Source of the DNA: Actinobacteria bacterium HGW-Actinobacteria-6
GTDB lineage: Bacteria; Actinomycetota; Coriobacteriia; Anaerosomatales; Anaerosomataceae
Length of the DNA stretch: 64,000 nucleotides
Direction of reading: 5' to 3'
Assembly: GCA_002841295.1 (NCBI GenBank)
Contig: PHEU01000007.1
Location: 6,417 to 70,416 of the forward strand
Shown: positions 1 through 64,000 of the stretch, piece by piece
How positions within the stretch are numbered: the stretch's first letter is position 1
Layout of the letters: the number at the start of each line of letters is the position of its first letter
Translations under genes and position numbers: made by a program
Notes under the pieces: model-generated
The model's input: only the letters and a program-made list of their open reading frames with translations
The model's database searches: none
Told to the model about the DNA's origin: nothing

Positions 1-1016
1 CACTCCGGGCCGACGAGGTCGACGACGAACGCGCGCGCCATACCCTCTGTGAGCGCGTACGGCACACCGTACGCCGCAAAGAGCAGCCATGGCGCCCATG
101 TGTGCGAAGCGAGTGCAAACCCCGCATACACGACACCGTACAGTGCGAAGCCGATAGTGAGTACGCGGCGTCGACCGATGCGGTCCGAGAGGTTACCCGC
201 CGGTGCGGCAATCGCGGAGCCGACCAGGTTGAAGATGAAGTACATGAGCGGCACGAGCGCGGTTGCCGCACCGAGGTCTTTCGCGCGCAGGATAAGCATG
301 GCATCCGACGAGTTGCCGAGCGCGAATACCGCTGAGATCGCAGTGAACACGCCAAAAGGCATGCCCAGATGCCTGAAGCCGAGCGGCGGGCGCGTTCCGG
401 TGGCGGGCGCGTGTGGTCGGCGCTCCCGGACGGCCAGAGCAAGCACCACGATCGCCGCAGTACCCGGAATCGCCGAGATGAGGAACACGGTGCGGAACCC
501 GGCCTCGCCGTGCACGAGCGAGAGCGTAGCCCATGCGATGAGCGGTCCGATCGCTGCACCGAGCGTGTCGAGCGCGCGATGGAGTCCGAACGCCTTGCCG
601 CGCACCTCGGGAGCCGCCGAGTCCGCGATGAGTGCGTCTCTCGGCGCTGTACGGATACCTTTGCCGAAGCGGTCGGCGAATCGCAGCGCGAGCACGGCTG
701 GCCAGGAGCCGGCGATCGCCAGAATCGGCTTCATGAGGTTGGAGAGCCCGTAGCCGAGCAAGATGAGCGGACGACGCCGTCCGACACGATCGGAAAGCCA
801 GCCCGAGAAGACCTTCATGAGCGATGCGGTTGCCTCGGCGATGGACTCGATGATGCCGATGACGGCCACCGGTGTGCCGAGCACGCTAGAGAGGAAGAGC
901 GGGAGGATGGGGTAGATCGCCTCGGACGACGCGTCTGTGAGCAGGCTCACGATCCCGAGCGCTTTCACGTTCTTGAGCGAGGTATCGGGCGCTGCGGTCC
1001 CAGCGGGGTCGGGCAT
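1..1016 (-). CDS. MFS transporter, N-terminal part (C-terminus lies beyond the window edge)
   Basis: Absent from the ORF track because it is open at the edge. My translation of the minus strand from ATG (complement of 1014-1016) gives MPDPAGTAAPDTSLKNVKALGIVSLLTDASSEAIYPILPLFL...FSGWLSDRVGRRRPLILLGY...ADRFGKGIRTAPRDA, which contains MFS motif A (G-x-L-S-D-R-x-G-R-R). GAGGAGG lies just upstream (complement of about 1021-1027). Confidence 0.75.
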   Translation of the reverse strand, partial: MPDPAGTAAPDTSLKNVKALGIVSLLTDASSEAIYPILPLFLSSVLGTPVAVIGIIESIAEATASLMKVFSGWLSDRVGRRRPLILLGYGLSNLMKPILAIAGSWPAVLALRFADRFGKGIRTAPRDALIADSAAPEVRGKAFGLHRALDTLGAAIGPLIAWATLSLVHGEAGFRTVFLISAIPGTAAIVVLALAVRERRPHAPATGTRPPLGFRHLGMPFGVFTAISAVFALGNSSDAMLILRAKDLGAATALVPLMYFIFNLVGSAIAAPAGNLSDRIGRRRVLTIGFALYGVVYAGFALASHTWAPWLLFAAYGVPYALTEGMARAFVVDLVGPE

Positions 1017-1030
1017 CGTACCTCCTCGGC

Positions 1031-1074
1031 GTATCACATAATGATACCGCTGCGGCCGCAGCCTCGGGTAGACT
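1031..1074. promoter_or_regulatory. Divergent MFS/ATPase control region: inverted repeat GTATCA-N5-TGATAC (1031-1047), perfect 14-nt palindrome GCTGCGGCCGCAGC (1049-1062), -10-like TAGACT (1069-1074)
   Basis: Read directly from the sequence. TAGACT ends 6 nt before ATG 1081 and no Shine-Dalgarno precedes that ATG, so a leaderless mRNA is possible. The proteins that bind the palindromes are unknown. Confidence 0.3.
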
Positions 1075-1080
1075 ACTCAC

Positions 1081-1353
1081 ATGCCGCCAACCGAGTCAGA
1101 GACATTCCAACTGCTAGCGCTGTTGCCCGCGCCGTACTACTGCGCAGGTTGCGCCGAGCGTGTCTGTGCGCAAGCCAGCGGCATCGGCGGCGTCATCGAG
1201 GCAACGTGCATGGCCGAGGAGGGCTCGCTTGCGGTGACGTTCGACCCGCTCGCGATCTCGTCGGAGCGCCTCGGAGAGCGTGTACGCGAACTCGCGCTTG
1301 AAGTCACCGGTGCCGTAGGGCACGCGGTCTACAGGCTCACGGGTCTTGATTGA
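1081..1353 (+). CDS. N-terminal heavy-metal-associated (HMA) region of the downstream P-type ATPase, ended by an in-frame TGA (1351-1353)
   Basis: 90 aa with a CAGC (CxxC) motif in an HMA-like context. The ORF ends ...HAVYRLTGLD-TGA and is in the same frame as ORF 1372..3435. The text after the TGA continues PDCARAVGASVAAVNGVHSADVNFASGLLTFEYD, which is a second HMA domain. Confidence 0.6.
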   Translation: MPPTESETFQLLALLPAPYYCAGCAERVCAQASGIGGVIEATCMAEEGSLAVTFDPLAISSERLGERVRELALEVTGAVGHAVYRLTGLD

Positions 1354-1371
1354 CCTGACTGCGCACGCGCC

Positions 1372-3435
1372 GTGGGCGCGTCGGTCGCAGCGGTTAACGG
1401 AGTGCACTCCGCGGATGTCAACTTCGCGAGCGGGCTGCTCACCTTTGAATATGACGCGGCGGTGGATCCGAGGACTGCCGTCGTGACGCTCGTACGCGGC
1501 ACCGGTCACGGCGTGGAGCAGCTTGGCGAGCATGCCGAGGACAGCCCGCAGCAGTCGTGGTGGGAGCGCAATCGCGCGACCGCAGCGATATCGGCCAGCG
1601 GACTGCTGATCGTCGTCGGCTGGGTGCTTGGCACATTCGGTACGCCTGCTCCGGCGTCAACGGTGCTCTACGCACTCGCGATCCTTGCGGGTGGTCTCAT
1701 CACCTGGCGCCGGGCATTCGTTTCGATTCGTGCGCGCATGCTCGACATGAACGTGCTCATGACGATTGCCGTCATCGGCGCGGCGGCGATCGGAGAGTGG
1801 CAGGAGGGTGCGACCGTCATCTTCCTGTTCGCCCTCGGCGGATGGCTTGAGTCGCGTTCGCTTGAGCGCACGCGCCGCTCGATTCGCGACCTCCTGGCGT
1901 TTGAACCCGAGCAAGCGCGCGTGCGACGCGCCGAGCGCGAGGAGCTCGTGGCTCCTGCTGACGTACGTGTTGGCGAGACGCTCATCGTGCGGCCGGGAGA
2001 GCGGGTCGCCCTCGACGGCGTCATCGCGAGCGGTGCCTCGGCACTCGATGAGGCACCCATTACAGGCGAGTCGATTCCGGCTGACAAGGGCGCAGGCGAC
2101 CGAGTATTTGCAGGATCACTCAACACCAGCGGTTTGTTGGAAGTCGAGGTCACCGCGCTTTCGACCGACTCAACGCTGACGCGCATCATCTATCTTGTCG
2201 AGGAGGCGCAGGCCGCCAAGGCGCCCTCGCAGCAGTTCGTTGACCGCTTCTCACGTTTGTACACACCGATCGTCGTCTGGCTGGCCGTGGGCGTCGCGAC
2301 CGTGCCACCGGTTGCCGCGTGGGCGCTCGGCGCCGAGTGGGGCGGCTTTGAATCGTGGCTCTACCGCGCGCTTGTGTTGCTCGTCATCAGCTGTCCCTGT
2401 GCACTCGTCATCTCCACGCCGGTGGCGATCGTCTCGGCCATCACCCGGGCATCGCGCGACGGTGTGCTCATCAAAGGTGGCGCTTTCCTTGAGATAGCGG
2501 CCAAAGTACGTGCGATAGCGTTCGACAAGACTGGCACGCTCACGCACGGACACCCCGTTGTAGTCGAGCTTTCCGCCGAGGAGCCACACGCGTTTCTAGC
2601 GCTTGCGGCGTCGCTCGAGGCGAATTCGAATCATCCGCTCGCCAGAGCCGTCGTTGCCGAGGCAGAGCGCGAAGGAGTCTCGTTGCAGCCCGTCAACGAC
2701 TTCGAGGAGCTCCCCGGGCGCGGTGTGGGAGGCGTGGTCGCCGGCCGCAAGCTTCGGCTGGTGAGCCCGTCGTTCGCTGCCGAAATCGGGCAGGTGAGCA
2801 ACACGATCTCTCAGCATATCCTGCTTGCCGAGGAGGCCGGACGCACCGTATTCGTGCTGTTAGATGACGGGGAGGCACTCGGCTATCTTGCGGTGGCAGA
2901 CGAAGTGCGCACGAACGCCAGCGACACCATGCAGCGTCTCCGCTCGGCGGGCATTGAGCACCTTGTGATGCTGACTGGCGACAACGAACGCACGGCCGAG
3001 GCGGTGGCCACGATCGCGGGCCTGACTGAGAGCCGCGCGCGCCTTCTTCCGGGCGACAAGACCTCGGCGGTAGCGGAGCTACAGGAGCGCTACGGCGTGG
3101 TCGCGATGATAGGCGACGGCGTGAACGATGCTCCCGCCCTTGCGACGGCCGACCTCGGCATTGCGATGGGAGCAGCCGGAAGCGACACCGCGGTTGAGAC
3201 GGCGGATGTGGCGCTCATGCGCGACGATCTCTCGGCGTTGCCGGGCTTCTTCGACCTGGGGCGACGCACTGTTGCGAATATCCGACAGAACGTGGCGCTT
3301 TCGATCGTGGTCAAGCTCGTTGTGCTGGTGTTGGCGGTCTTTGGCAAGGCGACGCTGTGGATGGCGGTCTTCGCCGATACCGGCGTTGCACTCATCGTCA
3401 TCGCGAACGGGCTGCGGCTTCTCAAGAAGCGCTAG
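1372..3435 (+). CDS. Heavy-metal-translocating P1B-type ATPase (Zn2+/Cd2+/Pb2+ subtype). This is the minimal ORF from GTG 1372; the real product may start at 1081 (see findings).
   Basis: Motifs seen: CPC in SCPCALVISTP, DKTGTLT phosphorylation site, SNHPLA (HP motif), GDGVNDAPAL hinge. N-x7-K (NVALSIVVK) and D-x-G (ADTGVAL) in the last two TM helices match the P1B-2 signature. Confidence 0.92.
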   Translation: MGASVAAVNGVHSADVNFASGLLTFEYDAAVDPRTAVVTLVRGTGHGVEQLGEHAEDSPQQSWWERNRATAAISASGLLIVVGWVLGTFGTPAPASTVLYALAILAGGLITWRRAFVSIRARMLDMNVLMTIAVIGAAAIGEWQEGATVIFLFALGGWLESRSLERTRRSIRDLLAFEPEQARVRRAEREELVAPADVRVGETLIVRPGERVALDGVIASGASALDEAPITGESIPADKGAGDRVFAGSLNTSGLLEVEVTALSTDSTLTRIIYLVEEAQAAKAPSQQFVDRFSRLYTPIVVWLAVGVATVPPVAAWALGAEWGGFESWLYRALVLLVISCPCALVISTPVAIVSAITRASRDGVLIKGGAFLEIAAKVRAIAFDKTGTLTHGHPVVVELSAEEPHAFLALAASLEANSNHPLARAVVAEAEREGVSLQPVNDFEELPGRGVGGVVAGRKLRLVSPSFAAEIGQVSNTISQHILLAEEAGRTVFVLLDDGEALGYLAVADEVRTNASDTMQRLRSAGIEHLVMLTGDNERTAEAVATIAGLTESRARLLPGDKTSAVAELQERYGVVAMIGDGVNDAPALATADLGIAMGAAGSDTAVETADVALMRDDLSALPGFFDLGRRTVANIRQNVALSIVVKLVVLVLAVFGKATLWMAVFADTGVALIVIANGLRLLKKR

Positions 3436-3484
3436 GTCGCGCGCCCGCTTGCCTCGGCGGGTTGAATCCTTAAGAATGGTGCAC

Positions 3485-3540
3485 CTGGCGGTGGAGTCCG
3501 CCATCAACCGTGAGCTTCGTGCTCGCCAATGACTCCTGTC
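3485..3540 (+). promoter_or_regulatory. Fluoride riboswitch (crcB RNA motif)
   Basis: CUGGCG-GUGGAGUC-CGCCA-UCAAC-CGUGAGC-UUCG-UGCUCGC-CAAUGACUCCUGUC aligns element by element with the Thermotoga petrophila fluoride aptamer as I recall it (GGGCG-AUGAGGCC-CGCCC-AAAC-UGCCCU-GAAA-AGGGC-UGAUGGCCUCU). P1 is UGGCG/CGCCA, P3 is a hairpin, and GGAGUC (3493-3498) forms a pseudoknot with GACUCC (3531-3536). It lies directly 5' of a CLC gene. Confidence 0.85.
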
Positions 3541-3566
3541 GCGTCGTCAGCTTCGGGTGAGGAGTC

Positions 3567-4829
3567 GTGGCAGTGAAGCGCCTTGGACCGGTACACCGTC
3601 TCGTTCAGTGGGTCGCGCTCGGCACCCTTGTGGGCATTGCTGCGGGTGTTGCCTCGGCGGCCTTCCTGTATCTACTCGATTGTGCGACCGCTACGCGTCA
3701 GTCGCACATCACGCTCGTCTACTTCCTGCCGGTTGCCGGACTTGCGCTTGGCTACGTCTTCGAGCGCTGGGGGAAGCCGATCGCGGGCGGGAACAACCTC
3801 GTGATCGATTCCGTGCATGAGGACAGCCCGAAGATCCCGCTGCGAATGGCTCCGATGGTCTTGCTTGGTACTGTTGTCACGCACTTGTTCGGCGGCAGTG
3901 CTGGCCGAGAAGGCGCTGCGGTGCAGATGGGTGCGGCGCTGGCCGACGACATCTCACACCGCCTGCATCTGAGCCGGGCGATGCGGGTGCAGCTGCTTGC
4001 CGCCGGAATCGCCGGCGGCTTCGGTTCGGTGTTCGGTACGCCGATTGCCGGCACTCTCTTTGGCCTCGAAGTCATCGCGCTCGGTCGCATCGAGTACTCC
4101 GCGCTCTTGCCCGCACTCATCGCCGCAGTCGTTGGCGACGCTGTCACACGCGGGCTCGGCATCAAGCACGCGGTCTTCCCGACGGTCGAGTCGCTTCCGC
4201 TCACGCTGGTGGTCTTCTTCAAGCTCGCGGTGCTGGCAATCGCGGTGGCGCTGCTCAGCAGGCTCTTCGTTGAGGCGACGCATCGCATCAAGGCGGTTTC
4301 CACACGCCGCATTCCGTCGCTTCCGCTTCGCATGGCCGTTGGTGGCATTGCCGTCATCGTGCTCTGGAAGCTCTCCGGCACCTCGGATTTTCTCGGCCTC
4401 GGCACTGATACCATCGCGCGAGCGTTCACCGATGCATCTCTGCCATGGTCATATCCGCTGGTCAAGCTGCTCTTCACGGCGGTGACGCTCGGGTTCGGAT
4501 TCCTGGGCGGTGAGGTAACGCCGCTGTTCTTCATCGGCGCCACACTCGGAAGCGTGGTCGGAAGCGCCCTCGGCATCCCGATTCCGCTGGCGGCCGGTGT
4601 AGGCATGGCGGCGATGTTCGGCTCGGCATCAAACACGCCAATCGCGCTATCTGTGATGGCGATAGAGCTCCTGGGCGCCGCCGTGCTGCCGCACGTCGTG
4701 ATCGTTTGCGTGCTGGCGTACCTACTCACGGGGCATCGAAGCATCTATCCCTCTCAGAAGATCGGCGTCGGCAAATACGAGCACCGCACGCCGGTGGGAC
4801 CGCGTTTGCGCGATTCAGGATCTACGTAG
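3567..4829 (+). CDS. CLC-family anion channel/antiporter, probably a fluoride-specific CLC-F type F-/H+ antiporter
   Basis: GREGAAVQMG (Glu-ex motif) and GSVFGTPIAG (GxFxP). The GSGIPE serine motif is replaced by GGNNLVID. The protein is short (about 420 aa) and has a fluoride riboswitch upstream. The start may be GTG 3573, which has better spacing to SD GAGGAG at 3559-3564. Confidence 0.85.
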   Translation: MAVKRLGPVHRLVQWVALGTLVGIAAGVASAAFLYLLDCATATRQSHITLVYFLPVAGLALGYVFERWGKPIAGGNNLVIDSVHEDSPKIPLRMAPMVLLGTVVTHLFGGSAGREGAAVQMGAALADDISHRLHLSRAMRVQLLAAGIAGGFGSVFGTPIAGTLFGLEVIALGRIEYSALLPALIAAVVGDAVTRGLGIKHAVFPTVESLPLTLVVFFKLAVLAIAVALLSRLFVEATHRIKAVSTRRIPSLPLRMAVGGIAVIVLWKLSGTSDFLGLGTDTIARAFTDASLPWSYPLVKLLFTAVTLGFGFLGGEVTPLFFIGATLGSVVGSALGIPIPLAAGVGMAAMFGSASNTPIALSVMAIELLGAAVLPHVVIVCVLAYLLTGHRSIYPSQKIGVGKYEHRTPVGPRLRDSGST

Positions 4830-4950
4830 CGACTGCACCAGAATCTGGTGTGACGCGGGGGGCGCGGCGGTAGTACGGTAGGGGTGCGGCGCCGGGGTGG
4901 TAGTCCCAAAGGTGCTGTGACGGGGGACGCGAACCGACTGGAGGATTCCC

Positions 4951-5292
4951 ATGACCGATGACGTGATGCGCTTCTTTGCGGCGTGGATGCTCACACATGA
5001 AGCTGCCGATGAGGGCCTCAAGGCCGCCGTTCTTCGCGGCGACGAGGGTGGGCCGGAAGGCATGGGCGGCGGTCCCGACGCGTTCGTCGACGGCCTCGCC
5101 GCGATGGTGGCCGAGGAGAAAGAGAAGCTCAAGCGAGACCTTGAGGCTCGTGCGCGTGGCGAGGAGGTCTCGATAGAGACACAGCCCGACCCCGCACTGG
5201 AGGACCTTCGCTTTGAGGTCGGGGAGCTTCGCGGGCGACTCGACAACATCGAGTCACTGCTTGAGACGCTCGTTCGCAAGTCCGGGTCATAG
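4951..5292 (+). CDS. Hypothetical acidic coiled-coil protein
   Basis: 113-aa ORF with GGAGGA 6 nt upstream of the ATG and a heptad-like EEKEKLKRDLEARARGEE segment. It lies 10 nt upstream of the UbiB-like kinase gene. No family recognised. Confidence 0.45.
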   Translation: MTDDVMRFFAAWMLTHEAADEGLKAAVLRGDEGGPEGMGGGPDAFVDGLAAMVAEEKEKLKRDLEARARGEEVSIETQPDPALEDLRFEVGELRGRLDNIESLLETLVRKSGS

Positions 5293-5301
5293 GGGCCGGC
5301 C

Positions 5302-6660
5302 ATGGCATCCCGACGCCTCACCATAGTCGGTACCGTTGCCCGACACCTCATCGGCGCACTTCCTGCAGCGGGGTTCGGGCTTGCACCCGGCACCGTCCGC
5401 CGCACGGCGTTCGCACGGGCGTGGCGGCGCTCTTTCGAAGACCTCGGACCGGCGTTCATCAAGCTCGGGCAGCTCATCTCCGTCCGGCCCGATGAATTCT
5501 CCGACGAGCTTGTCGCCGAGATGCAATCGATGCAAGACGCCGTCCCGGCCCTGCCGGCCGCCGCTATCAGGGCCGTCATTCGCAGCGAGTTCGGACGTGA
5601 GCCCGAGGAGCTGTGGGCGAGCTTTGACGACGCGCCGGTTGCCTCGGCATCGATCGCGCAGGTGCATCGCGCGACGCTCGCGCAGCCGTACAAGCCCGTG
5701 TGGGGTGTCGAGCTACCCGCCGGAACCACCCTCGCCATCAAAGTCGTACGGCCAGGTGCTGCCGAGTCGATCCGCGCGGACATCGCGATCGCCCGCTCGC
5801 TTATGGAGCGCGTGGCCCGGATGCGCATATCCCGGCGCTTCGATCCGATCGCGCTTCTCGATGAGTTCGCACTCACGGTGGACCGCGAGCTTGATCTGCG
5901 GATGGAAGGCCGTTTTGCGGATCGGTTCACGTTCGATTTCCGGGACGACCCCAAGGTCGTAGCGCCCCGTACCGTGTGGCCGACCACGACCGCACGCGTG
6001 CTTGCGATGGAGTTCATGACCGGTTGGCGGCTCTCGGAGATAGAGACCGCGAAGGCTCACGGCGTCGACTGTTATGCGCTGGCGGTGCACGGTGCGACGG
6101 CGTTCATGCGACAGGTGTTCGTGTACGGTCGCTACCACGCCGACTTACACCCCGCGAATCTCTTCGTGACGCCGGATAACACGATCGCGTATCTCGATTT
6201 CGGCATCGTCGGCTTCCTCACCGACGAGGAGCGCATGAACATCACCCAGGTGATGGCGGCGCTCGTGTACCGTGACCCCGATCGTGCGCTCAAGTACTCG
6301 GCGAAACTCGGCGTCGATGTGCCTGCGGATAGGGTCGAAGTCGTGCGAACCGCGCTTGGTGGATTGCTTGATGGGACGTACCGGCCGGATGGGACGCGAG
6401 ATTTCGCGCACTTTGGCCTCGGGTTTCTGAAGCTCCTCGGTGAGAACGACATCAAGATTCCGAGCGGGTATGGGCTGCTCATCAAGTCGCTTGCGACGGT
6501 GGAAGGCGTTGCAAGGGCGCTTTACCCGGAGATCGACATCGTGGAGACGGCCAAGCCGTTCACAACGCGCATCCTGGGACAGGCGATGGGCGATCCTGCA
6601 CGGCTCTACGAGCGGATTCCGGCTGCGATACGCGCTGCGATGCGCGAGATCGTCGCGTAG
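5302..6660 (+). CDS. ubiB: ABC1/UbiB-family atypical protein kinase
   Basis: FIKLGQLISVRPD, ASIAQVHRATL, AIKVVRPG, HADLHPANLFV and LDFG are all ABC1/AarF/UbiB kinase hallmarks. Confidence 0.85.
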   Translation: MASRRLTIVGTVARHLIGALPAAGFGLAPGTVRRTAFARAWRRSFEDLGPAFIKLGQLISVRPDEFSDELVAEMQSMQDAVPALPAAAIRAVIRSEFGREPEELWASFDDAPVASASIAQVHRATLAQPYKPVWGVELPAGTTLAIKVVRPGAAESIRADIAIARSLMERVARMRISRRFDPIALLDEFALTVDRELDLRMEGRFADRFTFDFRDDPKVVAPRTVWPTTTARVLAMEFMTGWRLSEIETAKAHGVDCYALAVHGATAFMRQVFVYGRYHADLHPANLFVTPDNTIAYLDFGIVGFLTDEERMNITQVMAALVYRDPDRALKYSAKLGVDVPADRVEVVRTALGGLLDGTYRPDGTRDFAHFGLGFLKLLGENDIKIPSGYGLLIKSLATVEGVARALYPEIDIVETAKPFTTRILGQAMGDPARLYERIPAAIRAAMREIVA

Positions 6661-6661
6661 G

Positions 6662-7486
6662 TCAGCTGAGGATCGAGCCCTCGGGGGCGACTGGCAGCAC
6701 GTCGTTCATGCTGCCGGAGCGGTACCCTTCAAGGTCCTGCGAGGCATACGTGAACCCGGCGCTCTTGATGGCGGCCGCGATTTGCTCGCGGAGATTCCAG
6801 GCGATTTCCATCTCGGCAGGCTCGACTTCAAGTCGCCCGACATCGCCATGCGAGCGCAGGCGGAACTGACGCAAGCCGAGCCCGCGAAGGTCCGCCTCGG
6901 CATGTCTGATGCGGTCCAGACCTTCGTCGGTGATCGCATTACCGTACGGGAATCGGCTGACGAGACACGCCATGGACGGCTTGTCCCATGTGGGCAGCTC
7001 CAGCATCTGTGAGAGCTCGCGGATCTCGTCCTTGTGTAAGCCGACCTCAAGCAGTGGGCTCACAACGCCGTACTCGACTGCGGCCTTTCGGCCCGGTCGG
7101 TGATCCGAGATATCGTCAGCGTTAGTTCCGTCGAGAACCCACTTGATGCCGCGAGCGTGAGCGACCGTCCTGAAGAGTCCGAACATCTCGGACTTGCAGT
7201 AGTAGCACCGGTCTGGCGTGTTGAGCAGGAATCGGGGGTCCGAGAGCTCGTACGTGTCGACTTCATGCAGTCGAAACCCGAGCAACTTGGCGGTCTCACG
7301 TGCGTCGGCCACTTCGTTCGCTGTGTGTACGTCGGAGGTTGCCAAAACTGCAAGGCAGTTGTCGCCGAGCACCGCGTGGGCGGCGAACGCCACAAGCGTC
7401 GAGTCAACGCCCCCTGAATACGCGACGAGCGCGCTGCCGAGGTTGGCGAGGCGGTTCCTGAGACTGTCGTACTTGCGGGCGAGCAC
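6662..7486 (-). CDS. larE: ATP-dependent sacrificial sulfur transferase LarE (PP-loop ATP pyrophosphatase family)
   Basis: PP-loop SGGVDST. Conserved YCK, DGTNADD, RPG and SMACLVSRFPYG (LarE Cys loop). Length 274 aa. Confidence 0.8.
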   Translation of the reverse strand: MLARKYDSLRNRLANLGSALVAYSGGVDSTLVAFAAHAVLGDNCLAVLATSDVHTANEVADARETAKLLGFRLHEVDTYELSDPRFLLNTPDRCYYCKSEMFGLFRTVAHARGIKWVLDGTNADDISDHRPGRKAAVEYGVVSPLLEVGLHKDEIRELSQMLELPTWDKPSMACLVSRFPYGNAITDEGLDRIRHAEADLRGLGLRQFRLRSHGDVGRLEVEPAEMEIAWNLREQIAAAIKSAGFTYASQDLEGYRSGSMNDVLPVAPEGSILS

Positions 7487-7600
7487 GAGTTCCCCTGACT
7501 GTGCGAATCGAGGTAACGTTTATCCTGCCACGTTCCGAGCGCGCTTTGTAGTGCCAGAACGGGAAAAGACATAGCAAGCCGACGAACGGGGAGGTTTGGT

Positions 7601-9589
7601 ATGACCGACGAGCAGAAGGACCATCGCATCGAAGCGCTAAGCGGCGAGGGTCGGGTTGTCGAGCCGCCAACGGATTTTGCCGAGAAGGCATTCATCTCCG
7701 GACGTGAGGCGTACGAAGCCGACTACCAGCGCTCCCTGGAGGACCCGGATGGCTACTGGGGAGACATAGCTCGCGAGAAGCTCGAATGGATGACACCTTT
7801 TGAGCAGGTTAGTGGCGGTGGGTTCGATACGCTCGACAGCACGTGGTTCGCCGGTGGCAAACTCAACGTCAGTGCCAACTGCCTCGACCGTCATCTAGAC
7901 ACATGGCGGCGCAACAAGGCCGCGCTCATATGGGAAGGCGACGATGGGTCGTCGAGGACGTTCACCTACCAGCAGTTGCACTACGAGGTCTCCAAATTCG
8001 CTAACGTTCTCAAGAAGAAGGGCATCGAGCGCGGCGATCGCGTGGCGATCTACCTGCCGATGATTCCCGAGCTCCCCATCGCGATGCTCGCGTGCGCACG
8101 CATCGGCGCGATCCACTCGGTGGTATTCGGTGGTTTCTCGGCAAGCGCACTACGTGAACGTATCCAGGACTGCGGAGCGAAACTCCTGATCACCTCCGAT
8201 GAGGGCATTCGCGGCGGTCGCAAGGTGCCGCTGAAGGCAGCTGCCGACGAGGCGCTCTTCGAATGCCCAAGCATCGAGGCGTGCGTGGTGGTCAAGCGCG
8301 GCGCGGGTGACGTGGACATGGAGCCGGGACGCGACACCTGGTGGCATCAGGAGATCAGCGCTCCCGAGGTCCGGAAGCCGTGCGCGGCCGAGCCCATGGA
8401 CGCCGAGGATCCGCTCTTCATCCTCTACACATCAGGTTCGACCGGGAAGCCGAAAGGCGTTCTCCACACGACAGCCGGTTACTTGCTGTATACGGCGCTG
8501 ACGTTCAAGACAGTCATGGATTACCGGGACGAGGACGTGTACTGGTGCACCGCCGATATCGGCTGGGTGACCGGTCATAGCTACATCGTCTACGGCCCGC
8601 TTGCCGAGGGTGCGACATCGCTCATGTTCGAAGGCGTGCCGACGTATCCCGATCCGGGACGGTTCTGGGCGGTCGTCGAGAAGTATCGCGTCAACATCTT
8701 CTACACCGCGCCAACAGCGATCCGCGCCTTGATGCGCCATGGCGACGGCTGGCCCAAGCGCTACGACCTTTCGTCGCTCAGGTTGTTGGGAACGGTCGGT
8801 GAGCCGATCAACCCCGAGGTCTGGGGCTGGTATCAGGACACGATTGGCAGGGGCGAGGTTCCCATCGTCGACACGTACTGGCAGACCGAGACCGGGGGCT
8901 TCCTTATTACGCCGTTCCCCGGGGCCACACCGCTCAAGCCCGGCTCGGCAAGCTGGCCGTTCTTTGGCATCGAACCCGAAGTCGTCCGCGAGGATGGCAG
9001 CCGTGCAGACCCGGGCGAGGGCGGCTATCTCACTGTGAAGCGTCCGTGGCCGGGCATGTTGCGCGGCACCTGGGGAGATCCGGAGCGCAAGCGGATGCAT
9101 GAGGTGTACTTCGAGCGGTTCCCCGGTCGCTACTTCACCGGCGACGGTGCGCGCGTTGATGCAGACGGTGATTACTGGTTGCTCGGTCGTGTTGACGATG
9201 TCATCAACGTGAGCGGACATCGCCTCGGCACGGCCGAGATAGAGAGCGCTCTCGTGAGTCATGACGCAGTGAGTGAGGCGGCTGTCGTCGGTTTCCCGCA
9301 TCCGGTGAAAGGCGAGGGCATTCACGCGTATGTGGTTCTGCGTGACGGGCAGGTCGCGAGCGACGACCTCGCCAAGATCCTTGCCGGGCACGTGCGCAAG
9401 CTGATTGGTCCTATTGCCAAGCCGGACAAGATCCAGTTTGCGCGGGACATTCCGAAGACCCGATCGGGCAAGATCATGCGCCGGATCCTGAGGAAGATCG
9501 CTGCGGGCGAGCGGGAGATGGAGGCGTTCGGGGATATCTCGACCCTTCAGGATCCGAAGGTCGTGAAAGACTTGCTCGCAGGTTTGTAG
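7601..9589 (+). CDS. acs: Acetyl-CoA synthetase (AMP-forming)
   Basis: 662 aa with [14 protein letters not shown]-binding motif, [34 protein letters not shown] and SGKIMRR C-terminal lysine motif. Confidence 0.95.
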
Positions 9590-9612
9590 TAGCAGCGAAG
9601 GCTCGTTCGTTT

Positions 9613-9650
9613 CCGGTCGGCTATGGGGTGAGCACCTCGTAGCCGACCGG
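9613..9650 (+). terminator. Hairpin after acs: 11-bp stem CCGGTCGGCTA / TAGCCGACCGG
   Basis: Perfect 11-bp inverted repeat 24 nt after the acs stop. The downstream U-tract is weak (TCTGCTATGT). Confidence 0.4.
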
Positions 9651-9755
9651 TCTGCTATGTGAGGACTCTCTCATCGTCCTCTCATGGTTCGTTCACGCTG
9701 CCAGTCGATACTCCTTTCGGCGAACCTCACGCAAAGACGACCGAAAGGATCCGCC

Positions 9756-10952
9756 ATGAAGCTCTCCAGATCAAGGCTGCTACTCGCTGTCGCGTCCGCA
9801 GTGGTTATCGTTTTTGCGACTGCAGGAGTGGCTCTTGCCGCGCCTGTCATCAAGGTCGGTCAGGGTGTTCCGAATGCGGTGCACTCGAGTTATCCCGGCT
9901 TGTGCACCAACTGCCACAACTTCGCTGTATGGCCGGCGCCCACGATTGCGCAGGGCGCTACCGCGACCCACCTCTCCCGTGGGACGACCTGCACGCAGTG
10001 TCACACCGTCAGCACGCCGCCTCCGGTGGTCGTCCGTGTTCCTGTGACGTACGTGAAGGGCGCATCTCGCTACGAGACAGCAGTCAAGGTCTCACAGACC
10101 TCATATCCGAGCGGAGCATCCGCTGTCGTTCTCGCCACGGGCACGAACTTCCCCGACGCTCTGTGCGCCGCCCCGCTCGCCACGGCGTTCGGTGGACCGA
10201 TTCTTCTCGTCCCGTCCGCAAACTCGCTCGATGCGAAGATTCTGGCCGAGATGAACCGACTCCACCCGACGACCGTGTTCGTGATCGGATCGAGCGCCGC
10301 GGTCTCGTCGGGCATCGAGAAGCAGATCAAAGCGCTTTCGTGGGCACCGACGGTGACCCGCCTGGCCGGCGCCGACCGGTTTTCTACCTCGGCAATCGTC
10401 GCCGATGCTGTGAAAGCGAAGCTCGGTACTATCGACAAGGTTGTCATCGCTAGTGGCATGACGTATCCCGACGCGCTCTCAGTCGCCCCGCTCGCGGCCC
10501 AGAAGGGCTGGCCTATCCTGTTGACCAAACCCACGTCGCTTCCGTCGCAGACCGTCTCGGCGGTGAGCCGGATGGGAGCGAGCTCGAGTCTCATCGTCGG
10601 CAGTGCCGCCTCGGTGAGCACCGGAGTGGCGGCGCAGCTTCCATTGCCGCTGCGCAAAGGTGGCGCGAATCGCTATGAAACATGTGCGCTCGTGGCTGAC
10701 TACGCGAAGTCGCTCGGCATGAAGTACGAGTACATCGGCACGACGGTCGGCACCAACTTCCCGGATGCGCTTGCCGCAGGCCCGCTGTTCGCTCAGAAGA
10801 ACGGCATCCTGCTGCTAACGGCGCCTGGATCGGTCGCTTCGCAGGTATCCTCACGCTTGAGCACCAACAAGGCGACGGTTACGTCGTTCGTAGTGATCGG
10901 CGGCGCCGTCCAGCAGACCACCATCAACACGATGAGTACGCTGCTCAACTAG
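9756..10952 (+). CDS. Secreted protein with two N-terminal CxxCH motifs followed by three cell-wall-binding repeat 2 (CWB2) modules
   Basis: Start chosen at ATG 9756 (MKLSRSRLLLAVASAVVIVFATAGVALA-AP signal peptide, AAAGGA upstream); the ORF track starts at 9684. CTNCH is at 9903-9917 and CTQCH at 9990-10004. The CWB2 signature repeats three times: RYET..., TG.NFPDAL.A.PLA...G.PILL. Confidence 0.8.
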   Translation: MKLSRSRLLLAVASAVVIVFATAGVALAAPVIKVGQGVPNAVHSSYPGLCTNCHNFAVWPAPTIAQGATATHLSRGTTCTQCHTVSTPPPVVVRVPVTYVKGASRYETAVKVSQTSYPSGASAVVLATGTNFPDALCAAPLATAFGGPILLVPSANSLDAKILAEMNRLHPTTVFVIGSSAAVSSGIEKQIKALSWAPTVTRLAGADRFSTSAIVADAVKAKLGTIDKVVIASGMTYPDALSVAPLAAQKGWPILLTKPTSLPSQTVSAVSRMGASSSLIVGSAASVSTGVAAQLPLPLRKGGANRYETCALVADYAKSLGMKYEYIGTTVGTNFPDALAAGPLFAQKNGILLLTAPGSVASQVSSRLSTNKATVTSFVVIGGAVQQTTINTMSTLLN

Positions 10953-10975
10953 GTAGCAACCACTGCATCGTTGAA

Positions 10976-11006
10976 GAAGGCGATCGGGGAACACCCGGTC
11001 GCCTTC
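10976..11006. terminator. Bidirectional terminator hairpin between convergent genes
   Basis: GAAGGCGATCGGG-GAACA-CCCGGTCGCCTTC (13 bp with one G-U pair), followed by TTTCGTTG on the plus strand. Confidence 0.5.
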
Positions 11007-11017
11007 TTTCGTTGTCG

Positions 11018-13285
11018 TCAGAGGCGAGCGAGACGCTCTCGGATCCGCATGGATAGATGTCCGAGTTCGCCCGGGTCGCGAGGCGCTACGCCTTCCGTGT
11101 CGACGATATGGAATGTGTCGCTCGCACGTCCGCTGCGGGTGAGGGCGTTTACGCGCGTGATTTCAAATCCTGCATGAGCGATCTCATCGGCGATATCAAA
11201 GAGCAGGCCCACCCGGTCTGGGGAGTTGACGGTGAGCGCGGTAGCGAAGCTCGACTCAGTGCGCGTTTCGATCTGGGTACGTCCCTTTGCGCGAGCCGGG
11301 TATTGCTGGCGTCGCTCGGCGAGGCGACCGCGAATGTCGAGATGACCGTCCATTGCTGCCGCGAGGCGGCGCTCCAGGGCGTTCCACGTCTCAGGGCCTA
11401 TCTCGGCGAGTGTGGCCGAGACGACCGAGAACGTATCGAGCACCGTTCCTGCGGGGCCGGCGAACGCGGTGGCCCCCAGGATATCCAGGCCTGACAGCGC
11501 TATCACGCCTGCCAGGGTCGCGAAGACGCCGGAGCGATCATAGGCTGCTATGGCAACGCGGTGCGCTCCCGTTGTGTCTGTGGCCGAGACGCGAACGGAG
11601 GTTTGCTCACGCGACCCCCGCGGGCCCAGGCGCGAGAGCAGCCGCGCGTCGGCTGCGGCTTCGGTTGCGCTTCGTGCGGCGAAGAACCGGACCGGCACAT
11701 GTCGAAGAACGGCAGCGGTGGCTTCGTCATAGGAGGTGCTGAGTGCTTGTGAGCGGATACCCTCGGCGCGTTCCACCATGCCTGCACCATCGATGTCATC
11801 GGCGAGTGCGGTGTCCAGACGCGAGACAAGCGTGCGAACAAGCGAGGCATGCCACGCGTCCCAGGTCGTGGGTCCGGTCGCCAGGCTGTCGGCGGCGGTC
11901 AGCACATACAGTGGCGCGACCAGGTCCCGGTCGCCGATACGCGCGGCGGTGCGCAGAATCACGTCCTCGTCATCGATATCGGCGCCGGATGCGGTCTCGG
12001 CCAGCAGGAGGTGCTCTCTCACCAGTGAAGCAGCCTTCTCGGCGATGTAGGACGAGCCACCTAAGGCCAGGGCGGTCTGCGTTGCTGCCACCTGGCCTCG
12101 CTCGGCATGGCCGGGCCCCGGAACGGTCTTACCTGAATCGTGGGTGAGGCATGCAGTGATGAGCGCAAGGCGCAGGTCCGGCGAGGTCACCGACGCGGCG
12201 ATCGGGTCCGTCGCGGGTAGCTCGGTGGCGAGCCCCGCTGTCATCAGCGAGTGCGCGCCTACGGTGAATCGATGATCGAGCGCCGGGCGTCGCAATACCA
12301 TGAGTTCTGCCAGGCCCGGAGCAAGTGTTTCCAACGCGCTCCGTCGGGCGGCGCACTGGAGGCGGGGGAGCATGGACGTGCCGTGGGCGAGCGTGCCGAG
12401 CAGTTCTTCCGGCGCCCACTGCCGGGGATGGAGGTCAGTCGCCGGCAATTCCCCCCGGATTGCCGAGAGCAGCTCGTGGATGTTCGCAAGCGCCGAATGT
12501 AGCTCCTCGACAGCCATTGGCGCGGCCTCGGCCGTCTCAAAATCGAGGACCGCTTGCTTGCGGCCAGCACTGTGGTGGAGTAGCCAGCGCGCTGCCGAGA
12601 TGCGATCCTGCGCCGCGGCGATATCGCTAAGCTCGGAATCGCCGAGCAGCCCCGACGCGCCGCTGCCGGGACGCGCCACCGGCGAGGCGAGTGCGACAGC
12701 CGTCCGCCACGTGAGTTCGTCGATGTCGCGTTGGCCTCCGGCGCCTTCTTTGAGGTCGGGCTCAAGCTCGTATGGCGAGCCTGGTCGGGGTCTGGCCGAG
12801 AAGGCTCGCAGTAACGCGCTGCGCTTCTTGCCGGCGTACTTCGCGACTGCAGCGAGCGTCTCGGCGGCAAGCGCATCATCGCCGGCGAGATATCGCCCGG
12901 TGAGCGTGGCTGTGAGCGTCTCGACGTCTTCAGCGCATGCGCGCATATGGTCTTTGCGCGTGCGTACAGCGTGCCCGACCTCGAAGTTCGCATCCCACAA
13001 CGGGTACATGAGCGCCTGGACGCAGTCGCGTGCCGAGCGGGGATCGGTACCGACGATTACGAGCAGGTCGAGGTCCGAGAAGGGTAGCAGGCGCCGTGAG
13101 CCATACGCGCCGAGTGCAAGCAGGCTCCAGGGCTCGCGGAACGAGGCGAAGGCCGCCTCCGCAAGAGCGGAGACGGCCTCATCTGTCAGGTCAGAGAGCA
13201 TGCGCGTTGCGGCTGTTCCGGGCGTGACGCTCTCGATCAGCGCAGCACGCCGGATGATGAACTCCGCAAGCGGCTCGGTTGTCAT
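11018..13285 (-). CDS. glnD: [Protein-PII] uridylyl/adenylyl-transferase GlnD
   Basis: 755 aa with a nucleotidyltransferase motif (GAYGSRRLLPFSDLDLLV), an HD domain (LTHDSGK) and two C-terminal ACT-like domains. It lies immediately downstream of glnK and amt. Confidence 0.85.
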   Translation of the reverse strand: MTTEPLAEFIIRRAALIESVTPGTAATRMLSDLTDEAVSALAEAAFASFREPWSLLALGAYGSRRLLPFSDLDLLVIVGTDPRSARDCVQALMYPLWDANFEVGHAVRTRKDHMRACAEDVETLTATLTGRYLAGDDALAAETLAAVAKYAGKKRSALLRAFSARPRPGSPYELEPDLKEGAGGQRDIDELTWRTAVALASPVARPGSGASGLLGDSELSDIAAAQDRISAARWLLHHSAGRKQAVLDFETAEAAPMAVEELHSALANIHELLSAIRGELPATDLHPRQWAPEELLGTLAHGTSMLPRLQCAARRSALETLAPGLAELMVLRRPALDHRFTVGAHSLMTAGLATELPATDPIAASVTSPDLRLALITACLTHDSGKTVPGPGHAERGQVAATQTALALGGSSYIAEKAASLVREHLLLAETASGADIDDEDVILRTAARIGDRDLVAPLYVLTAADSLATGPTTWDAWHASLVRTLVSRLDTALADDIDGAGMVERAEGIRSQALSTSYDEATAAVLRHVPVRFFAARSATEAAADARLLSRLGPRGSREQTSVRVSATDTTGAHRVAIAAYDRSGVFATLAGVIALSGLDILGATAFAGPAGTVLDTFSVVSATLAEIGPETWNALERRLAAAMDGHLDIRGRLAERRQQYPARAKGRTQIETRTESSFATALTVNSPDRVGLLFDIADEIAHAGFEITRVNALTRSGRASDTFHIVDTEGVAPRDPGELGHLSMRIRERLARL

Positions 13286-13288
13286 CGC

Positions 13289-13663
<375 letters not shown>

Positions 13664-13686
13664 TCACAATTCCTATCCCACAAATG

Positions 13687-14988
13687 CTACGCAACGGTCT
13701 CCGTCTGTACGAAGTCGGGGTACGCACGGTTTCCGTGCTCTCCGATGTCGAGGCCTTCGATCTCTTCCTCGGCACTCACGCGGATACCCATCGTTGCTTT
13801 GATGCCGAGCCAGACCAGCAGCGATACTGCGAATACTGCGGCACCTACGGCGCCGATGCCGATGAGCTGGTTGAGCACCGGGGTGAAACCACCGCCGAAG
13901 AACAGGCCGTTTCCGGTCGTGCCGGGCATGAACTTGTCCTGTGCGAAGAGCCCGACTGCCAGCGTACCGAAGATGCCGCCCATGCCGTGGACTGCGATGG
14001 CGCCCACCGGGTCGTCCCACTTGACCTTGTCGAGGAAGAGTACGCCTACGACGATGAGCAAGCCAGAGAGCGCGCCGATCACGAGCGAGCTGCCAACGCT
14101 CACGTATGCGCAGCTGGCGGTGATGCCCACGAGACCGGCGAGTGCGCCGTTGATGGTCATACCGATATCAGGCTTGCCGAGAAGTCTCCACGCGAGAAAC
14201 GTTGCAGCAAGCGCGCCGGCTGCGGCTGACACGTTGGTGGTGACCATGATGCGTGAGATGGCTTCCGGATCGGCGGCCATGGTACTGCCCGGGTTGAAGC
14301 CGAACCAGCCGAACCACAAGATGAGGCAGCCGGTCATGGCCGAGGTCATGTTGTGACCGGGAATCGCACGGACGCTACCGTCCTTGCCGTACTTACCAAT
14401 GCGCGGCCCGAGGACCAGGACGCCAGCGAGCGCGGCCCACGCGCCGACCGAGTGAACGACTGTCGAGCCGGCGAAGTCGAAGAATCCGAGCTCTGCGAGC
14501 CATCCGCCGCCCCAGACCCAGTGGCCGATAACGGGGTAGATGAACGCCACCAGGATGAACGAGAAAACGATGAACGACATGTACTTGATCCGCTCGGCAA
14601 CCGCGCCGGAGACGATCGTGGCCGCAGTTCCGGCGAACACCAGCTGAAAGAAGAATTTCGCGAGCAAGGGGACGCCCGTCCAGTTAAGTGCCGAGTAGAC
14701 CCCCTGGTAGGCTTCGGCAGTCGCGGGGCTGTTGTCCGCTCCACCGATGAAGAAGAGGCCCTTGAGGCCCATGAAGCCGTTTCCGTCGCCGTACATGATT
14801 CCCCATCCGATGACGAGGAACGCGATGGTCGCGACGGCGAACACCACGAAGTTCTTGGAGATGATGTTGACCGTGTTCTTTGCCCGGGCGAATCCTGATT
14901 CCACGAGCGCGAATCCAAGGTTCATGAAGAACACAAGCATCGCCGCGAGTAACACCCATACGGTGTCGATAACCACCTTCGTATCCAT
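13687..14988 (-). CDS. amtB: Ammonium transporter (Amt family)
   Basis: Start moved to the ATG at 14988 (MDTKVVIDTVWVLLAAMLVFFMNLGFALVESG, with GGAGGAAC upstream). Amt motifs DFAGSTVVH and GGIFGTLAVGLFA. Forms an amt-glnK-glnD operon. Confidence 0.93.
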   Translation of the reverse strand: MDTKVVIDTVWVLLAAMLVFFMNLGFALVESGFARAKNTVNIISKNFVVFAVATIAFLVIGWGIMYGDGNGFMGLKGLFFIGGADNSPATAEAYQGVYSALNWTGVPLLAKFFFQLVFAGTAATIVSGAVAERIKYMSFIVFSFILVAFIYPVIGHWVWGGGWLAELGFFDFAGSTVVHSVGAWAALAGVLVLGPRIGKYGKDGSVRAIPGHNMTSAMTGCLILWFGWFGFNPGSTMAADPEAISRIMVTTNVSAAAGALAATFLAWRLLGKPDIGMTINGALAGLVGITASCAYVSVGSSLVIGALSGLLIVVGVLFLDKVKWDDPVGAIAVHGMGGIFGTLAVGLFAQDKFMPGTTGNGLFFGGGFTPVLNQLIGIGAVGAAVFAVSLLVWLGIKATMGIRVSAEEEIEGLDIGEHGNRAYPDFVQTETVA

Positions 14989-15145
14989 GAAGTTCCTCCG
15001 TCTTCGGGGTCTGATCGGCCTCATGCAGGCTGGGGAGCATCCCCGTGAGTTCTGCCTGGCTACGACGTTACCGTGCGCTTGTTTCACCCGTATTTCTCAG
15101 GCGTGTCAGCTGTGATAAAGCTTCCGGACGCATTCGGCGAAGTAA

Positions 15146-15159
15146 CGAACGTGCGTTCG
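15146..15159. promoter_or_regulatory. LexA (SOS/Cheo) box CGAAC-GTGC-GTTCG upstream of uvrA
   Basis: Perfect GAAC-N4-GTTC palindrome 73 nt upstream of the uvrA ATG. It lies about 15 nt upstream of a TACAAT -10 hexamer (15174-15179). Confidence 0.65.
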
Positions 15160-15231
15160 CTTTCATACGGGAGTACAATTGAGCCTTGACCGAATTGAAG
15201 CTTTCTCCCGCACAGGAAGGGTCACTCCCTG

Positions 15232-18081
15232 ATGTCTCTCGACCGCATCCTCATTCGTGGCGCACGCGAACACAACCTCAAAGGCTTCGACCTTGAGCTT
15301 CCGCGTGACCAACTCGTTGTCATCACCGGGCTTTCGGGCTCTGGCAAGTCATCGCTCGCCTTCGACACGATCTACGCCGAGGGGCAGCGCCGCTACGTAG
15401 AGTCTCTCTCGGCGTATGCGCGGCAGTTCCTCGGGCAGATGAGCAAGCCGGACGTTGACCACATCGAAGGGTTGTCACCCGCGGTCTCAATCGACCAGAA
15501 GACGACCTCGCGCAACCCGCGATCCACGGTCGGTACCGTTACCGAGATCTATGACTACCTCCGATTGCTGTTCGCCCGCATCGGCATTCCGCATTGCCCG
15601 ATTTGCGGCAAGCTCATCCAGAAACAGAGTGCCGAGCAGATAGTCGACGCGATCCTCCAGCTTGATTCCGGGACGAAGTTCCAGGTGCTCGCCCCTGTTG
15701 TGAAGGGTCGTAAGGGCGAGTTTGGGAAGCTCTTCGAAGAACTTCGCGGCGAAGGATTCACTCGCGTTCGGGTGGACACAGAGGTGCGGACGCTGGATGA
15801 GGAGATCAAGCTCGACAAGAAGTTCAAGCACACGATCGAGGTCGTCGTTGATCGCATTGTGCTCAAGGATGGCGTACGCACCCGTCTGGCCGAGAGCGTG
15901 GACATGGCGCTCAAGCTGGCTAGCGGAACGCTCACGGTTGCCGTCACTGATGGCGAGGAGCTCGTGTTCTCGCAGGCGCTCGCGTGCCCGGACCACGGCG
16001 TGTCGATGGAGGAACTTGCCCCGCGCGACTTCTCGTTCAACGCGCCGTACGGTGCTTGCCCGGAGTGCGCGGGTCTCGGCAGCCGATTGGAGGCGGATCC
16101 GGATCTCGTGGTACCCGACCCGGACCGCACTCTCGCCGAGGGCGCGATAAAGCCGTTCTCGGGAAACCTCAACTACTACCCACAACTGGTTGAAGCAGCA
16201 GCGAAGCACCTCGGTGCAGATATCGATACGCCGTGGAATGAGCTGCCGAAGAAGGTCCAGGACGCGCTTCTGAACGGACTAGGCGAAGAGCGGATCCGCA
16301 TCGACTACCTCACACGCGATGGCCGAGAGACATTCTGGTTCACGAAGTACGAGGGCGCTCTTCACTCGGTCATGCGCCGCTACGAGGAGTCCGAGTCCGA
16401 GCAGGTCAAAGACAAGCTCCACGAGTACATGGCTCTTATCCCGTGCAAGAGCTGCCATGGCGCGCGGCTCAAGCCCGAGATTCTCGCTGTGACGATCGGC
16501 GACAAGAATGTCCACGAGGTGACGGGTCTCTCGGCCAAGGACTCCCTGACGTACTTCGAGTCGCTTGAGCTCACGGATCGCGAGCAGCAGATCGGCGCCC
16601 GCGTCATCAAGGAGATCCTGGAGCGCCTGCGCTTCCTGGTCGACGTCGGACTCGACTACCTGACGCTCGACCGCGCTGCAGCTACGCTGTCGGGCGGGGA
16701 GGCGCAGCGTATCCGGCTCGCTACGCAGATCGGCAGCGGGCTGATGGGCGTGCTCTACATCCTCGACGAGCCATCGATCGGGCTTCATCAGCGAGATAAC
16801 GCGCGCCTCATCGGGACGATGGAACGGCTGCGTGGACTCGGCAACACCGTCATCGTCGTCGAGCACGACGAAGAGACCATCCGGGCAGCCGATTACGTTG
16901 TGGATATGGGTCCGGGAGCCGGCGAGCATGGCGGCGAAGTCGTCTGCCAGGGTACGCCGGAAGACATTCTCGCATGCGAGGACTCGCTCACCGGGGCATA
17001 TCTCTCGGGCAGGAAGAGCATCCCGATACCCAAGGAGCGTCGCTCCGCCGAGAAGGGCCACGTGCTCATCAAGAGCGCCAGCGAGCACAACCTCAAGAAC
17101 ATCGATGTCGAGATTCCGCTCGGCAATCTGGTGGTCGTGACCGGCGTGAGTGGCTCGGGCAAGAGTTCGCTTGTGGCCGACACGCTTGCACCTGCGCTCA
17201 GCAACTCCGTGTATCGAACAAGGCATCGTACGGGCAAGCATAAGGGTATCGAGGGCCTCGGTGCTGTCGATAAGGTGATCGCTATCGATCAGTCGCCGAT
17301 CGGGCGGACTCCGAGATCCAACCCGGCTACGTACACCGGTCTTTGGGACGACGTGCGCTCGCTCTTTGCCTCGACTCCCGAGGCGAAGGCGCGTGGGTAT
17401 GCCCCCGGGCGCTTTTCGTTCAACGTGCACGGCGGGCGCTGTGAGTCGTGCAAGGGCGATGGCCAGATCAAGATCGAGATGCACTTCCTGCCGGATATCT
17501 ACGTGCCGTGCGAAGTCTGCCAGGGCAGGCGATACAACCGCGAGACGCTCCAGGTGAAGTATCGCGGCAAGTCGGTGAGCGAGGTGCTCTTCATGTCCGT
17601 GGAAGAGGCGCTCTCGTTCTTTGAGAACATCCCGCCGATCAGGCGGAAGCTGCAGACGCTCTTTGATGTCGGTCTCGGCTACATCAAGCTCGGACAGCCT
17701 GCCACCACGCTTTCTGGCGGCGAGGCGCAGCGTGTGAAGCTCGCAAGTGAGTTGCACCGGCGCAGCACGGGTCGCACGTTCTATATCCTTGATGAGCCGA
17801 CCACGGGTCTGCACTTTGATGATGTCAGGCAGCTGCTGGCAGTACTGCAGCGTCTGGTCGATGCCGGGAACACCGTGCTCGTGATCGAGCACAACCTGGA
17901 CGTCATCAAGAATGCCGACCACATCATCGACCTCGGCCCGGAAGGCGGGGACCGCGGCGGAAAGATCATAGCGACCGGAACGCCCGAGGAGATCGCGGCT
18001 ACGAAAGGCTCGCACACCGGGCGATTCCTGAAACCGGTGCTCGAGGGTCGCGGCGCAACCGTGCAGCCCGAGAACGGATAG
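15232..18081 (+). CDS. uvrA: Excinuclease ABC subunit UvrA
   Basis: 949 aa with two ABC modules ([14 protein letters not shown] and [11 protein letters not shown]), zinc-finger Cys clusters and LSGGEAQR signatures. Confidence 0.97.
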
Positions 18082-18086
18082 CAGCC

Positions 18087-19982
18087 ATGACGCTCGATGC
18101 CAACGGCACGTCACTGACGGGCGTTCCTGACGGTCCCGGCGTCTACCTGTGGAAGGGGCCGGACGGCGAGGTACTCTACGTTGGCAAGGCGAAGTCGCTG
18201 CGCAAGCGCATGCGGCAGTACGTGAGCGGTCAGGATGAACGTGAGAAGATCCCGTTCATGATGGAGCAGGTCGCAAGCTACGACTATGTTGTGACAGACA
18301 ACGAAGTCGAGTCGCTCATCCTGGAAGCAAATCTCATCAAGCAGTTCGACCCGCCGTACAACGTCGATTACCGGGACGGCAAGTCGTACCCGTTCATCGC
18401 GCTCACTCTGAGCGACCCGTTCCCTGCGATCAAGTACACACGGGAGCGGCATCGGCCGGGAACGCGTTACTTTGGGCCGTACACGGACGCGCGTGGCGCG
18501 CGTGACACCATCGAAATCGTACGCCGCGTCTACCCGATATGTCGGGCAACGTGTCTTGAATGGAAGCGTCTCACGGCGAAAGGCGGTGAGCCCACCGGCA
18601 AGCCGTGTTTCGACTTCCATGTGGGCAAGGGCCCTGGCCCCTGCGTGGGCGCCGTCACCCCTGAGTCCTATGCCGAGCGGGTCGGGGAGGTCTCGGCATT
18701 TCTTGAGGGCAAGCGCGGCGGAATCGCGTCTGACCTCGAGCGGCGTATGCGTGAGGCTGCGGGCGAGCTCGACTATGAGCGCGCAGCGAGGCTCAGAAAC
18801 TCGCTTGACGCAGTGAACAGCGTGCTCGCCAAGCAGAAGGTCGTCTCGGACAGGCCGCTCGACATGGACGTGATCGGCATCGAGCGCGAGGAGACGATTG
18901 CGGGCGTGCACGTCTTCCTCGTGCGCGAGGGACGCGTGTTGGCTGGCAACGAGTTCGTGCTCGACAAGGGCTTCGACGTCCCGGAGTCCGAGCTCATCGA
19001 GGGATTCTTGCTGCGCTACTACGGCGAGACCTCGTATGTGCCGAAGGAGATCATCGTGCCCGCGCTGCCCGAAGAACCCGATGTCGCCGAGGAGTGGCTG
19101 TCGCGGTTGCGCGGGAAACGCGCGCGTCTGTCAGTCCCGCAGCGTGGCGAGAAGCGGGCGCTCTCGGAGCTCGCGTGCACGAACGCCCGTCACACATTGG
19201 CTCGATACAAGCAGCGCACGCGCTACGACGAAGAGCGCCTCAATCGCGCACTCCTGGAGCTCGAAAGCGCGCTCGCGTTGTCTGCGCCGCCGCTCAGGAT
19301 CGAGTGCTACGACATCTCGACTCTGCACGGTCGACATTCGGTCGGGTCCATGGTGGTCTTCTCCGGCGGCCGCCCCGATCGCGCATCGTATCGTCGCTTC
19401 AAAATCCGTATGGAATCCGAGGAGGCGAACGACTTCGCGATGATGCGCGAGGTCCTCGGCAGAAGGTTCGCGCGTGACATCGCGGACGATGCACGCTTCG
19501 GCTCGCGCCCTGATCTCATCGTCGTTGACGGCGGGAAGCCGCAGCTCTCGGCAGCCATTGCTGTGGCCGAGGAGCTTGGAGTGAGCATCCCGATCGTCTC
19601 GCTCGCGAAGCGCGAAGAGGAGCTCTATGTCCCGGATTGGGACGAGCCCATCACGTTGCCCACTGGCTCGTCGTCGCTCTACCTGGTGAAACGGCTGCGC
19701 GACGAGGCGCACCGCTTCGCGATCGAGTATCACCGGAACCTGCGCGACAAGGCGATGACCGCCTCGGCGCTCGATGATATCCCGGGTGTTGGACCCAAGC
19801 GCCGCAAGGCCTTGCTTAAGGCGTTCGGCTCATTTCGCAAGCTGCGTTCCGCGTCAGCCGAGGAGATCGCGGCGGTTCCCGGAATCCCTGTAGATGTTGC
19901 ACACGATATCTTTCGCTTTGTGTCACCATTGGCGGCAACGAGCGATTCTGTGTCCGAGGGGCGGACCGCAGAGTCCGACTAA
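18087..19982 (+). CDS. uvrC: Excinuclease ABC subunit UvrC
   Basis: GIY-YIG N-terminus (GVYLWKGPDGEVLYVGKAKSLRKR), a UVR domain (LDYERAARLRN) and a C-terminal (HhH)2 (IPGVGPKRRKALLKAFGS). Confidence 0.95.
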   Translation: MTLDANGTSLTGVPDGPGVYLWKGPDGEVLYVGKAKSLRKRMRQYVSGQDEREKIPFMMEQVASYDYVVTDNEVESLILEANLIKQFDPPYNVDYRDGKSYPFIALTLSDPFPAIKYTRERHRPGTRYFGPYTDARGARDTIEIVRRVYPICRATCLEWKRLTAKGGEPTGKPCFDFHVGKGPGPCVGAVTPESYAERVGEVSAFLEGKRGGIASDLERRMREAAGELDYERAARLRNSLDAVNSVLAKQKVVSDRPLDMDVIGIEREETIAGVHVFLVREGRVLAGNEFVLDKGFDVPESELIEGFLLRYYGETSYVPKEIIVPALPEEPDVAEEWLSRLRGKRARLSVPQRGEKRALSELACTNARHTLARYKQRTRYDEERLNRALLELESALALSAPPLRIECYDISTLHGRHSVGSMVVFSGGRPDRASYRRFKIRMESEEANDFAMMREVLGRRFARDIADDARFGSRPDLIVVDGGKPQLSAAIAVAEELGVSIPIVSLAKREEELYVPDWDEPITLPTGSSSLYLVKRLRDEAHRFAIEYHRNLRDKAMTASALDDIPGVGPKRRKALLKAFGSFRKLRSASAEEIAAVPGIPVDVAHDIFRFVSPLAATSDSVSEGRTAESD

Positions 19983-20109
19983 CGCAGTCAAGCAGGGAGA
20001 GCCGATGCACGAGCGCGAATGTCGGGTGTCAAGGACGCGATGACCGGCTCGCGGTAGGCGCGCTGTTATACTTGAGACTGCCCGTTTGTCGACTGCCTAG
20101 GGGGATGCG

Positions 20110-20472
20110 ATGAAGTTCATCTTGCGAATGCTTGTGTCGGCTGCGGCGCTTTTCGGTGTGGCGTATCTCTCGAATGGCGCGCTTCTTCTGGTCGACGCAT
20201 TCTGGCCGGCCGCGGTAATCGCTGCTGTCGTGCTCGCCGTCGTGAACGCCCTGATCAAGCCAGTTGTTCAGTTCTTCGCATTTCCGGTGACGGTCTTGAG
20301 CCTGGGACTGTTCTCGCTCGTGATCAGCGCGCTCATGCTCTACATCGTCGCGGCGCTTGTACCCGGCGTTCAGACCACAGGGTTTCTGCAGACAGTCGTC
20401 GCAAGCATCATCATCTCGATCGTAAGCGCTGTCGGCGGCAAGCTCGTGGACTCCGGATCAGACCGTGGATAA
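20110..20472 (+). CDS. Four-TM membrane protein of the phage-holin-4_2 / YvlD-like family
   Basis: 120 aa with four hydrophobic helices and a ..NALIKPVVQFFAFPVTVLSLGLFSLVISALML.. pattern typical of this family. It occupies the conserved position between uvrC and rapZ. Confidence 0.55.
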   Translation: MKFILRMLVSAAALFGVAYLSNGALLLVDAFWPAAVIAAVVLAVVNALIKPVVQFFAFPVTVLSLGLFSLVISALMLYIVAALVPGVQTTGFLQTVVASIIISIVSAVGGKLVDSGSDRG

Positions 20473-21388
20473 CGTGCAAGATAGCGCATCCGTTTCGGAT
20501 GTCGTGGAGCCTGGCGAGCGAGAGATCGTCGTCATCACCGGCATGTCGGGCGCTGGTCGCTCTGAGGCCATGCACACCTTCGAGGATCTCGGCTATTTCT
20601 GCATCGACAACATCCCGCCAGCGCTCATATCCCAGCTTGTGGCACTGACCGCACTGCCCGGAAGTCGTGTCCGCCACGTTGCCGTGGTGTGCGATGTGCG
20701 CGGCGGGTCGTTCTTCTCGGAGCTCTCGGCAGCGCTTGCGGAACTGAGAGATTCAGGCCATCCGTACAGGTTGCTCTTCCTTACGGCCGAGGACCGCGTC
20801 CTGGTAAAGCGTTTCAAGGAAACGCGTCGTCGGCATCCCCTGGCCGACGATCGTTCGCTTGGTGACGGAATACGTGCCGAGCGCAAGCTACTGGTACCGT
20901 TTGAGCAGAGCGCCGACCTCATCATCGACTCCAGCCAACTCCGCCCGCAGGAGCTGCGCGCACTCATCCGTCAACGGTTCCTGACCGGTGCGGAGACAGA
21001 AGCGCTCATGGTCACCGTTTCGTCGTTCGGCTTCAAATACGGGCTGCCGATCGATGCGGATATCATCATCGACGTCCGCTTCCTCCCGAACCCGTTCTAC
21101 ATGCCTAAGCTTCGCGATAAGACCGGTCTCGACAAGCCGGTTCGCGCGTTTGTCCTCGGCAGGGTCGAGACCGAGGAGTTTCTGCGTCGCTGGTTCGACA
21201 TGCTCGACGTCTTGCTGCCGGCATACGCTGCCGAGGGCAAGTCGCAGCTGCACATCGCGCTTGGCTGCACCGGCGGTATGCACCGCAGTGTCGTGCTTGC
21301 CGAGCAGACCGCAGAGCACTTGCGCCGTCACGGTGAGGTCGTCAATACCTCGCATCGTGACATCGGCAGAGACAGGGAGCGCTCGTGA
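20465..21388 (+). CDS. rapZ: RNase adapter / nucleotide-binding protein RapZ (YvcJ family)
   Basis: Walker A GMSGAGRS, CIDNIPP, and the C-terminal block IALGCTGGMHRSV. Confidence 0.9.
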   Translation: MDNVQDSASVSDVVEPGEREIVVITGMSGAGRSEAMHTFEDLGYFCIDNIPPALISQLVALTALPGSRVRHVAVVCDVRGGSFFSELSAALAELRDSGHPYRLLFLTAEDRVLVKRFKETRRRHPLADDRSLGDGIRAERKLLVPFEQSADLIIDSSQLRPQELRALIRQRFLTGAETEALMVTVSSFGFKYGLPIDADIIIDVRFLPNPFYMPKLRDKTGLDKPVRAFVLGRVETEEFLRRWFDMLDVLLPAYAAEGKSQLHIALGCTGGMHRSVVLAEQTAEHLRRHGEVVNTSHRDIGRDRERS

Positions 21389-22311
21389 AGCGAGCGGTGG
21401 CTATAGGCGGCGGCACGGGACTCCCGGTCGTTCTCAAATGCCTCGCGGCGTCGGGATTCGATGTGACCGCGGTGGTGACCGTCGCAGATGACGGCGGCTC
21501 GTCGGGCTCGCTGCGCCGTGAACTCGGCGTACTGCCGCCGGGCGATATCCGAAACTGCCTCGTGGCGCTCGCCGCTCCAGGTTCGCCGCTTTCTGACCTC
21601 TTTCAGTACCGGTTCGCCGCAGGCGAGGGACTGAAAGGCCACGCTCTCGGCAACCTGATCATCGCAGCGCTCGCCGACATGCGCGGGGACTTCTCGGCGG
21701 CGATCGAAGAAGCATCCGAGCTGCTTGGCGTGCGCGGTCGCGTCTTGCCCTCGACGCTGACCGACGTCGTGCTCATTGCCGAGGATGAGAACGGTGAGAG
21801 GGTCACCGGACAGGCGAATGTCGCTCACAGCTCCGTGCCGGTTTGCAGCGTGCACCTTGAGCCTGCCGCACCGCCTGCATACCCGCCAGTCCTCGAGGCG
21901 ATTCACACGGCTGATGTCGTGGTTCTCGGGCCGGGAAGCCTGTATACGAGCATCATGCCGAACCTGCTCATCGAAGGGGTTGCTGAGGCTTTACGTGCAA
22001 CAGCGGCGCGCATCATCTACGTCTGCAACGTCGCCAACCTACGAGGAGAGACCTCAGGGTTGGACGCATACGGACACGTTCGTGCACTTGAGGAGCACGG
22101 CCTTCTCGGTGCGATCGACATCGCCGTTGTTCACGATACCGACGTTGCGCCGCTGGCCCAAGGCGTCTCAGCCGTTGAAGGCGGTGCCGTTGTCCGTGAA
22201 GCTATCGAGGCACGGGGCATCGCCGTACTGGCAACCGACCTTGCTGACAAGCTTTCTCCGATGCATCACGATCCCGCGCTGCTGTGTGCCGCGCTGAGGG
22301 GGCTGGCATAG
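21385..22311 (+). CDS. YvcK/CuvA-family gluconeogenesis factor (UPF0052, CofD-like)
   Basis: AIGGGTGLPVVLK, DDGGSSG.LR, GPGSLYTSI. Overlaps the rapZ stop by 4 nt. Confidence 0.9.
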   Translation: MKRAVAIGGGTGLPVVLKCLAASGFDVTAVVTVADDGGSSGSLRRELGVLPPGDIRNCLVALAAPGSPLSDLFQYRFAAGEGLKGHALGNLIIAALADMRGDFSAAIEEASELLGVRGRVLPSTLTDVVLIAEDENGERVTGQANVAHSSVPVCSVHLEPAAPPAYPPVLEAIHTADVVVLGPGSLYTSIMPNLLIEGVAEALRATAARIIYVCNVANLRGETSGLDAYGHVRALEEHGLLGAIDIAVVHDTDVAPLAQGVSAVEGGAVVREAIEARGIAVLATDLADKLSPMHHDPALLCAALRGLA

Positions 22312-23234
22312 TGTCGTTCACCGCCGAGGTCAAAGATGAACTCTCGCGTGTAGAGTCGAAGCGGCGATGTTGTCCGCGCGCGGAGCTTTCGGCGCTCGTG
22401 CGTGTGGAGGGGACACTCCACTTCACCGGAAACGAACGCTTCCGCCTGGAGATTGCGACTGAGACCGCACCGGTCGCGCGCAAGGCGATCAAGCTGCTGC
22501 ATGGTATTTACTCGCTGACCACCGAGCTCACTGTGCGCCGTTCGGTGCTTCACAAGTCCAACAATTACCTGATCACGGTGCCAGCACAGCCAAAACTTGC
22601 AGAGGCGCTGCACGATCTTGGGATTCTCGACGACTCGCTCTCGCCGAGTCACGGCATTCCGAAATGGCTTGTGAAGAAGGACTGTTGCGCGATCTCGTAT
22701 CTGCGTGGCGCGTTTCTGGGCGGGGGATTCGTTGCGGACCCTCACGGGGACTTTCACTTCGAGCTCACAGCGGAGTCCGAGCAAGTCGCCGAGGACCTCT
22801 TGGCCATCATGGCACGTTTCGAAATCAACGCGCGCATCACGCAGCGACGTGGTACCTACGCTGTCTACCTCAAGGGTGCCGAGCCGATCGTGACGTTCCT
22901 CGCGCTCGTGGGGGCGCATCGAGCCCTCCTGCGCACAGAGGACGTACGAATCATGAAGGGCGTACGCAACGACGTTAACCGCTTGGTGAATGCTGAGACG
23001 GCCAACCTCCTGAAGAGCACGTCTGCAGCCATACTCCAGGTCGAGGCGATCGGTCGACTCGCATCATCGCGCGGACTTGAGAGTCTGCCGCCGGCGCTGC
23101 GAGAACTGGCAGAGTTGCGACTCGAGCATCCTGACGCGAGTCTTCGCGAGCTTGGTGAGCTTGCCGAGCCGCCGCTTTCAAAGTCCGCCGTCTATCACCG
23201 GATTCGCCGCCTTGAGGAGCTCGCTTCTGATTAA
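22311..23234 (+). CDS. whiA: DNA-binding sporulation/cell-division regulator WhiA
   Basis: Start placed at GTG 22311 (VSFTAEVKDELSRV, the canonical WhiA N-terminus); the ORF track starts at 22284. LAGLIDADG-like domains and a C-terminal HTH (SKSAVYHRIRRLEELA). Confidence 0.9.
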   Translation: MSFTAEVKDELSRVESKRRCCPRAELSALVRVEGTLHFTGNERFRLEIATETAPVARKAIKLLHGIYSLTTELTVRRSVLHKSNNYLITVPAQPKLAEALHDLGILDDSLSPSHGIPKWLVKKDCCAISYLRGAFLGGGFVADPHGDFHFELTAESEQVAEDLLAIMARFEINARITQRRGTYAVYLKGAEPIVTFLALVGAHRALLRTEDVRIMKGVRNDVNRLVNAETANLLKSTSAAILQVEAIGRLASSRGLESLPPALRELAELRLEHPDASLRELGELAEPPLSKSAVYHRIRRLEELASD

Positions 23235-24341
<1,107 letters not shown>

Positions 24342-24355
24342 TTCGGTAGAAACCT

Positions 24356-24381
24356 CAGCGGGCGCGGAAACGCGCCCGCTG
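24356..24381 (+). other. Intercistronic hairpin between gap and pgk: perfect 11-bp stem CAGCGGGCGCG-GAAA-CGCGCCCGCTG
   Basis: Read directly. It has a GNRA tetraloop and no U-tract, so it is more likely an mRNA processing or stability element than a full terminator. Confidence 0.4.
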
Positions 24382-24412
24382 TCATGTCCGGTGCTGATAC
24401 CGCGGAGGGGCC

Positions 24413-25606
24413 ATGTTCTCCAAGAAGACCGTGAAGGACGTCGATGTTCGCGGCAAGCGGATTCTCGTTCGCGTCGACTTCAATGTCCCGCTTGCAGACG
24501 GATCCGTCACTGATGACACCCGGGTGCGGGCTGCGCTGCCAACGCTGCGCTATCTCGTTGACCACGGAGCGCGCGTCATCGTCATGAGCCACCTCGGGAG
24601 ACCGAAGGGTGAACCTGACCCGCAGTACAGCCTGCGGCCAGTGCGGCGCGTACTTCAAAGGCTTCTCGGCAGGAATGTAGTGTTCGTCGATGACATCGTG
24701 GGCAGCGAAGCGCATGAGGCCGCCGACCGAATGGTCGACGGCGAGATCATCATGCTCGAGAACGTGCGCTTCAATCCCGGCGAGAAGGCGAATGATCCTG
24801 AGTTTGCGAAGGCCCTCGCATCGCTTGCGGATATCTACGTGAACGACGCGTTCGGCGCCGCGCATCGTGCGCACGCGTCGACTGCGGGCGTCGCGCAGTT
24901 CGTGCCCGCCTACGCAGGCATGCTGCTCGCACGCGAGGTCGAGACGTTGACGTCGATGCTTACCAACCCCGAGCGGCCGTTCGTGGCGATTCTCGGCGGG
25001 TCAAAGGTCTCCGACAAGATCGGCGTCATCGACCAGCTGCTCGAGTGCGTGGACACGCTCCTCATCGGTGGCGGCATGTGTTTCACCTTTCTGGTCGCCA
25101 AGGGCATCAACGTTGGTCGATCGCTCGTTGAAGACGAATGGGTCGAGCCTGCGAAGCAGATGCTGGAGAAGGCGCTTGAGCGCGATGTTGAGATCGTCCT
25201 GCCGGTTGACTTCGTGGTCGCGGATCAGATCGCAGAGGATGTAGATACCACCATCGTCGGCCGTGAGGAGATTCCCTCGGAGATGATGGGTCTTGATATC
25301 GGTCCCACCACGTCCGAGCTCTTCAAGGGTGCGATCGGCACAGCCCGCACGATCTTCTGGAACGGACCCATGGGCGTCTTCGAGCTGAAGCCGTTTGAAA
25401 CAGGCACGCGCGAAGTCGCAATGGCTGTCGCCCGCAACAACCGCGCTGTTTCAGTCATCGGCGGTGGCGACTCTGTGGCGGCACTCAAGAAGTTCGACCT
25501 CGAGGAGCGTGTGACGTTCGTTTCAACCGGCGGTGGCGCCTCGATGAAGCTGCTGGAACGCGCACCGCTGCCGGGCGTGGAAGCGCTCTTGGACAAAGAC
25601 GCGTAG
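24413..25606 (+). CDS. pgk: Phosphoglycerate kinase
   Basis: RVDFNVPL, SHLGRPKG, and GGGDSVAA near the C-terminus. Confidence 0.96.
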   Translation: MFSKKTVKDVDVRGKRILVRVDFNVPLADGSVTDDTRVRAALPTLRYLVDHGARVIVMSHLGRPKGEPDPQYSLRPVRRVLQRLLGRNVVFVDDIVGSEAHEAADRMVDGEIIMLENVRFNPGEKANDPEFAKALASLADIYVNDAFGAAHRAHASTAGVAQFVPAYAGMLLAREVETLTSMLTNPERPFVAILGGSKVSDKIGVIDQLLECVDTLLIGGGMCFTFLVAKGINVGRSLVEDEWVEPAKQMLEKALERDVEIVLPVDFVVADQIAEDVDTTIVGREEIPSEMMGLDIGPTTSELFKGAIGTARTIFWNGPMGVFELKPFETGTREVAMAVARNNRAVSVIGGGDSVAALKKFDLEERVTFVSTGGGASMKLLERAPLPGVEALLDKDA

Positions 25607-25626
25607 GAATCGGGAAGGGGAGCACC

Positions 25627-26394
25627 ATGGAGCGCCGTAAACTGGTTGCCGGCAACTGGAAGATGTACACCACTTCAGGTGAAGGTGCGGTCCTGATCCA
25701 GGATATAGCCGAGGAGCTCGAAGATGTTCTTGAGGACGTTGAGGTCGTTGTCTGCCCTCCGTTCACAGGAATCAAAGCTGTATCAACGGTGATCGAGCTT
25801 GATCACGTCAACATGGGTCTCGGCTCGCAGGACATGTTCTGGGAGGCCGAGGGCGCCTATACCGGCGCCATCTCCGCCCGCATGCTCACGGAGCTTCGCT
25901 GCACACACGTCATCGTTGGTCACTCGGAGCGCCGTGAGTTCTTTGGCGAGACGGACGAGACCGTCAACAAGAAAGTCCGCGCGGTGTTTGCGGCCGGCAT
26001 GACGCCGATCATGTGTTGTGGTGAGACGCTCGCCACGCGTGATGCACTTGAGACTGACTTGTTCATCCGCAAGCAGGTCCTTGCTGGCGCAGCGGGTCTT
26101 TCGGCGGAAGAAGCGGCCCGACTTGTCATCGCGTATGAGCCCATTTGGGCGATTGGCTCCGGCCGAACCCCCACACCCGAGTCTGCAAATGATGTCACCC
26201 GCGCGATTCGCGCCACAGTGGGGGCGATGTACGGACCGCCGGCAGCGATGCAGGTGCGCGTGCTCTATGGTGGTTCGGTCAAACCTGAGAACGCGAAGAT
26301 GTTCTTCGCCGAGCCAGACATCGACGGTGCGCTCGTCGGCGGCGCCGCGCTCAACGCTCAGTCATTCTCGGAGATCGCGAAGGCGGCGCGCTGA
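25627..26394 (+). CDS. tpiA: Triose-phosphate isomerase
   Basis: VAGNWKM, VGHSERR, AYEPIWAIGSG, GGAALN. Confidence 0.96.
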   Translation: MERRKLVAGNWKMYTTSGEGAVLIQDIAEELEDVLEDVEVVVCPPFTGIKAVSTVIELDHVNMGLGSQDMFWEAEGAYTGAISARMLTELRCTHVIVGHSERREFFGETDETVNKKVRAVFAAGMTPIMCCGETLATRDALETDLFIRKQVLAGAAGLSAEEAARLVIAYEPIWAIGSGRTPTPESANDVTRAIRATVGAMYGPPAAMQVRVLYGGSVKPENAKMFFAEPDIDGALVGGAALNAQSFSEIAKAAR

Positions 26395-26396
26395 TC

Positions 26397-27923
26397 GTGA
26401 CCAATCCAGTCGTCCTGATGATTCTCGATGGCTTCGGTCTCGGCGAGCCCGGACCGGGCAATGCCATCACGCAGGCCGAGACGCCCGCTATAGACCGCCT
26501 CTTCGCTACATGCCCTTGGGCACCGCTTGAGGCCGCAGGGCTCGCTGTGGGGCTTCCAGAGGGTCAGATGGGCAACTCGGAGGTCGGGCACCTGAACATC
26601 GGGGCCGGCAGGATCGTGTACCAGGAGCTCACCCGCATCTGTCGTGCAATCGAAGACGGCTCGCTCGTTGAGAATCCCGTCCTCATCGCGGCAATGGACG
26701 CTGCGGTCGCCGGTGGCGGCGCGGTGCACTTCATGGGGCTCCTTTCGGACGGCGGCGTGCATAGCCATCAGGATCACCTCTATGCCCTCGTTCGCATGGC
26801 GGCCTCGCGCGGTGCGAACCGCATTTTCGTGCACGCATTCCTCGACGGCCGAGATGTGCCGCCCACAAGCGGACTCGGCTTCATCGAGCAGCTCGAAGCA
26901 GTGCTTGCCGAGACGGGTGTCGGTGCTGTCGCGACAGTCATGGGTCGCTACTACGCGATGGATCGCGACAACCGGTGGGAGCGAGTCGAGCGAGCGTGGT
27001 CAGCGATGGTTCTCGGCGAGGGAGTTCTCGTAGGCTCGGCGCCGGAAGCCGTCGCGGCATCGTATGCTGCCGGAGTGACCGATGAGTTTGTGGTGCCGGC
27101 CGTTGTCGCGGGCGACGATGGCCCAATCGGCACGCTCGTCGACGGCGACTCGCTTGTCTTCTTCAACTTTCGACCTGATCGGGCCCGGGAGATCACTCGC
27201 GCGCTCGTCGACCCGGCTTTCGAGGGCTTCTCACGGATTGCAAAGCCTGCGCTCCATTTCGTTTGTCTTACGGAGTACGACCCCAAGATCTCCGCGCCCG
27301 TGGCTTTCCCGAAGGATCTCCCGTGCTGCGTTCTGGCGGATGTCCTTGCCGAGAACGGCCTGCGTCAGCTTCATATCGCCGAGACTGAGAAGTACGCTCA
27401 CGTCACGTTCTTCTTTAATGGTGGTGCCGAGGCACCAAAGGTAGGCGAGGAGCGGGTTCTGGTGCCGAGCCCACACGTGTCCACGTACGATCTTCAGCCC
27501 GAGATGAGCGAGCCTGAGGTCACACGACTGCTCGTTGAGGCGATCGAGCAGCACCGCGCCGATTTCTACGTCGTCAACTTCGCGAACTGCGATATGGTCG
27601 GTCACACCGGAATCACTCCGGCTGCAATCCGAGCCGTGGAAGCTGTTGACGACGGCGTGGGGAAGATTGCCGCTGCTGTCTCCGCACAAGGCGGCGCACT
27701 CATCCTCACGGCTGATCACGGCAACGCTGAACGGATGATGGATGCCGAAGGCGAGCCCTTCACAGCGCACACCACCGACCCGGTCCCGTTCATATGTTGT
27801 GCTGGTGGAGTTGTTGGCGTTCGCGAGGGGGGCATACTTGCGGATGTCGCGCCGAGTGTTCTCGACTTACTGGGAGTCGAATCCCCCGGCGAGTGGTCCG
27901 GGAGTAGCTTGCTTGAGCGCTAG
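26397..27923 (+). CDS. gpmI: 2,3-bisphosphoglycerate-independent phosphoglycerate mutase
   Basis: LMILDGFG, GNSEVGHLNIGAGR, SDGGVHSH, ADHGNAE. Length 508 aa. Confidence 0.95.
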   Translation: MTNPVVLMILDGFGLGEPGPGNAITQAETPAIDRLFATCPWAPLEAAGLAVGLPEGQMGNSEVGHLNIGAGRIVYQELTRICRAIEDGSLVENPVLIAAMDAAVAGGGAVHFMGLLSDGGVHSHQDHLYALVRMAASRGANRIFVHAFLDGRDVPPTSGLGFIEQLEAVLAETGVGAVATVMGRYYAMDRDNRWERVERAWSAMVLGEGVLVGSAPEAVAASYAAGVTDEFVVPAVVAGDDGPIGTLVDGDSLVFFNFRPDRAREITRALVDPAFEGFSRIAKPALHFVCLTEYDPKISAPVAFPKDLPCCVLADVLAENGLRQLHIAETEKYAHVTFFFNGGAEAPKVGEERVLVPSPHVSTYDLQPEMSEPEVTRLLVEAIEQHRADFYVVNFANCDMVGHTGITPAAIRAVEAVDDGVGKIAAAVSAQGGALILTADHGNAERMMDAEGEPFTAHTTDPVPFICCAGGVVGVREGGILADVAPSVLDLLGVESPGEWSGSSLLER

Positions 27924-28021
27924 TTGAGCATAGTGCCTAGTGTCGGTATACTGGCACGGTTCGAGTCAGACATGCCGATCGTCCCGGACAGCTTACGGGA
28001 TGACGTTTTCGAGGAGTCATT

Positions 28022-28267
28022 GTGAACGCAGCCGCATACATCGTCATTGGTATACATACAATATGCGCTATTGGGCTTGTTTTATTCGTATTGCTGCATT
28101 CAGGCAAGGGAACAGGTTTGTCTTCCATGCTTGGAGGCGCGGTTCCGACCACATCGAGCGGCACCGGTATCATCGAGAAGAACCTCGATCGCATCACGAT
28201 TGGCTTCGCTGTGGGTTACGCTGTGACCGCGCTGCTTCTCATGGTGATCTATCGCCCCATGCTGTAG
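28022..28267 (+). CDS. secG: Preprotein translocase subunit SecG
   Basis: 81 aa with two TM helices and LLHSGKGTGLSSMLGG. It occupies the conserved position after tpiA/gpmI. Confidence 0.85.
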   Translation: MNAAAYIVIGIHTICAIGLVLFVLLHSGKGTGLSSMLGGAVPTTSSGTGIIEKNLDRITIGFAVGYAVTALLLMVIYRPML

Positions 28268-28298
28268 CAGTCGCAGTACATTTTCCGGAGTCAAGGAG

Positions 28299-28330
28299 CG
28301 CCCGCCATTCGGCGGGCGTTCTTCTTTTGT
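28299..28330 (+). terminator. Rho-independent terminator after secG
   Basis: CGCCCGCC-ATTC-GGCGGGCG followed by TTCTTCTTTTGT. Confidence 0.75.
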
Positions 28331-28546
28331 GTCCGCTTCGATTGCCCGTGGCGGGCAGTTTCCTTGCCTTTCTATGCAAATAGCGGGAATATTAGTTGTT
28401 CGTTCCATGTCAGCAAAGAACACTTGAAGATGGCTTTGGCCTGCGGGCTGAGTTGGATCGCCAGGGAGGGATGGACGCGCGCGATCGCTGGACTGTTGGA
28501 TGGTGTACGAATGTACGTGCGTACGTTTCTGGAGGGAGGCTAAACG

Positions 28547-30247
28547 TTGTCTAATCGAATTCGTAAGAGCATGGCTGTCGCTCTGGTCTTGGTTATGGTC
28601 TTCGCAGTCGGCGGTTTGAGCGCCTGCAAGTCCGAGACTGAGACGAGCAGTGGCTCCACAGGTGGCACGCTTGCTTACTATGTCGGTGAGCCTGCCTACA
28701 TCGACCCGTACAACACTCAGGAGTCTGAGGGTACGCAGGTTGAGCAGTCCGTTTTTGATAGCCTCACATCGTTTGACCCGCTCGACCCGGCCACGCTGGT
28801 TCCTGCAGCTGCCGAGTCCTGGGAGGCCAATGCAGATGCAACGGTGTGGACCTTCCGTCTGAACAAGGACGGCAAGTTCTCTGACGGCACTCCCGTCACG
28901 GCTAGCGACTTCGTCTACGCGTGGAACCGCATCGCAAGTACTCAGACGATGAACACTTCCACCAATCAGGTTGAAGCGTCTTCGATCGCTTACCACCTGG
29001 CAGTTATCGCCGGTACCGATGAGTTCGGAAACGCCGATGCTGGCATCTCGGGCCTGAAGGCCGTCGACGACTACACGCTTGAGGTCACACTCAAGAATTC
29101 GTTCGGTGACTTCGGCTACCTCGTGGGTCACCCGGCGCTTGCACCTGTGCCGAAGGCGCTCGTCGAGGGTGGCGTCAAGTACACGGACGCGGACGGCAAA
29201 GAGCAGACCGCAGCCTATGGCGATATGCCTGTTGGCAACGGCCCGTTCAAGCTCTCCGAGCCGTGGAAGCGCAACCAGTACATCAAGGTCGTCCAGAATG
29301 AGAACTACTACGGCGAGAAGCCGCTCATTGACGGCATTGATTTCCTGAGCTTCAAGGACCCGAACACCGCATTCACCGAGTTTGAAGCCGGTACCCTCGA
29401 CTTCACGCAGATCGGTGAGGGCAGGATCAAGGATGCCGAGGCGAAGTACGGTGTGTCGACCAACGGCTACACCGCCAACCCTGGCGAGCAGGTTCTTCTC
29501 GGCGCAGAGAACTCGATCTATTACCTGGTTGTGAACAACACCATCAAGCCGATGGATCAGGCTGCGATGCGCAGTGCAGTGTCGCTTGCGATCAACCGCC
29601 AGGCTATCTGTGACAACGTCTTTGAGGGCACACGTGAGCCCGCGGACAACGTCGTTCCTCCTGGTATCGCTGGCTATGCTGCTGGCGTGTGGGCTGATGC
29701 GAAGTACGACGTCGAGGGCGCCAAGGCTGCTCTCACAGAGGCTGGATTCCCGGGTGGCGAGGGTGCGCCTGAGATCGCTCTGTCGTACAACGCCGACGGT
29801 GGTCACCAGAAGATCATGGAGTACGTCAAGGCGGACCTTGAGGCCATTGGTCTCACGGTCAAGCTCAACCCGACGCCTGACTTTGCCACGTACCTCAAGG
29901 AGCTGGATGCAGACAAGATCATGATCGGACGTCTGGGCTGGTCTGCCGACTACCCGATCATGGACAACTTCATGTTCCCGCTCTTCAAGAGTGGCTCGAC
30001 CGACAACTACTCACGTTACGCCGATTCTGCTGTCGACGCCGCGATGCAGGCCGCCCGGGCAAACCCGGACGACGCCGCTCGTCTTGCCGCATGGCAGGAA
30101 GTCAACAAGACCGTCGGTGCAGGTCTGCCGGTTATCCCGGTCATGTTCTACAAGCACCACCATGTTGCCTCTGAGCGTGTTCACGACCTCACCTACAGCG
30201 CAATGAACCTCGCTGACTTCACCAAGGTGTGGCTCGATCCCAAGTAG
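28547..30247 (+). CDS. ABC transporter substrate-binding lipoprotein, peptide/nickel family (family 5, OppA/DppA-like)
   Basis: TTG start after GGAGGGAGG. Lipobox LSAC. The length (566 aa) and the 'WTFRLNKDGKFSDGTPVTA.DF' block are typical of SBP family 5. Confidence 0.88.
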   Translation: MSNRIRKSMAVALVLVMVFAVGGLSACKSETETSSGSTGGTLAYYVGEPAYIDPYNTQESEGTQVEQSVFDSLTSFDPLDPATLVPAAAESWEANADATVWTFRLNKDGKFSDGTPVTASDFVYAWNRIASTQTMNTSTNQVEASSIAYHLAVIAGTDEFGNADAGISGLKAVDDYTLEVTLKNSFGDFGYLVGHPALAPVPKALVEGGVKYTDADGKEQTAAYGDMPVGNGPFKLSEPWKRNQYIKVVQNENYYGEKPLIDGIDFLSFKDPNTAFTEFEAGTLDFTQIGEGRIKDAEAKYGVSTNGYTANPGEQVLLGAENSIYYLVVNNTIKPMDQAAMRSAVSLAINRQAICDNVFEGTREPADNVVPPGIAGYAAGVWADAKYDVEGAKAALTEAGFPGGEGAPEIALSYNADGGHQKIMEYVKADLEAIGLTVKLNPTPDFATYLKELDADKIMIGRLGWSADYPIMDNFMFPLFKSGSTDNYSRYADSAVDAAMQAARANPDDAARLAAWQEVNKTVGAGLPVIPVMFYKHHHVASERVHDLTYSAMNLADFTKVWLDPK

Positions 30248-30342
30248 TTAAGCGCTCAGTGAGCGTAGAGACGGAGGCAGGACGCCCTTAAATCGGGCGT
30301 CCTGCCACTGTCACTGAACGGTCCCCATGGCGAAGGATCCTG

Positions 30343-31296
30343 ATGTTCCGCTACATTCTCAAGCGTTTCGCGCAGTTCATTCCCGTGTTCATCGGAGTGA
30401 CGCTCCTGTTGTTCTTCATCACGACTATCTTGCCGGGCGACCCGGTTGCGCTGCGGGCGGGTGAGAAGAAGCTGTCTCCCGCAGTCTATGCAGAAATGCG
30501 TCATGCCTTCGGGCTCGACAAGCCTTGGTACGTTCAGTACGTGAACTACCTTGGCGACCTCACACAAGGGGATCTTGGCACGTCCATCGCGAGCGGACGC
30601 AAGGTTGAGGTGATATTCAAGGAAACCTACCCCTACACTTTGAAGCTCGCGCTCGCAGCGATTACTTTGGAAATCCTCGTCGGTATCGGTGCCGGGTTGA
30701 TATCGGCGATCAAGCAGTACACGTTCTGGGACACACTAGTGACGCTCTCGACATCGATTCTTGTGGCGTTACCGGTCTTCTGGCTCGGCATCATGCTGCA
30801 ATATGTCTTCGGAATTCAGTTACATATCTTGCCGATCTCGGGCGCGAGCAGTGCCCGCTTCAGCGACTTCGCGCACCTGGTACTGCCGGCTATAACGCTT
30901 GCCTCGGTCTCAACGGCGTACGCCGCCCGGATCATGCGAAGCCAGCTCCTTGAAGTGCAGAGTCAGGATTATGTTCGAACGGCGTACGCGAAGGGCCTGT
31001 CGCCGACGCGCGTGCTCTGGGGTCATGAGATGAAGAATGCGCTCATCCCGGTTGTAACGTTTGTTGGCCTCGACCTCGGTGCGATGCTCTCGGGTGCGAT
31101 TCTGACGGAAACCATATTCAACTGGCCCGGAGTCGGTTTTACGATCTACAAGGCCATCGGACAGCGTGACTTCCCGGTTGTGTTCGGCGGAGTCACGATC
31201 GTCTTGTTTGCTGTGCTGTTCGTGAACCTCCTGGTCGACGTCTCATACGCGTTCCTTGATCCACGCATTCGCTTCGGCGATGCGAGTGAGGGGTGA
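30343..31296 (+). CDS. ABC transporter permease (OppB/DppB-like)
   Basis: MFRYILKRF N-terminus and an EAA loop (DYVRTAYAKGLSP..V...H..KNAL). Confidence 0.9.
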   Translation: MFRYILKRFAQFIPVFIGVTLLLFFITTILPGDPVALRAGEKKLSPAVYAEMRHAFGLDKPWYVQYVNYLGDLTQGDLGTSIASGRKVEVIFKETYPYTLKLALAAITLEILVGIGAGLISAIKQYTFWDTLVTLSTSILVALPVFWLGIMLQYVFGIQLHILPISGASSARFSDFAHLVLPAITLASVSTAYAARIMRSQLLEVQSQDYVRTAYAKGLSPTRVLWGHEMKNALIPVVTFVGLDLGAMLSGAILTETIFNWPGVGFTIYKAIGQRDFPVVFGGVTIVLFAVLFVNLLVDVSYAFLDPRIRFGDASEG

Positions 31297-32291
31297 TCGC
31301 GATGAATCGAGACGAACGTTCAATCGACCGTGTTGAGGATCATCCAGTGAAAGACTACAGATCCGGGATGCCATCCACGCCGCCATTCCAGCCCGATGAG
31401 CAGCACGCCGGGCACGAGAACAGGACCCTTTGGGGCGACGCATGGAACCGTCTGCGGAAGAACCGCCTGGCGGTCATCGCGTTGATGTGGCTTGTCATCG
31501 TCACGGCTGCGGCGATCAGTGCCGATTTCTGGGTGCCGCAGGTTTTCGGTAGCCCAACGGTCTTCTCGACTTCGGGAGCCGCCGAGTTGAGGCTGAAGCC
31601 GCCGACCCTCGCGCATCCGATGGGAACCGACGACGTTGGGCGTGACCTGTTTGCTCGTGTTATCTACGGGTCGCGGATATCGCTCACCGTAGGCGTTCTG
31701 GCTGTCGTGGTATCGCTTGTGATCGGTCTTATCCTCGGGTCGCTCTCGGCGTTCTACGGGGGCATACTCGATGCGTTCATCATGCGAATAGCGGACATCT
31801 TCTTGGCGTTTCCGTACATATTGTTCGCGATTCTGCTGCTGTCGGTTCTGCCTGACAATCTCCGAGGAATCACACCGGTGTTCTTGACCATCGGAATCCT
31901 CGGCTGGCCATCGATTGCCCGCGTCTTCCGCTCGTCTGTGCTCTCCGTGAAGGAGAACGACTACGTTGAGGCGGGACGCGCGCTCGGCGCCAGTGATATT
32001 CGTCTCATGCTCCGCCATATTCTGCCGAACGCCGTTGCCCCCATCATCGTCTACGGGACGATGTCCGTTGGTGGCGCAATCCTCACGGAAGCCGCATTGT
32101 CCTTCCTCGGCCTCGGCCTGCCGCCTGGCTCTCCGTCGTGGGGCGGCATGATCCAGGACGGCCGAATCTATCTGACATCGAGCCCGGGAGTCGTTCTGTG
32201 GCCCGGTCTTGCAATCCTCAGCACGGTGCTTGCTTTCACTCTGCTCGGCGATGGAATTCGTGACGCCCTCGATGTGAAGATGAAGGATTAG
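31293..32291 (+). CDS. ABC transporter permease (OppC/DppC-like)
   Basis: [18 protein letters not shown] and an EAA loop ([14 protein letters not shown]...HILPN). Overlaps the upstream gene by 4 nt. Confidence 0.9.
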
Positions 32292-32293
32292 TA

Positions 32294-33313
32294 ATGGCTG
32301 GCGAACTTCTCAAAGTCGACGATCTTAAGATGCACTTCCATACCCGCGACGGCGTGGTCAAGGCCGTTGACGGTGTGTCATACACCCTGAATCCCGGGGA
32401 GACCCTTGGCGTGGTCGGTGAGTCGGGTTCCGGCAAGTCGGTGACCGCGCTTACCATGATGCGACTTATCCCGATGCCACCCGGCAAGATCGAGGGCGGC
32501 GAGGTGTTATTCAAGGGCGAGTCAATGCTCACCATGAAGGAGGAGCAGGTACGCGACATCCGCGGCAATCGCATTGCGATGATCTTCCAGGACCCGATGA
32601 CTTCGCTTAATCCTGTCTATCGCATCGGGCACCAAATTGCCGAGCCTCTCATAACGCACAAGGGCATGAGCAAGAAAGAAGCGCACGCTCGCGCTGTCGA
32701 GCTGCTCGAGATGGTCGGGATTCCGAACGCGGCAAGCCGCGCGCGTGATTACCCGCATCAGTTCTCGGGTGGTATGCGTCAGCGCGCGATGATCGCCATG
32801 GCGCTCTCCTGCGATCCCGACGTTCTGATCGCCGATGAGCCCACCACGGCACTTGACGTGACCATCCAGGCGCAGATTCTTGAGCTTATGCAGGCCCTGC
32901 AGAAGCGCACGGGAACCGCCATCATCATGATTACGCACGATCTTGGAGTGGTTGCAGATATCGCGAACAATATCTTGGTGATGTATGCGGGGCGCGCGGT
33001 TGAGTACGGCTCCACGGACCAGGTGTTCTACGAGCCGAGTCATCCGTACACATGGGGGCTCATGGACAGTCTGCCCACGCACGATCTGACCGAGAAGAGC
33101 ACGCTGTGTCCCATCGAAGGCCAGCCGCCGAGTCTGCTCAATGTACCGAGCGGTTGCCCCTTCAACCCGCGGTGCCCTTACGTCAAGGAAGAGTGTCGTA
33201 CGACCGTACCTGAGCTTCGCGACCTCGGGGATGGACACCTGTCGGCATGCTTGTTCGCCGCTGATCCCGATTTCAAGAGATCTGCCGCAGACTGCGCGGG
33301 GGTGACAAGATGA
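32294..33313 (+). CDS. ABC transporter ATP-binding protein (OppD/DppD-like)
   Basis: Walker A GESGSGKS, signature FSGGMRQR, Walker [12 protein letters not shown], and a C-terminal oligopeptide ABC Cys motif (CPF..RCP). Confidence 0.93.
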
Positions 33314-34341
33314 GCGACTTGCTGCGAGTTGAGAGTCTTACGAAGCACTTCGCCGTTCAGCAAACCGCGCTGGGATCAAGACTCGGCGGTCATGTCATGG
33401 CCGTGGACGATGTTTCGTTCACTGTAAAAGAGGGCGAAACCCTGGGTCTCGTTGGCGAGTCCGGATGCGGTAAGTCGACGACCGGTCGCTGCATTATTCG
33501 GCTCACCGAGCCCACGTCGGGTTCGATCTTCTATGAGGACCGCAACATCCGAGAGCTTCGCGGCAAGGATCTCAAGGCGTTTCGCAGACAGGCTCAGTTC
33601 ATCTTCCAGGATCCGTATGCTTCGCTCAATCCGCGTATGACGATCGGAGAGATCGTCTCCGAACCACTCGTTATCCACCAAGAGGGAACGCGTTTTGAGC
33701 AGCAGGCGCGTGCGAAAGAGCTGTTGGATGTGGTCGGACTCAACCCGGAGCATATCAACCGCTACCCGCACGAGTTCTCCGGCGGTCAGAGGCAGCGTAT
33801 CGGCATTGCGCGTGCCCTTGCTCTCAATCCGAAGCTGCTCATTTGCGACGAGCCCGTCTCGGCGCTCGACGTATCAATCCAGGCTCAGGTACTCAACCTG
33901 CTCGGTGAGCTACAGCACGATTTTGGTCTGACGTACGTCTTCATCGCACATGATCTGTCCGTGGTGCAGCATATCTCTGACCGCATCGCCGTCATGTACC
34001 TCGGCAAGCTGGTTGAAATCTCGGACTGGAAGGCTCTGTACGCGAAGCCGCACCACCCGTACACGCAGTCGCTGCTGTCAGCGGTGCCGCTGCCTGATCC
34101 TAAGCAGCAGCGCGCGCGCGAGCGGATCATCCTCGAGGGTGATCCGCCAAGCCCGATCGATCCGCCATCGGGCTGCCGCTTCCACACGCGGTGCCCGATC
34201 GCCAAGGACATCTGCAGTGCCGAGGAGCCAAAGTTGCGTGAAGTCGCACCCGGGCATTCTGCGGCGTGTCATTTTGCGGCACTCAATCCTGTCCCCATTG
34301 GCATAGCACGTCCTGCTGAGTTTACTCCGATTGTGGGCTAG
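33310..34341 (+). CDS. ABC transporter ATP-binding protein (OppF/DppF-like)
   Basis: [36 protein letters not shown]. Confidence 0.93.
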
Positions 34342-34399
34342 GCACGGGCGGGAAGCCTTGCTATACTTCCGTTCGCTGCCCTTCCGGGTTGCGGTACGT

Positions 34400-34485
34400 G
34401 TCGGAGTGGCGGAACGGCAGACGCGCTAGGTTGAGGGCCTAGTGAGGGCAACCTCGTGAGGGTTCAAATCCCTTCTCCGACACCA
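34400..34485 (+). tRNA. tRNA-Leu (anticodon GAG), CCA encoded
   Basis: Hand-folded. Acceptor GTCGGAG/CTCCGAC, anticodon stem CTAGG/CCTAG with loop TTGAGGG, long variable arm, T-loop GGTTCAAATCC. Confidence 0.9.
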
Positions 34486-34496
34486 AGAATGTGCAA

Positions 34497-34536
34497 GCGG
34501 CTCTCTCCTGAGAAGGGGAGGGCCGCTTTTCTGTTT
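34497..34536. terminator. Rho-independent terminator (12-bp stem, loop TGAGAA, then TTTTCTGTTT)
   Basis: GCGGCTCTCTCC / GGGGAGGGCCGC with two G-U pairs. It sits between tRNA-Leu and the 3' end of the convergent minus-strand gene. Confidence 0.7.
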
Positions 34537-34546
34537 CCGGAGCGTT

Positions 34547-36580
34547 CTAGTGTGCTGGGAGCACCGAGGCGGCGAGTATCGCAATGTCGTCGGTGTGCTG
34601 CTCTCCTGAGAAGGCAGTGACCTCGCGCATGAGCGAGTCGACGATCAGCTGGGGAGCTGCATCGCGCATTGTGTCGAGAATCTGGTGGATCCGTTCCTCG
34701 CCGAAGAACTCTCTGCCGCGTCTGGCATCGGGGAGTCCGTCGCTGAACATCACGAACGCGTCGCCAACGTTCATCTTGATTTGGAACTCTTCGAAGGTCG
34801 CGTCCGGCCAGATGCCGAGCGGGCGGTTCCTGAGTGCGTCGTGGCTGATGCAACCTGTGGACGTGCATACGAACGGGTCCGGATGTCCTGCGCTGCACAG
34901 GTCGACGATGCCCGTAGCTGTGTCTACGATGGCGTATGTGGCTGTAGCAAACACGCTCTCGGGAAGTAGGCGCACGAGTGCTTCGTTGGCCGAGGCGAGA
35001 ACGTCCGACGGCCGTGCGCCCGGGACGCTGAAAGCATGGAGCGTTGTCCGGACTGTTGAGCTCGCTGCGGCAGCAGCGATGCCTTTGCCTGCCACATCGC
35101 CAAGAACGAGAGCGATTCGATCGTCATCGAGTACGAACGCGTCATAGAAGTCGCCACCGCTAAGCGCGAGCTCGTCCGCTGACCGGTAGGCATGCCCGAG
35201 CGCGAGACCCGGTAGCGCATCCGGGAATGTCAGCATCGCCCCTTGTAGCGTGTCGGCAATCTCGCGCTGCGCCGTGTACATGCGGGCGTTCTCAAACGCG
35301 AGGGCCAGCGAGATCGCGAGACGCGCAGCGAACTCCCTGTCGGAGTCCCGGAACTCCCGCTCGGGGCTCCTGAGGTGAAACGTGAGGATGCCGAATACCT
35401 GACCTCCACTTGAGAGCGGGACGGTCAGAAGGCTATGGATACCGAGGCGTTCCGCAAATGCTGTGTTCACCCGGGCATCGTGCATCGTGTCCCGCACCAT
35501 GACCGGAGCGTGCTGGGCGGCCGCTTCGAAGAGGTGGCGGCCTTCCTTCTCATCGAGCAAGGTGCCTACAGGAAGCCCAGTCAGTCTGTAGACGTGTGAC
35601 ACCCGCCATCTCGCGCCTTCGCGCACGCTGATCGCGGCTGTGTCAGCGTGAACTGCTTCGGCGGCACCCAGGAGCGCCCGGCTCAGTATCTGGTCCAGGT
35701 CAAGAGTCGAGCCGACCGCCGCGTCGATCACACTCAGGGTCTGCGCGAGTTCGGCTTCCCGGCGAATGCGTGCTTCTCGCTCGCGCAGTGTTCGGTTCGT
35801 CTCATCAAGCTCTCTGAACAAAACCGCGTTCGGTTCGTTCAGTGCGGTCTCTATGATGGCCTTGTACAGGAGGTAGACCGCAAGGATGCGCAGGTAGTGT
35901 CCGAACAGGTTGAACGGACCGTACGGGTCCGTATAGAGCGTGAAACAGAGTTCCGAGAGCACCGTAATGCCGATGGACCGAGACAGCAGCTTAAGTAACT
36001 GCGGCTGGAACCGCTCGGCGTTGCCTCGCAGTAGAATCAGGGCGATCAAGAACAAGGCGGAGATCACGTATTCAGCGATGACCTTGAACGTGGTCAGACC
36101 TTCACTGCCAAGGCAACTCGGAAACACCTGCCACCATAGGATCGCGGCAAGAGTCAAGACGACGGCCATGGTCCAGATGCTGAGAAGCAGCCCCATGTTG
36201 AGTTTCTTGCGAAGGAATGCCGGGGCGACCACCAGCGCAATCGCCTGCAGGCCGCGCGCTGCTACCCAGAGTTGTGTCGGGACGTCTGTGGAGACGCCGG
36301 GAAACACGCCCATGCCTTTGTATGTCAGCAGATGCACCATGTCGAGGAAACCGACTGCCAGCGAGGCAACGCCGAGGATGAGCAGGTATTGATTCTCAAC
36401 GAACCGGCGGCTATTCCAGAGGATCATGAAGATCCCGGCGGAGACGATGATCGCGAAGAGTTCTGCGAGGCTATGGAAGAGCAGGTAGCTCTCCAGGCGC
36501 GCGGCATACAACAGCGCCAGCACAGCACCCGCGATCAGTGAGCCTGTCAGTCCGTCGCGCAAGTTGCGTCTGGTATCCAT
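34547..36580 (-). CDS. Membrane sensor phosphatase: MASE3-like 7-8 TM domain, GAF, PP2C (SpoIIE-type)
   Basis: The N-terminal helices carry the LFHSLAELFAIIVSAGIFMILW pattern (MASE3-like). There is a central GAF domain. The C-terminus has SGGDFYDAF...LGDVAGKGIAAA...FSDGLPDA (PPM/SpoIIE metal-binding motifs). Confidence 0.8.
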   Translation of the reverse strand: MDTRRNLRDGLTGSLIAGAVLALLYAARLESYLLFHSLAELFAIIVSAGIFMILWNSRRFVENQYLLILGVASLAVGFLDMVHLLTYKGMGVFPGVSTDVPTQLWVAARGLQAIALVVAPAFLRKKLNMGLLLSIWTMAVVLTLAAILWWQVFPSCLGSEGLTTFKVIAEYVISALFLIALILLRGNAERFQPQLLKLLSRSIGITVLSELCFTLYTDPYGPFNLFGHYLRILAVYLLYKAIIETALNEPNAVLFRELDETNRTLREREARIRREAELAQTLSVIDAAVGSTLDLDQILSRALLGAAEAVHADTAAISVREGARWRVSHVYRLTGLPVGTLLDEKEGRHLFEAAAQHAPVMVRDTMHDARVNTAFAERLGIHSLLTVPLSSGGQVFGILTFHLRSPEREFRDSDREFAARLAISLALAFENARMYTAQREIADTLQGAMLTFPDALPGLALGHAYRSADELALSGGDFYDAFVLDDDRIALVLGDVAGKGIAAAAASSTVRTTLHAFSVPGARPSDVLASANEALVRLLPESVFATATYAIVDTATGIVDLCSAGHPDPFVCTSTGCISHDALRNRPLGIWPDATFEEFQIKMNVGDAFVMFSDGLPDARRGREFFGEERIHQILDTMRDAAPQLIVDSLMREVTAFSGEQHTDDIAILAASVLPAH

Positions 36581-36664
36581 GGGAAGATTCTAGCAGGTGG
36601 CTCACGCCCTGCGACGCGGCGGCTATACTGGTGCATGCGTGCTTGATGACGGGGGAGGTTCGTC

Positions 36665-37345
36665 TTGGAGGTTGTTCGAATCACTATCGGCTGCGGCGGG
36701 CTGCCTACGTGCAGCCGTTGCTCGGTGCCGTCCGAGCAGGAGCACAGGCTGCTTGCTGATGTGACCGCTGACATCGAGTCGGCTGTGGTTACATCGGTCG
36801 GCAGATCAGGTGTGATTCTTCTAGCTGGCACCGAGGCGTTCAGTCACCCTTCGCTGCCGCAGATCATATCGGCGGCTACGAGTGCCGGGGCGCGGCGCAT
36901 CGCTGTGCAAACTGCAGGCGGGCTCCTCGGTAGTGGCGGCAACGCCCAGGGAGTGTTGCATGCAGGTGTACGGCATTTTGAGATCCACTATCTGCCCGGT
37001 GATGATGCCGAACTCGCCCCGGGTATTCCTGGCGCTCTTGACGGAGTCGCAGAGCTTATCCGTGTATCAGCCGCCGCCGGCGCCCGCATCGCGCTTTCAG
37101 CAGTCATTACTGCGTGTCGCCACACGATCCAGCATCTGAGTCCCGCAGTCGGCCAGCTTGCTGCCGCCGGGGTCGGGGCGGTGCACATCGAGGTTGACCC
37201 GAGCGCGGGCACCGGTCCGTCTGCGACCGCATCCGTGCTCGCAGCATGCGACACCGGCGTTGTTAACGCGGTTTGGGTAGACGTCTCAGGCTTCGCCCTT
37301 CCTGAGAGTCACTCGATGCACTTCGCACCCGAGGCGGCATCGTGA
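36665..37345 (+). CDS. Radical-SAM-like TIM-barrel protein with a non-canonical CX6CX2C motif
   Basis: TTG start after GGGGGAGG. ITIGCGGLPTCSRCSV near the N-terminus is followed by blocks laid out like a radical SAM core: VILLAGTEAFSHPSLPQII (GGE-like), RRIAVQTAGGLL, and LHAGVRHFEIHY. The stop overlaps the next gene's start (GTGA). Confidence 0.5.
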   Translation: MEVVRITIGCGGLPTCSRCSVPSEQEHRLLADVTADIESAVVTSVGRSGVILLAGTEAFSHPSLPQIISAATSAGARRIAVQTAGGLLGSGGNAQGVLHAGVRHFEIHYLPGDDAELAPGIPGALDGVAELIRVSAAAGARIALSAVITACRHTIQHLSPAVGQLAAAGVGAVHIEVDPSAGTGPSATASVLAACDTGVVNAVWVDVSGFALPESHSMHFAPEAAS

Positions 37346-38610
37346 CTCAGCCGTTGAAAGTCGCCCTCGTCGCGCTCAACTCGCCCGGTTATCAGTCGCT
37401 CGCTCTTGGCTACCTTCGCGCGTACGCGCAGGCTGACGATCGGCTCAAGGGGCGCGTCGGATTCCAGACTCTCGACCTGACAACCGACGTTGACCCGTGG
37501 TGGGTCGCGTATCGAGTTCTTGCTCTTGAGCCAGATGTGCTGGGTGTGGCGGTTACGTGTTGGAACGCCCGCGCGGTCTTTGATTTGTGTCGGGTTGTGA
37601 AGGCTGCGCTGCCGTCGGTTCGCATCGTGCTCGGCGGACCCGAGGTAGGCCCGGTTGCCGAGCGGGTCCTCGACCATCACGAAGAAGTGGACGCGGTCGT
37701 GCGCGGTGAAGGCGAAGTCACGTTCGCTGAGCTCTTGCGTGCGTTCGTCGGCAACCGTGACATCTGGCGGGTAGAGGGTGTGACAGCGCGCTCGGCAGAT
37801 GGTCGCATCATCTCTGCGCCTGATCGGGCGCTCATCGCCGACCTGGACTCGCTGCCTTCACCGTACCTTACCGGGGTTATGAAGCCGGTCGAAGGCGGAG
37901 CGTACATAGAGTCGTATCGCGGTTGTCCCCATCGGTGCTCGTACTGTTTCGAGGGTAAGGGGTACGGACGTATCCGTTCGTTCTCGGAAGCACGCATAGC
38001 CGCTGAGATAACGCTGCTCGCCGAGACGCACGGGGTCTCCTCGTTTTCGTTCATCGATCCGGTGTTCAATCTTACTGACGAGCGCCTCGCGTTTCTCTCG
38101 GCCACCCTTGCGCCATACGCCGAGCGAGGCGTACGGCTGCACACCGTCGAGGTCGACATCGAGCGCATCGATGAGGCGGCGGCTGAGCTCCTGGTCCGGG
38201 CGGGCGTCGCATCGGTCGAGACCGGCCCCCAGAGCGTCGGTGTGGCAGCGCTTGCCGAGTGTCACAGGCGATTCGATGCCGATCGGTTCTCGGCGGGTGT
38301 TCGCTCACTCAAGCGTGCCGGCATATCCGTGGAGTGCGACCTGATCGTCGGGCTGCCTCACGACACCGTCGATGATTTCTTCGCAGGCATGGAGTTCTGT
38401 TTTGCGCTCGATCCCGGGAAGGTACAGACGTCGACGCTTCACATGCTGCCCGGAACGGATCTGTGGGCGCGGGCCGAAGAGCTCGGCTTGGTGTACGATT
38501 CTGAACCGCCTCACGAGATCATCGCGACGGCGACTATCAGTTACGCCGATCTCCGGCGTGCGGAGGTCCGCGCAACGTGGCTTCAGCGCGTCTACGAAGC
38601 ACGAATCTGA
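37342..38610 (+). CDS. B12-binding-domain radical SAM protein (class B)
   Basis: N-terminal Rossmann-like B12 domain (KVALVALNSPGY...VLGVAVTCWN...IVLGGPEV). The radical SAM cluster motif is YRGCPHRCSYCFEG (CX3CX2C). Confidence 0.85.
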   Translation: MTQPLKVALVALNSPGYQSLALGYLRAYAQADDRLKGRVGFQTLDLTTDVDPWWVAYRVLALEPDVLGVAVTCWNARAVFDLCRVVKAALPSVRIVLGGPEVGPVAERVLDHHEEVDAVVRGEGEVTFAELLRAFVGNRDIWRVEGVTARSADGRIISAPDRALIADLDSLPSPYLTGVMKPVEGGAYIESYRGCPHRCSYCFEGKGYGRIRSFSEARIAAEITLLAETHGVSSFSFIDPVFNLTDERLAFLSATLAPYAERGVRLHTVEVDIERIDEAAAELLVRAGVASVETGPQSVGVAALAECHRRFDADRFSAGVRSLKRAGISVECDLIVGLPHDTVDDFFAGMEFCFALDPGKVQTSTLHMLPGTDLWARAEELGLVYDSEPPHEIIATATISYADLRRAEVRATWLQRVYEARI

Positions 38611-38620
38611 AGGAGGACGC

Positions 38621-39778
38621 GTGAGCGAGGTATCTCTCAGGGCACAGGCGATTCGACCATTCGTGGTCATGGATGTCGTTGCGCGCGCAAAAGCGCTTGA
38701 GGCATCCGGTCGCGACATCGTCAGGATGGAAATAGGCGACCCCGATTTCCCAACGCCGGACGTCATCAAGCGGGCGGCAGAGGCGGCGCTCGATGCCGAC
38801 GACACCGGCTATACGCAGTCTGCCGGCTTGCCGGATCTACGAGACGCGATCACGCAACACTACTCGGACGCGTACGGTGTGACCATCGACGCGGCCGACA
38901 TCATCGTGACGCAAGGGACATCGCCGGCGATGCTGCTCCTTTTCGGTGCACTGCTCGATCCGGGTGATGAGGTCATCATCTCGGATCCGTGTTACCCGGC
39001 GTATTCGAACTATATCTCGTTCCTCGGCGGTGTTCCGGTTCCGATCCGCGTACGCGCTGCCGAGGGATTCCGCTTCAGGATCGATGAGGTCCGCGCAGCG
39101 ATCACGCCTCGCACGAGGGCCATCATGATCAACTCGCCCGCCAATCCGATGGGCACGGTGCTTGCCCCGGATGACCTGAAAGCGCTTGCGGCATTGGCCG
39201 AGGAGACCGGCATCTGGATAGCGAGCGACGAGATCTATCACGGCCTGCAGTTCGATGGTCCGTCCCACTCGATTCTCGAGTACACGGATCGGGCGTTCGT
39301 GCTCAATGGCTTCTCCAAGGCGTACGCGATGACGGGCTGGCGGCTCGGGTATCTGATCGCACCGCGGCAGTTCGTGCGTCCTGCCGAGGTCATCCAGCAG
39401 AACTTCTTCCTGTGCGCCAACCATTTCGTTCAGGTCGCCGGCACAGTTGCGCTGCTCGAAGCGCAAGGGGACGTGGCGCGCATGCGGGAGCGCTACGATG
39501 AGCGTCGGCGGTTCCTGGTGCCTGCGTTGCGAGATATCGGTCTTGAGATAGCTGTTGAGCCGACAGGTGCATTCTATGTGTTTGCGGATGCAAGCGCGTG
39601 GGGTGCCGATTCGCTTGCTCTCTCAGGGCGTCTGCTTGAAGAAGCTGGCGTTGCAGTCGCTCCCGGAATCGATTTTGGACCCGGTGGCGAGGGCTTCTTG
39701 CGGTTCAGCTATGCAACGTCGCTTGATCGGCTGCATGATGGTGTGGATCGCCTCAGAGACTGGGCGCAGCACGCATAG
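38621..39778 (+). CDS. Pyridoxal-phosphate-dependent aminotransferase, class I (AspC-like)
   Basis: Start placed at GTG 38621 after GAAGGAGGA; the ORF track's 38372 start overlaps the upstream gene. EIGDPDFPTP, INSPANPMG, the PLP lysine in NGFSKAYAMTGWRLGY, and a C-terminal RFSYA. Confidence 0.9.
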   Translation: MSEVSLRAQAIRPFVVMDVVARAKALEASGRDIVRMEIGDPDFPTPDVIKRAAEAALDADDTGYTQSAGLPDLRDAITQHYSDAYGVTIDAADIIVTQGTSPAMLLLFGALLDPGDEVIISDPCYPAYSNYISFLGGVPVPIRVRAAEGFRFRIDEVRAAITPRTRAIMINSPANPMGTVLAPDDLKALAALAEETGIWIASDEIYHGLQFDGPSHSILEYTDRAFVLNGFSKAYAMTGWRLGYLIAPRQFVRPAEVIQQNFFLCANHFVQVAGTVALLEAQGDVARMRERYDERRRFLVPALRDIGLEIAVEPTGAFYVFADASAWGADSLALSGRLLEEAGVAVAPGIDFGPGGEGFLRFSYATSLDRLHDGVDRLRDWAQHA

Positions 39779-39809
39779 GCAACGTAGGCAGTCCAAAGGA
39801 GGGGGCACC

Positions 39810-40250
39810 ATGCGTCTTGAGTCTGATGGGGGATCTGTCATCCAGTTCGAGGACCGTGACACTGTCTTTGCCGAGGGCGACGAGGGACTGTACCTGTACA
39901 TCATCGTGAGCGGCAAAGTGTGCATCCGAAAAGAAGGCGACCTGGTTGCGACCACGGTGGCTGAGCTTGGACCAGGGGAGATGTTCGGTGAATCGGCCAT
40001 TATCGAGCGCCGGCCCCGCTCGGCAACTGCCGAGGCAATCGGGCGCACAGAACTTGCGTGCTACGACCGAGACGCGTTCTTGGCCGCACTCTCCGAGGAT
40101 CCCGAGCTCGCGCTTCGTGCGATGTCGGCCCTCATCGAGCGTTTGCGGCTCACGACCGAGCGACTGCAGTCTTTGGCGACGTTGCACGTTCTCGATCGGG
40201 CTGAAATGGCGCTCACTGAGCGAGCAATACTTGAGAGTGAGCTCTCCTGA
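39810..40250 (+). CDS. Stand-alone cyclic-nucleotide-binding (cNMP) domain protein, no HTH
   Basis: Start at ATG 39810 after AAGGAGGGGG. FAEGDEGLYLYIIVSGKV...GPGEMFGESAII..RPRSATAEA is a CAP/Crp effector-domain signature. It is only 146 aa, with a C-terminal helix instead of a DNA-binding domain. Confidence 0.8.
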   Translation: MRLESDGGSVIQFEDRDTVFAEGDEGLYLYIIVSGKVCIRKEGDLVATTVAELGPGEMFGESAIIERRPRSATAEAIGRTELACYDRDAFLAALSEDPELALRAMSALIERLRLTTERLQSLATLHVLDRAEMALTERAILESELS

Positions 40251-40330
40251 GCCGATACAAGTACACGTAAGCGGTATGGTAGTTGCTACTTCTCCAGGGA
40301 CAGGTGTTTCAACACTCTAGGGGGTACCAC

Positions 40331-41047
40331 GTGACTGAGGTCTGGAGCAAAGCGGACCTGCACATACATTCTAACCACAGCGATGGTCTCGCGAAGATTC
40401 CGGAGATCATGGAGTACGTGGCTAGCGAGACCGACATGAAGGTCATCGCCATCACGGACCACAACACCATCGAAGGCGCGCTCTTCGCTCAATCGCTGCA
40501 GGATCTGTATGGCATAGAGGTCGTCGTCGGCGAGGAGATCTCGTCAAAGTCGGGTCACATCATCGGGCTATGGCTGAAAGAGGCCATCCCTGCGAATCTA
40601 TCTGCGGCAGAGACCGTGTCGCGTATCAACGAGCAAGGCGGTATTGCGGTTATCGCGCACCCGTTCGCCAACCGTGCGTTCGGGCCATTCGGCCTCGAGA
40701 GCGTGGGAAAGGCCATCTACGACGTCGCATTCCATGCGCTCGAGGTCTACAACTCGTCGCCATACCTCATCTACGCCAATAAGCTCGCCGCCAAAGCATT
40801 CGCAGGTGGCCAAGGTGTTGCTGCAACGGGCGGTTCTGATGCGCATGTTCTCAAGGCGGTCGGGAACGGCTATACGCTCTTCCGGGGAACCACCTCAGAC
40901 GATCTTCGACGCAGCATCGAGAATCTCGAGACGCGAGCAGAGGCGGCACGTGGCGGATTGTCCGTGGCGCTACGCTACGCTTTCCGGTATCCGCAGATCA
41001 GACGTCTGCAGTCTTTGAACTGGGAACGCTGCAAAGCCACCAAGTAG
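40331..41047 (+). CDS. PHP-domain metal-dependent phosphoesterase
   Basis: ADLHIHSNHSDG...IAITDHNT...AHP...GGSDAH are PHP histidine motifs. Start placed at GTG 40331 after AGGGGG; the track ORF starts at 40283. Confidence 0.8.
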   Translation: MTEVWSKADLHIHSNHSDGLAKIPEIMEYVASETDMKVIAITDHNTIEGALFAQSLQDLYGIEVVVGEEISSKSGHIIGLWLKEAIPANLSAAETVSRINEQGGIAVIAHPFANRAFGPFGLESVGKAIYDVAFHALEVYNSSPYLIYANKLAAKAFAGGQGVAATGGSDAHVLKAVGNGYTLFRGTTSDDLRRSIENLETRAEAARGGLSVALRYAFRYPQIRRLQSLNWERCKATK

Positions 41048-41048
41048 C

Positions 41049-42263
41049 CTATTCGGCGTGCCTGGCAAGCGCGGCGTGCGCAGTATCTGCGACCGCCTGC
41101 ACGATTCCAGCATCGTCTCCCCATGGCGTGAGCGTCACAACGCGGACTTCCTCGGCCAGGCGTGCTGCCTCGATGGACCGCTTCAAGTCCAGTGCGCTCG
41201 CCAGGGTGATGTGCGGCAACGTTGTCGGCGCGATTACGAGTCTATTGCATCCCAGCGCGGCAAGATGCCTGACGGTTTCGGTGATGTCGGGTGCTTGCCA
41301 TTCGATCCAACTGATGCGGATGTTGCGCTCCTGGAATCCGCGCTCAAGCAGCATGAGTTTCACGCGCTGGTTGAAGTAGTTCTCGCGCTCACACCAATCC
41401 TTGCCGAGGGGTTCCCATGCGACCGGCTGTCCTTCGCCGGCGAGAAGAACGCCAACCTCGGAGAGTTGAGCGCCCCGGCAGGACTCGATCACACGCTCCA
41501 CCAGGCGGGCAGCGAGATGGTCTGAACGCCATATACTCTCCGCTTGGATGAGCTGCACGCCGGACGCACCTTCGAGCGCCTCGTGCTCGGCCTCCATCGT
41601 CACGAAGGAGCCTTCCGGGCCGAGGGTAGCCAGAACTGCCGATCGATACCCGTTGCTCTCCAGATCGGCGAGCAGGGTCCTAAGAGTCGGCGAGCCGTCG
41701 CACCACGCGACCGTGACTGTGCCGAAGTCAGAGTTCAATATCTCGGCTACCCTGTCAGCCACCGCCATGACGCCTGCACGCGCAGGGTTGTAATCGCCAA
41801 GCGCGCGGTAGCGGCTCTTCTCGCTCAGAAACACGAAGGGGAGCGCGCTGGTCGGCAGTCTGAGTGCGTCGCTCGTCACGAGACGCTCGATGACACGGGC
41901 CGTCGATGCGATCCTGTAGCGTTCCGCCTCGGCGCAGGAGAGGAGAATGAGCGCGGGTAGCTCACGCGGTTCTGCGTCGGTAACCGAAGGTGTGATCTTC
42001 GGCTGGGCGATCGCATGCGGCAGCGCGGCTGCTGCTGCCCAGTATCCGCCAGCGATTCCGGCAATAACGAAGAAGACCGCGAGGCCAATCGCCGAAGTCG
42101 CATCCTGCGCCGCGATCAGTGAGAACATGCGAACAATCAGAACGGAGCTCAGTATAAGTCCGAAGAAAGCGATGAACTGGCTCCGCCGGGGGGCGACCAG
42201 TAGGCCGACGAAGCAGGCGCCCGCTCCAGTACTCCCTGCGAGCAATCCCAGCCACAGTGGCAC
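41049..42263 (-). CDS. Membrane-anchored protein with a ferrochelatase/CbiX-like (class II chelatase fold) soluble domain
   Basis: GTG start after AAGGA. About 110 N-terminal residues form 3 TM helices. The two-lobed C-terminal region has a layout like HemH (..VLLAGEGQPV.. where HemH has SAHGxP; ..ISWIEWQAPDITETVRHLAALGCNRLVIAPTTL.. where HemH has QSR.G...WL.P...d.l..L...G.k.v.v.P). The assignment is by eye only. Confidence 0.4.
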   Translation of the reverse strand: MPLWLGLLAGSTGAGACFVGLLVAPRRSQFIAFFGLILSSVLIVRMFSLIAAQDATSAIGLAVFFVIAGIAGGYWAAAAALPHAIAQPKITPSVTDAEPRELPALILLSCAEAERYRIASTARVIERLVTSDALRLPTSALPFVFLSEKSRYRALGDYNPARAGVMAVADRVAEILNSDFGTVTVAWCDGSPTLRTLLADLESNGYRSAVLATLGPEGSFVTMEAEHEALEGASGVQLIQAESIWRSDHLAARLVERVIESCRGAQLSEVGVLLAGEGQPVAWEPLGKDWCERENYFNQRVKLMLLERGFQERNIRISWIEWQAPDITETVRHLAALGCNRLVIAPTTLPHITLASALDLKRSIEAARLAEEVRVVTLTPWGDDAGIVQAVADTAHAALARHAE

Positions 42264-42343
42264 GCTTTCGTCCTTTCAGTGTCGATGACGCTTCGACAAT
42301 AGCTGCAAGCATGCCGTGACGGCAACCCGACTTTGACTAGCAA

Positions 42344-42359
42344 ATACCCCATGGGGTAT
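42344..42359. promoter_or_regulatory. CsoR/RcnR-type operator ATACCCC-AT-GGGGTAT inside divergent promoters
   Basis: Plus strand, toward trxA: TTGACT (42333-42338)-N18-TATACT (42357-42362). Minus strand, toward gene 41049..42263: TTGACT (42370-42365)-N18-TATTTG (42346-42341). The palindrome fills the spacer, and its terminal TAT starts each -10 hexamer. Confidence 0.65.
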
Positions 42360-42394
42360 ACTACAGTCAACATCCCCTGAGTAAGGAGTCAATA

Positions 42395-42715
42395 ATGAGC
42401 GAGGGTGTGAAAGAGATCTCTGAATCTGAATTCCAGGCTGAGGTTCTTGATTCAGCCGAGACGGTCGTCGTTGATTTTTGGGCACCGTGGTGTGGACCGT
42501 GCAAGATGGTGGGCCCTGAGCTTGAGAAGCTTGCCGCGCGCACATCCGGGGTCAAGTTTGTCAAGGTGAATGTCGATGAGAGTCGTGAGGTTGCCATCAA
42601 GTACGGCGTGATGAGCATTCCGACTATCGCGAAGTTTGAGAGTGGTAATCTGGTGTCACAAGTTGTAGGGGCTCGCAGCGCGGATGCGCTCGGTCGCGAG
42701 TTTGGGTTGGCGTAA
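42395..42715 (+). CDS. trxA: Thioredoxin
   Basis: 106 aa with a WAPWCGPCK active site. AAGGAG lies 7 nt upstream. Confidence 0.95.
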   Translation: MSEGVKEISESEFQAEVLDSAETVVVDFWAPWCGPCKMVGPELEKLAARTSGVKFVKVNVDESREVAIKYGVMSIPTIAKFESGNLVSQVVGARSADALGREFGLA

Positions 42716-42720
42716 GCAAC

Positions 42721-42915
42721 GTGCCAACGTATGAACTGACATGCGCCGATTGCGGTCATCGCTTCGAGCAGTTCTTGATGCGCATCATTCGTGATCCGGA
42801 CAAGGTATGTCCGGCCTGCGGTTCTGAGCGTATCCTGATGGGGCACGGCGGTGGCTTCATCGGCAAGACTTCCGATAGGAGTTCATCGTGTGGTCCGGTC
42901 GGAGGATTCGGCTGA
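42721..42915 (+). CDS. FmdB-family zinc-ribbon protein
   Basis: MPTYELTCADCGHRFEQF...CPACGS is the canonical FmdB/CxxC-x-CxxC putative regulatory zinc ribbon. Confidence 0.8.
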   Translation: MPTYELTCADCGHRFEQFLMRIIRDPDKVCPACGSERILMGHGGGFIGKTSDRSSSCGPVGGFG

Positions 42916-42963
42916 GGCTAGCGTCCGGCCAGGTTGGTCGGAACGCGCGGCGAATGGTGATGG

Positions 42964-43338
42964 ATGGACTTCTCGTACACTCGAACGTGCCACATGACGT
43001 TCAGTCATGCTATTGAAGCCGTGGAGCGCTCTGTGCGCTCTCACGGCTTCGCCATTGAGAGAATGCATGATCTGCAGGCTACGCTCGCATCCAAGGGCTT
43101 TGCGATTCAGCCGCTGCGCATCTATGAACTCCGATTTGCAGGCGAGGAACACCCGTTTACAGGCGTCGACGGTGAATTCAGGCGCTGTCGCGTCCAAGTC
43201 TATGTGGAGGGGGACGAGGTCTTCGTTGCAGCGATCCGGTCGACCGTCCTGCTCGAGGATGATGCCGAGAATCCTACCGCATGCTTCGAAGAGATCGAAC
43301 ACCGGGTCGCCGATCTCGTGAATCAGATCGCGCAGTAG
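42964..43338 (+). CDS. DUF302-like protein
   Basis: The pattern F..A...ve..l...GF.i....D....L..KG......i.e.. resembles DUF302. The start may be the internal ATG at 42994 (MTFSHAIEAV). Confidence 0.5.
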   Translation: MDFSYTRTCHMTFSHAIEAVERSVRSHGFAIERMHDLQATLASKGFAIQPLRIYELRFAGEEHPFTGVDGEFRRCRVQVYVEGDEVFVAAIRSTVLLEDDAENPTACFEEIEHRVADLVNQIAQ

Positions 43339-43340
43339 CC

Positions 43341-43646
43341 CTACTGCACGCAGCTCGAGTACTTGAGAAAGACCTTGATGGCTTCGTCGATGAGTTCGTC
43401 ACGAGACTTCTCGCCGTCTTCGACAAGACACGTCTTCATCGAGAAGCCTATGATGTGAAGACCGACCTGATTGAGCGCCGACTTTGCAGCCATGATCTGA
43501 GTCAGAACGGCCTCGCAATCCTTGCCGGACTCGATCATCGTCTGTAGGCCACGGATCTGCCCTTCAAGCCGCTTGAGCCTGTTGATGATCTTGCGTCGCT
43601 CTTCGTCGTTGCCGATTGAGTCGCTTGTGAGTTCAATGCCGTCCAT
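43341..43646 (-). CDS. CsoR/RcnR/FrmR-family (DUF156) metal- or thiol-responsive transcriptional repressor
   Basis: 101 aa. RLKRLEGQIRGLQTMIESGKDCEAVLTQIMAAKSALNQVGLHIIGFSMKTC is the family's alpha1-alpha2 core, with Cys at the X and Z ligand positions. Confidence 0.85.
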   Translation of the reverse strand: MDGIELTSDSIGNDEERRKIINRLKRLEGQIRGLQTMIESGKDCEAVLTQIMAAKSALNQVGLHIIGFSMKTCLVEDGEKSRDELIDEAIKVFLKYSSCVQ

Positions 43647-43702
43647 GGTGACTCCCTTGCGTCAGGAGCGGTTTGCCATACAATGATTAGGTTTGGCTCA
43701 CT

Positions 43703-43719
43703 ATACCCCCTGGGGGTAT
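43703..43719. promoter_or_regulatory. CsoR/RcnR-type operator ATACCCCC-T-GGGGGTAT shared by divergent promoters
   Basis: Minus strand, toward the repressor gene: TTGTCG (43729-43724)-N18-TATAGT (43705-43700). Plus strand, toward the CDF gene: TTGGCT (43693-43698)-N18-TATGCG (43717-43722). Confidence 0.7.
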
Positions 43720-43745
43720 GCGTCGACAAGCCGAGGGGGCATCGG

Positions 43746-44687
43746 ATGGGTTACAGCAAAACCAAGAGCGGCACCGACAACTCGCGGGCGGCTATGATCA
43801 AGCGGGTTCTCTGGATCATCCTCGGCTTGAACGTACTTGTTGCTGTTGCCAAGCTCGGATACGGCCTTATCACACGATCGGTTGGAATGACGGCCGACGG
43901 GTTCCACTCTATGTTCGACGGTACCTCGAACGTGATCGGGCTTCTCGCGATGGGCATTGCCGCGCGTCCCGCCGATAGCGATCACCCGTACGGACACTCG
44001 AAGTATGAAACGTTCGCGTCGGTTATCATCGGCGCGATGTTGATGCTGGCCGCCTGGCGCGTGGGAACCTCGGCTTTCGAGCGGCTCATGAACCCTGGCG
44101 AGCCAGCGCGGGTTGATGCCGTCTCGTTCGCCGTCATGATCGGCACGCTCTGTATCAACGTCTTTGTCACAAAGTACGAGCGTAAAGTAGGGGAGCGCCT
44201 GGGTAGCGAGATCCTTGTCGCGGACGCGAGCCACACCGGTAGTGACATTCTTGTGAGCATTGGCGTTATCGTCGGACTCATCGCGGTGAAGCTCGGATTT
44301 CCGATTGCGGATCCAATCGTCGGTCTTGTGGTCGCCGGATTCATAGTCTTCGCTGCGCTGCGTGTCTTCAAGTCCGCGAATGAGACGCTCTCCGACAGGG
44401 CCAGAATCGCACCCGAAGAGATCAGGGTCGTGGCTCTTGGGGTACCCGGTGTCCTGGGCTGCCATGAGGTTCGGACGAGAGGCCCTCTTGCCGAGGTGTA
44501 CGTGGACCTGCACATTCAAGTTGATCCGACGGTGAGTGTTGCCGAGGGCCATGCGATCGCCGAACGAGTTGAGAAGTCGATCTGTGAGAACCTGAGTCAG
44601 GTCACAGACGTTATTGCGCATCTTGAACCGCTCGATGAGTATCAGAGGCGAAAGACCGAACTACAAGTCGCCGAAGAATCGGAATAA
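43746..44687 (+). CDS. Cation diffusion facilitator (CDF) family divalent metal efflux transporter
   Basis: Start at ATG 43746 after GAGGGGG. TM2 HSMFDGTSN and TM5 HTGSDILVS form an H-D/H-D site. There is a C-terminal cytoplasmic domain (VRTRGPLAEVYVDLHIQVD). Confidence 0.9.
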   Translation: MGYSKTKSGTDNSRAAMIKRVLWIILGLNVLVAVAKLGYGLITRSVGMTADGFHSMFDGTSNVIGLLAMGIAARPADSDHPYGHSKYETFASVIIGAMLMLAAWRVGTSAFERLMNPGEPARVDAVSFAVMIGTLCINVFVTKYERKVGERLGSEILVADASHTGSDILVSIGVIVGLIAVKLGFPIADPIVGLVVAGFIVFAALRVFKSANETLSDRARIAPEEIRVVALGVPGVLGCHEVRTRGPLAEVYVDLHIQVDPTVSVAEGHAIAERVEKSICENLSQVTDVIAHLEPLDEYQRRKTELQVAEESE

Positions 44688-44690
44688 GAC

Positions 44691-45671
44691 GTGCCGAAGC
44701 CCGTATCTGACGAAAACCGCAAGGACAAGCTGACTGGATACGGACTGGCCGTACTGGCCGCAGTGTGCTGGGCCACCGGGGGGCTTGGTGCGAAGTGGCT
44801 GTTCACGCCGCTGAACCCGACCACTGCCGGTTGGCCATTTCCGCCGCTCGGGATTGATATCGATCCCGTGATGCTGTCCGCATCGCGCGCCCTGGTTGCG
44901 TTTCTGATGCTCTTCACGTACCTGCTGATATCGCGCCGAAAAGCACTTCGAGTTCGTGTCGCAGACCTACCGTTTCTGGTGTTCTTCGGTGTCGTCGGAC
45001 TTGCGCTCGTCCATTTCAGCTACTTCAAGGCCATTTCGCTCACCAACGTCGCGACCGCGATATTGCTTGAGTATCTCGCGCCGGTGATCGTGCTCGTTGT
45101 GTCGGTCGGATTCCTGCGAGATCGTTTCACCTGGGCATTGCCGGCCTCGGTGCTGCTGTCGGTCACAGGTTGCGCACTCGTAGTAGGGGCTATTGGTGGC
45201 GCTGGGCTGAGTGTCTCCGGTGCCGGCCTGGCCTGGGGTCTCGCCTCTGCGGGATTCTTCGCGGGTTACACGCTCATGGGGCGCTGGGCGGCGCACAAGT
45301 TCTCGGCATGGACGCTGCTGACGTATGGGCTTGGCGCTGCAACGATATTCTGGTTCGTGGTGCTTGGTGGCCCGGGCTCCATCTTCGCGACGTTGTCTGA
45401 CATGCGCACGTTTGCGGCTGTGAGCTTCATTGCGTTCACAAGTACGGTCGTGCCGTTCGGGGCATTCCTGAAGGCCCTCAAGTACATTCGTGCGACCGAG
45501 GCTTCGGTAACCGCCACCCTTGAACCGGTTCTGGCAGCGATTCTTGCGTGGTTCTTGTTCCGCGAGTCACTCGGTGTGGCGCAGATGCTTGGAGGATTGC
45601 TGGTGATTTCAGCGATCGTCGTGTCACAGATGTCGCCCGCAGCCCGGGATGAGCTGCCGCCGGCAGTCTAG
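44691..45671 (+). CDS. EamA/DMT-superfamily permease
   Basis: Ten predicted TM helices in two EamA-like halves. GTG start 4 nt after the CDF stop. Confidence 0.75.
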   Translation: MPKPVSDENRKDKLTGYGLAVLAAVCWATGGLGAKWLFTPLNPTTAGWPFPPLGIDIDPVMLSASRALVAFLMLFTYLLISRRKALRVRVADLPFLVFFGVVGLALVHFSYFKAISLTNVATAILLEYLAPVIVLVVSVGFLRDRFTWALPASVLLSVTGCALVVGAIGGAGLSVSGAGLAWGLASAGFFAGYTLMGRWAAHKFSAWTLLTYGLGAATIFWFVVLGGPGSIFATLSDMRTFAAVSFIAFTSTVVPFGAFLKALKYIRATEASVTATLEPVLAAILAWFLFRESLGVAQMLGGLLVISAIVVSQMSPAARDELPPAV

Positions 45672-45710
45672 TATGTGGTGAGAACCGCGATTTCGTGGGA
45701 ATATATCTTC

Positions 45711-45726
45711 TGGTACGTAGTTTGCT
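45711..45726 (+). promoter_or_regulatory. Candidate sigma-54 (-24/-12) promoter TGGTAC-GTAGT-TTGCT upstream of rpoN
   Basis: The GG and GC dinucleotides have the canonical spacing (positions 2-3 and 14-15), as in TGGCAC-N5-TTGCW. It lies 48 nt upstream of the rpoN ATG. The -24 element deviates at one position (TGGTAC versus TGGCAC). Confidence 0.5.
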
Positions 45727-45773
45727 AAGGGCCGCGCCATCGCGCCTGGGGACGACGTACCAGAGGAGTCTCA

Positions 45774-47168
45774 ATGGAACTCTCCCACAGGCCGGAACTA
45801 CGGCACAAAGTCACCTTGTCGCCCCAGGTCTATCAGGGGCTCACTATTCTTGCAATGCCGGTCGCTGAGCTTCAGATGCTGATCGAGACCGAGCTGCTGG
45901 AGAACCCCGTCCTTGAGTTGGAAGAGGACGAGCACGAGCCCGCGGAGGAACTCGATGACCGCGTCGACGATTCCGAAGAAGAGCGCGCCTGGGATGACTG
46001 GCTTGACCAGTACGATGACCTCGAGCAGCTGGATTCAGGTTCTCCGCGCGATCCGAACCAAGAGGAGATCAACTCCGAAGACTTTGTCGGCGGAGTACAG
46101 TCCTTCGATGACTATCTGCTCGATCAGCTGGGCATGATCGAAGCTCCGGAGGACGTTGCCCGCGCCGCACGCGCGATCATCGGCTCACTGGACAATGACG
46201 GCCTGTTCGTCGGAGATAGTGCTGAGATAGCTGCAATCACCGGTGTCAGCGTTGCCGTGGCCGACAAGGCGCTCTCGGTCGTCCAGCAGCTTGACCCTCC
46301 CGGAGTCGGTGCCAGGAACGTTCGCGAAGCTCTGAGGATTCAGGCTGCGTACCTCGGGATAGACACCCCGCTCCTCCTTGCACTCATCGAGCGTCATCTC
46401 GACGCCGTGGCTGTGAGTCACACGCGCAAGATCGCGCGTGCGGAGCATGTCAGCGAGGACGAAGTGCGCGACACCGTTGAGAAGCTCAAGCAACTCAATC
46501 CTCGACCAGCCGGGGCATTCTCCCCCGGGCACGCGCCCGGCTATGTGGTCCCGGATGTCACGCTACGCCGTTTTGGGGACGAGTGGCTCATTATCCCGAA
46601 CAATGAGGCTGTTCCTACGCTGAAGGTCTCTCCTCGGTACAGGCAGATGCTTCGAAGCCAGTCGAGCGCGGATGACGAAACACGCAAGTACCTCAAGGAC
46701 AAGATTCGCTCGGCAGAATCGTTCCTGCGCAACGTTGATCGTCGCAGGGACACCGTGAGCCGCATCGCGGAGATCATCTTGGAGACCCAGCATGACTTCT
46801 TCGAGGACGGACGCGGGGACATGCGTCCGCTGCGCCTGGAAGATGTCGCTGTTGAGATCGGCGTGCATCTCAGTACGATAAGTCGGGGCGTCACCGGGAA
46901 GTACATGGCGACTCCGTACGGACTCTTTGAGTTGAAGCACTTCTTCTCGGGCGGCTACCGAACCTCGAGCGGTATGGACGTGGCTGCAACCACCGTGAAG
47001 CGGCGGATCAAGGAGTTCCTTGAGGCAGAGGATCCCGCGCACCCGCTGTCCGATCAGAAGCTTGCCGAGGCGCTCTCAGGCGAGGGCGTCGATGTGGCGC
47101 GCCGGACGGTCGCGAAGTATCGCGAGGAGATCGGCATCGACCCGTCGTGGGCGAGGAAGCGCCGATGA
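45774..47168 (+). CDS. rpoN: RNA polymerase sigma-54 factor
   Basis: 464 aa with a Gln/Leu-rich region I (LSPQVYQGLTILAMPVAELQMLIETELLENPVLE), an acidic region II, a core-binding region, an HTH and the RpoN box (ARRTVAKYRE). Confidence 0.95.
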   Translation: MELSHRPELRHKVTLSPQVYQGLTILAMPVAELQMLIETELLENPVLELEEDEHEPAEELDDRVDDSEEERAWDDWLDQYDDLEQLDSGSPRDPNQEEINSEDFVGGVQSFDDYLLDQLGMIEAPEDVARAARAIIGSLDNDGLFVGDSAEIAAITGVSVAVADKALSVVQQLDPPGVGARNVREALRIQAAYLGIDTPLLLALIERHLDAVAVSHTRKIARAEHVSEDEVRDTVEKLKQLNPRPAGAFSPGHAPGYVVPDVTLRRFGDEWLIIPNNEAVPTLKVSPRYRQMLRSQSSADDETRKYLKDKIRSAESFLRNVDRRRDTVSRIAEIILETQHDFFEDGRGDMRPLRLEDVAVEIGVHLSTISRGVTGKYMATPYGLFELKHFFSGGYRTSSGMDVAATTVKRRIKEFLEAEDPAHPLSDQKLAEALSGEGVDVARRTVAKYREEIGIDPSWARKRR

Positions 47169-48703
47169 AGCCAGAGAAGCAGCAAACCGAGCGCATGGGC
47201 GACAAGCTTGACCAAACACTCGTCACAGGCCAGAGAAGCGACGGGCGGGATGTTGCGCTCATCGTGATCTTGCTCGGCGTTATCACCGTTCTGCATCTGT
47301 TCACGACCACATCGGCTCAGGCCATGCCGATGCATCTGCTGTACCGCAAGCTGTACTACCTACCGATCATGTACGCAGGTTTCGTGTTTGGCCGACGCGG
47401 CGGTTTCATCACGGCGATCGCAGCGAGCTTGCTGTTTGGATTGCACGCTACGGTCTCATTGGGCGGCCTTCTCGGTGTGCATATCGACAACCTCTACGAG
47501 ATCGTGATGTACCTCGCTGTCGGTGTGATGTTCGGCTGGTTGCGTGATCTTGCCGAGGCCAAGACGAGCGACCTGCGTCAGTTGAGCAAACAGCTTGAGG
47601 AAGCGTACCGAAAACTAGAAGAGCGCGCGATACAACTCGTCAACATCCAGGACTACACCCAGTCGATCCTGCGCTCTATCACGTCGGGCGTCATGACTGT
47701 TGGTCCTGACGGCTCAGTCGCGACCGCCAACCCGGCCGCCGAGCGCATGTTGGGCGTGCGGGAGGTCGACATCGTCCCTCGGCGTATCGGTACGCTCTTC
47801 GCCGATGACTCAGGGCTCGACGCCGAGGTAACGAAGGTTCTCAACGGTCGCATCCCGAAGTCTGTCCGCGACATGCGACTGGTCACGCGGGCGGGCAGAG
47901 TGCTCCACGTGCAGGTCTCCACTTCGCGCATGCGCGATGTCGATGGCCGCATACTCGGCGCCGTCGTCACCATTGAGGATGTGTCCGAGGTCAAGGCGCT
48001 GACAGACCAACTTATCCGTGCTGATCGACTCGCAGCCATGGGCGAATTGACGGCGGGCGTGGCGCATGAGGTTCGAAACCCGCTCGGCATCATCAGGGCT
48101 TCGGTCCAGCTGGTTGAGGAATCTGGATGCGACCGCAGTAGGGTGCTGGAGGCGACGAGCGTCATCAAGCAAGAGATCGACCGCCTCGACCGCGTCATCA
48201 AGGCCCTGCTCGACTTCGGAAGGCCGTCGAAGCCATACCTACGACTAACGGACATGGGAGAAGTCATCGAGGACGTCATTTTGTTCACGCGCCGGTTTGC
48301 CGGACAATCGAAGGTGACGATCTCAGCCACCGACACCGGATCTCTGCCACAGATCATGGCTGACCCCGATCAAATGAAGCAGGTCTTTGTGAACCTCGTT
48401 TCGAACGCCGTGCAAGCGATGGAAGGCACGGGAGGCAAGATTTCTCTCAGTGGGCGGGTTGTTGACGGGTTCCTTTCGATCTCAATCTCGGACGACGGTC
48501 CCGGAATTCCCGCCGCAGACGTCAAGAAGGTATTTGATCCGTTCTACTCGACGCGTGATGCGGGTACGGGTCTCGGGTTGACGATCGTGCATCGTATTTT
48601 GGATGAGCACGACGGACACATCGAAGTCATAAGCGACCTTGGGCAGGGCACAACGTTCATCGTTTCCCTGCCTGTGTTCCAGATCAATGAGGAGGACCGA
48701 TGA
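47165..48703 (+). CDS. Sensor histidine kinase (membrane domain, PAS, HisKA, HATPase_c; NtrB/AtoS-like)
   Basis: ATG 47165 overlaps the rpoN stop (ATGA). There are four N-terminal TM helices, a PAS domain (SILRSITSGVMTVGPDG) and the H-box GELTAGVAHEVRNPL. N, G1 and G2 boxes are present (NLVSNAVQAM, DDGPGI, GTGLGL). Confidence 0.9.
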   Translation: MKPEKQQTERMGDKLDQTLVTGQRSDGRDVALIVILLGVITVLHLFTTTSAQAMPMHLLYRKLYYLPIMYAGFVFGRRGGFITAIAASLLFGLHATVSLGGLLGVHIDNLYEIVMYLAVGVMFGWLRDLAEAKTSDLRQLSKQLEEAYRKLEERAIQLVNIQDYTQSILRSITSGVMTVGPDGSVATANPAAERMLGVREVDIVPRRIGTLFADDSGLDAEVTKVLNGRIPKSVRDMRLVTRAGRVLHVQVSTSRMRDVDGRILGAVVTIEDVSEVKALTDQLIRADRLAAMGELTAGVAHEVRNPLGIIRASVQLVEESGCDRSRVLEATSVIKQEIDRLDRVIKALLDFGRPSKPYLRLTDMGEVIEDVILFTRRFAGQSKVTISATDTGSLPQIMADPDQMKQVFVNLVSNAVQAMEGTGGKISLSGRVVDGFLSISISDDGPGIPAADVKKVFDPFYSTRDAGTGLGLTIVHRILDEHDGHIEVISDLGQGTTFIVSLPVFQINEEDR

Positions 48704-50049
48704 AACGGCGCGTACTGATTGCCGATGATGAGAAGAACATGCGCTGGGTGCTTGCCCAGGCATTGAGCGCTGAAGGGTACGAGGTGCAGGAGGCGGCCGA
48801 CGGTAAGGCAGTTCTGGCCGCCGTCAATGAGCAGCCGCCGGATCTTATGGTTCTCGACCACAAGATGCCCGCGCCGGACGGCATGGAGGTTCTGCGTCGG
48901 CTGCGGGCCAAAGGACACTCGTTCCCGATCATCATGCTCACAGCGCACGGCAATGTGACGAGCGCTGTTGAGGCGATGAAGGCGGGCGCAAGCGAGTATC
49001 TGACGAAGCCATTCGATCTTGAAGAGTTGAAGATCAGCATTGAGAAGGCCCTGAAGGTCAGCGAGCTCTCGGCCGAGGTCACACGGCTTCGCGAGGAGCT
49101 CGACCGGGACTACGACGTCTCGGGAATCGTTGCGGCCGATCCGTCGATGCTCGGCATCCTTGAGACCATTCGCAAAGTTGCTCCGACGAGTGCCACCGTC
49201 ATGGTCTATGGCGAGTCAGGTACGGGCAAAGAGCTCGTAGCCCGGGCTATGCACACAATGTCGGCCCGTTCGACCAAGCCGTTCATCTCTGTGAGCGCAG
49301 GCGCGTTGCCCGAGACGCTTCTGGAGAGTGAGCTGTTCGGGTACGAAAAGGGCGCCTTCACTGGTGCAATGCAGGCAAAACCCGGGCGTTTCGAACTCGC
49401 AAACGGCGGGACGATATTCCTGGATGAAATCGGGGACATCAGCCCGAACGTGCAAGTCAAGCTGCTGCGGGTACTGCAGGAGAGGACTTTTGAGCGCCTT
49501 GGCGGCACACGTCAGATCGAGGTCGATGTTCGCGTCGTGGCGGCTACCAACCGGGATATCCAGCAGCTGATTGCCGACGGGGATTTCAGAGAGGATCTCT
49601 ACTACCGGCTCAACGTCGTCCCTGTCACCTTGCCGCCGCTTCGGCAGAGACCAAGCGAGATTCCGCTTCTGATCGCGCACTTCCTTGAGAAGTACAAGGC
49701 CGGCGACAGGCACTTCTCCGACGAGGCCATGAGGCTATTGGTCGAATATCAATGGCCCGGCAATGTCCGCGAACTTGAGAACACCATCGAGCGGATAGGA
49801 ATCCTTGCCCGCGGCGAAGAAATCGATATTGATGATCTGCCTTCGGAGGTGCGCGCCGGAGTCGCGATGTGCTCACCCGGCGAACGATGTTTCGTTCTGC
49901 CAGAGGTCGGAATCAGCTTGGAAGAAGTGGAACTCGACTTCTTGCGACAGGCGCTTGAACGCACTGGCGGTTCGGCTCCCAAGGCCGCAAAACTCCTCGG
50001 TCTTACAACCAAGACCCTGGAAGCCCGAATGGAGAAGTTCGGCTTGTAG
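48700..50049 (+). CDS. Sigma-54-dependent response regulator (NtrC family: REC, AAA+ with GAFTGA, Fis-type HTH)
   Basis: REC domain (DLMVLDHKMP), Walker A GESGTGKE, GAFTGA loop (EKGAFTGA), and a C-terminal HTH (APKAAKLLGLTTKTLEARMEKFGL). ATGA overlap with the kinase stop. Confidence 0.95.
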   Translation: MKRRVLIADDEKNMRWVLAQALSAEGYEVQEAADGKAVLAAVNEQPPDLMVLDHKMPAPDGMEVLRRLRAKGHSFPIIMLTAHGNVTSAVEAMKAGASEYLTKPFDLEELKISIEKALKVSELSAEVTRLREELDRDYDVSGIVAADPSMLGILETIRKVAPTSATVMVYGESGTGKELVARAMHTMSARSTKPFISVSAGALPETLLESELFGYEKGAFTGAMQAKPGRFELANGGTIFLDEIGDISPNVQVKLLRVLQERTFERLGGTRQIEVDVRVVAATNRDIQQLIADGDFREDLYYRLNVVPVTLPPLRQRPSEIPLLIAHFLEKYKAGDRHFSDEAMRLLVEYQWPGNVRELENTIERIGILARGEEIDIDDLPSEVRAGVAMCSPGERCFVLPEVGISLEEVELDFLRQALERTGGSAPKAAKLLGLTTKTLEARMEKFGL

Positions 50050-50076
50050 CCGCAGCCTCCGCTGACTGTCAACCCT

Positions 50077-50092
50077 TGGCACGAGGCTTGCA
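50077..50092 (+). promoter_or_regulatory. Sigma-54 (-24/-12) promoter TGGCAC-GAGGC-TTGCA
   Basis: Perfect match to TGGCAC-N5-TTGCW. It lies 28 nt after the NtrC-family gene stop and 40 nt upstream of ATG 50132. Confidence 0.75.
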
Positions 50093-50131
50093 ATACTCGT
50101 TATGTTGTTCTACATCGTCGCAGGGTGAAGT

Positions 50132-50488
50132 ATGCATCCACAGAGCAAGCGAAGAGTGGTCGTTGTTGCAGCGGGTATCATCGCTGTCGTTTCGCTTGTC
50201 GCCGGACTCATTCTGCTCGTCAATGCCGAGGACGGATTCTCCGGTTGCACGGGTGCGGCTGAGTTTGGTTGGCTGGCGCCTTTGCTGGCAGCGTCGATCA
50301 TCGGCGGCCTCGCCTGGGTACTGTTGGCTCAAGATCCTCCTGCGGCCGATGATGCCGGAAACACGCAGATCGCGGAATGCCCGGAGTGCAAACGAGCGGT
50401 TCTCGGCCAATGGCGAATGTGTCCATACTGCGGAGAGATGCTCGATCCTCGCTACTCCACCCGCGCGGCAGCGTCACAGAACAAGTAG
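50132..50488 (+). CDS. Two-TM membrane protein with a C-terminal zinc ribbon (CPEC-x12-CPYC)
   Basis: 118 aa with two hydrophobic helices, then ECPECKRAVLGQWRMCPYCGEML. RBS AGGGTGAAG. No named family recognised. Confidence 0.6.
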   Translation: MHPQSKRRVVVVAAGIIAVVSLVAGLILLVNAEDGFSGCTGAAEFGWLAPLLAASIIGGLAWVLLAQDPPAADDAGNTQIAECPECKRAVLGQWRMCPYCGEMLDPRYSTRAAASQNK

Positions 50489-50509
50489 TGGAATTCACGA
50501 ACGCCGGAG

Positions 50510-50740
50510 GTGCTTATGTCTGAGTTGGTCACAACGCGCTTCGCTACGACCGGTATGCACTGTCACTCATGCTCGATGCTCATCCAGATGAGCCTCGACG
50601 ACGTTGACGGCATTGAGAGCGCGGTTGCGGACAGTGCGTCTGGTATGACGGAAGTCGTCTACGATGCCGAGCGTGTTACTCCCGAGGTTATCATCTCGGA
50701 AATCGTTAAGGCAGGGTACGGCGCTGAGGTTGCCGAGTAG
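50510..50740 (+). CDS. Heavy-metal-associated (HMA) domain metallochaperone, CopZ-like
   Basis: 76 aa. TTGMHCHSCSMLI is a GMxCxxC motif in a beta-alpha-beta-beta-alpha-beta sized protein. GGAGGTG lies upstream. Confidence 0.85.
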   Translation: MLMSELVTTRFATTGMHCHSCSMLIQMSLDDVDGIESAVADSASGMTEVVYDAERVTPEVIISEIVKAGYGAEVAE

Positions 50741-50758
50741 ACCTACGACTGGACGAAA

Positions 50759-50775
50759 ATACCCCCCGGGGGTAT
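50759..50775. promoter_or_regulatory. CsoR/RcnR-type operator ATACCCCC-C-GGGGGTAT in the ccdA promoter
   Basis: TGGACG (50750-50755)-N17-TATAGT (50773-50778). The palindrome again fills the spacer, and its terminal TAT starts the -10 hexamer. Confidence 0.65.
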
Positions 50776-50860
50776 AGTATATGCACTGCGAACCGAGGCC
50801 GCGAGCAGCGGCCTCTGCCGTATCCACAATTCGGTGCGGTGCTTGATGATTGGATGATTC

Positions 50861-51607
50861 ATGCCTGACGCCACCGTGAGCTACCTTGGAGCCTTTCTTG
50901 GCGGCCTTTTGTCGTTTCTGTCGCCGTGTGTGCTTCCGCTCATTCCCGGATATCTGTCCTTCATGACCGGACTGAGTGCCGGGGACCTGAAGAAGGGGGA
51001 GTCCGGCGTCGCCAGGGTTCTCATTCCGAGCGCGCTGTTCACGCTAGGATTCTCCGTCGTGTTCATCTTGCTAGGCGCCGCAGCTGGCTTCGCGAGCGGT
51101 GCCCTTCGTCCGTTCATGATCCGCTACGAGAATATTCTGGGTGTTGCTGCCGGTGTCGTGGTCGTGCTAGTGGGCGTGTTCTTGCTCGGTGTCATCAAGG
51201 TGCCCTGGCTGTACGGTGAGGCGCGCTTCGAGATGGCTAAGGCTCGGCGCTTTGGCCATGGAGCATCGTTCGTCATGGGCCTGGCTTTCGGCTTCGGGTG
51301 GACACCGTGCGTGGGACCGATATTGGCTGTCATTCTCGGCATGGCCGCCCAGACGGGGGATGCGGTGCGTTCCGCCAGCATGCTCGCCGTGTACTCGCTG
51401 GGCCTGGCAACACCGTTTCTTCTGACAGCGGTCTTCTTCGGCCGCCTGACCACTGCCCTGGGATGGTTCAATCGGCACTCGCTTGCGTTGTCCCGAGCGG
51501 CGGGCGTCGTGTTGATTCTCATGGGCGTGCTCATAGCGACCGGTGAGCTTGGTCGCCTGTCTACTCTCATCATCAAGGCGCTGCCATTCTTGTCTGGCCT
51601 CGGCTAA
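50861..51607 (+). CDS. ccdA: Cytochrome c biogenesis / thiol-disulfide transfer protein CcdA (DsbD-family membrane core)
   Basis: LSFLSPCVLPLIPGYLSF and GWTPCVGPILA are the two conserved Cys-containing motifs of CcdA/DsbD. Six TM helices. Confidence 0.9.
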   Translation: MPDATVSYLGAFLGGLLSFLSPCVLPLIPGYLSFMTGLSAGDLKKGESGVARVLIPSALFTLGFSVVFILLGAAAGFASGALRPFMIRYENILGVAAGVVVVLVGVFLLGVIKVPWLYGEARFEMAKARRFGHGASFVMGLAFGFGWTPCVGPILAVILGMAAQTGDAVRSASMLAVYSLGLATPFLLTAVFFGRLTTALGWFNRHSLALSRAAGVVLILMGVLIATGELGRLSTLIIKALPFLSGLG

Positions 51608-51647
51608 CTGACGTCGTGCTGGTCTGCACGCGGCGTTCGGGCTAGGA

Positions 51648-54600
51648 TTGAGCCAGTCGAAGAGGGCGGACGGTGGGATGGCACGGTCAAGACCGTTCAA
51701 GCGTAGTCTTGCGAACCGATACACGTTGCTGGTTGCCGTCCTCGTGGGTTTGACCACGCTGATTCTCGCGAGCGCGCTCGCCAGCGGCGTCTACCGTATG
51801 GCTCTGGGCGAAGAGTCTTCACGACAGCGCGCGCAGGGCGAGCTTATCGTTCGGGATGTTTCCAATCGGCTCCAGTCGTCGTTTCGGGTGCTTCGCACAC
51901 TCGCAAGTCGCGACGTCATCGTCGGTGGCGACGACCGGGCAGTCGGGAAGGCGCTTGCGAGCGCGTACGTCGACAATGCCGAGTACCTGCGGGGAATCGC
52001 GCTCTACAGCTTTGAGGGCTCTCCGACGGTCATGTATCCCCAAGATCAGGCGCTGCCGTCCGATGATGTGATTCGTGGCTCGAACCTCTCTGAGGGCGTC
52101 GCGTACCTTTGGCTGGAGGCAGATGACCCAACCCCTGCATCGCTGTGGGTACTGGTTCCGATTCAGCTGTCGGATGGCTCTGAGTCCGTGCTTCTCGGCG
52201 CCGTGCGCACGGCGTTCATCGATGATGTTCTCAAACAAGTGAGCTTCTCTGAGAAGTCGCCGACCGCTCTGATCGTCGACTCGGCCGGGACATCCGTACT
52301 GACTGCCGGTGACCCACAGGTCTATCTGAACTCAAATATCGAGTACGACCCATCAGGGGATGATTCCGGACTCGGTTCGGTGCTGGTCGCCTCTGCGGCA
52401 GGGCAGAGATTCAGGGGCGTCTACGCGGACATATCAGGTCTGACGGGACTTGACTGGCGCGTGGTTGTGACCGAGCCGGACACCATCGTTGCCGCCGAGA
52501 CCTGGCAGGCGCTACGGCCTGCCGTGTTCGCGTGGGGCGCATCTTCAGTCATCGCACTCATTCTTGCGCTCGTCTCGGTGGCCTGGCTTGCGAGGCCTCT
52601 CAGGCTACTGGATGAAAGGGCGCGCGCGGCCGCATCCGGGGCGATGCTCGAACCGCTTCCAGTCACGCGGAGTGATGAGATCGGCCGACTGATCGAGTCT
52701 TTCAACTCCGTCGGTCAGCGTCTGAACCGCATGCACGACATGTCGCAGATGCTTGCCCGCTCGGCTGACCTTGACCAGGTTCTGGATCTTGTTCTCGTGT
52801 CGCTAGGACGGATCTTGGTTGTCAAGGACGTGGGCATCATGCTTCTAGAGGACGAGGGACGGACCCTGTGGCTGGCGCGGGCAGCTGGCACGCTCGCGAA
52901 GTCGGCGGGAGCCAGAATCAAGACCGATTCATCGCGCTGGCTGGCAGAGGTGGTAGCCACGCGTGAGATGGCCGAGTTCATTGGAGAAGTGATCTCAGAT
53001 CCGGTCATCATGCTTCGGGGCGCTGACGATACATCGCTGAGGGCGCTTGCTGTGCCGTTGGTCAAGGGCGAAACGATGCTCGGTGTCATGGTCGTGATGC
53101 ACGGGGCCGAGGAGGCATTCAGCGACGCCGAGGCAGAGCTTGCGCGCTCCTTTGCTGCACAGGCATCGGTTGCCCTCGACAACGCGAGGCTCTTTGCCGA
53201 GGAGCGGCGCTCCAGGAGAGATGCTGAGGCACTGCGACACGTTGCCGAGATAATGGGAGGGGCTGACTCGCGACGGGATTCGCTGAGCTTGATCGCGGGC
53301 ATCGAAGCCGAGCTGCTCGACGCCGACCTGTCGTGGGTATTCCTTGAGGGCGGGAGTGCGATGCGTGGCACCGCCGAGGAGGCGTTGGCCGGTTCGTGGC
53401 TCTCGCTGTGGCGACGTCTGCATGCCGAGCGTTCGTTTGCTGATACTTCGATGCCTGTCGCGCTTACGGACGCTGATACGGATCCTGAGGTTCGTTCTCG
53501 CCTCCGCGGACTCGGCGTGCGGATGGTTGTGATCTCGCCGATCACAGTGAGCGACTCGCTGGCCGGCCTGGTCGTGCTGGGGTGGTCCAACCGGACCTAT
53601 CAGCTCGACAAACGTGCCAACGAACTGACCTCGGCGATAGGCAAGCAAGTTGCGCTCGCGCTGCAGAACGCCATGCTATTCGACGAGGCGCGGACCCGCG
53701 CGGACAACCTTGAGACGATCTTCCGAATATCGCAGGCGGTAAGTTCTTCGTTGCAGAGCAAGGTCGTGCTCAATCGCGTGCTCGACGTCGTCCAGAAGAT
53801 CCTCTCGGCAGATGCCGTGATGCTCATGACGCTCGACGTCGATCGTTCTCTCATGATCGTCCCGATGGCCCGGGGAATCCTCAGCCCTGAGATGCTGCAG
53901 ATGGAGTTTCGTGCAGGCGAAGATCTGCCTGGTGAGGTCTTTGAACATAAAGAGCCAGTGAATGTTATCGATCTTGCTGACTCGGCCTCTCCTCTTGCTC
54001 GGTTGGCCGCGTCACAGGACCTTGGCTCGGCGGTATTCGTCCCGCTGCTCGCGCGAGGCCGGTCTATCGGCGTACTCGCGGTGTTCTCCCGGGACAAGAA
54101 CGCGTTCATTCCTGAAGAGGTGGAGCTGCTCAGGACGTTTGCCACTCAGGCTGCGCTTGCTATTGATACCGCGAACCTCTTCAGCCGCGAACATCATGTC
54201 GCGACAGTGCTTCAGCACAGTATCCTTCCAACCAGGCTTCCGCTGATCGAGGGCATCGAGTCGTCGAGCGTATACGTTCCGGCCGGAAGTGAGGTAGAGA
54301 TCGGTGGCGATTACTACGATCTGTTCCTAGCTCCGGATGGGCGGGTAGCGCTGGCAATCGGCGATGTTTGCGGGAAAGGCGTAGAGGCTGCGACCAAGAC
54401 ATCGATGATCAAGTATTCGGTCAGGGGCATGATTGCGGCAGGAGCGAGCCCTTCGGATATTCTCGCGGAGCTCAATCGGGCGCTCGTTGCAGCCGGTGAC
54501 CCATCCGATATCGTGACAGTGTGGCTGGGATTGCTTGATATCGGGACCGGTCGACTCTCCTGGGCGAATGGAGGGCACCCGCCTTCGATGCTTCTGCAAC

Positions 54601-54941
54601 CCGAAACCGGGGAGATCGTCAGACTTGGGACCACGGGAGCGCTTCTCGGCGCGATCAACTCCGCCGAGTATGGGGAGTCTGAGGTTATCGTTGAGCCGGG
54701 CAACACGATTCTCCTGTATACCGATGGTGTAACGGAAGCGCGTAGCCAGGGCCGTTTCTTTGGTGAAGGTCGTGTGAGACGCGCGCTTCGACAGGGCGGC
54801 AGTCCGGCTGTGGTCACGCAGCGCCTGCTGGCGTCGGTACAGCGATTCTCTCACGGGGACCTCCGTGATGATGCCGCAATACTCACACTCATGCTCAAGG
54901 GCCCGGTCGAAGATCAGCCCCGCGGTGTTTCGGTACAGTGA
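51648..54941 (+). CDS. Large membrane sensor phosphatase: extracytoplasmic sensor domain, HAMP, about three GAF domains, PP2C (SpoIIE/RsbU-type)
   Basis: 1097 aa with two TM segments flanking a periplasmic-like domain of about 270 aa. HAMP domain (RPLRLLDERA...IGRLIESFNSVGQRL), repeated GAF-like blocks, and a C-terminal GGDYYDLF...IGDVCGKGVEAA...YTDGVTEA. The start is TTG 51648 or ATG 51678. Confidence 0.85.
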   Translation: MSQSKRADGGMARSRPFKRSLANRYTLLVAVLVGLTTLILASALASGVYRMALGEESSRQRAQGELIVRDVSNRLQSSFRVLRTLASRDVIVGGDDRAVGKALASAYVDNAEYLRGIALYSFEGSPTVMYPQDQALPSDDVIRGSNLSEGVAYLWLEADDPTPASLWVLVPIQLSDGSESVLLGAVRTAFIDDVLKQVSFSEKSPTALIVDSAGTSVLTAGDPQVYLNSNIEYDPSGDDSGLGSVLVASAAGQRFRGVYADISGLTGLDWRVVVTEPDTIVAAETWQALRPAVFAWGASSVIALILALVSVAWLARPLRLLDERARAAASGAMLEPLPVTRSDEIGRLIESFNSVGQRLNRMHDMSQMLARSADLDQVLDLVLVSLGRILVVKDVGIMLLEDEGRTLWLARAAGTLAKSAGARIKTDSSRWLAEVVATREMAEFIGEVISDPVIMLRGADDTSLRALAVPLVKGETMLGVMVVMHGAEEAFSDAEAELARSFAAQASVALDNARLFAEERRSRRDAEALRHVAEIMGGADSRRDSLSLIAGIEAELLDADLSWVFLEGGSAMRGTAEEALAGSWLSLWRRLHAERSFADTSMPVALTDADTDPEVRSRLRGLGVRMVVISPITVSDSLAGLVVLGWSNRTYQLDKRANELTSAIGKQVALALQNAMLFDEARTRADNLETIFRISQAVSSSLQSKVVLNRVLDVVQKILSADAVMLMTLDVDRSLMIVPMARGILSPEMLQMEFRAGEDLPGEVFEHKEPVNVIDLADSASPLARLAASQDLGSAVFVPLLARGRSIGVLAVFSRDKNAFIPEEVELLRTFATQAALAIDTANLFSREHHVATVLQHSILPTRLPLIEGIESSSVYVPAGSEVEIGGDYYDLFLAPDGRVALAIGDVCGKGVEAATKTSMIKYSVRGMIAAGASPSDILAELNRALVAAGDPSDIVTVWLGLLDIGTGRLSWANGGHPPSMLLQPETGEIVRLGTTGALLGAINSAEYGESEVIVEPGNTILLYTDGVTEARSQGRFFGEGRVRRALRQGGSPAVVTQRLLASVQRFSHGDLRDDAAILTLMLKGPVEDQPRGVSVQ

Positions 54942-54989
54942 GCAGAGGGAAACCTCCTGCAGAGCGACGAAGGATGCGAGGAGCTGGAC

Positions 54990-55772
54990 TTGGAAATCGA
55001 CCTGGAACATCGATTCGATGCGCACGTATGTGTTGTGCGTATGGATGGAGAGCTTGATCTTGGTACCGTCCCGCAGGTCCGGGACAGGATTTCTGACGCA
55101 CTAGCGAGTGGGTGCGTGAACGTTGTACTCGATATGTCACGCGTTGCGTATGCGGACAGTTCAGCGTTCGGACTTCTGGTTTGGCTGGATCGGGAGCTGG
55201 AGCCTCGTGGAGGCAAGCTGGTTCTGGCTGGAGCGAACCTCAATGTGGGACGTGTATTGGAGCTTTCCGGGCTCGTTGGTGCTGCGCCTACCATCGCAGC
55301 TGCTGACGATGTATCGAGCGCGCTCTCCGGGCTAGTGGTTATCGACAAGAACGAGCCGCCGCTTTGGGTTGAGCGAATCACGTTGCCTGCGTCTGCTGAT
55401 ACGCTGGCTGCCGCTCGAGCGCGCGTTTGTGAGATGCTCGAGTCCCTCAGTATTCCTGAGACGAGTCTGTTCGACATTCGCGTTGCGGTCGGGGAGGCCC
55501 TCGCGAATGCTATTCGGCACGGGTCGCCGGGTGGTGAAGCAGACACGATATCCGCCGAGCTGAGTGCATTTTCAGACCGGGTCATGATTCGCGTGTCAGA
55601 CTCGGGCAGCGGTTTTGATGGGTGCGCCTCGCCGAGCGGAGACCTTTACGCGGCATCAGGTCGCGGGGTCATGTTCATGCGCGCTCTGATGGATCAGGTT
55701 GAGTTCGAATCTTGTACAGATGGCGGAACGGTTGTGACGCTCGTTAAGCACACGGTCAGGGAGCATGTCTAG
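54990..55772 (+). CDS. Fusion protein: STAS anti-sigma-factor antagonist (RsbV/SpoIIAA-like) plus anti-sigma factor serine kinase (RsbW/SpoIIAB-like HATPase_c)
   Basis: The N-terminal half has STAS features: VVRMDGELDLGTVPQVRD, VVLDMSRVAYADSSAFGLLV (phosphorylatable Ser context), and LAGANLNVGRVLELSGL. The C-terminal half has the kinase N-box VAVGEALANAIRHG and G-boxes (VSDSGSGFD, GRGVMFMRALMD). Confidence 0.8.
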   Translation: MEIDLEHRFDAHVCVVRMDGELDLGTVPQVRDRISDALASGCVNVVLDMSRVAYADSSAFGLLVWLDRELEPRGGKLVLAGANLNVGRVLELSGLVGAAPTIAAADDVSSALSGLVVIDKNEPPLWVERITLPASADTLAAARARVCEMLESLSIPETSLFDIRVAVGEALANAIRHGSPGGEADTISAELSAFSDRVMIRVSDSGSGFDGCASPSGDLYAASGRGVMFMRALMDQVEFESCTDGGTVVTLVKHTVREHV

Positions 55773-55880
55773 CCGCGCAGCGTAAGTGCGCACAGGGGCT
55801 CGAACGGTTATGCTGTACATGGCTGGGCGGTTAGCAACGCTCCGACCTTGACTCCTGTTCGTTCTCCGTGGAGGTGCCTG

Positions 55881-56450
55881 ATGGAGTTGCTTGCCGCATT
55901 GCGCAACCGTCATTCGACCCGGCTCTTCAAGAGCCAGCCGGTCAGCGACGAAGAAATCCGTGCGCTGTGCGACGCGGCGTTGCTGGCACCATCGGCTATG
56001 AACAGCCAGCCGTGGCATTTCTATGTCGCTACAGGCGATTCCCGGAATGTGGTCGGCGAGATCATGTCGCTCACCACACTTCATCTCCAGGAGTACATTG
56101 AGGTTCTCGGGGTTGAGGTTGTCGAACGCGCGGCTCGGTTCTACGAGGACATGGGAATGGCCCCCGTCATCATCGCGGTCGCTACGCCGGTGTTCACTGA
56201 TTCTACAGAACAGCGTGACGCCTACATTGCAGTGGGTGCCGCTATCGAGAACTTCTTGCTGCTCGCGGTTGATTCCGGTCTAGGGGCCTGCAATATTTCA
56301 GCCCCACGGTGGGTGGTCGATCAGCTGATGGACGCATTCGGCATCCCTGAGAACAACGTGATCGCCTCGCTCATCATCGTCGGGCACCCCGATGAGGCTC
56401 CGCTCGCGCAGGAGCGCCACCGCGACGTGGTGACTTTCGTCTCCAGATGA
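55881..56450 (+). CDS. Nitroreductase-family flavoprotein
   Basis: Start at ATG 55881 after GGAGGTG. RHSTRLF..QPV and APSAMNSQPWHF are nitroreductase motifs. Confidence 0.85.
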   Translation: MELLAALRNRHSTRLFKSQPVSDEEIRALCDAALLAPSAMNSQPWHFYVATGDSRNVVGEIMSLTTLHLQEYIEVLGVEVVERAARFYEDMGMAPVIIAVATPVFTDSTEQRDAYIAVGAAIENFLLLAVDSGLGACNISAPRWVVDQLMDAFGIPENNVIASLIIVGHPDEAPLAQERHRDVVTFVSR

Positions 56451-57154
56451 TTCTTCGAGCTGTCTTCTTCGATGTGGGCAATACGTTGCTGCGCCCGTTT
56501 CCGAGCGTTTCAGAGGTGTGCCGTCAGGTTCTCGCCGAGGCAGGTCATGTGCATGACCTCTCGGCAATTGATGCGCTCATGCCTCTAGTTGATGAATACT
56601 ATGAGGATCGCTACCGCGCCGACGATACCTTCTGGACTGACGAGGAGGAGACATCCTCCGTCTGGGTGGGGATGTACTCGCTCATGTGTCGGCGACTAGG
56701 CATCAAAGATGACGCTGTCCATCTGGCGCGCAGGGTCTATGAAGAGTTCGGCAAACCGTCCCGGTGGGCAGCGTACCCGGACGTCTTGCCAGCGCTCGAC
56801 CGTCTTCGCGCAATGGACTTGCGGCTCGGCGTCATCTCAAATTGGGATAGCCGTTTGTCCGGATTGCTTGAGGCATTGGGTATCGGTGAACGTATGGATT
56901 TCGTGCTTTCTTCCGCCGAGGTAGGATTGCACAAGCCAGATCCTCGAATCTTCGAGTTGGCATGCGAGCGAATGGGTGTTCTGCCGGAAGAGGCTGCTCA
57001 TGTGGGAGATCACCACTACGCAGATGTGCTTGGTGCGAGGGCAGTGGGGATGACTCCGGTTCTGATCGACCGGAGTGGGCAGATGCCGTTGCTGGTGGGA
57101 CCTGCTCCAATAACAGACTTCGATACGCTCGAGGCAGTTCTCGGGCTGAGCTAG
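56447..57154 (+). CDS. HAD-superfamily hydrolase (subfamily IA)
   Basis: Motif I FFDVGNTLL, motif II ISNW, and motif III-IV K...HVGDHHYADVLGA. Confidence 0.85.
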   Translation: MILRAVFFDVGNTLLRPFPSVSEVCRQVLAEAGHVHDLSAIDALMPLVDEYYEDRYRADDTFWTDEEETSSVWVGMYSLMCRRLGIKDDAVHLARRVYEEFGKPSRWAAYPDVLPALDRLRAMDLRLGVISNWDSRLSGLLEALGIGERMDFVLSSAEVGLHKPDPRIFELACERMGVLPEEAAHVGDHHYADVLGARAVGMTPVLIDRSGQMPLLVGPAPITDFDTLEAVLGLS

Positions 57155-57164
57155 GGGAGGACCG

Positions 57165-58649
57165 ATGGCGGTCAAGGATCTTCGTGAGTTCATGGCGCTG
57201 CTTGAGAGCCGGGGCGAGTTGAAGCGTGTGTCGGCGGAGTTGGACCCGGTGCTGGAAATCGGGGAAGTCACCGATCGCGTCAGCAAGGCGAATGGGCCCG
57301 GACTGCTCTTCGAGAACCCGGTGGACCGCTCGACTGGCAAGCGGTACACCATGCCGGTTGCAATCAATCTCATGGGCTCATATGACCGTATGGCCTGGGC
57401 TATGGGTGTTGATGCCGAGACGGGCTCGTGGAAGGACCTGGACGCGGTAGCGAAGCGGGTTATGGACAAGCTGCCGCTCGACATGCCTGCCTCGATGAAG
57501 GGCAAGCTCGACGTGCTGATGGGCCTCAAGGATCTTGCGGGGGCGGGCCCGAAAGAGATCAAGAAGGCACCGTGCCAGGAGGTCGTGCTGCGTGGCGACG
57601 ATGTCGATCTTGGCATTCTGCCCGTTCTCAAGACGTGGCCGGACGATGGTGGACCGTTCATCACACTCCCGCTGGTTGTGACGGCTGATCTCAAGGGCAA
57701 GCCCAATATCGGCATGTATCGCATGCAGGTGTTCGACCGCACTACCACGGGGATGCACATCCACGAGCACCATGACGGCGCGAGAAATCTCCGCGAGCAG
57801 TTCGCAGCTGGCGTGACGCGCGTACCGGTCTCGGTTGCACTCGGAGCCGATCCCGTCACGATCTTCTCGGCAACAGCTCCTGTGCCGCCCATCATCGACG
57901 AGTATCTGTTCGCGGGAATACTGCGCGGTGAGAGCGTCGAGGTCGTCAAGTGTGTCACTAACGACCTGCTTGTTCCTGCGCACGCCGAGATCATCTTGGA
58001 GGGATACGTCGAGGCGGGGGAGACACGCTGGGAGGGCCCATTCGGCGACCACACCGGCTACTACTCGCTTGCCGATAACTTCCCGGTCTTTCACGTGGAA
58101 GCGATCACCATGCGCAAGGACGCCATCTATCCGGCGACCATCGTTGGTCGACCGCCGATGGAAGACTGCTACCTCGGCAAGGCGACAGAGCGGCTCTTCC
58201 TGCCGGTGGTCAAGGCGATGATGCCGGAGGTCGTCGACTACGACCTACCGCTCGAAGGCGTGTTCCACAACTGCGTTATCTTCCAGATCAAGAAGGAGTT
58301 CGCGGGACAGGCGTTCCGTGTGATGAACTTCGCGTGGTCGATGGGACAGATGATGTTCACTAAGTTCGTGATCGTGGTCGATGAAGACGTGGATTGTCAC
58401 GATTACTCGCAGGTGGCATGGCGCTGCTTCAACAACGTCGATCCGAGCAGGGACATCCTCGTCTCCAAGGGGCCGCTTGATCGCCTCGATCACAGCAGCA
58501 ATCTGCAGTCCTTCGGCTACAAGATGGGCATCGACGCCACTCGGCCGGTTGAGAACGAGGGTCATGACCGAGGCTGGCCCGACGCGCTTGAGATGACTGC
58601 TGAGGTCAAAGAGCGCATCGACAGCGTGTGGGGGAGTCTCGGCCTGTGA
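57165..58649 (+). CDS. ubiD: UbiD-family (prFMN-dependent) decarboxylase
   Basis: 494 aa. LREFMALLESRGELKRV N-terminus, PGLLFENP, MYRMQV, and FGDHTGYYS. Confidence 0.9.
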   Translation: MAVKDLREFMALLESRGELKRVSAELDPVLEIGEVTDRVSKANGPGLLFENPVDRSTGKRYTMPVAINLMGSYDRMAWAMGVDAETGSWKDLDAVAKRVMDKLPLDMPASMKGKLDVLMGLKDLAGAGPKEIKKAPCQEVVLRGDDVDLGILPVLKTWPDDGGPFITLPLVVTADLKGKPNIGMYRMQVFDRTTTGMHIHEHHDGARNLREQFAAGVTRVPVSVALGADPVTIFSATAPVPPIIDEYLFAGILRGESVEVVKCVTNDLLVPAHAEIILEGYVEAGETRWEGPFGDHTGYYSLADNFPVFHVEAITMRKDAIYPATIVGRPPMEDCYLGKATERLFLPVVKAMMPEVVDYDLPLEGVFHNCVIFQIKKEFAGQAFRVMNFAWSMGQMMFTKFVIVVDEDVDCHDYSQVAWRCFNNVDPSRDILVSKGPLDRLDHSSNLQSFGYKMGIDATRPVENEGHDRGWPDALEMTAEVKERIDSVWGSLGL

Positions 58650-59536
58650 TCAGAGTCGTCGAGAAGCTGAAGGTGCTGCTTGAGCTCGTGAAGTTCGAGC
58701 ATTCGATCTTTGCGTTGCCGTATGCGTTCATCGGAGCGCTCTACGGCGCTGCGGCTGTCGCCAGCGATAATGGTGCTGGTTGGCCCACGCCTGCAGCGAT
58801 TCTCTGGGTCGCAGTTGCGATGGTGGGTGCCCGGGCGTTCGCCTTCGTACTGAACCGGGCGGTCGACAAGGAGATTGACGCCAGGAACCCACGGACCGCG
58901 GGCCGCGCGATACCCGCCGGACTGATCAAGGCGTGGGAGCTCTGGCTGTTCGCGGTGTTCATGTTTGCCGCATACCTGCACGCTGTCTTCCAGCTCGCCC
59001 CCATCACACACTGGTTGTGGCCCGTCCCGCTCGCTGCCTTTGTGGCATACCCGTACATGAAGCGATTCACTCCGCTGTGTCACTACTGGCTTGGCCTCTG
59101 CCTCGGACTCGCGCCTGTTGCCGGGTGGGTGGCTGTCGGTGCGCCGATCAGCTCGTCCGCTCCGTGGGTTTTCGGTCTGGCCGTCATGCTATGGACTGCG
59201 GGCTTTGACATGATCTACGCCACGCAAGACGTCGCCTGCGATGTACGTGACGGCATCCACAGTATGCCTGCGGACTTCGGAATCCCTGTCGCGCTGCTGC
59301 AGACGCGAATCACGCACGTGCTGACGGTTCTGCTGCTTGCGTTCGGTGGAGTCCTCGCTGGTGTAGGCTGGGCGTGGTACGCGGGTGTGAGTCTGGCTGC
59401 GGCACTCTTGTGGTATGAGAACAGCATCGTGCGGGCGGATGATCTGTCGAAGGTCAACGCGGCGTTCTTCACAGTGAATGGCGTCATCGCGGTCGTCGTG
59501 TTTGTCGGCTCGCTCGTAGATCGCCTTCTCGGCTAG
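58628..59536 (+). CDS. ubiA: UbiA-family aromatic prenyltransferase (4-hydroxybenzoate polyprenyltransferase / MqnP-like)
   Basis: NRAVDKEIDARNPRT (first Asp-rich motif) and a second motif YATQDVACD. Eight to nine TM helices. The start may be GTG 58646, overlapping the ubiD stop. Confidence 0.88.
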   Translation: MGESRPVIRVVEKLKVLLELVKFEHSIFALPYAFIGALYGAAAVASDNGAGWPTPAAILWVAVAMVGARAFAFVLNRAVDKEIDARNPRTAGRAIPAGLIKAWELWLFAVFMFAAYLHAVFQLAPITHWLWPVPLAAFVAYPYMKRFTPLCHYWLGLCLGLAPVAGWVAVGAPISSSAPWVFGLAVMLWTAGFDMIYATQDVACDVRDGIHSMPADFGIPVALLQTRITHVLTVLLLAFGGVLAGVGWAWYAGVSLAAALLWYENSIVRADDLSKVNAAFFTVNGVIAVVVFVGSLVDRLLG

Positions 59537-59547
59537 GAGAGGTTGTT

Positions 59548-60144
59548 ATGAAGCACTACGTCGTCGTCATCACGGGAGCATCAGGTTCAGTCTACGGACT
59601 GCGGGCGGTCGAGCAGTTGCTGACCTCGGGCCACACGGTCTCGCTCGTCGCCACGCCGACCGGCGCTGAGGTCATGGCATACGAGACTGGTCTCAGACTT
59701 CCTGAGACGTCCGCTAAGGAGACGGTGCTGCGGTTTCTTGATCTTCCGCCGGATGCGCCTTTGCGGGTGGTTCCCGACAATGACATGTTCGATGCGGTCG
59801 CTAGCGGTTCGAGCAGTGTCGACGGGGTCATTGTGGTTCCGGCTTCAATGGGGTTCGTCGCCTCGGTCGCGGCTGGTCTCGGCAGCGATCTCGCCGAGCG
59901 AGCAGCGGATGTGGCTCTCAAAGAGCGCCGTCCCCTGGTCCTTGTGCCACGTGAGACGCCGCTCAACCTCATCCACCTGCGGAACATGACGTCCCTTGCC
60001 GAGGCGGGAGCGATTATCGTTCCGGCCATGCCGGCGTTCTATCAGCGTCCGGAGACGCTCGACGATATGGTCAACTTCGTCGTCGGCAAGGCTCTGGACG
60101 TTTTAGGGGTGGAGCATGAGCTCTATCCGCGCTGGCGCGAATAG
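59548..60144 (+). CDS. ubiX: UbiX-family flavin prenyltransferase
   Basis: 198 aa. VVVITGASGSVYG, VPASMG, RRPLVLVPRETPL, PAFY. Confidence 0.9.
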   Translation: MKHYVVVITGASGSVYGLRAVEQLLTSGHTVSLVATPTGAEVMAYETGLRLPETSAKETVLRFLDLPPDAPLRVVPDNDMFDAVASGSSSVDGVIVVPASMGFVASVAAGLGSDLAERAADVALKERRPLVLVPRETPLNLIHLRNMTSLAEAGAIIVPAMPAFYQRPETLDDMVNFVVGKALDVLGVEHELYPRWRE

Positions 60145-60261
60145 GCGCTCGCTTGACGTTTGAGTGTCAACGGGGGCACAATCTTCACATAGCAGGGGTC
60201 TCCATCACACCACAGTCGTAGTACCAGTCGTAGAAGCAGTAGTCGTAGAAGGAGAAGTGCC

Positions 60262-60414
60262 ATGACCCTGGCGCAAGCGCGTAAGCGCTATCCGCTCGTT
60301 CCCCGAGAGATTCTCAAATGGGCGATAGACAATATCGCTGATCAGCAGGATCTTGAGCGCGGCCTCCATCGCCTTGAGCAGGCGAAACGCATTCAGGTGA
60401 AGTACGGCGTCTAG
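60262..60414 (+). CDS. Candidate 50-aa ORF (MTLAQARKRYPLVPREILKWAIDNIADQQDLERGLHRLEQAKRIQVKYGV)
   Basis: Below the ORF-track cutoff; found by reading. GAAGGAGAAG lies 5 nt upstream of the ATG. A possible promoter is TTGACG (60153-60158)-N18-CACAAT (60177-60182). No family recognised. Confidence 0.35.
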   Translation: MTLAQARKRYPLVPREILKWAIDNIADQQDLERGLHRLEQAKRIQVKYGV

Positions 60415-60540
60415 TTCTGGACGCCCTGTGCACCACCCCTCACCCCTGCGTGCGGCCGCGCGAGACGCCCCCTCGGCTTGCGTGACCCCCACCGCACGCG
60501 ACACCTGGATGCATGCCGGTGTGTTCAGGTGGCAATGAAA

Positions 60541-60569
60541 CGGCCCGCCTGCGATTTGCAGGCGGGCCG
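60541..60569 (-). terminator. Terminator hairpin 3' of tRNA-Cys
   Basis: CGGCCCGCCTGC-(loop)-GCAGGCGGGCCG. On the minus strand it is followed by TTTCATT. Confidence 0.6.
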
Positions 60570-60579
60570 AACTCATACC

Positions 60580-60653
60580 TGGAGGCGACGCCCGGATTCG
60601 AACCGGGGATAAAGGCTTTGCAGGCCTCTGCCTTGCCACTTGGCGACGTCGCC
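60580..60653 (-). tRNA. tRNA-Cys (anticodon GCA), CCA encoded
   Basis: The reverse complement folds as GGCGACG...anticodon loop CTGCAAA...GGTTCGAATCC...CGTCGCC-T-CCA. Confidence 0.9.
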
Positions 60654-60747
60654 GTTTTAGGGGGAGCAAGTCGCTCCCTGCTTAAGAAAAGAAGGTCGGC
60701 CCCGATGGGCTTTGGAGAGCCTCGGACCAACCTTCCGGGGTGAACTA

Positions 60748-60823
60748 TGGAGCGGACGACCGGATTCGAACCGGCGACCCCAACCTTGGCAAGGTTGTGC
60801 TCTACCAACTGAGCCACGTCCGC
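60748..60823 (-). tRNA. tRNA-Gly (anticodon GCC), CCA encoded
   Basis: Reverse complement: GCGGACG-TG-GCTCAGTTGGTAGAGC-A-CAACC-TTGCCAA-GGTTG-GGGTC-GCCGG-TTCGAAT-CCGGT-CGTCCGC-T-CCA. Confidence 0.92.
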
Positions 60824-60892
60824 GCGCAAGGGGTAGTCTACCAATGCTCGGATACTGCTACAATAGTCGTCGCTGTTCATTGGGCAGCAGAT

Positions 60893-60967
60893 GGGCGCTT
60901 AGCTCAGGGGGAGAGCACTTCCTTGACGCGGAAGGGGTCAGAGGTTCAAATCCTCTAGCGCCCACCA
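60893..60967 (+). tRNA. tRNA-Val (anticodon GAC), CCA encoded
   Basis: GGGCGCT-TA-GCTCAGGGGGAGAGC-A-CTTCC-TTGACGC-GGAAG-GGGTC-AGAGG-TTCAAAT-CCTCT-AGCGCCC-A-CCA. Confidence 0.92.
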
Positions 60968-61058
60968 TCGATGACAGAACGCCCCTTTGGGGTCTCTCCG
61001 GAGATACTCGAAGGGGCGTTTTAGTTGGCAGGACACTATCAGGACGGCACCTCGAGTC

Positions 61059-61988
61059 TCACTCCTTCGGCCGCAACTCTTCGACGACTCTGCTATCGAC
61101 CCACCAAATGTCGTCTTTCTGGGCGAAGAAGAGGTAGTTCCCGTCGGGGGAAACGCATGCTCCTCCGGCTACGGGATCAAAGCCATGTTTCGTGAGATCT
61201 ATCGCGTCTCCCCAGGATCCGTCCGCTTTTCTGAAGGAGACGAATAGATAGCTCCCGTCCACATCAAACAGAAGATAGCTTCCATCGGGGGCGATGCATG
61301 GGTGCGAGTAGTTCCCCGACGTGTTCGGTATGGTCAACCTCTCGTAGCTGACAAACACTCCGTTGGCGACAGTCACTCTGGCCAAATACGTCATGCCCTC
61401 GGTCTCGCTCGAAGACATATCTGTCGTGTATACCTGTCCATCCCGGCTTGAGCTTAGAAACATGCCTTGACCTGCGTAGTACGGTTCTGACCAGCCGTCC
61501 GCCGTTCTGTCGACTACGTAATACACCGGCCAGCCGGGCTTGCCTTCGGGCACGGGATGTCGCCACATGAAGTAGAGTCTCTTGTTATCAAGCGTGAGGT
61601 GGGGCTCACCAGCCGTATATCCGGCAGTCAATGCAAGTTGTTCGGGAGTTGTCCATGCTCCATCCACGATTCTTGTGAACAGTAGCGCGTTCTGTGAGTT
61701 GGCAGACATCCGATTGAAGTAGTATTCGCTGCCATCGGGAGAGAAGGTACCGGAGTACTCGAATTGGCTCGGGTCGGACACAATTCCGGGGGCAAACACC
61801 TCAGGTGTCATCCCGGGAGGTTCTTGACCGAGATAGGGACCACTCAATTGGGCCGTGGTGGTAGGAGTAGATGTCGGTTCGGAGGCAGCCTTCGGCTCGG
61901 CGTTTGCACAGCCGGTGAGAACGAGCAGCACTGCCATAAGTAAGAGGGCGCCTCTGACGGGCCGGAACACGGCTCTTCCTTTCGTCAT
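61059..61988 (-). CDS. Lipoprotein with TolB/PD40-like beta-propeller repeats
   Basis: Signal peptide with lipobox LLVLTGC, a Thr/Pro-rich linker, and repeated SPDG..(Y/L)(L/Y)F blades (FSPDGSEYYF, IAPDGSYLLF, VSPDGNYLFF). Confidence 0.7.
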   Translation of the reverse strand: MTKGRAVFRPVRGALLLMAVLLVLTGCANAEPKAASEPTSTPTTTAQLSGPYLGQEPPGMTPEVFAPGIVSDPSQFEYSGTFSPDGSEYYFNRMSANSQNALLFTRIVDGAWTTPEQLALTAGYTAGEPHLTLDNKRLYFMWRHPVPEGKPGWPVYYVVDRTADGWSEPYYAGQGMFLSSSRDGQVYTTDMSSSETEGMTYLARVTVANGVFVSYERLTIPNTSGNYSHPCIAPDGSYLLFDVDGSYLFVSFRKADGSWGDAIDLTKHGFDPVAGGACVSPDGNYLFFAQKDDIWWVDSRVVEELRPKE

Positions 61989-62428
61989 CAGGACACTTAT
62001 CCATGCAGACTCGACCTATTGGGCACCGTTCTGACAGCCAGCGTGAGGTGGCGTCTTCGGTTACCGGGCATATGCCCATCGCAATCGCCAAATAGCCCTC
62101 GAGAGCGATTCCCGCCCAGGACTTACGGGAATCAGGCAGGACTTCGTACGCGCCCCATATGCGTTTGGTTGGATCTCGACACGTCACGCGCGGTTCGAAG
62201 CGTCTTCTCTGTTACTTCCCCGCGTCCGCGCGAGGTGTACTTCGTCTGATTGAGCCGGAGTCATGTCCTGGCCCGTGCTCTTGCTCCTCGCCAAGCGCCT
62301 GGTTCTTCGCGCAATCGTCGCCCGCCCACTGTTCGGCTGAGGTTCTTTGCGTTATGCAGGTGGTTCCGGTTCGTGGTAACGCCGTATACTCGTTCGAACG
62401 AATGAGTCTCGAACAAAGGAGCAAGTCT

Positions 62429-64000
62429 ATGCGTGCGCTTCCAAGACTGGTCATGTGGATTCTTGTGATGGCGGCTGTCACGGCTCCCGCAACGCAAGCT
62501 TTCGCTACTGAATGGCCGACGGGAGGCGTCAGGGTGGCACTCGACGCGCGGCGTCTCGGAGGATCGGACAGGTATGAGACCTCCGTGGCTATCGCCCGTG
62601 ACGGGTTCCCAGCGTGGACGGGCGTTACCAACATCATCATCACTGCTGGCGAGACCAGGGCGATGGCCGACGCGGTTGCTGCCGGCGGTCTCGTCTGGGC
62701 GTATGAGGCACCTCTCATGCTGGTCCGTGGCACCTCGGTTCCGGCCGTCGTTAAGACGGCGTTGCAGGAGATCCGCTCGACCAACGGGACGGTCACCGTC
62801 ACCATCGTGGGTGGCACGCCAAGCGTGAGTTCGGCGTGTGCGCGACAGATTGAGGCGATTACCGGTTCGGGATCTGTCGTCCGCCTGGCCGGGACAGATC
62901 GTTACGCCACAGCCGCCAAGGTGGCTCTCAGGATGCGGAAGTCGGCCACTGAAACCTCAAGGACTATGGCGCCTATGGCGCTCGTGGCCAACGGTACCGA
63001 CGCATCTGGTTTCTATGATGCACTGGCGCTTTCGGCCGTTTCGGCTCGAATTGGATCACCCGTTCTCTTCGTGAGGAGGGATTCGGTCCCTTCAGCGACG
63101 CGCTCTGCACTGGCGACTCTGGCTCCGGATGAGGTCTTGGTTGCCGGCAGCACCGCATCGGTTGGCTCTGGCGTTTATGCGACTGTAGCGGGTACAGCCC
63201 GGGCAAAAGGTAGCGATCGCTACGGCACCGCAGTGGCCGTCGCACGGATGGCTCGCACTCGCGGGTGGCTGGAGGGTTCGTCGGTGAGCATTGCAGGTTC
63301 CGTCATCGACGCCATCACCGGAGGCGGTATTGCCGGTCGTGCGGGATCGCCGATCCTCTTCACCGAGGGCTGGCGTCTTGGTAAGACACCCGCGCTGTAC
63401 CTGGCCGAGCTAGGTTCTGTGGTCACCTCGGCCACCGTGTACGGGGATTCGGCGACCGTGGGTAAAGCGACGTTCGCACAGATCAAGGGAGCGCCCGCTA
63501 CTCCGTCGCTGTCAGCGCCCTCAAGCGGTCAGTACGTTGCCAAGTATGCGTACGTGAAGGTAGCGACCGGAGTCAACACGACCCTGGTCAAACTCTATGC
63601 AGGGGACACGCTTGTTGGCTCGGCGGCCGTCGATAGTTATGGCAAGGCCGACTTTGGAAAGCGAGCGATGCCAGCAAACGGCATCACGTTCAAGGTTGTG
63701 GCATCCAACCCGGATGGTAAGTCAGCTACCAAGACTTCGACATACAAGCGGTTGTCATATCCTGCGAGTACGTCGATCGTCATCGACAAGTCCGACTTCA
63801 AGCTCTACTGGGTTCAGGGAGACGTGCTCGTGAAGGCGTATCCGATAGCCACCGGTCGGCCGGGCATGGAGACTCCAGTGGCGACATGGAAGATCCTCGC
63901 CAAATACAAGACTGACCCTTCGAGCGTTTACGGTCCCCGCAAGATGCGACTATTCAGAAAGGTTGGCAGCGGCAGCACTGCGCGGTACGTCTACACCGCG
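62429..64000 (+). CDS. Secreted CWB2-repeat protein fused to a C-terminal YkuD-type L,D-transpeptidase domain (3' end beyond window)
   Basis: Absent from the ORF track because it is open at the edge. My translation from ATG 62429 (AAAGGAG upstream) begins MRALPRLVMWILVMAAVTAPATQAFA (signal peptide). Three CWB2-like modules follow (GSDRYETSVAIA.., GTDRYATAAKVA.., GSDRYGTAVAVA..). The end reads IVIDKSDFKLYWVQGDVLVKAYPIATGRPGMETPVATWKI (YkuD N-terminal signature). Confidence 0.75.
   Translation, partial: MRALPRLVMWILVMAAVTAPATQAFATEWPTGGVRVALDARRLGGSDRYETSVAIARDGFPAWTGVTNIIITAGETRAMADAVAAGGLVWAYEAPLMLVRGTSVPAVVKTALQEIRSTNGTVTVTIVGGTPSVSSACARQIEAITGSGSVVRLAGTDRYATAAKVALRMRKSATETSRTMAPMALVANGTDASGFYDALALSAVSARIGSPVLFVRRDSVPSATRSALATLAPDEVLVAGSTASVGSGVYATVAGTARAKGSDRYGTAVAVARMARTRGWLEGSSVSIAGSVIDAITGGGIAGRAGSPILFTEGWRLGKTPALYLAELGSVVTSATVYGDSATVGKATFAQIKGAPATPSLSAPSSGQYVAKYAYVKVATGVNTTLVKLYAGDTLVGSAAVDSYGKADFGKRAMPANGITFKVVASNPDGKSATKTSTYKRLSYPASTSIVIDKSDFKLYWVQGDVLVKAYPIATGRPGMETPVATWKILAKYKTDPSSVYGPRKMRLFRKVGSGSTARYVYTA

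Follow-up and report, generated by a model that had tools for sequence, protein, structure and literature searches.

In a 64-kb stretch of DNA, hereafter the window, we found that the UGA at 1351-1353 is not damage but almost certainly encodes selenocysteine (Sec), within the metal site of a zinc/cadmium exporter. With high confidence, we read positions 1081-3435 as one gene for a 784-residue heavy-metal efflux ATPase of the Zn(II)/Cd(II)/Pb(II) type (P1B-2), in which the UGA is recoded to Sec by means of a SECIS hairpin. The coding sequence and its parts are as follows.

1081..3435, plus strand: complete coding sequence of the predicted selenoprotein P1B-2 ATPase (784 residues, U91), assigned from TIGR01525 and TIGR01512 scores and motifs
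1081..1320, plus strand: N-terminal HMA-like domain, residues 1-80, with C21-x-x-C24 and C29; 20.5 bits against HMA, where the Pfam cut-off is 24.8
1330..1506, plus strand: second HMA domain, residues 84-142, with the loop G-L-D-U-P-D-C; Pfam PF00403, 61.6 bits versus a cut-off of 24.8
1351..1353, plus strand: UGA codon 91, read as selenocysteine, in the context GAU-UGA-C; TGA homologous in 25 genomes and 53 metagenome contigs
2392..2421, plus strand: TM6 metal site CPCALVISTP (CPCx4SxP), residue 438, by motif check
2524..2538, plus strand: DKTGT phosphorylation motif, by motif check
3289..3315, plus strand: TM7 signature NVALSIVVK (Nx7K), residue 737, by motif check
3376..3408, plus strand: TM8 signature DTGVALIVIAN (DxGx7N), residue 766, by motif check

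As the initial annotation had it, the ORFs at 1081..1353 (90 aa, starting with ATG) and 1372..3435 (687 aa, starting with GTG) lie in one frame, and the TGA is the sole stop between them. Translation through the UGA yielded ...HAVYRLTGLD-[UGA]-PDCARAVGASVAAVNGVHSADVNFASGLLTFEYD, 784 residues including the UGA position, and placed the UGA at the first Cys of the GLDCxxC metal loop of an HMA domain. The product had been described as a two-HMA, CadA/ZntA-like protein of this length; the length and the second HMA domain stood, but the N-terminal domain is HMA-like, its score falling below the family cut-off. The YYCxxCxxRxC of that N-terminal domain is conserved without gaps in 11 species. The full-length protein scored above the cut-offs of both TIGR01525 (heavy-metal translocating P-type ATPase; 600.6 bits, cut-off 346.25) and TIGR01512 (cadmium family; 522.8 bits, cut-off 313.5). 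CPCx4[S/T]xP in TM6, Nx7K in TM7 and DxGx7N in TM8 are what we take to be the P1B-2 marks of the Arguello classification. All three signatures were found, which bears out the proposed Zn/Cd-type assignment and places the pump in the P1B-2 (Zn/Cd/Pb) subgroup, the metal specificity being a prediction from these motifs. Since the scores against the E. coli ZntA equivalogs NF033775 (524 vs 1240 bits) and NF008262 (598 vs 1005 bits) are far under the cut-offs, we consider the pump a relative of ZntA within the family and not its orthologue. Similarly, residues 82-127 matched NF041115, the "UxxU metal-binding (seleno)protein" model, at 31.9 bits against a cut-off of 95, so the pump, whose motif is UxxC, lies outside that family.

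A lone in-frame stop flanked on each side by intact reading frame has the look of a fresh mutation, and gene callers annotate the 687-aa ORF. The initial annotation had therefore kept open a recent TGC-to-TGA nonsense mutation or a sequencing error, which would leave either a pseudogene or a pump that starts at GTG 1372 and lacks the front of its HMA domain. However, TGA is present at the identical codon in 25 species-representative genomes (21 actinobacterial and 4 Firmicutes, at 42-82% protein identity) and at the same codon in 53 genuine metagenome contigs; complete genomes with this UGA include OW818687.1 and NZ_CP156677.1, and further long records with it are RCMX01000001.1, CAWFNW010000001.1 and MCHG01000001.1. 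An independent ENA assembly contains an identical sequence, and JGI 3300029821 and ENA ERZ27239243 also include this organism. At the aligned codon the other homologues carry TGT or TGC, and P0057, P0064 and P0077, among others, have an intact GLDCPDCARSV, such that the in-frame UGA is paired with Cys in homologues. UGA-containing orthologues in other organisms conserve the frame on both sides of the codon. All Sec-form loci have an open upstream frame, and in each of them it encodes HMA strand beta-1. Across 11 species the upstream ORF aligned without gaps, and its dN/dS of 0.09-0.25 for close pairs (0.085-0.23 for the pairs with unsaturated dS) implies purifying selection. Disruptive N-terminal mutations, which had been named as a sign of a pseudogene, were found in none of the relatives. 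As the codon directly before this position, all 68 Sec forms have GAT, and 10 of the 11 Cys forms have GAC. Conservation of the TGA across species refutes the mutation or sequencing error, to which we assign a negligible probability.

Immediately downstream of the UGA lie two hairpins, the first of which had been proposed as a SECIS element.

1365..1381, plus strand: predicted SECIS hairpin ACGCGCC-GUG-GGCGCGU, type A, -11.2 kcal/mol, 18-nt spacing, G first in the loop
1372..1374, plus strand: GUG of the apical loop (Val98), wrongly annotated as the start of the 687-aa ORF; GTG in 67 of 68 Sec forms
1398..1411, plus strand: second hairpin CGGAG-UGCA-CUCCG, outside the SECIS element and not conserved

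The first hairpin begins 11 nt past the UGA with its loop 18 nt past it, and it conforms to the published bacterial SECIS model (7-bp stem, GUG loop, 18-nt spacing). In the Sec forms the hairpin is found ~17-18 nt after the UGA, and it is both conserved and covarying, which bears out the SECIS proposal. In covariation analysis run with shuffles and slid-partner controls, 97.2% of the cells of the hairpin alignment were paired, and the covariation score was reached by 0 of 500 shuffles. The pair 19-27 was G-C in 9 cases and A-U in 9, with 0 mismatches (Fisher p = 4e-5, phylogeny ignored). The covariation comprises one strongly covarying pair together with invariant pairs, and its statistics ignore phylogeny. 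Third-position entropy was 0-0.9 bits at codons -1, +2 to +7, +9 and +10, and was higher within this span only at codon +1 (Pro, 1.38 bits) and at codon +8, the variable codon of the loop (1.56 bits). Codons flanking the span showed 1.1-1.9 bits, and this difference indicates that synonymous sites are frozen over the hairpin. Among Cys forms, which lack the hairpin, 1 of 36 reached -7.5 kcal/mol, compared with 14 of 26 Sec forms; a further 7 Sec forms of type B, folded as a simple stem, gave -6.9 or -7.0 kcal/mol, marginally above the threshold. The 60-nt fold of the window by itself is unexceptional for GC-rich sequence (z = -1.27), so support for the hairpin comes from the comparison with relatives and not from folding energy. 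No Rfam family matched the hairpin at a permissive threshold over 1300-1480, as would be expected of bacterial SECIS elements, which are specific to their families. The second hairpin, which the initial annotation had put at 1388-1401, is in fact 10 nt further on; as it is absent in relatives and incidental, we dropped it as part of the element. Taken together, the conserved TGA, the intact upstream frame and the covarying hairpin strongly support selenocysteine at this codon.

The UGA might instead be a genuine, conserved stop that ends a 90-residue soluble metal-binding protein and is followed by a separately initiated, HMA-less pump. The N-terminal metal-binding domains of P1B ATPases are dispensable for transport, and relatives have start-type codons 7-18 codons past the UGA. 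Among the best 120 database homologues (59-100% identity), 60 have annotated N-termini 7-18 residues past the UGA position, and 45 of these 60 shortened proteins begin at the GTG 1372 codon. This codon has no Shine-Dalgarno sequence before it; instead of an ATPase start it is a conserved Val codon and the apical loop of the SECIS hairpin, which also counts against a mutated pump initiating there. Moreover, the nearest start codon past the UGA is variable in position (query residues 98, 102, 105, 108 and 109) and lacks a Shine-Dalgarno sequence. A stop at this point would interrupt the beta-alpha-beta-beta-alpha-beta fold right at a metal ligand. Two separate proteins would also leave unexplained the covarying hairpin, the frozen synonymous sites and the invariant GAU-UGA-C context, as well as the Cys at the exact position in homologues. 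We therefore consider a genuine stop highly improbable and conclude that gene callers routinely split this gene in two in the actinobacterial lineage.

Start signals for the full-length gene were found upstream of the UGA, next to a possible regulatory element.

1031..1047, no strand assigned: inverted repeat GTATCA-N5-TGATAC upstream of the promoter, which may be an operator serving the divergent MFS gene as well
1069..1074, plus strand: -10-like hexamer TAGACT, 6 nt upstream of ATG 1081

The arrangement TAnACT, 6 nt, ATG is conserved in the window and in loci L002-L005, and no Shine-Dalgarno sequence was found at ATG 1081. Judged from known actinobacterial promoter architecture, the mRNA is probably leaderless at this ATG. 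Other loci have a Shine-Dalgarno sequence of the GGAGG type, often preceded by an ArsR/CadC-like gene that overlaps the ATG with its stop codon. The -10/ATG arrangement in the one set and the Shine-Dalgarno sequences in the other thus place the genuine start signals upstream of the UGA. Repeats related to that at 1031..1047 (GTATCGCACGATGATAC and similar) are at the same place in L002-L004.

With one continuous gene as the preferred reading, the question is which residue is inserted at the UGA, and this the sequence itself does not identify. SelB-dependent recoding to Cys has been described in some bacteria. A tRNA-Sec-like tRNA(Cys) acting with SelB, or near-cognate insertion of Trp or Cys, would give a CxxC or WxxC product. 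Sec machinery was found neither in the window nor beside the Sec-form loci, which would suit such recoding: searches of the 64-kb window with ARAGORN, Rfam and Pfam/NCBIfam (38 of 44 long ORFs scanned) gave no tRNA-Sec, selA, selB or selD, and tblastn with E. coli SelA, SelB and SelD plus ARAGORN over ~1.7 Mb of related loci gave no sel genes and no tRNA-Sec beside Sec forms. The single match in these loci was a selD adjoining a Cys-form ATPase (L055), and ~4.6 kb beyond the right end of the window, reached via a UbiD protein look-up, contained no sel genes. On the other hand, the hairpin fits the standard bSECIS model and the family is catalogued as selenoprotein. Cys could be had from plain TGY without any cost, and TGY does occur in some nested relatives. 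Related taxa possess an ordinary Sec trait, documented in Coriobacteriia and in Thermincola potens (PMC5029168 supplement). Insertion of a residue other than Sec is thus quite improbable, and we infer that Sec is inserted and that this depends on SelB.

Genome-wide reassignment of UGA was discarded because UGA ends 14 of the 44 window ORFs, several of which match family models to the last profile positions. A screen of the window and of the regions flanking Sec-form loci for other selenoprotein genes, sought as TGA-split, same-frame ORF pairs with nearby Cys, gave only wrong-frame noise of the kind typical of high-GC DNA. An ORF of 118 aa and an HMA ORF of 74 aa at 50132-50740 share a frame but have TAG between them, and were rejected as a second TGA-split HMA gene. 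The 74-aa gene was likewise rejected as a selenoprotein, as it has a GGAGG of its own and its GMHCHSC site is normal. In L016, ARAGORN called an 85-nt "tRNA-Ala", which was set aside as a false positive since it had no Rfam tRNA match and lay in coding-like sequence.

In our proposed mechanism, translation of a probably leaderless mRNA would begin at ATG 1081, and the ribosome would pass the N-terminal CxxC-bearing HMA-like domain before meeting the UGA. There, the in-frame hairpin would recruit SelB with Sec-tRNA(Sec), its apical GUG lying 18 nt past the UGA, such that Sec would be inserted and termination avoided. In the second HMA domain a selenolate/thiolate site, G-L-D-U-P-D-C, would then replace the usual Cys pair, and the regulatory N-terminal metal-binding domain would presumably gain a ligand for Cd, Zn, Pb or Hg that is softer and more reactive. 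The remainder of the protein is a standard pump. Sec would serve here as a metal ligand of a transporter and not as a redox catalyst.

A speculative and rather unlikely extension is that, in the actinobacterial clade, Sec is the majority and probably ancestral state of the metal-sensing HMA and that the UGA may also act as a selenium-dependent switch. If true, selenium would allow the full-length pump, whose selenolate site would be adapted to the soft metals Cd, Hg and Pb; no selenium would mean a 90-residue CxxC metal-binding fragment, possibly along with a re-initiated, unregulated HMA-less pump. Metal resistance would then be coupled to selenium status. For annotation, the current practice leaves the upstream 90-aa ORF as an orphan hypothetical protein. 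Re-annotation would restore the two-domain metal sensor in dozens of MAG proteins and give Coriobacteriia-like lineages one more selenoprotein. The ~70 sequences also form a clean natural example of a bacterial SECIS within a coding region, including a case where an Ala/Thr substitution is compensated by a synonymous change at a wobble position.

The selenoprotein family is already known and catalogued, and this kind of protein is not new. A 2026 review (PMC13188914) attributes the Sec-containing heavy-metal P-type ATPase family to Zhang and Gladyshev 2007 (PMC1976440), and Peng et al. 2016 (PMC5029168) listed 32 such proteins in 25 organisms. Like the known Sec-ATPases, the present protein is a P1B ATPase above the TIGR01525 cut-off, has an in-frame UGA giving UxxC, has Cys homologues, and carries its SECIS directly downstream of the UGA within the coding sequence. 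It differs in its source, an uncultured Coriobacteriia-related lineage (Actinomycetota). The SECIS is here a short stem from +15 to +31 with a GUG loop, whereas the four Firmicutes Sec forms analysed have another, longer hairpin whose lower stem pairs +16..24 with +40..48. In a rough NJ tree, actinobacterial and Firmicutes Sec forms were separate clades. The U of ABB15669.1 would sit in the HMA loop as well, because, to our knowledge, CxxC is confined to the N-terminal domains of P1B pumps.

With the Cys-only CadA/ZntA P1B-2 pumps (NF008262, NF033775, TIGR01512), the protein shares its architecture, CPCx4SxP, Nx7K, DxGx7N, DKTGT and GDGxNDxP, and many relatives have a cadC-cadA-like layout with an ArsR-family repressor. 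The difference is that the first ligand of the GxDCxxC loop would be Sec. Small HMA-fold selenoproteins (NF041115 and the Sec forms of MerP and of the putative mercuric transport protein) also have Sec in the loop of a heavy-metal protein. In contrast to NF041115, Sec would here be the first ligand only, and whereas the NF041115- and MerP-type selenoproteins are small, stand-alone proteins, the Sec-HMA domain is here fused to the pump.

We found that the ORFs at 1081..1353 (90 aa) and 1372..3435 (687 aa) share a common frame and that the TGA at 1351-1353 is their sole separator, as the initial annotation had described. Upon read-through, the text becomes ...YRLTGLD-[UGA]-PDCARAVGASVAAVNGV... 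and Pfam HMA covers residues 84-142 of the merged 784-residue product (61.6 bits); the stop therefore takes the place of the first Cys in the metal-binding loop, as proposed. The merged protein scored 600.6 bits against TIGR01525 (heavy-metal P-type ATPase, cut-off 346) and 522.8 bits against TIGR01512 (cadmium family, cut-off 313.5), and its scores against the E. coli ZntA equivalog models were well under their cut-offs. Its earlier assignment to the Zn/Cd-type P1B ATPases was borne out by all P1B-2 signatures (CPCALVISTP, Nx7K, and DxGx7N), and the further pump motifs TGE, DKTGT, HP, and GDGVNDAP were also found. From these family scores and signatures, we predict a Zn/Cd/Pb-type exporter in which an HMA-like CxxC domain is followed by an HMA domain with U91-x-x-C94. 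Sec would be the residue inserted at the UGA, and its selenolate would presumably take part in metal binding.

Used as query in a protein search, the merged sequence yielded its 120 best homologues. Sixty of these, at 59-100% identity, have N-termini 7-18 residues past the UGA position (annotated starts MGASV..., MAKSV..., and MLAADV...) and are deposited as proteins of ~676-714 aa, the upstream 90-aa ORFs standing as separate hypothetical proteins in databases; the remaining homologues carry an intact GLDCPDCARSV. When the homologous codon was read in the DNA of 80 relatives from species-representative genomes, TGA was present in 21 MAGs of actinobacteria (Coriobacteriia or Actinomycetota by label) and in four Firmicutes (Thermincola ferriacetica, Phosphitispora sp. 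TUW77, and two HGW-Firmicutes MAGs), hereafter Sec forms, and TGT or TGC in the rest, hereafter Cys forms. A metagenome contig search for the pattern G-L-D-TGA-P-D-C-A-R returned 55 stretches, 53 of them in genuine HMA context. In a rough NJ tree, the window's actinobacterial clade is mostly Sec-form with a few Cys forms nested inside, and the Firmicutes Sec forms make up a separate clade. The same gene pair, identical, occurs in an independent ENA assembly, which argues against a read error; with the conservation of the UGA across relatives, this excludes the pseudogene or sequencing error raised initially as an alternative. Nor did GTG 1372, where annotation places the start, hold up as the true one, as it lacks a Shine-Dalgarno sequence and is the apical-loop GUG of the hairpin at 1365-1381. 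The first start codon available 3' of the UGA differs in position between relatives, and 45 of the 60 shortened homologues start at the GTG 1372-equivalent codon (SECIS-loop GUG/AUG in most). We consider it very probable that the window UGA is a genuine recoded codon in a known selenoprotein family.

Genome-wide reassignment of UGA was rejected, given that UGA terminates 14 of 44 long ORFs, several of which align with their family models right up to the final profile positions. By crude ORF calls, the stop codons of these window ORFs are TAG 25, TGA 14, and TAA 5, a TAG preference unusual for a 61% GC genome, where TGA normally dominates.

The frame 5' of the TGA is open in every Sec-form locus and always codes HMA strand beta-1 (...YRLTGLD), preceded by either a ~70-residue domain with CxxCxxxxC or a short leader. 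An 84-codon alignment of eleven species was gap-free, with dN/dS of 0.085-0.23 over these upstream codons for pairs with unsaturated dS, as expected of a segment translated in frame with the pump. In the window and related loci L002-L005, a -10-like TAnACT lies exactly 6 nt 5' of the ATG, a spacing that suggests a leaderless mRNA. Other loci have a GGAGG-type Shine-Dalgarno sequence before the upstream start, and often the stop codon of a preceding ArsR/CadC-like repressor gene overlaps the pump ATG (repressor TGA/pump ATG as ATGA in L012, L014, L016, L017, L023, and L025). These ArsR/SmtB-family repressors carry an ELCVCD motif, and many Sec-form loci are thus like cadC-cadA, a repressor-pump pair in a translationally coupled operon.

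Features flanking the pump start
L012, 9564-9947: ArsR/CadC-like gene
L012, 9944-12313: pump, ATG at 9944
Window, 1031-1047: inverted repeat GTATCA-N5-TGATAC, in the gap that separates the ATPase from the divergently oriented MFS transporter gene

The repeat is kept as GTATCGCACGATGATAC at the equivalent place in L002-L004. It may be a candidate operator for some metal regulator, because the window's sub-clade lacks the upstream ArsR/CadC gene of other Sec-form loci.

Other modules in the window
43341-43646, minus strand: CsoR/RcnR-type metal-sensitive repressor
43683-44687: CDF cation-efflux transporter, divergent from the repressor
45774-47168: sigma-54 factor
47147-48703: PAS histidine kinase
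48700-50049: sigma-54-dependent response regulator
50077-50092: canonical -24/-12 promoter TGGCAC-N5-TTGCA, 3' of the response regulator
50132-50488: small membrane/zinc-ribbon-like ORF, downstream of the promoter
50516-50740: CopZ-like HMA protein with GMHCHSC, downstream of the promoter
50861-51607: DsbD/CcdA-type protein, downstream of the promoter

The CsoR/RcnR and CDF pair (43341-44687) is a second metal-efflux module of the window. The segment 45774-51607 may make up a full sigma-54 regulon, which could merit attention in this lineage because sigma-54 is usually described as absent from Actinobacteria.

The Asp codon 5' of the UGA (1348-1350 in the window) is GAT in 68/68 actinobacterial Sec forms and GAC in 10/11 Cys forms; the next Asp codon in the same Sec forms is GAC (61/68). 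The base directly 3' of the UGA in Sec forms is always C, which makes the weakest UGA termination context. Fixation of GAT may reflect a context requirement for U at -1, perhaps together with C at +4.

The hairpin ACGCGCC-GUG-GGCGCGU lies at 1365-1381 as first placed, and in sequence comparisons it behaves as a SECIS. Its stem of 7 bp carries a GUG loop, with a spacing of 18 nt and a stability of -11.2 kcal/mol. A stability of -7.5 kcal/mol was reached by 14/26 Sec forms versus 1/36 Cys forms, a further seven type-B Sec forms lying at -6.9 or -7.0 kcal/mol. Three architectures occur among 70 unique actinobacterial sequences, all with the 5' arm at +15..+20 and the loop from +21, counted after the UGA.

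Hairpin architectures of actinobacterial Sec forms
Type A: CGC[G/A]CC-GUG-NG[C/U]GCG, 18 sequences, the window among them
Type B: GCGGAC-CGUGNNNNN-GUCCGU, 50 sequences
Type C: GGUC tetraloop form, 2 sequences

Pairing holds in 97.2% of type A cells, slid controls collapse, and the covariation score was matched by 0/500 shuffles, statistics that ignore phylogeny. Pair 19-27 of type A covaries perfectly (G-C 9, A-U 9, mismatch 0), position 19 being the first base of an Ala/Thr codon and position 27 the wobble base of a Gly/Ser/Cys codon two codons beyond. Synonymous sites within the element are frozen (Thr/Ala xCC 68/68, Val GTG 67/68, third-position G of codon +9 68/68); four-fold sites flanking it carry 1.1-1.9 bits. 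The single-sequence folding z-score of the window hairpin is only -1.27, and an Rfam search with it matched no family. A second hairpin, initially placed at 1388-1401, in fact sits at 1398-1411 (a 10-nt error) and is not conserved in relatives.

The Firmicutes Sec-form pumps have the metal-loop motif U-L/P-D-C. Unlike the actinobacterial SECIS, their hairpin is longer and different, with a lower stem pairing +16..24 with +40..48 that shows compensatory changes (GAAAGCUU/AAGCUUUC versus GGGAAG/CUUCCC). This suggests, from sequence comparison, either a separate SECIS origin or deep divergence.

TGA positions in Firmicutes Sec-form loci (Thermincola, Phosphitispora, and two HGW MAGs)
L063: 10031
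L068: 10031
L069: 10016
L072: 9836

Searches for selA, selB, selD, and tRNA-Sec found none within the 64-kb window or in the 4.6 kb that follow it on the right. Across ~1.7 Mb of related loci, no Sec-form locus had any of these genes alongside, and the sole machinery match there was a selD adjoining a Cys-form ATPase (L055). An 85-nt 'tRNA-Ala(cgc)' called by ARAGORN at L016 10586-10670 (anticodon position 30) was set aside as a probable false positive in a coding region, with no Rfam tRNA. The PMC5029168 supplement records the Sec trait in the cultured Coriobacteriia Eggerthella, Cryptobacterium, and Collinsella, and lists 10 selenoproteins for Thermincola potens.

A Sec-ATPase family is attributed to Zhang and Gladyshev 2007 in a 2026 review (PMC13188914); it turned up once in GOS data, and the 2016 survey counted 32 proteins in 25 organisms (PMC5029168). 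Judged at sequence level, the window gene is a member of this already known family, because every sequence-level criterion agrees. Relative to these accounts, what may be unreported so far is incremental: the abundance of Sec-ATPase in uncultured Coriobacteriia-like Actinomycetota, their lineage-specific SECIS, and the systematic mis-annotation of the gene.

What the first reader, a model, noticed from the sequence alone, without database searches (positions are those of the whole stretch)
42333..50778. Three near-identical CsoR-type palindromes placed identically inside five promoters define a local regulon linking thiol-redox proteins, a CDF exporter and a partner-switching operon
**Sites**
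- Site 1: ATACCCC-AT-GGGGTAT (42344-42359).
- Site 2: ATACCCCC-T-GGGGGTAT (43703-43719).
- Site 3: ATACCCCC-C-GGGGGTAT (50759-50775).

**Geometry**
- The palindrome always fills the -35/-10 spacer, and its terminal TAT is the first half of the -10 hexamer.
- Site 1 plus strand, toward trxA-fmdB-DUF302: TTGACT-N18-TATACT.
- Site 1 minus strand, toward the chelatase-like membrane protein: TTGACT-N18-TATTTG.
- Site 2 minus strand, toward the CsoR-family gene (autoregulation): TTGTCG-N18-TATAGT.
- Site 2 plus strand, toward CDF-EamA: TTGGCT-N18-TATGCG.
- Site 3, toward ccdA, which is followed by the 1097-aa GAF-PP2C sensor and the STAS-kinase fusion: TGGACG-N17-TATAGT.

**Why it stands out**
- GC-tract palindromes flanked by ATA/TAT are the known operator type of CsoR-family repressors.
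- No Cu-ATPase is controlled here. The targets are thioredoxin, CcdA, a CDF and a chelatase-like protein.
- That points to a thiol/persulfide or non-copper metal stimulon rather than a classical cop operon.
Basis: partly seen in the sequence, partly recalled or inferred. Interest (0 to 1): 0.7.

Follow-up and report, generated by a model that had tools for sequence, protein, structure and literature searches.

The report
Conserved three-operator CsoR-family thiol regulon
Three near-identical DNA palindromes are real, conserved binding-type sites for a neighbouring CsoR-family repressor that lacks the copper-binding histidine, and they most likely switch on thioredoxin, a membrane thiol-reductant transporter with a signalling operon, and a metal exporter when the repressor's cysteines are chemically modified.

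Summary
ATACCCC-N2/3-GGGGTAT occurs exactly three times in 64 kb, against 0 expected. In 80 related Coriobacteriia/Anaerosomatales-type loci, 187 of 188 matches are at the same three intergenic positions: S2 77/79, S1 69/75, S3 41/54.

Only three of the five proposed promoters hold up: trxA-fmdB-DUF302, the regulator gene and ccdA-PP2C-STAS/kinase. Each keeps a TATAnT -10 fused to the palindrome, and a neutral scan finds the same three. CDF-EamA control is inferred from geometry, because S2 ends about 23 bp before the start codon. The chelatase-like gene has its own conserved promoter about 40 nt beyond S1 and is probably not controlled.

The repressor has Cys44 and Cys73 at the CsoR ligand positions, but Ser/Ala where Cu, Ni and Co sensors have His. 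It also has a conserved Cys99 and His64. It therefore matches the x-C-x-C (CstR/ScCsoR-like) class, yet its regulon has no sulfur-detoxification genes and no copA.

The operator type is shared by streptomycete Cu-CsoR and the persulfide sensor ScCsoR, so it does not identify the effector. The most likely mechanism is thiol-modification-triggered derepression, with soft-metal sensing as the rival. I class it as a new variant of a known kind, of moderate interest.

The parts
42344..42359 (.). Operator S1, a 16-bp palindrome ATACCCCATGGGGTAT (TAC-N8-GTA)
   Evidence: Present in 69/75 related loci and 16 bp long in 68/69. Absent in 5 of 6 loci that lack trxA.
42333..42362 (+). trxA-operon promoter TTGACT-N18-TATACT. 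The -10 begins with the last TAT of S1.
   Evidence: Neutral scan gives 10/12. TATAnT and TTGAC are conserved across 69 loci. TANNNT in 56/69. Median distance from palindrome to trxA start is 41 nt.
42395..42715 (+). trxA, a thioredoxin with WCGPC motif (106 aa)
   Evidence: PF00085 3.2e-30. TIGR01068 scores 111 bits, above its cut-off.
42721..42915 (+). FmdB-family CxxC..CxxC zinc-ribbon protein (64 aa)
   Evidence: PF09723 9e-14. TIGR02605.
42964..43338 (+). DUF302-type small protein. The ORF is 124 aa; the likely true start is Met11 at 42994, giving 114 aa.
   Evidence: No hit in my hmmscan, but homologues including a 100%-identical 114-aa form carry precomputed PF03625. Follows fmdB in most loci.
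43341..43646 (-). CsoR-family repressor (101 aa) with RLKR DNA-binding motif. Sensor residues are Cys44 and Cys73, with Ser69 at the Y position. The clade-specific KYSSC tail carries Cys99, and His64 is also clade-specific.
   Evidence: PF02583 1.4e-25. Alignments to solved structures. Conservation in 78 orthologues. Far below the RicR, FrmR and RcnR cut-offs.
43703..43719 (.). Operator S2, a 17-bp palindrome ATACCCCCTGGGGGTAT (TAC-N9-GTA)
   Evidence: Present in 77/79 loci and always 17 bp.
43700..43729 (-). Autoregulated promoter of the repressor gene, TTGTCG-N18-TATAGT
   Evidence: Neutral scan gives 9/12. TANNNT in 77/77 loci and cTTGc -35 conserved.
43746..44687 (+). CDF cation exporter with HxxxD (TM2) and HxxxD (TM5). 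Its start codon is 27 bp after S2.
   Evidence: PF01545 and PF16916. Best NCBIfam match is Cdf31 Zn efflux, below cut-off. Motifs read. First gene next to S2 in 68/77 loci, median 23 bp from the palindrome.
44691..45671 (+). EamA/DMT-family transporter, 3 bp after the CDF gene
   Evidence: PF00892 1.7e-38. An EamA homologue is also divergent from the regulator in 3 loci of a sister clade.
50759..50775 (.). Operator S3, a 17-bp palindrome ATACCCCCCGGGGGTAT
   Evidence: Present in 41/54 loci. Where it is absent, the HMA-ccdA gap is usually short (16-83 bp in 9 of 13 loci), so the genes may be fused into one operon.
50750..50778 (+). ccdA-operon promoter TGGACG-N17-TATAGT
   Evidence: Neutral scan gives 9/12. 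TATAnT conserved. TANNNT in 34/41. Median distance to ccdA start is 45 nt.
50861..51607 (+). CcdA-type membrane thiol-disulfide electron transporter with two PCxxP cysteines (C23, C150)
   Evidence: PF02683 1.8e-18. Sequence read.
51648..54941 (+). HAMP-GAF-GAF-PP2C (SpoIIE/RsbU-type) sensor phosphatase, 1097 aa, probably co-transcribed with ccdA
   Evidence: A homologue lies immediately downstream of ccdA in 41/48 loci.
54990..55772 (+). STAS + HATPase_c_2 (anti-anti-sigma/anti-sigma-kinase-like) fusion protein
50516..50740 (+). HMA/CopZ-like protein with GMHCHSC motif, ending 19 nt before S3. It is adjacent to the regulon but not demonstrably inside it.
   Evidence: PF00403 3.7e-12. Motif read. 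Conserved upstream of S3/ccdA in most loci.
41049..42263 (-). Membrane-anchored ferrochelatase/CbiX-like protein. It neighbours S1 but probably has its own promoter (about 42289-42318, minus strand) outside the operator.
   Evidence: Conserved TAT[TC]GT/TACCCT box 40-45 nt beyond S1 in 24 of 70 regions (27/70 have the box anywhere within 130 nt), against 2 controls. TATCAT variants occur in further loci.

Best explanation
The three palindromes are operators of the adjacent 101-aa CsoR-family repressor.

By analogy with characterised family members, the reduced protein would bind each TAC-N8/9-GTA site, probably as two tetramers per operator. Each site fills the -35/-10 spacer and supplies the first half of the -10 hexamer, so a bound repressor would occlude RNA polymerase at three promoters: trxA-fmdB-DUF302, its own gene, and ccdA-(GAF-PP2C)-(STAS/kinase).

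S2 also lies within about 23 bp of the CDF start codon. It therefore necessarily overlaps or follows any CDF-EamA promoter and should repress that operon too. At S3 the bound repressor could additionally block read-through from the upstream HMA gene.

The sensor site keeps the two CsoR cysteines (Cys44 and Cys73' across the dimer) but has Ser/Ala instead of the metal-ligand His. It also has a clade-specific C-terminal Cys99 and His64.

The most likely trigger is covalent thiol modification (persulfidation or polysulfide bridging, or disulfide formation), as in CstR, ScCsoR and TTHA1953. This would release the DNA and induce three things: a cytoplasmic thioredoxin, the CcdA conduit that passes Trx reducing power across the membrane, and a Zn-type CDF/EamA export pair. 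It would also feed a partner-switching cascade.

What is shown: the sites, their rarity, their positional conservation, the promoter geometry and the sensor-residue pattern. What is inferred: binding by this protein, repression, co-transcription of the downstream genes, and the nature of the effector.
For: - Motif rarity: 3 matches against 0 expected, and no further sites at 3 mismatches.
- Positional conservation: in 1.37 Mb from 80 related loci, 185 of 188 strict matches were assigned to the three positions. Two of the other three are S1 sites at incomplete loci, so 187/188 are at those positions. The last is in a Thermoanaerobaculia outgroup. 37 loci keep all three sites while regulator identity ranges from 59 to 98%.
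- Promoters: the fused -10/-35 geometry is conserved for trxA, the regulator and ccdA, and a neutral scan recovers the same three.
- S1 disappears together with trxA.
- S2 to CDF start codon is a median of 23 bp in 68 loci.
- Regulator: PF02583. R23-L-K-R26 matches the RLXR DNA-binding motif described for SlCsoR (PMC3902906).
- Operator: it equals the streptomycete CsoR consensus and the ScCsoR ATACCn6GGTAT site (PMC3902906, PMC7533328).
- Sensor residues: C44 78/78, C73 77/78, C99 77/78, H64 75/78; Y position S61/A17 and never His. Ser69 aligns with the ligand His of GtCsoR, InrS and 6AHX, and with Asn of SpCstR.
- x-C-x-C defines candidate persulfide sensors (PMC8643695).
- Nearest 50%-identity representatives are nearly all x-C-(non-His)-C, and many carry the KYxxCV tail.
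- Precedent: TTHA1953, a two-Cys CsoR-like repressor, silences a divergent promoter pair that includes a thioredoxin gene, and loses DNA binding on disulfide formation (PMC10318464).
- Host physiology: Anaerosomatales respire sulfur/thiosulfate or Fe(III) and encode multihaem cytochromes c. Reactive sulfur species and CcdA function are therefore both relevant (PMC9686372).
Against: - There are no binding, transcript or effector data for any member of this clade.
- The gene neighbourhood lacks the sulfurtransferase, persulfide dioxygenase, SQR and TauE genes that support CstR assignments.
- A Zn/Co/Cd-type CDF is the gene closest to the autoregulatory operator, and a CopZ-like HMA gene abuts S3. 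Three conserved Cys plus a His could form a soft-metal site.
- The CDF-directed promoter is not conserved as a recognisable sigma-70 promoter.
- S3 is missing in 13/54 genomes.
- Co-transcription of PP2C and STAS/kinase with ccdA is inferred only from short gaps and conserved gene order.
Confidence: 0.55

Rival explanations
1. The repressor is a metal sensor with an all-thiolate (Cys44/Cys73/Cys99, possibly with His64) site for a thiophilic ion: Cu(I)/Ag(I), or Zn(II)/Cd(II)/Co(II). Metal binding releases the operators. The cell then exports the ion through the CDF and repairs metal-induced thiol damage with TrxA and CcdA, as in Scs/DsbD-type copper-tolerance systems.
For: - The CDF has the HxxxD/HxxxD quartet and is the first gene beside S2 in 68/77 loci.
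- A GMxCxxC HMA gene lies directly upstream of S3, and ccdA is usually close enough to HMA to share an operon where S3 is absent.
- A third invariant Cys and a conserved His exist beyond the CstR-type pair.
- The operator is identical in type to that of Cu(I)-CsoR of Streptomyces (PMC3902906).
- From established knowledge: RcnR-type DmeR controls the CDF DmeF, and DsbD/Scs proteins contribute to copper tolerance.
Against: - The His ligand present in every characterised Cu, Ni or Co sensor of the family is Ser/Ala in all 78 orthologues (PMC8643695).
- The residue before Cys-X is Asp/Glu, not the Tyr of Cu-CsoRs (the Tyr is from established knowledge of MtCsoR Y35).
- There is no N-terminal His or Pro 'W' ligand.
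- No copA is under the operator. The only P1B ATPase in the window is Zn/Cd/Pb-type, 40 kb away and without a site.
- The HMA gene is upstream of S3, not downstream.
- Most conserved operator-promoter fusions drive thiol-redox genes rather than transporters.
Confidence: 0.27
2. The palindromes are bound by a different, unlinked regulator, or are structural or repeat elements. Their adjacency to the CsoR-family gene is coincidental.
For: No direct binding data exist. The TAT of the palindrome is part of the -10 box, so some of its conservation could reflect promoter constraint rather than an operator.
Against: - The full 16-17 bp palindrome is invariant in both arms, including arms that are not part of any -10.
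- 187 of 188 matches are at the three positions.
- S2 is retained in 77/79 genomes next to the regulator gene, even where the CDF or EamA gene is lost.
- A sister clade has a related palindrome upstream of its own regulator gene in 6 of 11 loci examined.
- The sequence matches experimentally defined CsoR-family operators (PMC3902906, PMC7533328).
Confidence: 0.05
3. All five divergent promoters, including those of the chelatase-like gene and the CDF, are occluded in the same way.
For: - The hexamers TTGACT-N18-TATTTG and TTGGCT-N18-TATGCG are present in this window.
- In two genomes (L052, L057) the chelatase-like gene directly follows the regulator gene on the same strand, so there it would be under S2.
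- TTHA1953 blocks both directions of a divergent promoter from one operator (PMC10318464).
Against: - Neither hexamer pair is conserved: TANNNT in 18/69 and 23/77, against 15/41 for a control direction.
- Neither passes the neutral scan.
- The apparent conservation on those sides is only the reverse complement of the opposing promoter's -35.
- The chelatase gene has its own conserved -10/-35-like boxes, which put the centre of S1 at about -65 to -70.
- The chelatase gene persists without S1 in five genomes that have lost trxA.
Confidence: 0.12

Closest known systems
ScCsoR of Streptomyces coelicolor (SSN cluster 3, actinomycete CstR-like persulfide sensor; PMC7533328, PMC8643695)
   Same: - It comes from the phylum Actinomycetota.
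- It has a two-Cys x-C-x-C sensor.
- Its 16-bp operator ATACCn6GGTAT fits S1 exactly.
- Its sites lie at -9 in target promoters.
- It is autoregulated.
- It forms a small local regulon of three promoters.
   Different: - ScCsoR controls persulfide dioxygenase, rhodanese and a TauE sulfite exporter; none of these is present here.
- ScCsoR has only two cysteines. This clade adds an invariant C-terminal Cys99 (KYSSC tail) and His64.
- The targets here are TrxA, CcdA, a partner-switching pair and CDF/EamA.
CstR of Staphylococcus aureus, Enterococcus faecalis and Streptococcus (SSN clusters 4 and 10; PMC8643695; structure 7MQ1)
   Same: - It has the PF02583 fold.
- It has Cys at X and Z, 29 residues apart, with a non-His residue at Y (Asn in SpCstR, Ser/Ala here).
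- An acidic residue precedes Cys-X.
- phmmer E = 5e-11 to SpCstR.
   Different: - No cst-type sulfurtransferase, PDO or SQR genes are present.
- This clade has an extra Cys99 and His64.
- Pairwise similarity is no higher than to the Cu or Ni sensors GtCsoR and InrS.
TTHA1953 of Thermus thermophilus (PMC10318464)
   Same: - It is a two-Cys CsoR-like repressor with a TATACC..GGTAT palindrome.
- It represses a divergent promoter pair whose first gene is a thioredoxin (SoxW).
- Its DNA binding is lost on intersubunit disulfide formation.
- Changing the arm spacing by 1 nt alters its affinity 10-15 fold, which is relevant to the fixed 16-bp S1 versus 17-bp S2 seen here.
   Different: - TTHA1953 controls the periplasmic Sox thiosulfate-oxidation pathway, at loci far from its own gene.
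- CcdA in that cluster was not derepressed.
- It has no C-terminal Cys.
Cu(I)-sensing CsoR of Streptomyces lividans and Bacillus, and RicR of M. tuberculosis (SSN cluster 1; PMC3902906, PMC3944814)
   Same: - The operator type is essentially identical (consensus ATATACCCCTNAGGGGTATAT, 16-19 bp, overlapping the -10).
- It has the RLXR motif.
- It has three operators including its own promoter (S. lividans).
- It can form a multi-promoter regulon (RicR).
   Different: - The x-C-H-C ligand set is not met (Ser/Ala at Y).
- No copZA lies downstream of an operator.
- The NCBIfam RicR model scores 51.8 bits against a cut-off of 175.
DmeR-DmeF and RcnR-RcnA (Ni/Co-sensing family members that control an exporter; from established knowledge)
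   Same: A CsoR/RcnR-family repressor gene sits next to a cation-efflux gene, which in DmeRF is a CDF.
   Different: - The H-C-H-H ligand set is absent.
- The RcnR model scores 37.5 bits against a cut-off of 138, and the CDF is only weakly DmeF-like (42 bits against 250).
- RcnR uses type-1 operators with a single G-tract, not the type-2 sites seen here.

Membership tests
CsoR/RcnR superfamily (PF02583) | Match to the Trns_repr_metal domain above Pfam's gathering score | tested here: met
   89.9 bits against a cut-off of 22.8, E = 1.4e-25. Ten solved family members are hit.
CsoR/RcnR superfamily (PF02583) | Alpha-1 RLXR DNA-binding motif and a G/C-tract pseudopalindromic operator with a TAC/GTA inverted repeat | tested here: met
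   R23 and R26 are invariant within N-R-L-K/R-R. The operators are TAC-N8/9-GTA. Motif definitions come from PMC3902906.
Cu(I)-sensing CsoR (SSN clusters 1, 17, 23) | x-C-H-C (or x-C-H-H) ligand set, with His four residues before Cys-Z | tested here: not met
   Position 69 is Ser (61) or Ala (17) in 78 orthologues. It aligns with the ligand His of 4M1P, 5FMN and 6AHX.
Cu(I)-sensing CsoR (SSN clusters 1, 17, 23) | copA and copZ in the immediate neighbourhood and under the operator | tested here: not met
   No P1B-1 ATPase occurs in the conserved 20-kb block. An HMA gene is present, but it is upstream of S3. The only P1B pump in the window is Zn/Cd/Pb-type, 40 kb away and without a site.
Cu(I)-sensing CsoR (SSN clusters 1, 17, 23) | High-affinity Cu(I) binding that lowers DNA affinity | not testable with these tools
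   This needs purified protein.
CstR-type persulfide sensors (SSN clusters 3, 4, 10) | x-C-x-C: two conserved Cys at X and Z, with no metal-ligand His at Y | tested here: met
   C44 78/78 and C73 77/78; Y is S or A. Definition from PMC8643695.
CstR-type persulfide sensors (SSN clusters 3, 4, 10) | Neighbourhood encodes sulfide/sulfite detoxification genes (rhodanese/sulfurtransferase, persulfide dioxygenase, SQR, TauE) | tested here: not met
   None was found among the genes flanking the three operators or among the other annotated ORFs of the window. The conserved block contains only the genes listed under parts.
CstR-type persulfide sensors (SSN clusters 3, 4, 10) | Persulfide or polysulfide reacts with the Cys pair and releases DNA | not testable with these tools
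   This needs LC-MS and EMSA on purified protein.
RcnR/InrS/NcrB Ni-Co sensors | H-C-H-H or H-C-H-C ligand set including an N-terminal His | tested here: not met
   There is no N-terminal His and no His at Y. RcnR equivalog scores 37.5 bits against 138.
FrmR formaldehyde sensors | Pro2 plus Cys-X (P-C-H-x) | tested here: not met
   The N-terminus is MDGIEL and is variable across the clade. FrmR equivalog scores 41 bits against 133.

The most novel reading that the evidence does not exclude
This may be a previously uncharacterised three-cysteine branch of the CsoR family, marked by Cys-X, Cys-Z and a C-terminal KYxxCV cysteine that probably lies near the DNA-binding face.

In this reading it acts as the general thiol-stress master switch of the anaerobic actinobacterial order Anaerosomatales. 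A single redox-sensitive repressor would co-ordinate three outputs: the TrxA-to-CcdA transmembrane reducing pathway, Zn-type CDF/EamA export, and a GAF-PP2C/STAS-kinase partner-switching cascade. That would functionally replace the sigmaR-RsrA or Spx type of disulfide-stress control. The fixed 16-bp versus 17-bp operator spacing would set a hierarchy of derepression.
Probability: 0.3. Interest if true: 0.65.

Novelty: new variant of a known kind. Interest (0 to 1): 0.45.

Why it matters
Effector specificity in the CsoR family is still predicted mainly from the W-X-Y-Z residues and from neighbouring genes, and several large sequence clusters remain uncharacterised (PMC8643695).

This locus gives a clean, phylogenetically footprinted regulon for one such group. 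It has three operators, three conserved promoters, and a sensor site with a Cys pair plus a third invariant Cys. Its targets (thioredoxin, CcdA, a partner-switching module and a CDF/EamA pair) fit neither the copper nor the sulfide-detoxification pattern.

If the thiol-switch reading is right, three things follow:
- The known range of CsoR-family outputs would extend to general thiol-redox homeostasis and envelope reductant supply.
- A one-component redox sensor would be linked to a PP2C/STAS signalling cascade.
- We would have a first regulatory handle on the physiology of the widespread subsurface OPB41/Anaerosomatales lineage, for which cultured strains now exist (PMC9686372).

If instead it senses a metal through an all-thiolate site, it would be a new ligand set for the family.

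Tried and rejected
- **Chelatase- and CDF-directed fused promoters:** rejected as conserved features.
- **The 171-aa ORF at 50076-50591:** rejected as a gene. The conserved frame is 50132-50488.
- **A sigma-54 -24/-12 promoter** that might explain the rpoN/EBP genes or HMA expression: a simple TGGCAC-N5-TTGCW scan found nothing in the window.
- **Extra degenerate operators,** for example near the P1B ATPase: only chance-level 3-mismatch hits at 1018 and 60979.
- **The distant P-type ATPase as a test of the copper hypothesis:** it proved to be Zn/Cd/Pb-type, so it is uninformative.
- **Known RNA elements in the 5' leaders:** Rfam reports only four tRNAs in the window.
- **The sister clade (P0166-like) as a clue to the effector:** it shares only a related palindrome and a divergent EamA gene, with no sulfur or metal genes.
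- **Structure prediction of the regulator:** not run. The tool returns no coordinates and models no oligomer, so it could not place Cys99 relative to the intersubunit Cys44/Cys73' site.
- **Literature searches** for a CsoR-family group with a conserved C-terminal Cys, or for a DUF302 link, found nothing relevant.
- **Repeat or mobile-element explanation:** rejected on copy number and positional conservation.

Full report
**1. The observation**

- S1, 42344-42359, ATACCCCATGGGGTAT
- S2, 43703-43719, ATACCCCCTGGGGGTAT
- S3, 50759-50775, ATACCCCCCGGGGGTAT

The pattern ATACCCCN{2,3}GGGGTAT occurs three times in the 64-kb window, against 0.00 expected from dinucleotide-preserving shuffles. A much looser pattern finds the same three, against 0.05 expected. 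Allowing three mismatches adds only two chance-level hits.

**2. Gene map**

| Coordinates | Strand | Feature |
|---|---|---|
| 41049-42263 | - | Ferrochelatase/CbiX-like protein with about four N-terminal hydrophobic segments |
| 42344-42359 | . | S1 |
| 42395-42715 | + | trxA (WCGPC) |
| 42721-42915 | + | FmdB zinc ribbon |
| 42964-43338 | + | DUF302-type protein |
| 43341-43646 | - | CsoR-family regulator (PF02583, 101 aa) |
| 43703-43719 | . | S2 |
| 43746-44687 | + | CDF exporter |
| 44691-45671 | + | EamA transporter |
| 45774-47168 | + | rpoN |
| 47147-48703 | + | PAS histidine kinase |
| 48700-50049 | + | NtrC-type activator |
| 50132-50488 | + | 118-aa membrane protein with C-terminal zinc ribbon |
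| about 50516-50740 | + | HMA/CopZ-like protein (GMHCHSC) |
| 50759-50775 | . | S3 |
| 50861-51607 | + | ccdA (two PCxxP cysteines) |
| 51648-54941 | + | HAMP-GAF-GAF-PP2C, 1097 aa |
| 54990-55772 | + | STAS + HATPase_c_2 fusion |

Notes on this map:
- The DUF302-type protein matches no family in my hmmscan, but PF03625 is precomputed for all its homologues.
- The 118-aa gene is the conserved frame. The overlapping 171-aa ORF is an artefact.

**3. Phylogenetic footprinting**

The regulator's closest relatives are 80-98% identical proteins from Coriobacteriia/Anaerosomatales-type MAGs. I fetched 80 genomic loci. The whole ~15-kb arrangement is conserved even where protein identities fall to 30-60%.

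| Site | Loci with site / loci with that intergenic region | Length |
|---|---|---|
| S2 | 77/79 | 17 bp in all 77 |
| S1 | 69/75 | 16 bp in 68 of 69 |
| S3 | 41/54 | 16 or 17 bp |

37 loci have all three sites, with regulator identity from 59 to 98%.

In 1.37 Mb of related sequence, 185 of 188 strict matches were assigned to these three positions. Two of the other three are S1 sites at incomplete loci, so 187 of 188 are at those positions. The last lies in a Thermoanaerobaculia outgroup.

**4. Promoter geometry**

I anchored all orthologous sites on the palindrome and profiled the flanks.

*Three conserved promoters.* The promoters facing trxA, the regulator gene and ccdA keep a TATAnT -10, whose TAT is the end of the palindrome, and a TTG-type -35.

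| Direction | TANNNT at the fused -10 |
|---|---|
| S1 -> trxA | 56/69 |
| S2 -> regulator | 77/77 |
| S3 -> ccdA | 34/41 |
| S1 -> chelatase | 18/69 |
| S2 -> CDF | 23/77 |
| S3 opposite strand (control) | 15/41 |

The apparent conservation on the chelatase and CDF sides is only the reverse complement of the opposing -35. A neutral sigma-70 scan of 41.9-51.9 kb recovers exactly the same three promoters and neither of the other two.

*Chelatase-like gene.* It has its own conserved boxes: a TAT[TC]GT/TACCCT -10 (with TATCAT variants) at a fixed 40-45 nt beyond S1 in most loci that carry it, preceded by a TTGCCG/TGGCG-like -35. That puts the centre of S1 at about -65 to -70 from the chelatase start site. 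S1 is missing in five of six genomes that lack trxA and in one with a truncated trxA, while the chelatase gene remains. S1 therefore belongs to trxA, not to the chelatase gene. The one counter-hint is that in L052 and L057 the chelatase gene follows the regulator gene directly, and so would be under S2.

*CDF-EamA.* The palindrome ends a median of 23 bp (range 15-54) before the CDF start codon in 68 loci. Any CDF promoter must therefore overlap or precede S2, and repression is expected from geometry even though the specific hexamers are not conserved.

*Downstream genes.* PP2C follows ccdA directly in 41/48 loci.

*Loci without S3.* Where S3 is absent, the HMA-ccdA gap is usually short: 16-83 bp in 9 of 13 loci. 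This suggests S3 is a regulated internal promoter within an HMA-ccdA transcription unit, where a bound repressor could also act as a roadblock.

**5. The regulator**

Alignment to solved family members:
- Cys44 and Cys73 sit at the X and Z ligand positions, 29 residues apart.
- Ser69 sits where GtCsoR, InrS and 6AHX have the ligand His, and where SpCstR has Asn.

Conservation across 78 orthologues:

| Position | Residue counts |
|---|---|
| C44 | 78/78 |
| C73 | 77/78 |
| Y position (69) | Ser 61, Ala 17, never His |
| Position before Cys-X (43) | Asp 57, Glu 19, Gln 2 |
| C99 (KYSSC tail) | 77/78 |
| H64 | 75/78 |
| Position 68 | His 55, Tyr 20, Phe 2 |
| N-R-L-K/R-R-L-E-G-Q (DNA-binding/dimer motif) | invariant |

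NCBIfam's RicR, FrmR and RcnR models score far below their cut-offs.

Among 1.84 billion 50%-identity representatives, only 8 score at E <= 1e-30 and 205 at E <= 1e-10. The nearest are almost all x-C-(non-His)-C. Many carry a KYxxCV C-terminal motif, and some are tandem two-domain fusions. C-H-C proteins appear only further out.

By the published classification, x-C-x-C members are candidate persulfide sensors (PMC8643695). That assignment is normally backed by neighbouring sulfide-detoxification genes, which are absent here.

**6. The operator does not identify the effector**

The streptomycete Cu(I)-CsoR consensus is ATATACCCCTNAGGGGTATAT, with natural sites of 16-19 bp and two tetramers per DNA (PMC3902906). 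The persulfide sensor ScCsoR of S. coelicolor binds ATACCn6GGTAT at -9 in its target promoters (PMC7533328). Both fit S1-S3. The DNA-binding half of the system is therefore canonical for actinobacterial CsoR-family proteins. The sensor half and the target genes are what differ.

**7. Mechanism**

*Best-supported reading.* The reduced repressor occupies S1-S3 and occludes the three fused promoters, plus the CDF promoter region. Covalent modification of the Cys pair releases it, possibly with Cys99 taking part.

Precedents:
- CstR forms di- to tetrasulfide links (PMC8643695).
- ScCsoR is persulfidated on the N-terminal Cys (PMC7533328).
- TTHA1953 loses DNA binding on disulfide formation and represses a divergent promoter pair headed by a thioredoxin gene (PMC10318464).

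*Coherence of the outputs (from established knowledge).*
- Thioredoxin is the cytoplasmic donor for CcdA, which carries reducing equivalents across the membrane to extracytoplasmic thiol-disulfide oxidoreductases, for example for cytochrome c maturation.
- Thioredoxins reduce persulfides and disulfides.
- Thiol oxidation mobilises Zn from thiolate sites, which would make a Zn-type CDF a sensible co-target.

*Host physiology.* Anaerosomatales are obligate anaerobes that respire sulfur/thiosulfate or Fe(III) and encode multihaem cytochromes c (PMC9686372).

*Cys99.* It lies within a few residues of the position equivalent to SlCsoR R132, an alpha-3 residue tested for a role in DNA affinity (PMC3902906). 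This mapping extrapolates the alignment coordinates and is an inference. If correct, the extra cysteine sits near the DNA-binding face.

*Operator spacing.* The strict difference between S1 (16 bp) and S2 (17 bp) may set different affinities, because a 1-nt spacing change altered TTHA1953 affinity 10-15 fold (PMC10318464). This is also inference.

**8. Rivals**

- *Soft-metal sensor.* An all-thiolate (plus or minus His64) site is the serious alternative. The CDF (HxxxD/HxxxD) is the gene nearest the autoregulatory operator, an HMA gene abuts S3, and three Cys plus a His are conserved. Against it, the His ligand common to all characterised metal-sensing members is missing, there is no copA, HMA lies upstream of S3, and the best-conserved operator-promoter fusions drive thiol-redox genes. 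I estimate about 0.27.
- *A different regulator or a repeat element.* About 0.05.

**9. Confidence, split by claim**

| Claim | Confidence |
|---|---|
| The three palindromes are operators of the adjacent CsoR-family protein and control trxA, the regulator gene and ccdA | about 0.85 |
| CDF-EamA is also controlled | about 0.7 |
| The chelatase-like gene is controlled | about 0.15 |
| The effector acts by covalent thiol modification rather than metal binding | about 0.55-0.6 |

**10. Novelty and interest**

The repressor family, the operator type, autoregulation and multi-operator local regulons are all known. What is new is the combination:
- a distinct, well-conserved clade with a third invariant cysteine
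- a regulon of thioredoxin, CcdA, a partner-switching pair and a CDF/EamA exporter, with neither cop nor cst genes
- order-wide conservation in a poorly studied subsurface lineage

I class it as a new variant of a known kind, with moderate interest (0.45). It gives a sharply testable hypothesis, and cultured relatives exist, but it would not greatly surprise specialists who already regard the family as functionally diverse.

Noticed in passing
window 45774-50049: rpoN (sigma-54), a PAS histidine kinase and an NtrC-type enhancer-binding protein lie inside the conserved synteny block of this Actinomycetota (Coriobacteriia/Anaerosomatales-type) lineage, in about 70 MAGs. A simple TGGCAC-N5-TTGCW scan found no -24/-12 promoter anywhere in the window, so their target is unknown.
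   Followed up: partly
window 50076-50591 versus 50132-50488: The 171-aa ORF is an off-frame artefact rich in Cys, Arg and Ser. The conserved gene is a 118-aa protein with two hydrophobic segments and a C-terminal CxxC..CxxC ribbon. It is found in 61 related loci, directly upstream of the GMxCxxC HMA gene.
   Followed up: yes
window 50794-50814: A GC-rich hairpin GAGGCCGC-N5-GCGGCCTC lies between the S3 -10 box and ccdA. It is kept with compensatory changes in close relatives (L002, L003, L004, L007, L009, L010, L046) and is absent in distant ones. It could be a terminator remnant of the HMA unit or a 5' stabiliser of the ccdA mRNA.
   Followed up: partly
S1 and S2 in the window and in loci L001-L079: S1 is 16 bp in 68/69 genomes and S2 is 17 bp in 77/77. 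The two operators thus keep different arm spacings across the whole lineage, which may encode different repressor affinities.
   Followed up: partly
proteins P0152-P0160, P0168, P0175; locus L076 10001-10546: The nearest 50%-identity representatives of the regulator include 160-230-aa proteins with two CsoR-like domains in tandem, where only the second domain carries the KYxxCV tail. L076 has two paralogous regulator genes in tandem.
   Followed up: partly
L007, spacer between S1 and the chelatase-like gene: There are four tandem copies of GGCCTATTGTCA, so the TATTGT box taken here as the chelatase -10 is repeated. It might instead be a binding site for another factor.
   Followed up: no
window 1372-3435: A P1B-2 (Zn/Cd/Pb-type) P-type ATPase with CPC and ADTG motifs. 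The IB2_Cd model scores above its cut-off and the Cu model below. It has no CsoR-type operator nearby.
   Followed up: yes
window 34547-36580 (-): A second GAF-PP2C sensor phosphatase (MASE3-GAF-SpoIIE, 677 aa) lies 15 kb upstream of the one that follows ccdA.
   Followed up: no
loci L083-L085, L090-L092: A sister clade of regulators (KYVQCV tail, C-R-C motif, about 50% identity) has a related palindrome GTACCC-N4/5-GG(G)GTAT 40-165 bp upstream of its own gene. In three loci it also has a divergently oriented EamA homologue. EamA is the only target-type gene shared between the two clades.
   Followed up: partly
loci L011, L012, L015, L069 (positions about 160-1900): In these genomes ccdA and S3 are missing, and several additional HMA-like segments lie downstream of the HMA gene. 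This may be a multi-HMA protein or a metal ATPase N-terminus.
   Followed up: no
window 60583-60964 and 34400-34482: Four tRNA genes are the only Rfam gathering-score hits in the window.
   Followed up: yes

Follow-up and report, generated by a model that had tools for sequence, protein, structure and literature searches.

In Rhodobacter capsulatus, rpoN forms part of a nifU2-rpoN superoperon which, according to the summary of Cullen et al. (1994) in PMC6925177, is read from a weak constitutive promoter, the source of the first molecules, and from a promoter activated by NifA and RpoN; the linkage of rpoN there is with a nif gene, and the genes for NifA and for the regulators of NifA lie elsewhere. 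In Escherichia coli, autoregulation has been noted for ZraR (PMC12316311), an NtrC-class regulator that lies with its kinase ZraS behind a sigma-54 promoter and whose output, zraP, encodes a small, envelope-associated and metal-linked protein. Borrelia and Chlamydia combine sigma-54 with one activator (Francke et al.). Cereibacter sphaeroides RpoN3, one of four proteobacterial rpoN paralogues, is a sigma-54 variant with one dedicated activator, AprX, and a narrow target set (PMC11999139); no kinase lies nearby and it is not reported to auto-activate. ECF sigma operons under autoregulation, although of an unrelated family (sigma-70 group IV), join the gene of a sigma factor to that of its dedicated sensor or regulator in an operon whose promoter that sigma factor itself reads, and control a private inducible regulon. 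Published sigma-54 surveys describe the Actinobacteria as being without the sigma-54 system (PMC3162934).

The window analysed here, the whole 64 kb stretch of DNA, belongs to a member of the Anaerosomatales (OPB41), a deep-branching order of the class Coriobacteriia, phylum Actinomycetota, and the initial annotation was correct in placing a sigma-54 system in a phylum from which it is reported absent. Two neighbouring operons and their promoters are central to the locus:

45710–45726, + strand: CTGGTACGTAGTTTGCT, predicted sigma-54 (-24/-12) promoter of the rpoN-kinase-activator operon, a motif 48 nt before rpoN
45774–47168, + strand: rpoN, sigma-54 of 464 aa (Pfam Sigma54_AID, Sigma54_CBD and Sigma54_DBD, all above the Pfam cut-offs)
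47165–48703, + strand: gene for a membrane sensor histidine kinase (Pfam PAS, HisKA and HATPase_c above cut-offs)
48700–50049, + strand: gene for an NtrC-class enhancer-binding response regulator (Pfam Response_reg, Sigma54_activat, AAA_lid_14 and HTH_8 above cut-offs)
50076–50092, + strand: TTGGCACGAGGCTTGCA, predicted sigma-54 (-24/-12) promoter of the zr-HMA operon, a motif 40 nt before zr
50132–50488, + strand: zr, first gene of the target operon, encoding a 118-aa membrane protein (Pfam Zn_ribbon_3/DZR below cut-off)
50516–50740, + strand: second target gene, an open reading frame for a 74-aa HMA/CopZ-like metallochaperone (GMHCHSC; NCBIfam CopZ/MerP-type matches)

The rpoN product is a bona fide, intact member of the sigma-54 family. 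It aligns over its full length to a structure-solved sigma-54, its region I (PF00309 at 42.1 bits, above the cut-off of 23.8) coinciding with the N-terminal activator-interacting region of that structure. The core-binding (PF04963, 155.6 bits) and DNA-binding (PF04552, 185.7 bits) domains are present, TIGR02395 is matched at 389.2 bits (cut-off 277.35) and the RpoN box is the exact ARRTVAKYRE. The protein is predicted to bind core RNA polymerase and to form closed complexes at -24/-12 promoters that need an AAA+ activator, for which the conserved cognate boxes at the locus provide indirect support. The kinase combines N-terminal hydrophobic segments, a coiled coil, PAS, HisKA with its H-box, and HATPase_c; it starts at the ATG at 47165, and a GTG further upstream at 47147 is also open. 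By domain content (PF00072; PF00158, 238 bits; PF25601; PF02954), the activator is a REC-AAA+-HTH protein of the NtrC class with a Fis-type HTH. Its translation includes GAFTGA and the Walker A motif GESGTGKE, and its best PDB match is the Aquifex NtrC-family structure 4l4u (3.4e-102, residues 4–449). The three genes are one translationally coupled operon, as first proposed, with ATGA overlaps at 47165–47168 and 48700–48703, each preceded by Shine-Dalgarno-like GAGGAAG or AGGAGGA. The GC content of the cassette shows no anomaly. As candidate orthologues of the activator, AtoC (482 against an NCBIfam equivalog cut-off of 714), NtrC (446 against 558.6), ZraR (401 against 760), NtrX (386 against 600) and GlrR (356 against 763) were all rejected. 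The best model for the kinase, AtoS, likewise scores 357 bits, under its cut-off of 646, and ZraS, with ZraR among the better-scoring named models, reaches 201 against 479.

Both boxes place GG and GC 10 nt apart within YTGGCACGrNNNTTGCW and face a gene, which supports their prediction as sigma-54 promoters, with starts expected near 45737 and 50103. The initial annotation had located both. Its downstream box is confirmed at the head of the next operon and its upstream box is indeed present, with coordinates that were one base off (the 17-mer spans 45710–45726, TGG beginning at 45711). The further scan that it called for, run on the 64 kb window, returned exactly these two matches to TGGYAC-N5-TTGC (45711 and 50077), both intergenic and on the + strand; the expectation from 100 dinucleotide-preserving shuffles is 0.17, and two matches were reached in one shuffle of the 100.

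Both boxes are conserved in related loci. The rpoN-proximal form, TGGTAY-N5-TTGC, is kept in 21 of 21 loci, 42–75 nt from the start codon and including the cultured Anaerosoma tenue, and the zr-proximal form, TGGCAY-N5-TTGCA, in all 18 loci that have zr; TGG.A and TTGC are invariant across the 39 sites. Pairwise identity within the 16-nt box is 0.79 (rpoN) and 0.78 (zr), compared with 0.29–0.31 in flanking blocks. With their flanks diverged to random-level identity, these alignments show strong purifying selection on the boxes throughout the order, and the prediction of both as promoters is supported by their retention while neighbouring non-coding sequence drifts. In one locus (L015) zr is displaced by 2.4 kb and its sigma-54 box has moved along, and in two others (L012 and L013) zr and the second box are both absent, a distribution that ties the second box to zr. 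Position 4 of the rpoN box is always T where the consensus has C, and the box may therefore bind more weakly or have a different role. An activator adjoins rpoN in none of 38 diverse rpoN loci, which points to the linkage seen here as a functional unit, and a consensus sigma-54 box lies upstream of rpoN in 2 of 60; the arrangement is therefore as unusual as had been suggested.

Compared with R. capsulatus, as far as the cited summary describes it, the locus shares an rpoN gene behind a sigma-54-type promoter with predicted auto-activation. It differs in carrying the kinase and activator within the rpoN operon, in its actinobacterial host and in its output, apparently an operon for a metal-related membrane protein. 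The likeness to E. coli ZraS/ZraR-zraP lies in the NtrC-class regulator and kinase behind a sigma-54 promoter, in self-activation (predicted here) and in a small, metal-linked membrane protein as output; unlike in E. coli, where rpoN is outside the zra operon, sigma-54 is part of the operon, and zr is not homologous to ZraP. Chlamydia CtcB/CtcC and Borrelia Rrp2-RpoN are comparably small systems, the 64 kb window containing one activator gene, and their activator is NtrC/AtoC-like just as AtoS and AtoC are the best named models here. In neither genus is rpoN known to be co-operonic with the kinase and activator, nor has a sigma-54 promoter been described before rpoN such as the one predicted here. 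C. sphaeroides RpoN3-AprX offers a parallel for a sigma-54 with a dedicated activator and few targets, as proposed here. The resemblance to ECF operons is an analogy confined to the design of the circuit; those rely on anti-sigma release rather than ATP-driven activation.

Our results make it probable that the rpoN operon and its zr-HMA output constitute an inducible, positively autoregulated sigma-54 module. In this model the kinase would respond to a signal related to the membrane, to metals or to thiols by phosphorylating the activator, which would then oligomerise and use ATP to open closed complexes of the sigma-54 holoenzyme at the two promoters. The TGGCAY-N5-TTGCA promoter would drive the output operon, with its zinc-ribbon membrane protein and its metallochaperone, while the TGGTAY-N4-TTTGCT promoter 48 nt before rpoN would re-express sigma-54, kinase and activator together, such self-expression generating positive feedback and a switch-like response. 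We infer that the adjacent activator acts at the rpoN promoter, hence the positive sign of the feedback, and that the cassette may be self-contained, as the initial annotation also proposed.

The neighbourhood of the cassette contains further features:

43341–43646, - strand: gene for a CsoR-family metal-sensing repressor (Pfam Trns_repr_metal, 89.9 bits)
43683–44687, + strand: CDF cation-efflux gene (Pfam Cation_efflux and ZT_dimer), the true start of which is probably the ATG at 43746
43704–43718, unstranded: TACCCCCTGGGGGTA, putative CsoR type-2 operator before cdf-eamA, a pattern match whose position most related loci share
44691–45671, + strand: gene for an EamA-family transporter, immediately 5' of rpoN (Pfam EamA)
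50760–50774, unstranded: TACCCCCCGGGGGTA, second putative CsoR type-2 operator, before ccdA/dsbD, a pattern match conserved in related loci

The zr protein combines two hydrophobic segments with a zinc ribbon at its C terminus (CPEC...WRMCPYCG). Its orthologues follow the second promoter in all loci with the gene and are themselves followed in related loci by the HMA gene, which in Anaerosoma tenue is called with Pfam HMA. The HMA gene and the two CsoR-type operators around the block had been omitted from the initial annotation. The CsoR type-2 operator is described as a G-tract pseudopalindrome with a TAC-X9-GTA dyad or the consensus ATATACCCCTNAGGGGTATAT (PMC3902906). Both sites fit it, the pattern occurring twice in the window where 0.02 occurrences would be expected, and a CsoR-family gene is nearby, its position likewise occupied in Anaerosoma tenue; the TACCCCCCGGGGGTA operator overlaps a sigma-70-like promoter, TGGACG-17-TATAGT. 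The synteny and orientation of eamA are retained in all related loci having the upstream flank. The best reading is that the cassette is embedded in a CsoR-controlled metal/thiol island.

A positively autoregulated rpoN operon would be primed by a weak sigma-A -10-like element beside or inside the -24 box, by read-through from the CsoR-controlled cdf-eamA genes, or by both. One candidate adjoins the box:

45697–45709, + strand: GGGAATATATCTT, AT-rich box just 5' of the -24 element and candidate weak sigma-A -10 region, with a pattern conserved in the window's subclade

The bootstrap by eamA read-through suggested earlier is plausible, and no terminator-like site was found between eamA and rpoN. 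In the window, however, the -24 box is one arm of a hairpin with the rpoN Shine-Dalgarno region (13-bp stem, z = -3.56), which is confined to the window's own subclade; read-through RNA would hide the Shine-Dalgarno there, which argues against priming by this route in that subclade. No Rfam family matches the region. The loci of this subclade share GGGAATAT(A/G)C at the AT-rich box. Within -30 to +12 of TGG, a -10-like hexamer scoring at least 5/6 accompanies 11 of the 21 rpoN promoters and none of the 18 zr promoters; the best near the rpoN box of the window itself scores only 4/6. By these patterns, a sigma-A -10-like element beside or inside the -24 box is an equally good or better priming candidate. 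A correspondence to the R. capsulatus type of dual promoter would comprise a sigma-54 box at rpoN, recognised by motif and conservation, and, as a candidate for the weak constitutive promoter, the -10-like hexamer of the 11 loci.

Related genomes place the module in an evolutionary setting. Anaerosoma tenue, an axenic isolate, carries the same block and both promoters. A sister lineage, with an RpoN 41–42% identical, retains rpoN-kinase-activator in a different genomic context and has a zr homologue that is also behind a sigma-54 box. These observations are best explained by a vertically inherited, chromosomal and old module of the order Anaerosomatales. The equivalent place before rpoN is occupied, in the sister lineage, by a conserved extended -10 promoter of sigma-A type. 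As the cassette is run from such a promoter there, autoregulation is not intrinsic to it.

The presence of a sigma-A-type promoter alone at the sister-lineage rpoN also bears on a different reading of the rpoN box, as a sigma-54 binding site mainly for negative autoregulation. The closed complex, unable to open unless an activator acts, would occlude an overlapping or adjacent sigma-A -10 element or block eamA read-through, and sigma-54 would be held at a set level, not amplified. Negative autoregulation is reported for rpoN genes of Pseudomonas putida and rhizobia. It would also fit the -10-like hexamers, such as TGGTATAAT and TGGTATATT, that overlap or abut the -24 box in six loci, and the invariant T4, T11 and T16 that set the rpoN box apart from the zr promoter. 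We nevertheless regard it as unlikely, since the box is a full, correctly spaced -24/-12 element that faces rpoN from an ordinary distance and immediately precedes the operon encoding the activator expected to fire it, and since a pure operator would not require the -12 TTGC that all 21 loci keep. The two modes are also compatible, the site serving repression while the activator is inactive and activation once it is active.

The same systematic difference between the promoter classes could instead reflect different activators. Sigma-54 would then be an ordinary global factor with many activators elsewhere, the adjacent pair controlling zr-HMA only and another activator firing the rpoN promoter, so that the cassette would not be self-contained and would not close a feedback loop. 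In keeping with this, k-mer and dyad searches found no upstream activator site common to both promoters; little room separates the -24 box from the stop codon before it, and any such site must therefore fall within coding sequence. The sister lineage also has at least three sigma-54-type boxes near its cassette (zr, pcsB and one more). Against it, no second activator gene occurs in about 330 kb of related loci and the 64 kb window, and outside the two conserved positions the sole further consensus box in the related loci is the displaced zr promoter. The rpoN-kinase-activator linkage, moreover, survives a changed genomic context between lineages, and a global role of this kind appears improbable. 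Chance motifs, or motifs conserved for RNA structure or another protein's site rather than transcription initiation, might be argued from the stable hairpin of the window's -24 box, but this is close to excluded by the restriction of that hairpin to one subclade, by invariant bases that form the exact sigma-54 consensus with GG-N10-GC spacing at 39 sites amid randomised flanks, and by the cognate sigma factor encoded next door.

The positively autoregulated module may form part of a broader reading that joins a private inducible sigma-54, a dual-sigma rpoN promoter and a system native to Actinomycetota, which we offer tentatively and as a whole consider somewhat doubtful. The cell would have no other sigma-54 system, or almost none, and this one, used in an ECF-like manner, would switch itself on through its own -24/-12 element and serve a very small regulon for copper/thiol stress (zr with HMA or a cupredoxin). 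The -24/-12 element would be overlaid on an ancestral extended -10 (TGnTAnAAT to TGGTAY-N5-TTGC), with the sigma-A holoenzyme priming expression and the sigma-54 holoenzyme gating and amplifying it. The sister-lineage comparison suggests such a route, in which a sigma-54 promoter could replace or overlay a sigma-A promoter.

As proposed, the architecture represents a compact, natural, all-in-one positive-feedback sigma-54 switch. An intact rpoN, an activator and two selected boxes in an actinobacterial order contradict the stated generalisation that sigma-54 is absent from this phylum. Anaerosoma tenue has about 67% G+C in this region. If the broader reading is true, a functional sigma-54 would be native to Actinomycetota at 60–67% G+C, contrary to the published conclusion that they have no functional RpoN and to the suggested incompatibility of high G+C with sigma-54 promoter recognition.

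The three cassette genes lie as the initial annotation gave them; their identities are borne out by Pfam, and their coupling by ATGA overlaps at both junctions (GCGCCGATGAAGC and GGACCGATGAAAC), with GAGGAAG and AGGAGGA just upstream.

Features of the sigma-54 cassette and its surroundings, by window coordinate
42345, predicted CsoR type-2 operator (TACCC-N4-6-GGGTA) at the thioredoxin/DUF302 group
43341-43646, minus strand, csoR
43704-43718, predicted CsoR type-2 operator (TACCC-N4-6-GGGTA) before cdf-eamA
45710-45726, plus strand, rpoN promoter box (predicted sigma-54 promoter) CTGGTACGTAGTTTGCT, intergenic match to TGGYAC-N5-TTGC
45774-47168, plus strand, rpoN (Pfam Sigma54_AID, Sigma54_CBD, Sigma54_DBD)
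47165-48703, plus strand, sensor kinase gene (Pfam PAS, HisKA, HATPase_c)
48700-50049, plus strand, activator gene (Pfam Response_reg, Sigma54_activat, AAA_lid_14, HTH_8)
50076-50092, plus strand, zr promoter box (predicted sigma-54 promoter) TTGGCACGAGGCTTGCA, intergenic match to TGGYAC-N5-TTGC
50132-50488, plus strand, zr, encoding a 118-aa membrane zinc-ribbon protein
50516-50740, plus strand, gene for an HMA/CopZ-like metallochaperone (74 aa, GMHCHSC), between zr and ccdA
50760-50774, predicted CsoR type-2 operator (TACCC-N4-6-GGGTA) before ccdA

RpoN scores 389 bits against the NCBIfam equivalog TIGR02395 (cut-off 277), matches structure-solved sigma-54 along its full length in alignment and carries the signature peptide ARRTVAKYRE (the RpoN box) exactly. 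GESGTGKE, GAFTGA and a Fis-type HTH are all present in the activator, which is closest to Aquifex NtrC-family proteins (4l4u, 3.4e-102); it scores under the NCBIfam equivalog cut-offs for AtoC, NtrC, ZraR, NtrX and GlrR and is therefore an unnamed member of the NtrC class. The PAS-HisKA-ATPase part of the kinase is AtoS-like with a score below the NCBIfam cut-off, and its N-terminal hydrophobic region has no match in Pfam. The sigma-54 gene itself is not a discovery, as databases already annotate these proteins as sigma-54.

The 64 kb window contains exactly two matches to TGGYAC-N5-TTGC, each intergenic and on the plus strand, where shuffled sequences would give 0.17. Both promoters proposed in the initial annotation are recovered by this search, with a one-base offset from the coordinates assigned there. 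Across 20 species-level genomes, with RpoN identity down to 65%, the order cdf-eamA-rpoN-kinase-activator-(zr)-dsbD-GAF/PP2C is kept. TGGTAY-N5-TTGC precedes rpoN in all 19 loci with upstream flank, 42-75 nt from the start codon, and TGGCAY-N5-TTGCA follows the activator gene in 15 of 18; adding Anaerosoma tenue and the displaced site of the related locus L015 brings the counts to 21/21 and 18/18, respectively. Pairwise identity over the 16-nt block averages 0.79 for the rpoN box and 0.78 for the zr box, compared with 0.29-0.31 for neighbouring blocks, save three that adjoin a box (0.30, 0.36 and 0.44). Chance occurrence is rejected on both the excess over shuffles and this conservation. The two classes differ at fixed positions: position 4 is T in 21/21 rpoN sites and C in 18/18 zr sites, position 16 is T in 19/21 versus A in 18/18, and position 11 is T in 18/21 versus a base other than T in 18/18. 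The resulting consensus (45711-45726 and 50077-50092 with related loci) reads TGGTAY..TTTGCT for rpoN sites and TGGCAY..VTTGCA for zr sites. Such class-specific bases could serve to tune affinity, or could stem from an overlapping -10 element. A structured RNA was rejected, the Rfam search of the window giving four tRNAs and no other family match; these form a tRNA-Cys/Gly/Val cluster at 60580-60967 and a tRNA-Leu at 34400-34485.

In every locus that carries it, the zr box stands before a two-gene operon, the second gene of which, the small HMA gene at 50516-50740, had been missed in the initial annotation. The first gene encodes a protein of 110-135 aa with two hydrophobic segments and a C-terminal CxxC...WR(M/L)CP(Y/H)CG zinc ribbon, and the second an HMA protein of 73-77 aa with the motif GMHCxSC. 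In L015 other genes are inserted downstream of the activator gene, and the zr-HMA pair has been displaced by 2.4 kb, its box, CTGGCACACCTGTTGCA, moving along with it; L012 and L013 have neither zr nor box. A sister lineage (loci including L022, L023 and L025) again has contiguous rpoN, kinase and activator genes (41-42%, 46-47% and 61-63% identity), in a different neighbourhood. Its zr homologue lies several kb from the cassette, adjoining a cupredoxin gene in L023, and has TTTGGCATCCTTCTTGCT or CTGGCACGGTCTTTGCT just upstream; the link between sigma-54 and zr therefore probably predates the order. The L015 displacement, the co-absence in L012 and L013 and the sister-lineage box all link the zr box to the zr-HMA operon.

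Other sites were seen in the sister lineage. A conserved box, TTGGA(G/A)C-N5-TTGCTCGATAC (L022, 8417; L025, 14373), precedes a PcsB/M23 peptidase gene, itself directly after the activator gene, and a further TGGCATGACGATTGCT lies downstream of the peptidase gene in L025 (15649). Sigma-54 may thus also control a cell-wall hydrolase in that lineage. L023 alone has a long perfect palindrome, GGGGACGTAGGTTGACTTGTTGACTTTTCGCCCGGGCGAAAAGTCAACAAGTCAACCTACGTCCCC, directly downstream of the activator gene (~12190-12260), which may be a terminator or repeat element.

A closed positive loop at the rpoN box would need some sigma-54, kinase and activator to start from. A sigma-A -10-like hexamer (at least 5/6 matches to TATAAT, with A2 and T6) occurs within -30..+12 of the TGG in 11/21 rpoN promoters versus 0/18 zr promoters. 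In six loci the hexamer is the -24 box itself (TGGTATAAT, TGGTATATT, TGGTATGAT), an extended -10 reading, and in the remainder it is GGGAATAT(A/G)C or CATAAT a few nt upstream. At the equivalent place before rpoN, the sister lineage has a conserved extended -10 box (GGTGCTAGAAT, GGTGCTAAAAT, GGTGATACAAT) and no -24/-12 box. Read-through offers another possible supply: eamA is always directly upstream of rpoN on the same strand, and the window has no terminator-like site between them. Since cdf-eamA lies behind a textbook CsoR type-2 operator (TACCCCCTGGGGGTA at 43704), such read-through would depend on metal. The three predicted operators, each kept in position in most related genomes, probably control the thioredoxin/DUF302 group, cdf-eamA and ccdA, which would place the sigma-54 cassette inside a CsoR-controlled metal/thiol island. 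A predicted 13-bp RNA stem (window 45706-45768) pairs CUUCUGGUACGU, comprising the -24 box and 4 nt upstream of it, with ACGUACCAGAGGA in the rpoN Shine-Dalgarno region (pairing probability 0.75-1.0, minimum free energy -39 kcal/mol, z -3.56). The pairing is strong in the window and in L001, L003, L004, L017 and L018, five close relatives; more distant relatives do not show it, and at least seven loci lack it. Where it is strong, read-through RNA would bury the rpoN Shine-Dalgarno sequence in the stem, and a transcript from the sigma-54 promoter would lack the 5' arm. The stem, itself unproven, thus argues against read-through as the primer in the window's subclade. Translational insulation as a general mechanism was set aside, the stem being limited to that one subclade.

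The RpoN homologues with 70-96% identity belong to metagenome-assembled genomes labelled Coriobacteriia or Actinobacteria and include that of A. tenue (72%), a cultured member of Actinomycetota, Coriobacteriia, Anaerosomatales. A single 1.0 Mb contig of its axenic genome carries csoR, cdf, eamA, rpoN, kinase, activator, a 116-aa gene, HMA, dsbD, GAF-PP2C and STAS-kinase in the same order, with both boxes (TGGTACGCTGTTTGCT and TGGCACGTCGCTTGCA). The compositional check for horizontal acquisition advised in the initial annotation gave no anomaly, cassette G+C (0.59-0.61) being like that of the surroundings, and elsewhere the window carries ordinary core genes of the chromosome (uvrA, uvrC, rapZ, gap, pgk, pgm, and amtB with glnD). 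The A. tenue block, this core context and the matching G+C together exclude a metagenome binning artefact and recent transfer; recent transfer and a mobile cassette are also rejected on the synteny kept across the order. An exhaustive representative RpoN search placed the clade in one 50% cluster, followed by a 43% sister group and a 35-40% cloud, and found no donor for horizontal transfer. Unlike in Proteobacteria, rapZ is not linked to rpoN in the window. The genes for the ammonium transporter and the glnD-like uridylyltransferase share a strand; they and the housekeeping run fall within 11018-15087 (minus) and 15232-27923 (plus). Partner-switching genes are also present: a 1097-aa HAMP-GAF-GAF-PP2C(SpoIIE) phosphatase (51648-54941, plus) is followed by a fused STAS (anti-anti-sigma) and RsbW-like kinase protein (54990-55772, plus), and a MASE3-GAF-PP2C protein (34547-36580, minus) is a second such component. 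Nitroreductase, HAD hydrolase, UbiD and UbiA genes lie downstream (55848-59536, plus).

The all-in-one rpoN-kinase-activator operon is unusual, as the initial annotation had held. Of 80 diverse metagenome rpoN loci (RpoN 30-41% identical), 38 extend at least 3.5 kb beyond rpoN. Within that distance, no activator AAA+ domain is encoded on the rpoN strand in any of them; the only locus with an activator nearby has it upstream of rpoN. A perfect TGGCAC-N5-TTGC lies within 250 nt upstream of rpoN in 2 of 60 loci, so a sigma-54 box at rpoN does exist elsewhere, as also predicted for other lineages (PMC12316311). The two loci, L036 and L063, have the box 53 and 99 nt before the rpoN start and no adjacent activator; they could represent sigma-54 autoregulation outside the present lineages. 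Parts of the circuit logic have precedents in the nifU2-rpoN superoperon of R. capsulatus, the autoregulation of ZraSR (PMC12316311), the one-activator systems of Chlamydia and Borrelia, and RpoN3 with AprX in C. sphaeroides. Actinobacteria have been described as being without a sigma-54 system (Francke et al. 2011, PMC3162934). The paper describing Anaerosomatales makes no mention of sigma factors and its supplement has nothing on sigma-54; full-text searching likewise returned nothing relevant on rpoN or sigma-54 in Coriobacteriia or Anaerosomatales. The conserved promoters, the circuit and their bearing on the phylum-level generalisation appear undescribed in the literature searched.

Two main rivals to positive feedback are to be weighed. 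The closed complex may occlude the rpoN promoter and act as negative autoregulation, which can coexist with positive feedback. Alternatively, this may be an ordinary global sigma-54, with the rpoN promoter fired by another activator. No 7-mer or exact dyad (5-nt half-sites, gaps 0-16) is shared between the two promoter regions in more than 3-5 genomes; matches in the zr set fall in conserved activator coding sequence, and inspection of zr and pcsB promoters that do not follow the activator gene showed no upstream activator site either. A protein search gave only orthologues among the best 120 matches listed. Besides the boxes at rpoN and zr, a relaxed scan (TGGNAN-N5-NTGC) over 333 kb found no good consensus site but that of L015. 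From the sequence comparisons, the best-supported model has sigma-54 in an inducible module under positive autoregulation, which would be started by a weak sigma-A primer and would have a small metal- or thiol-related output.
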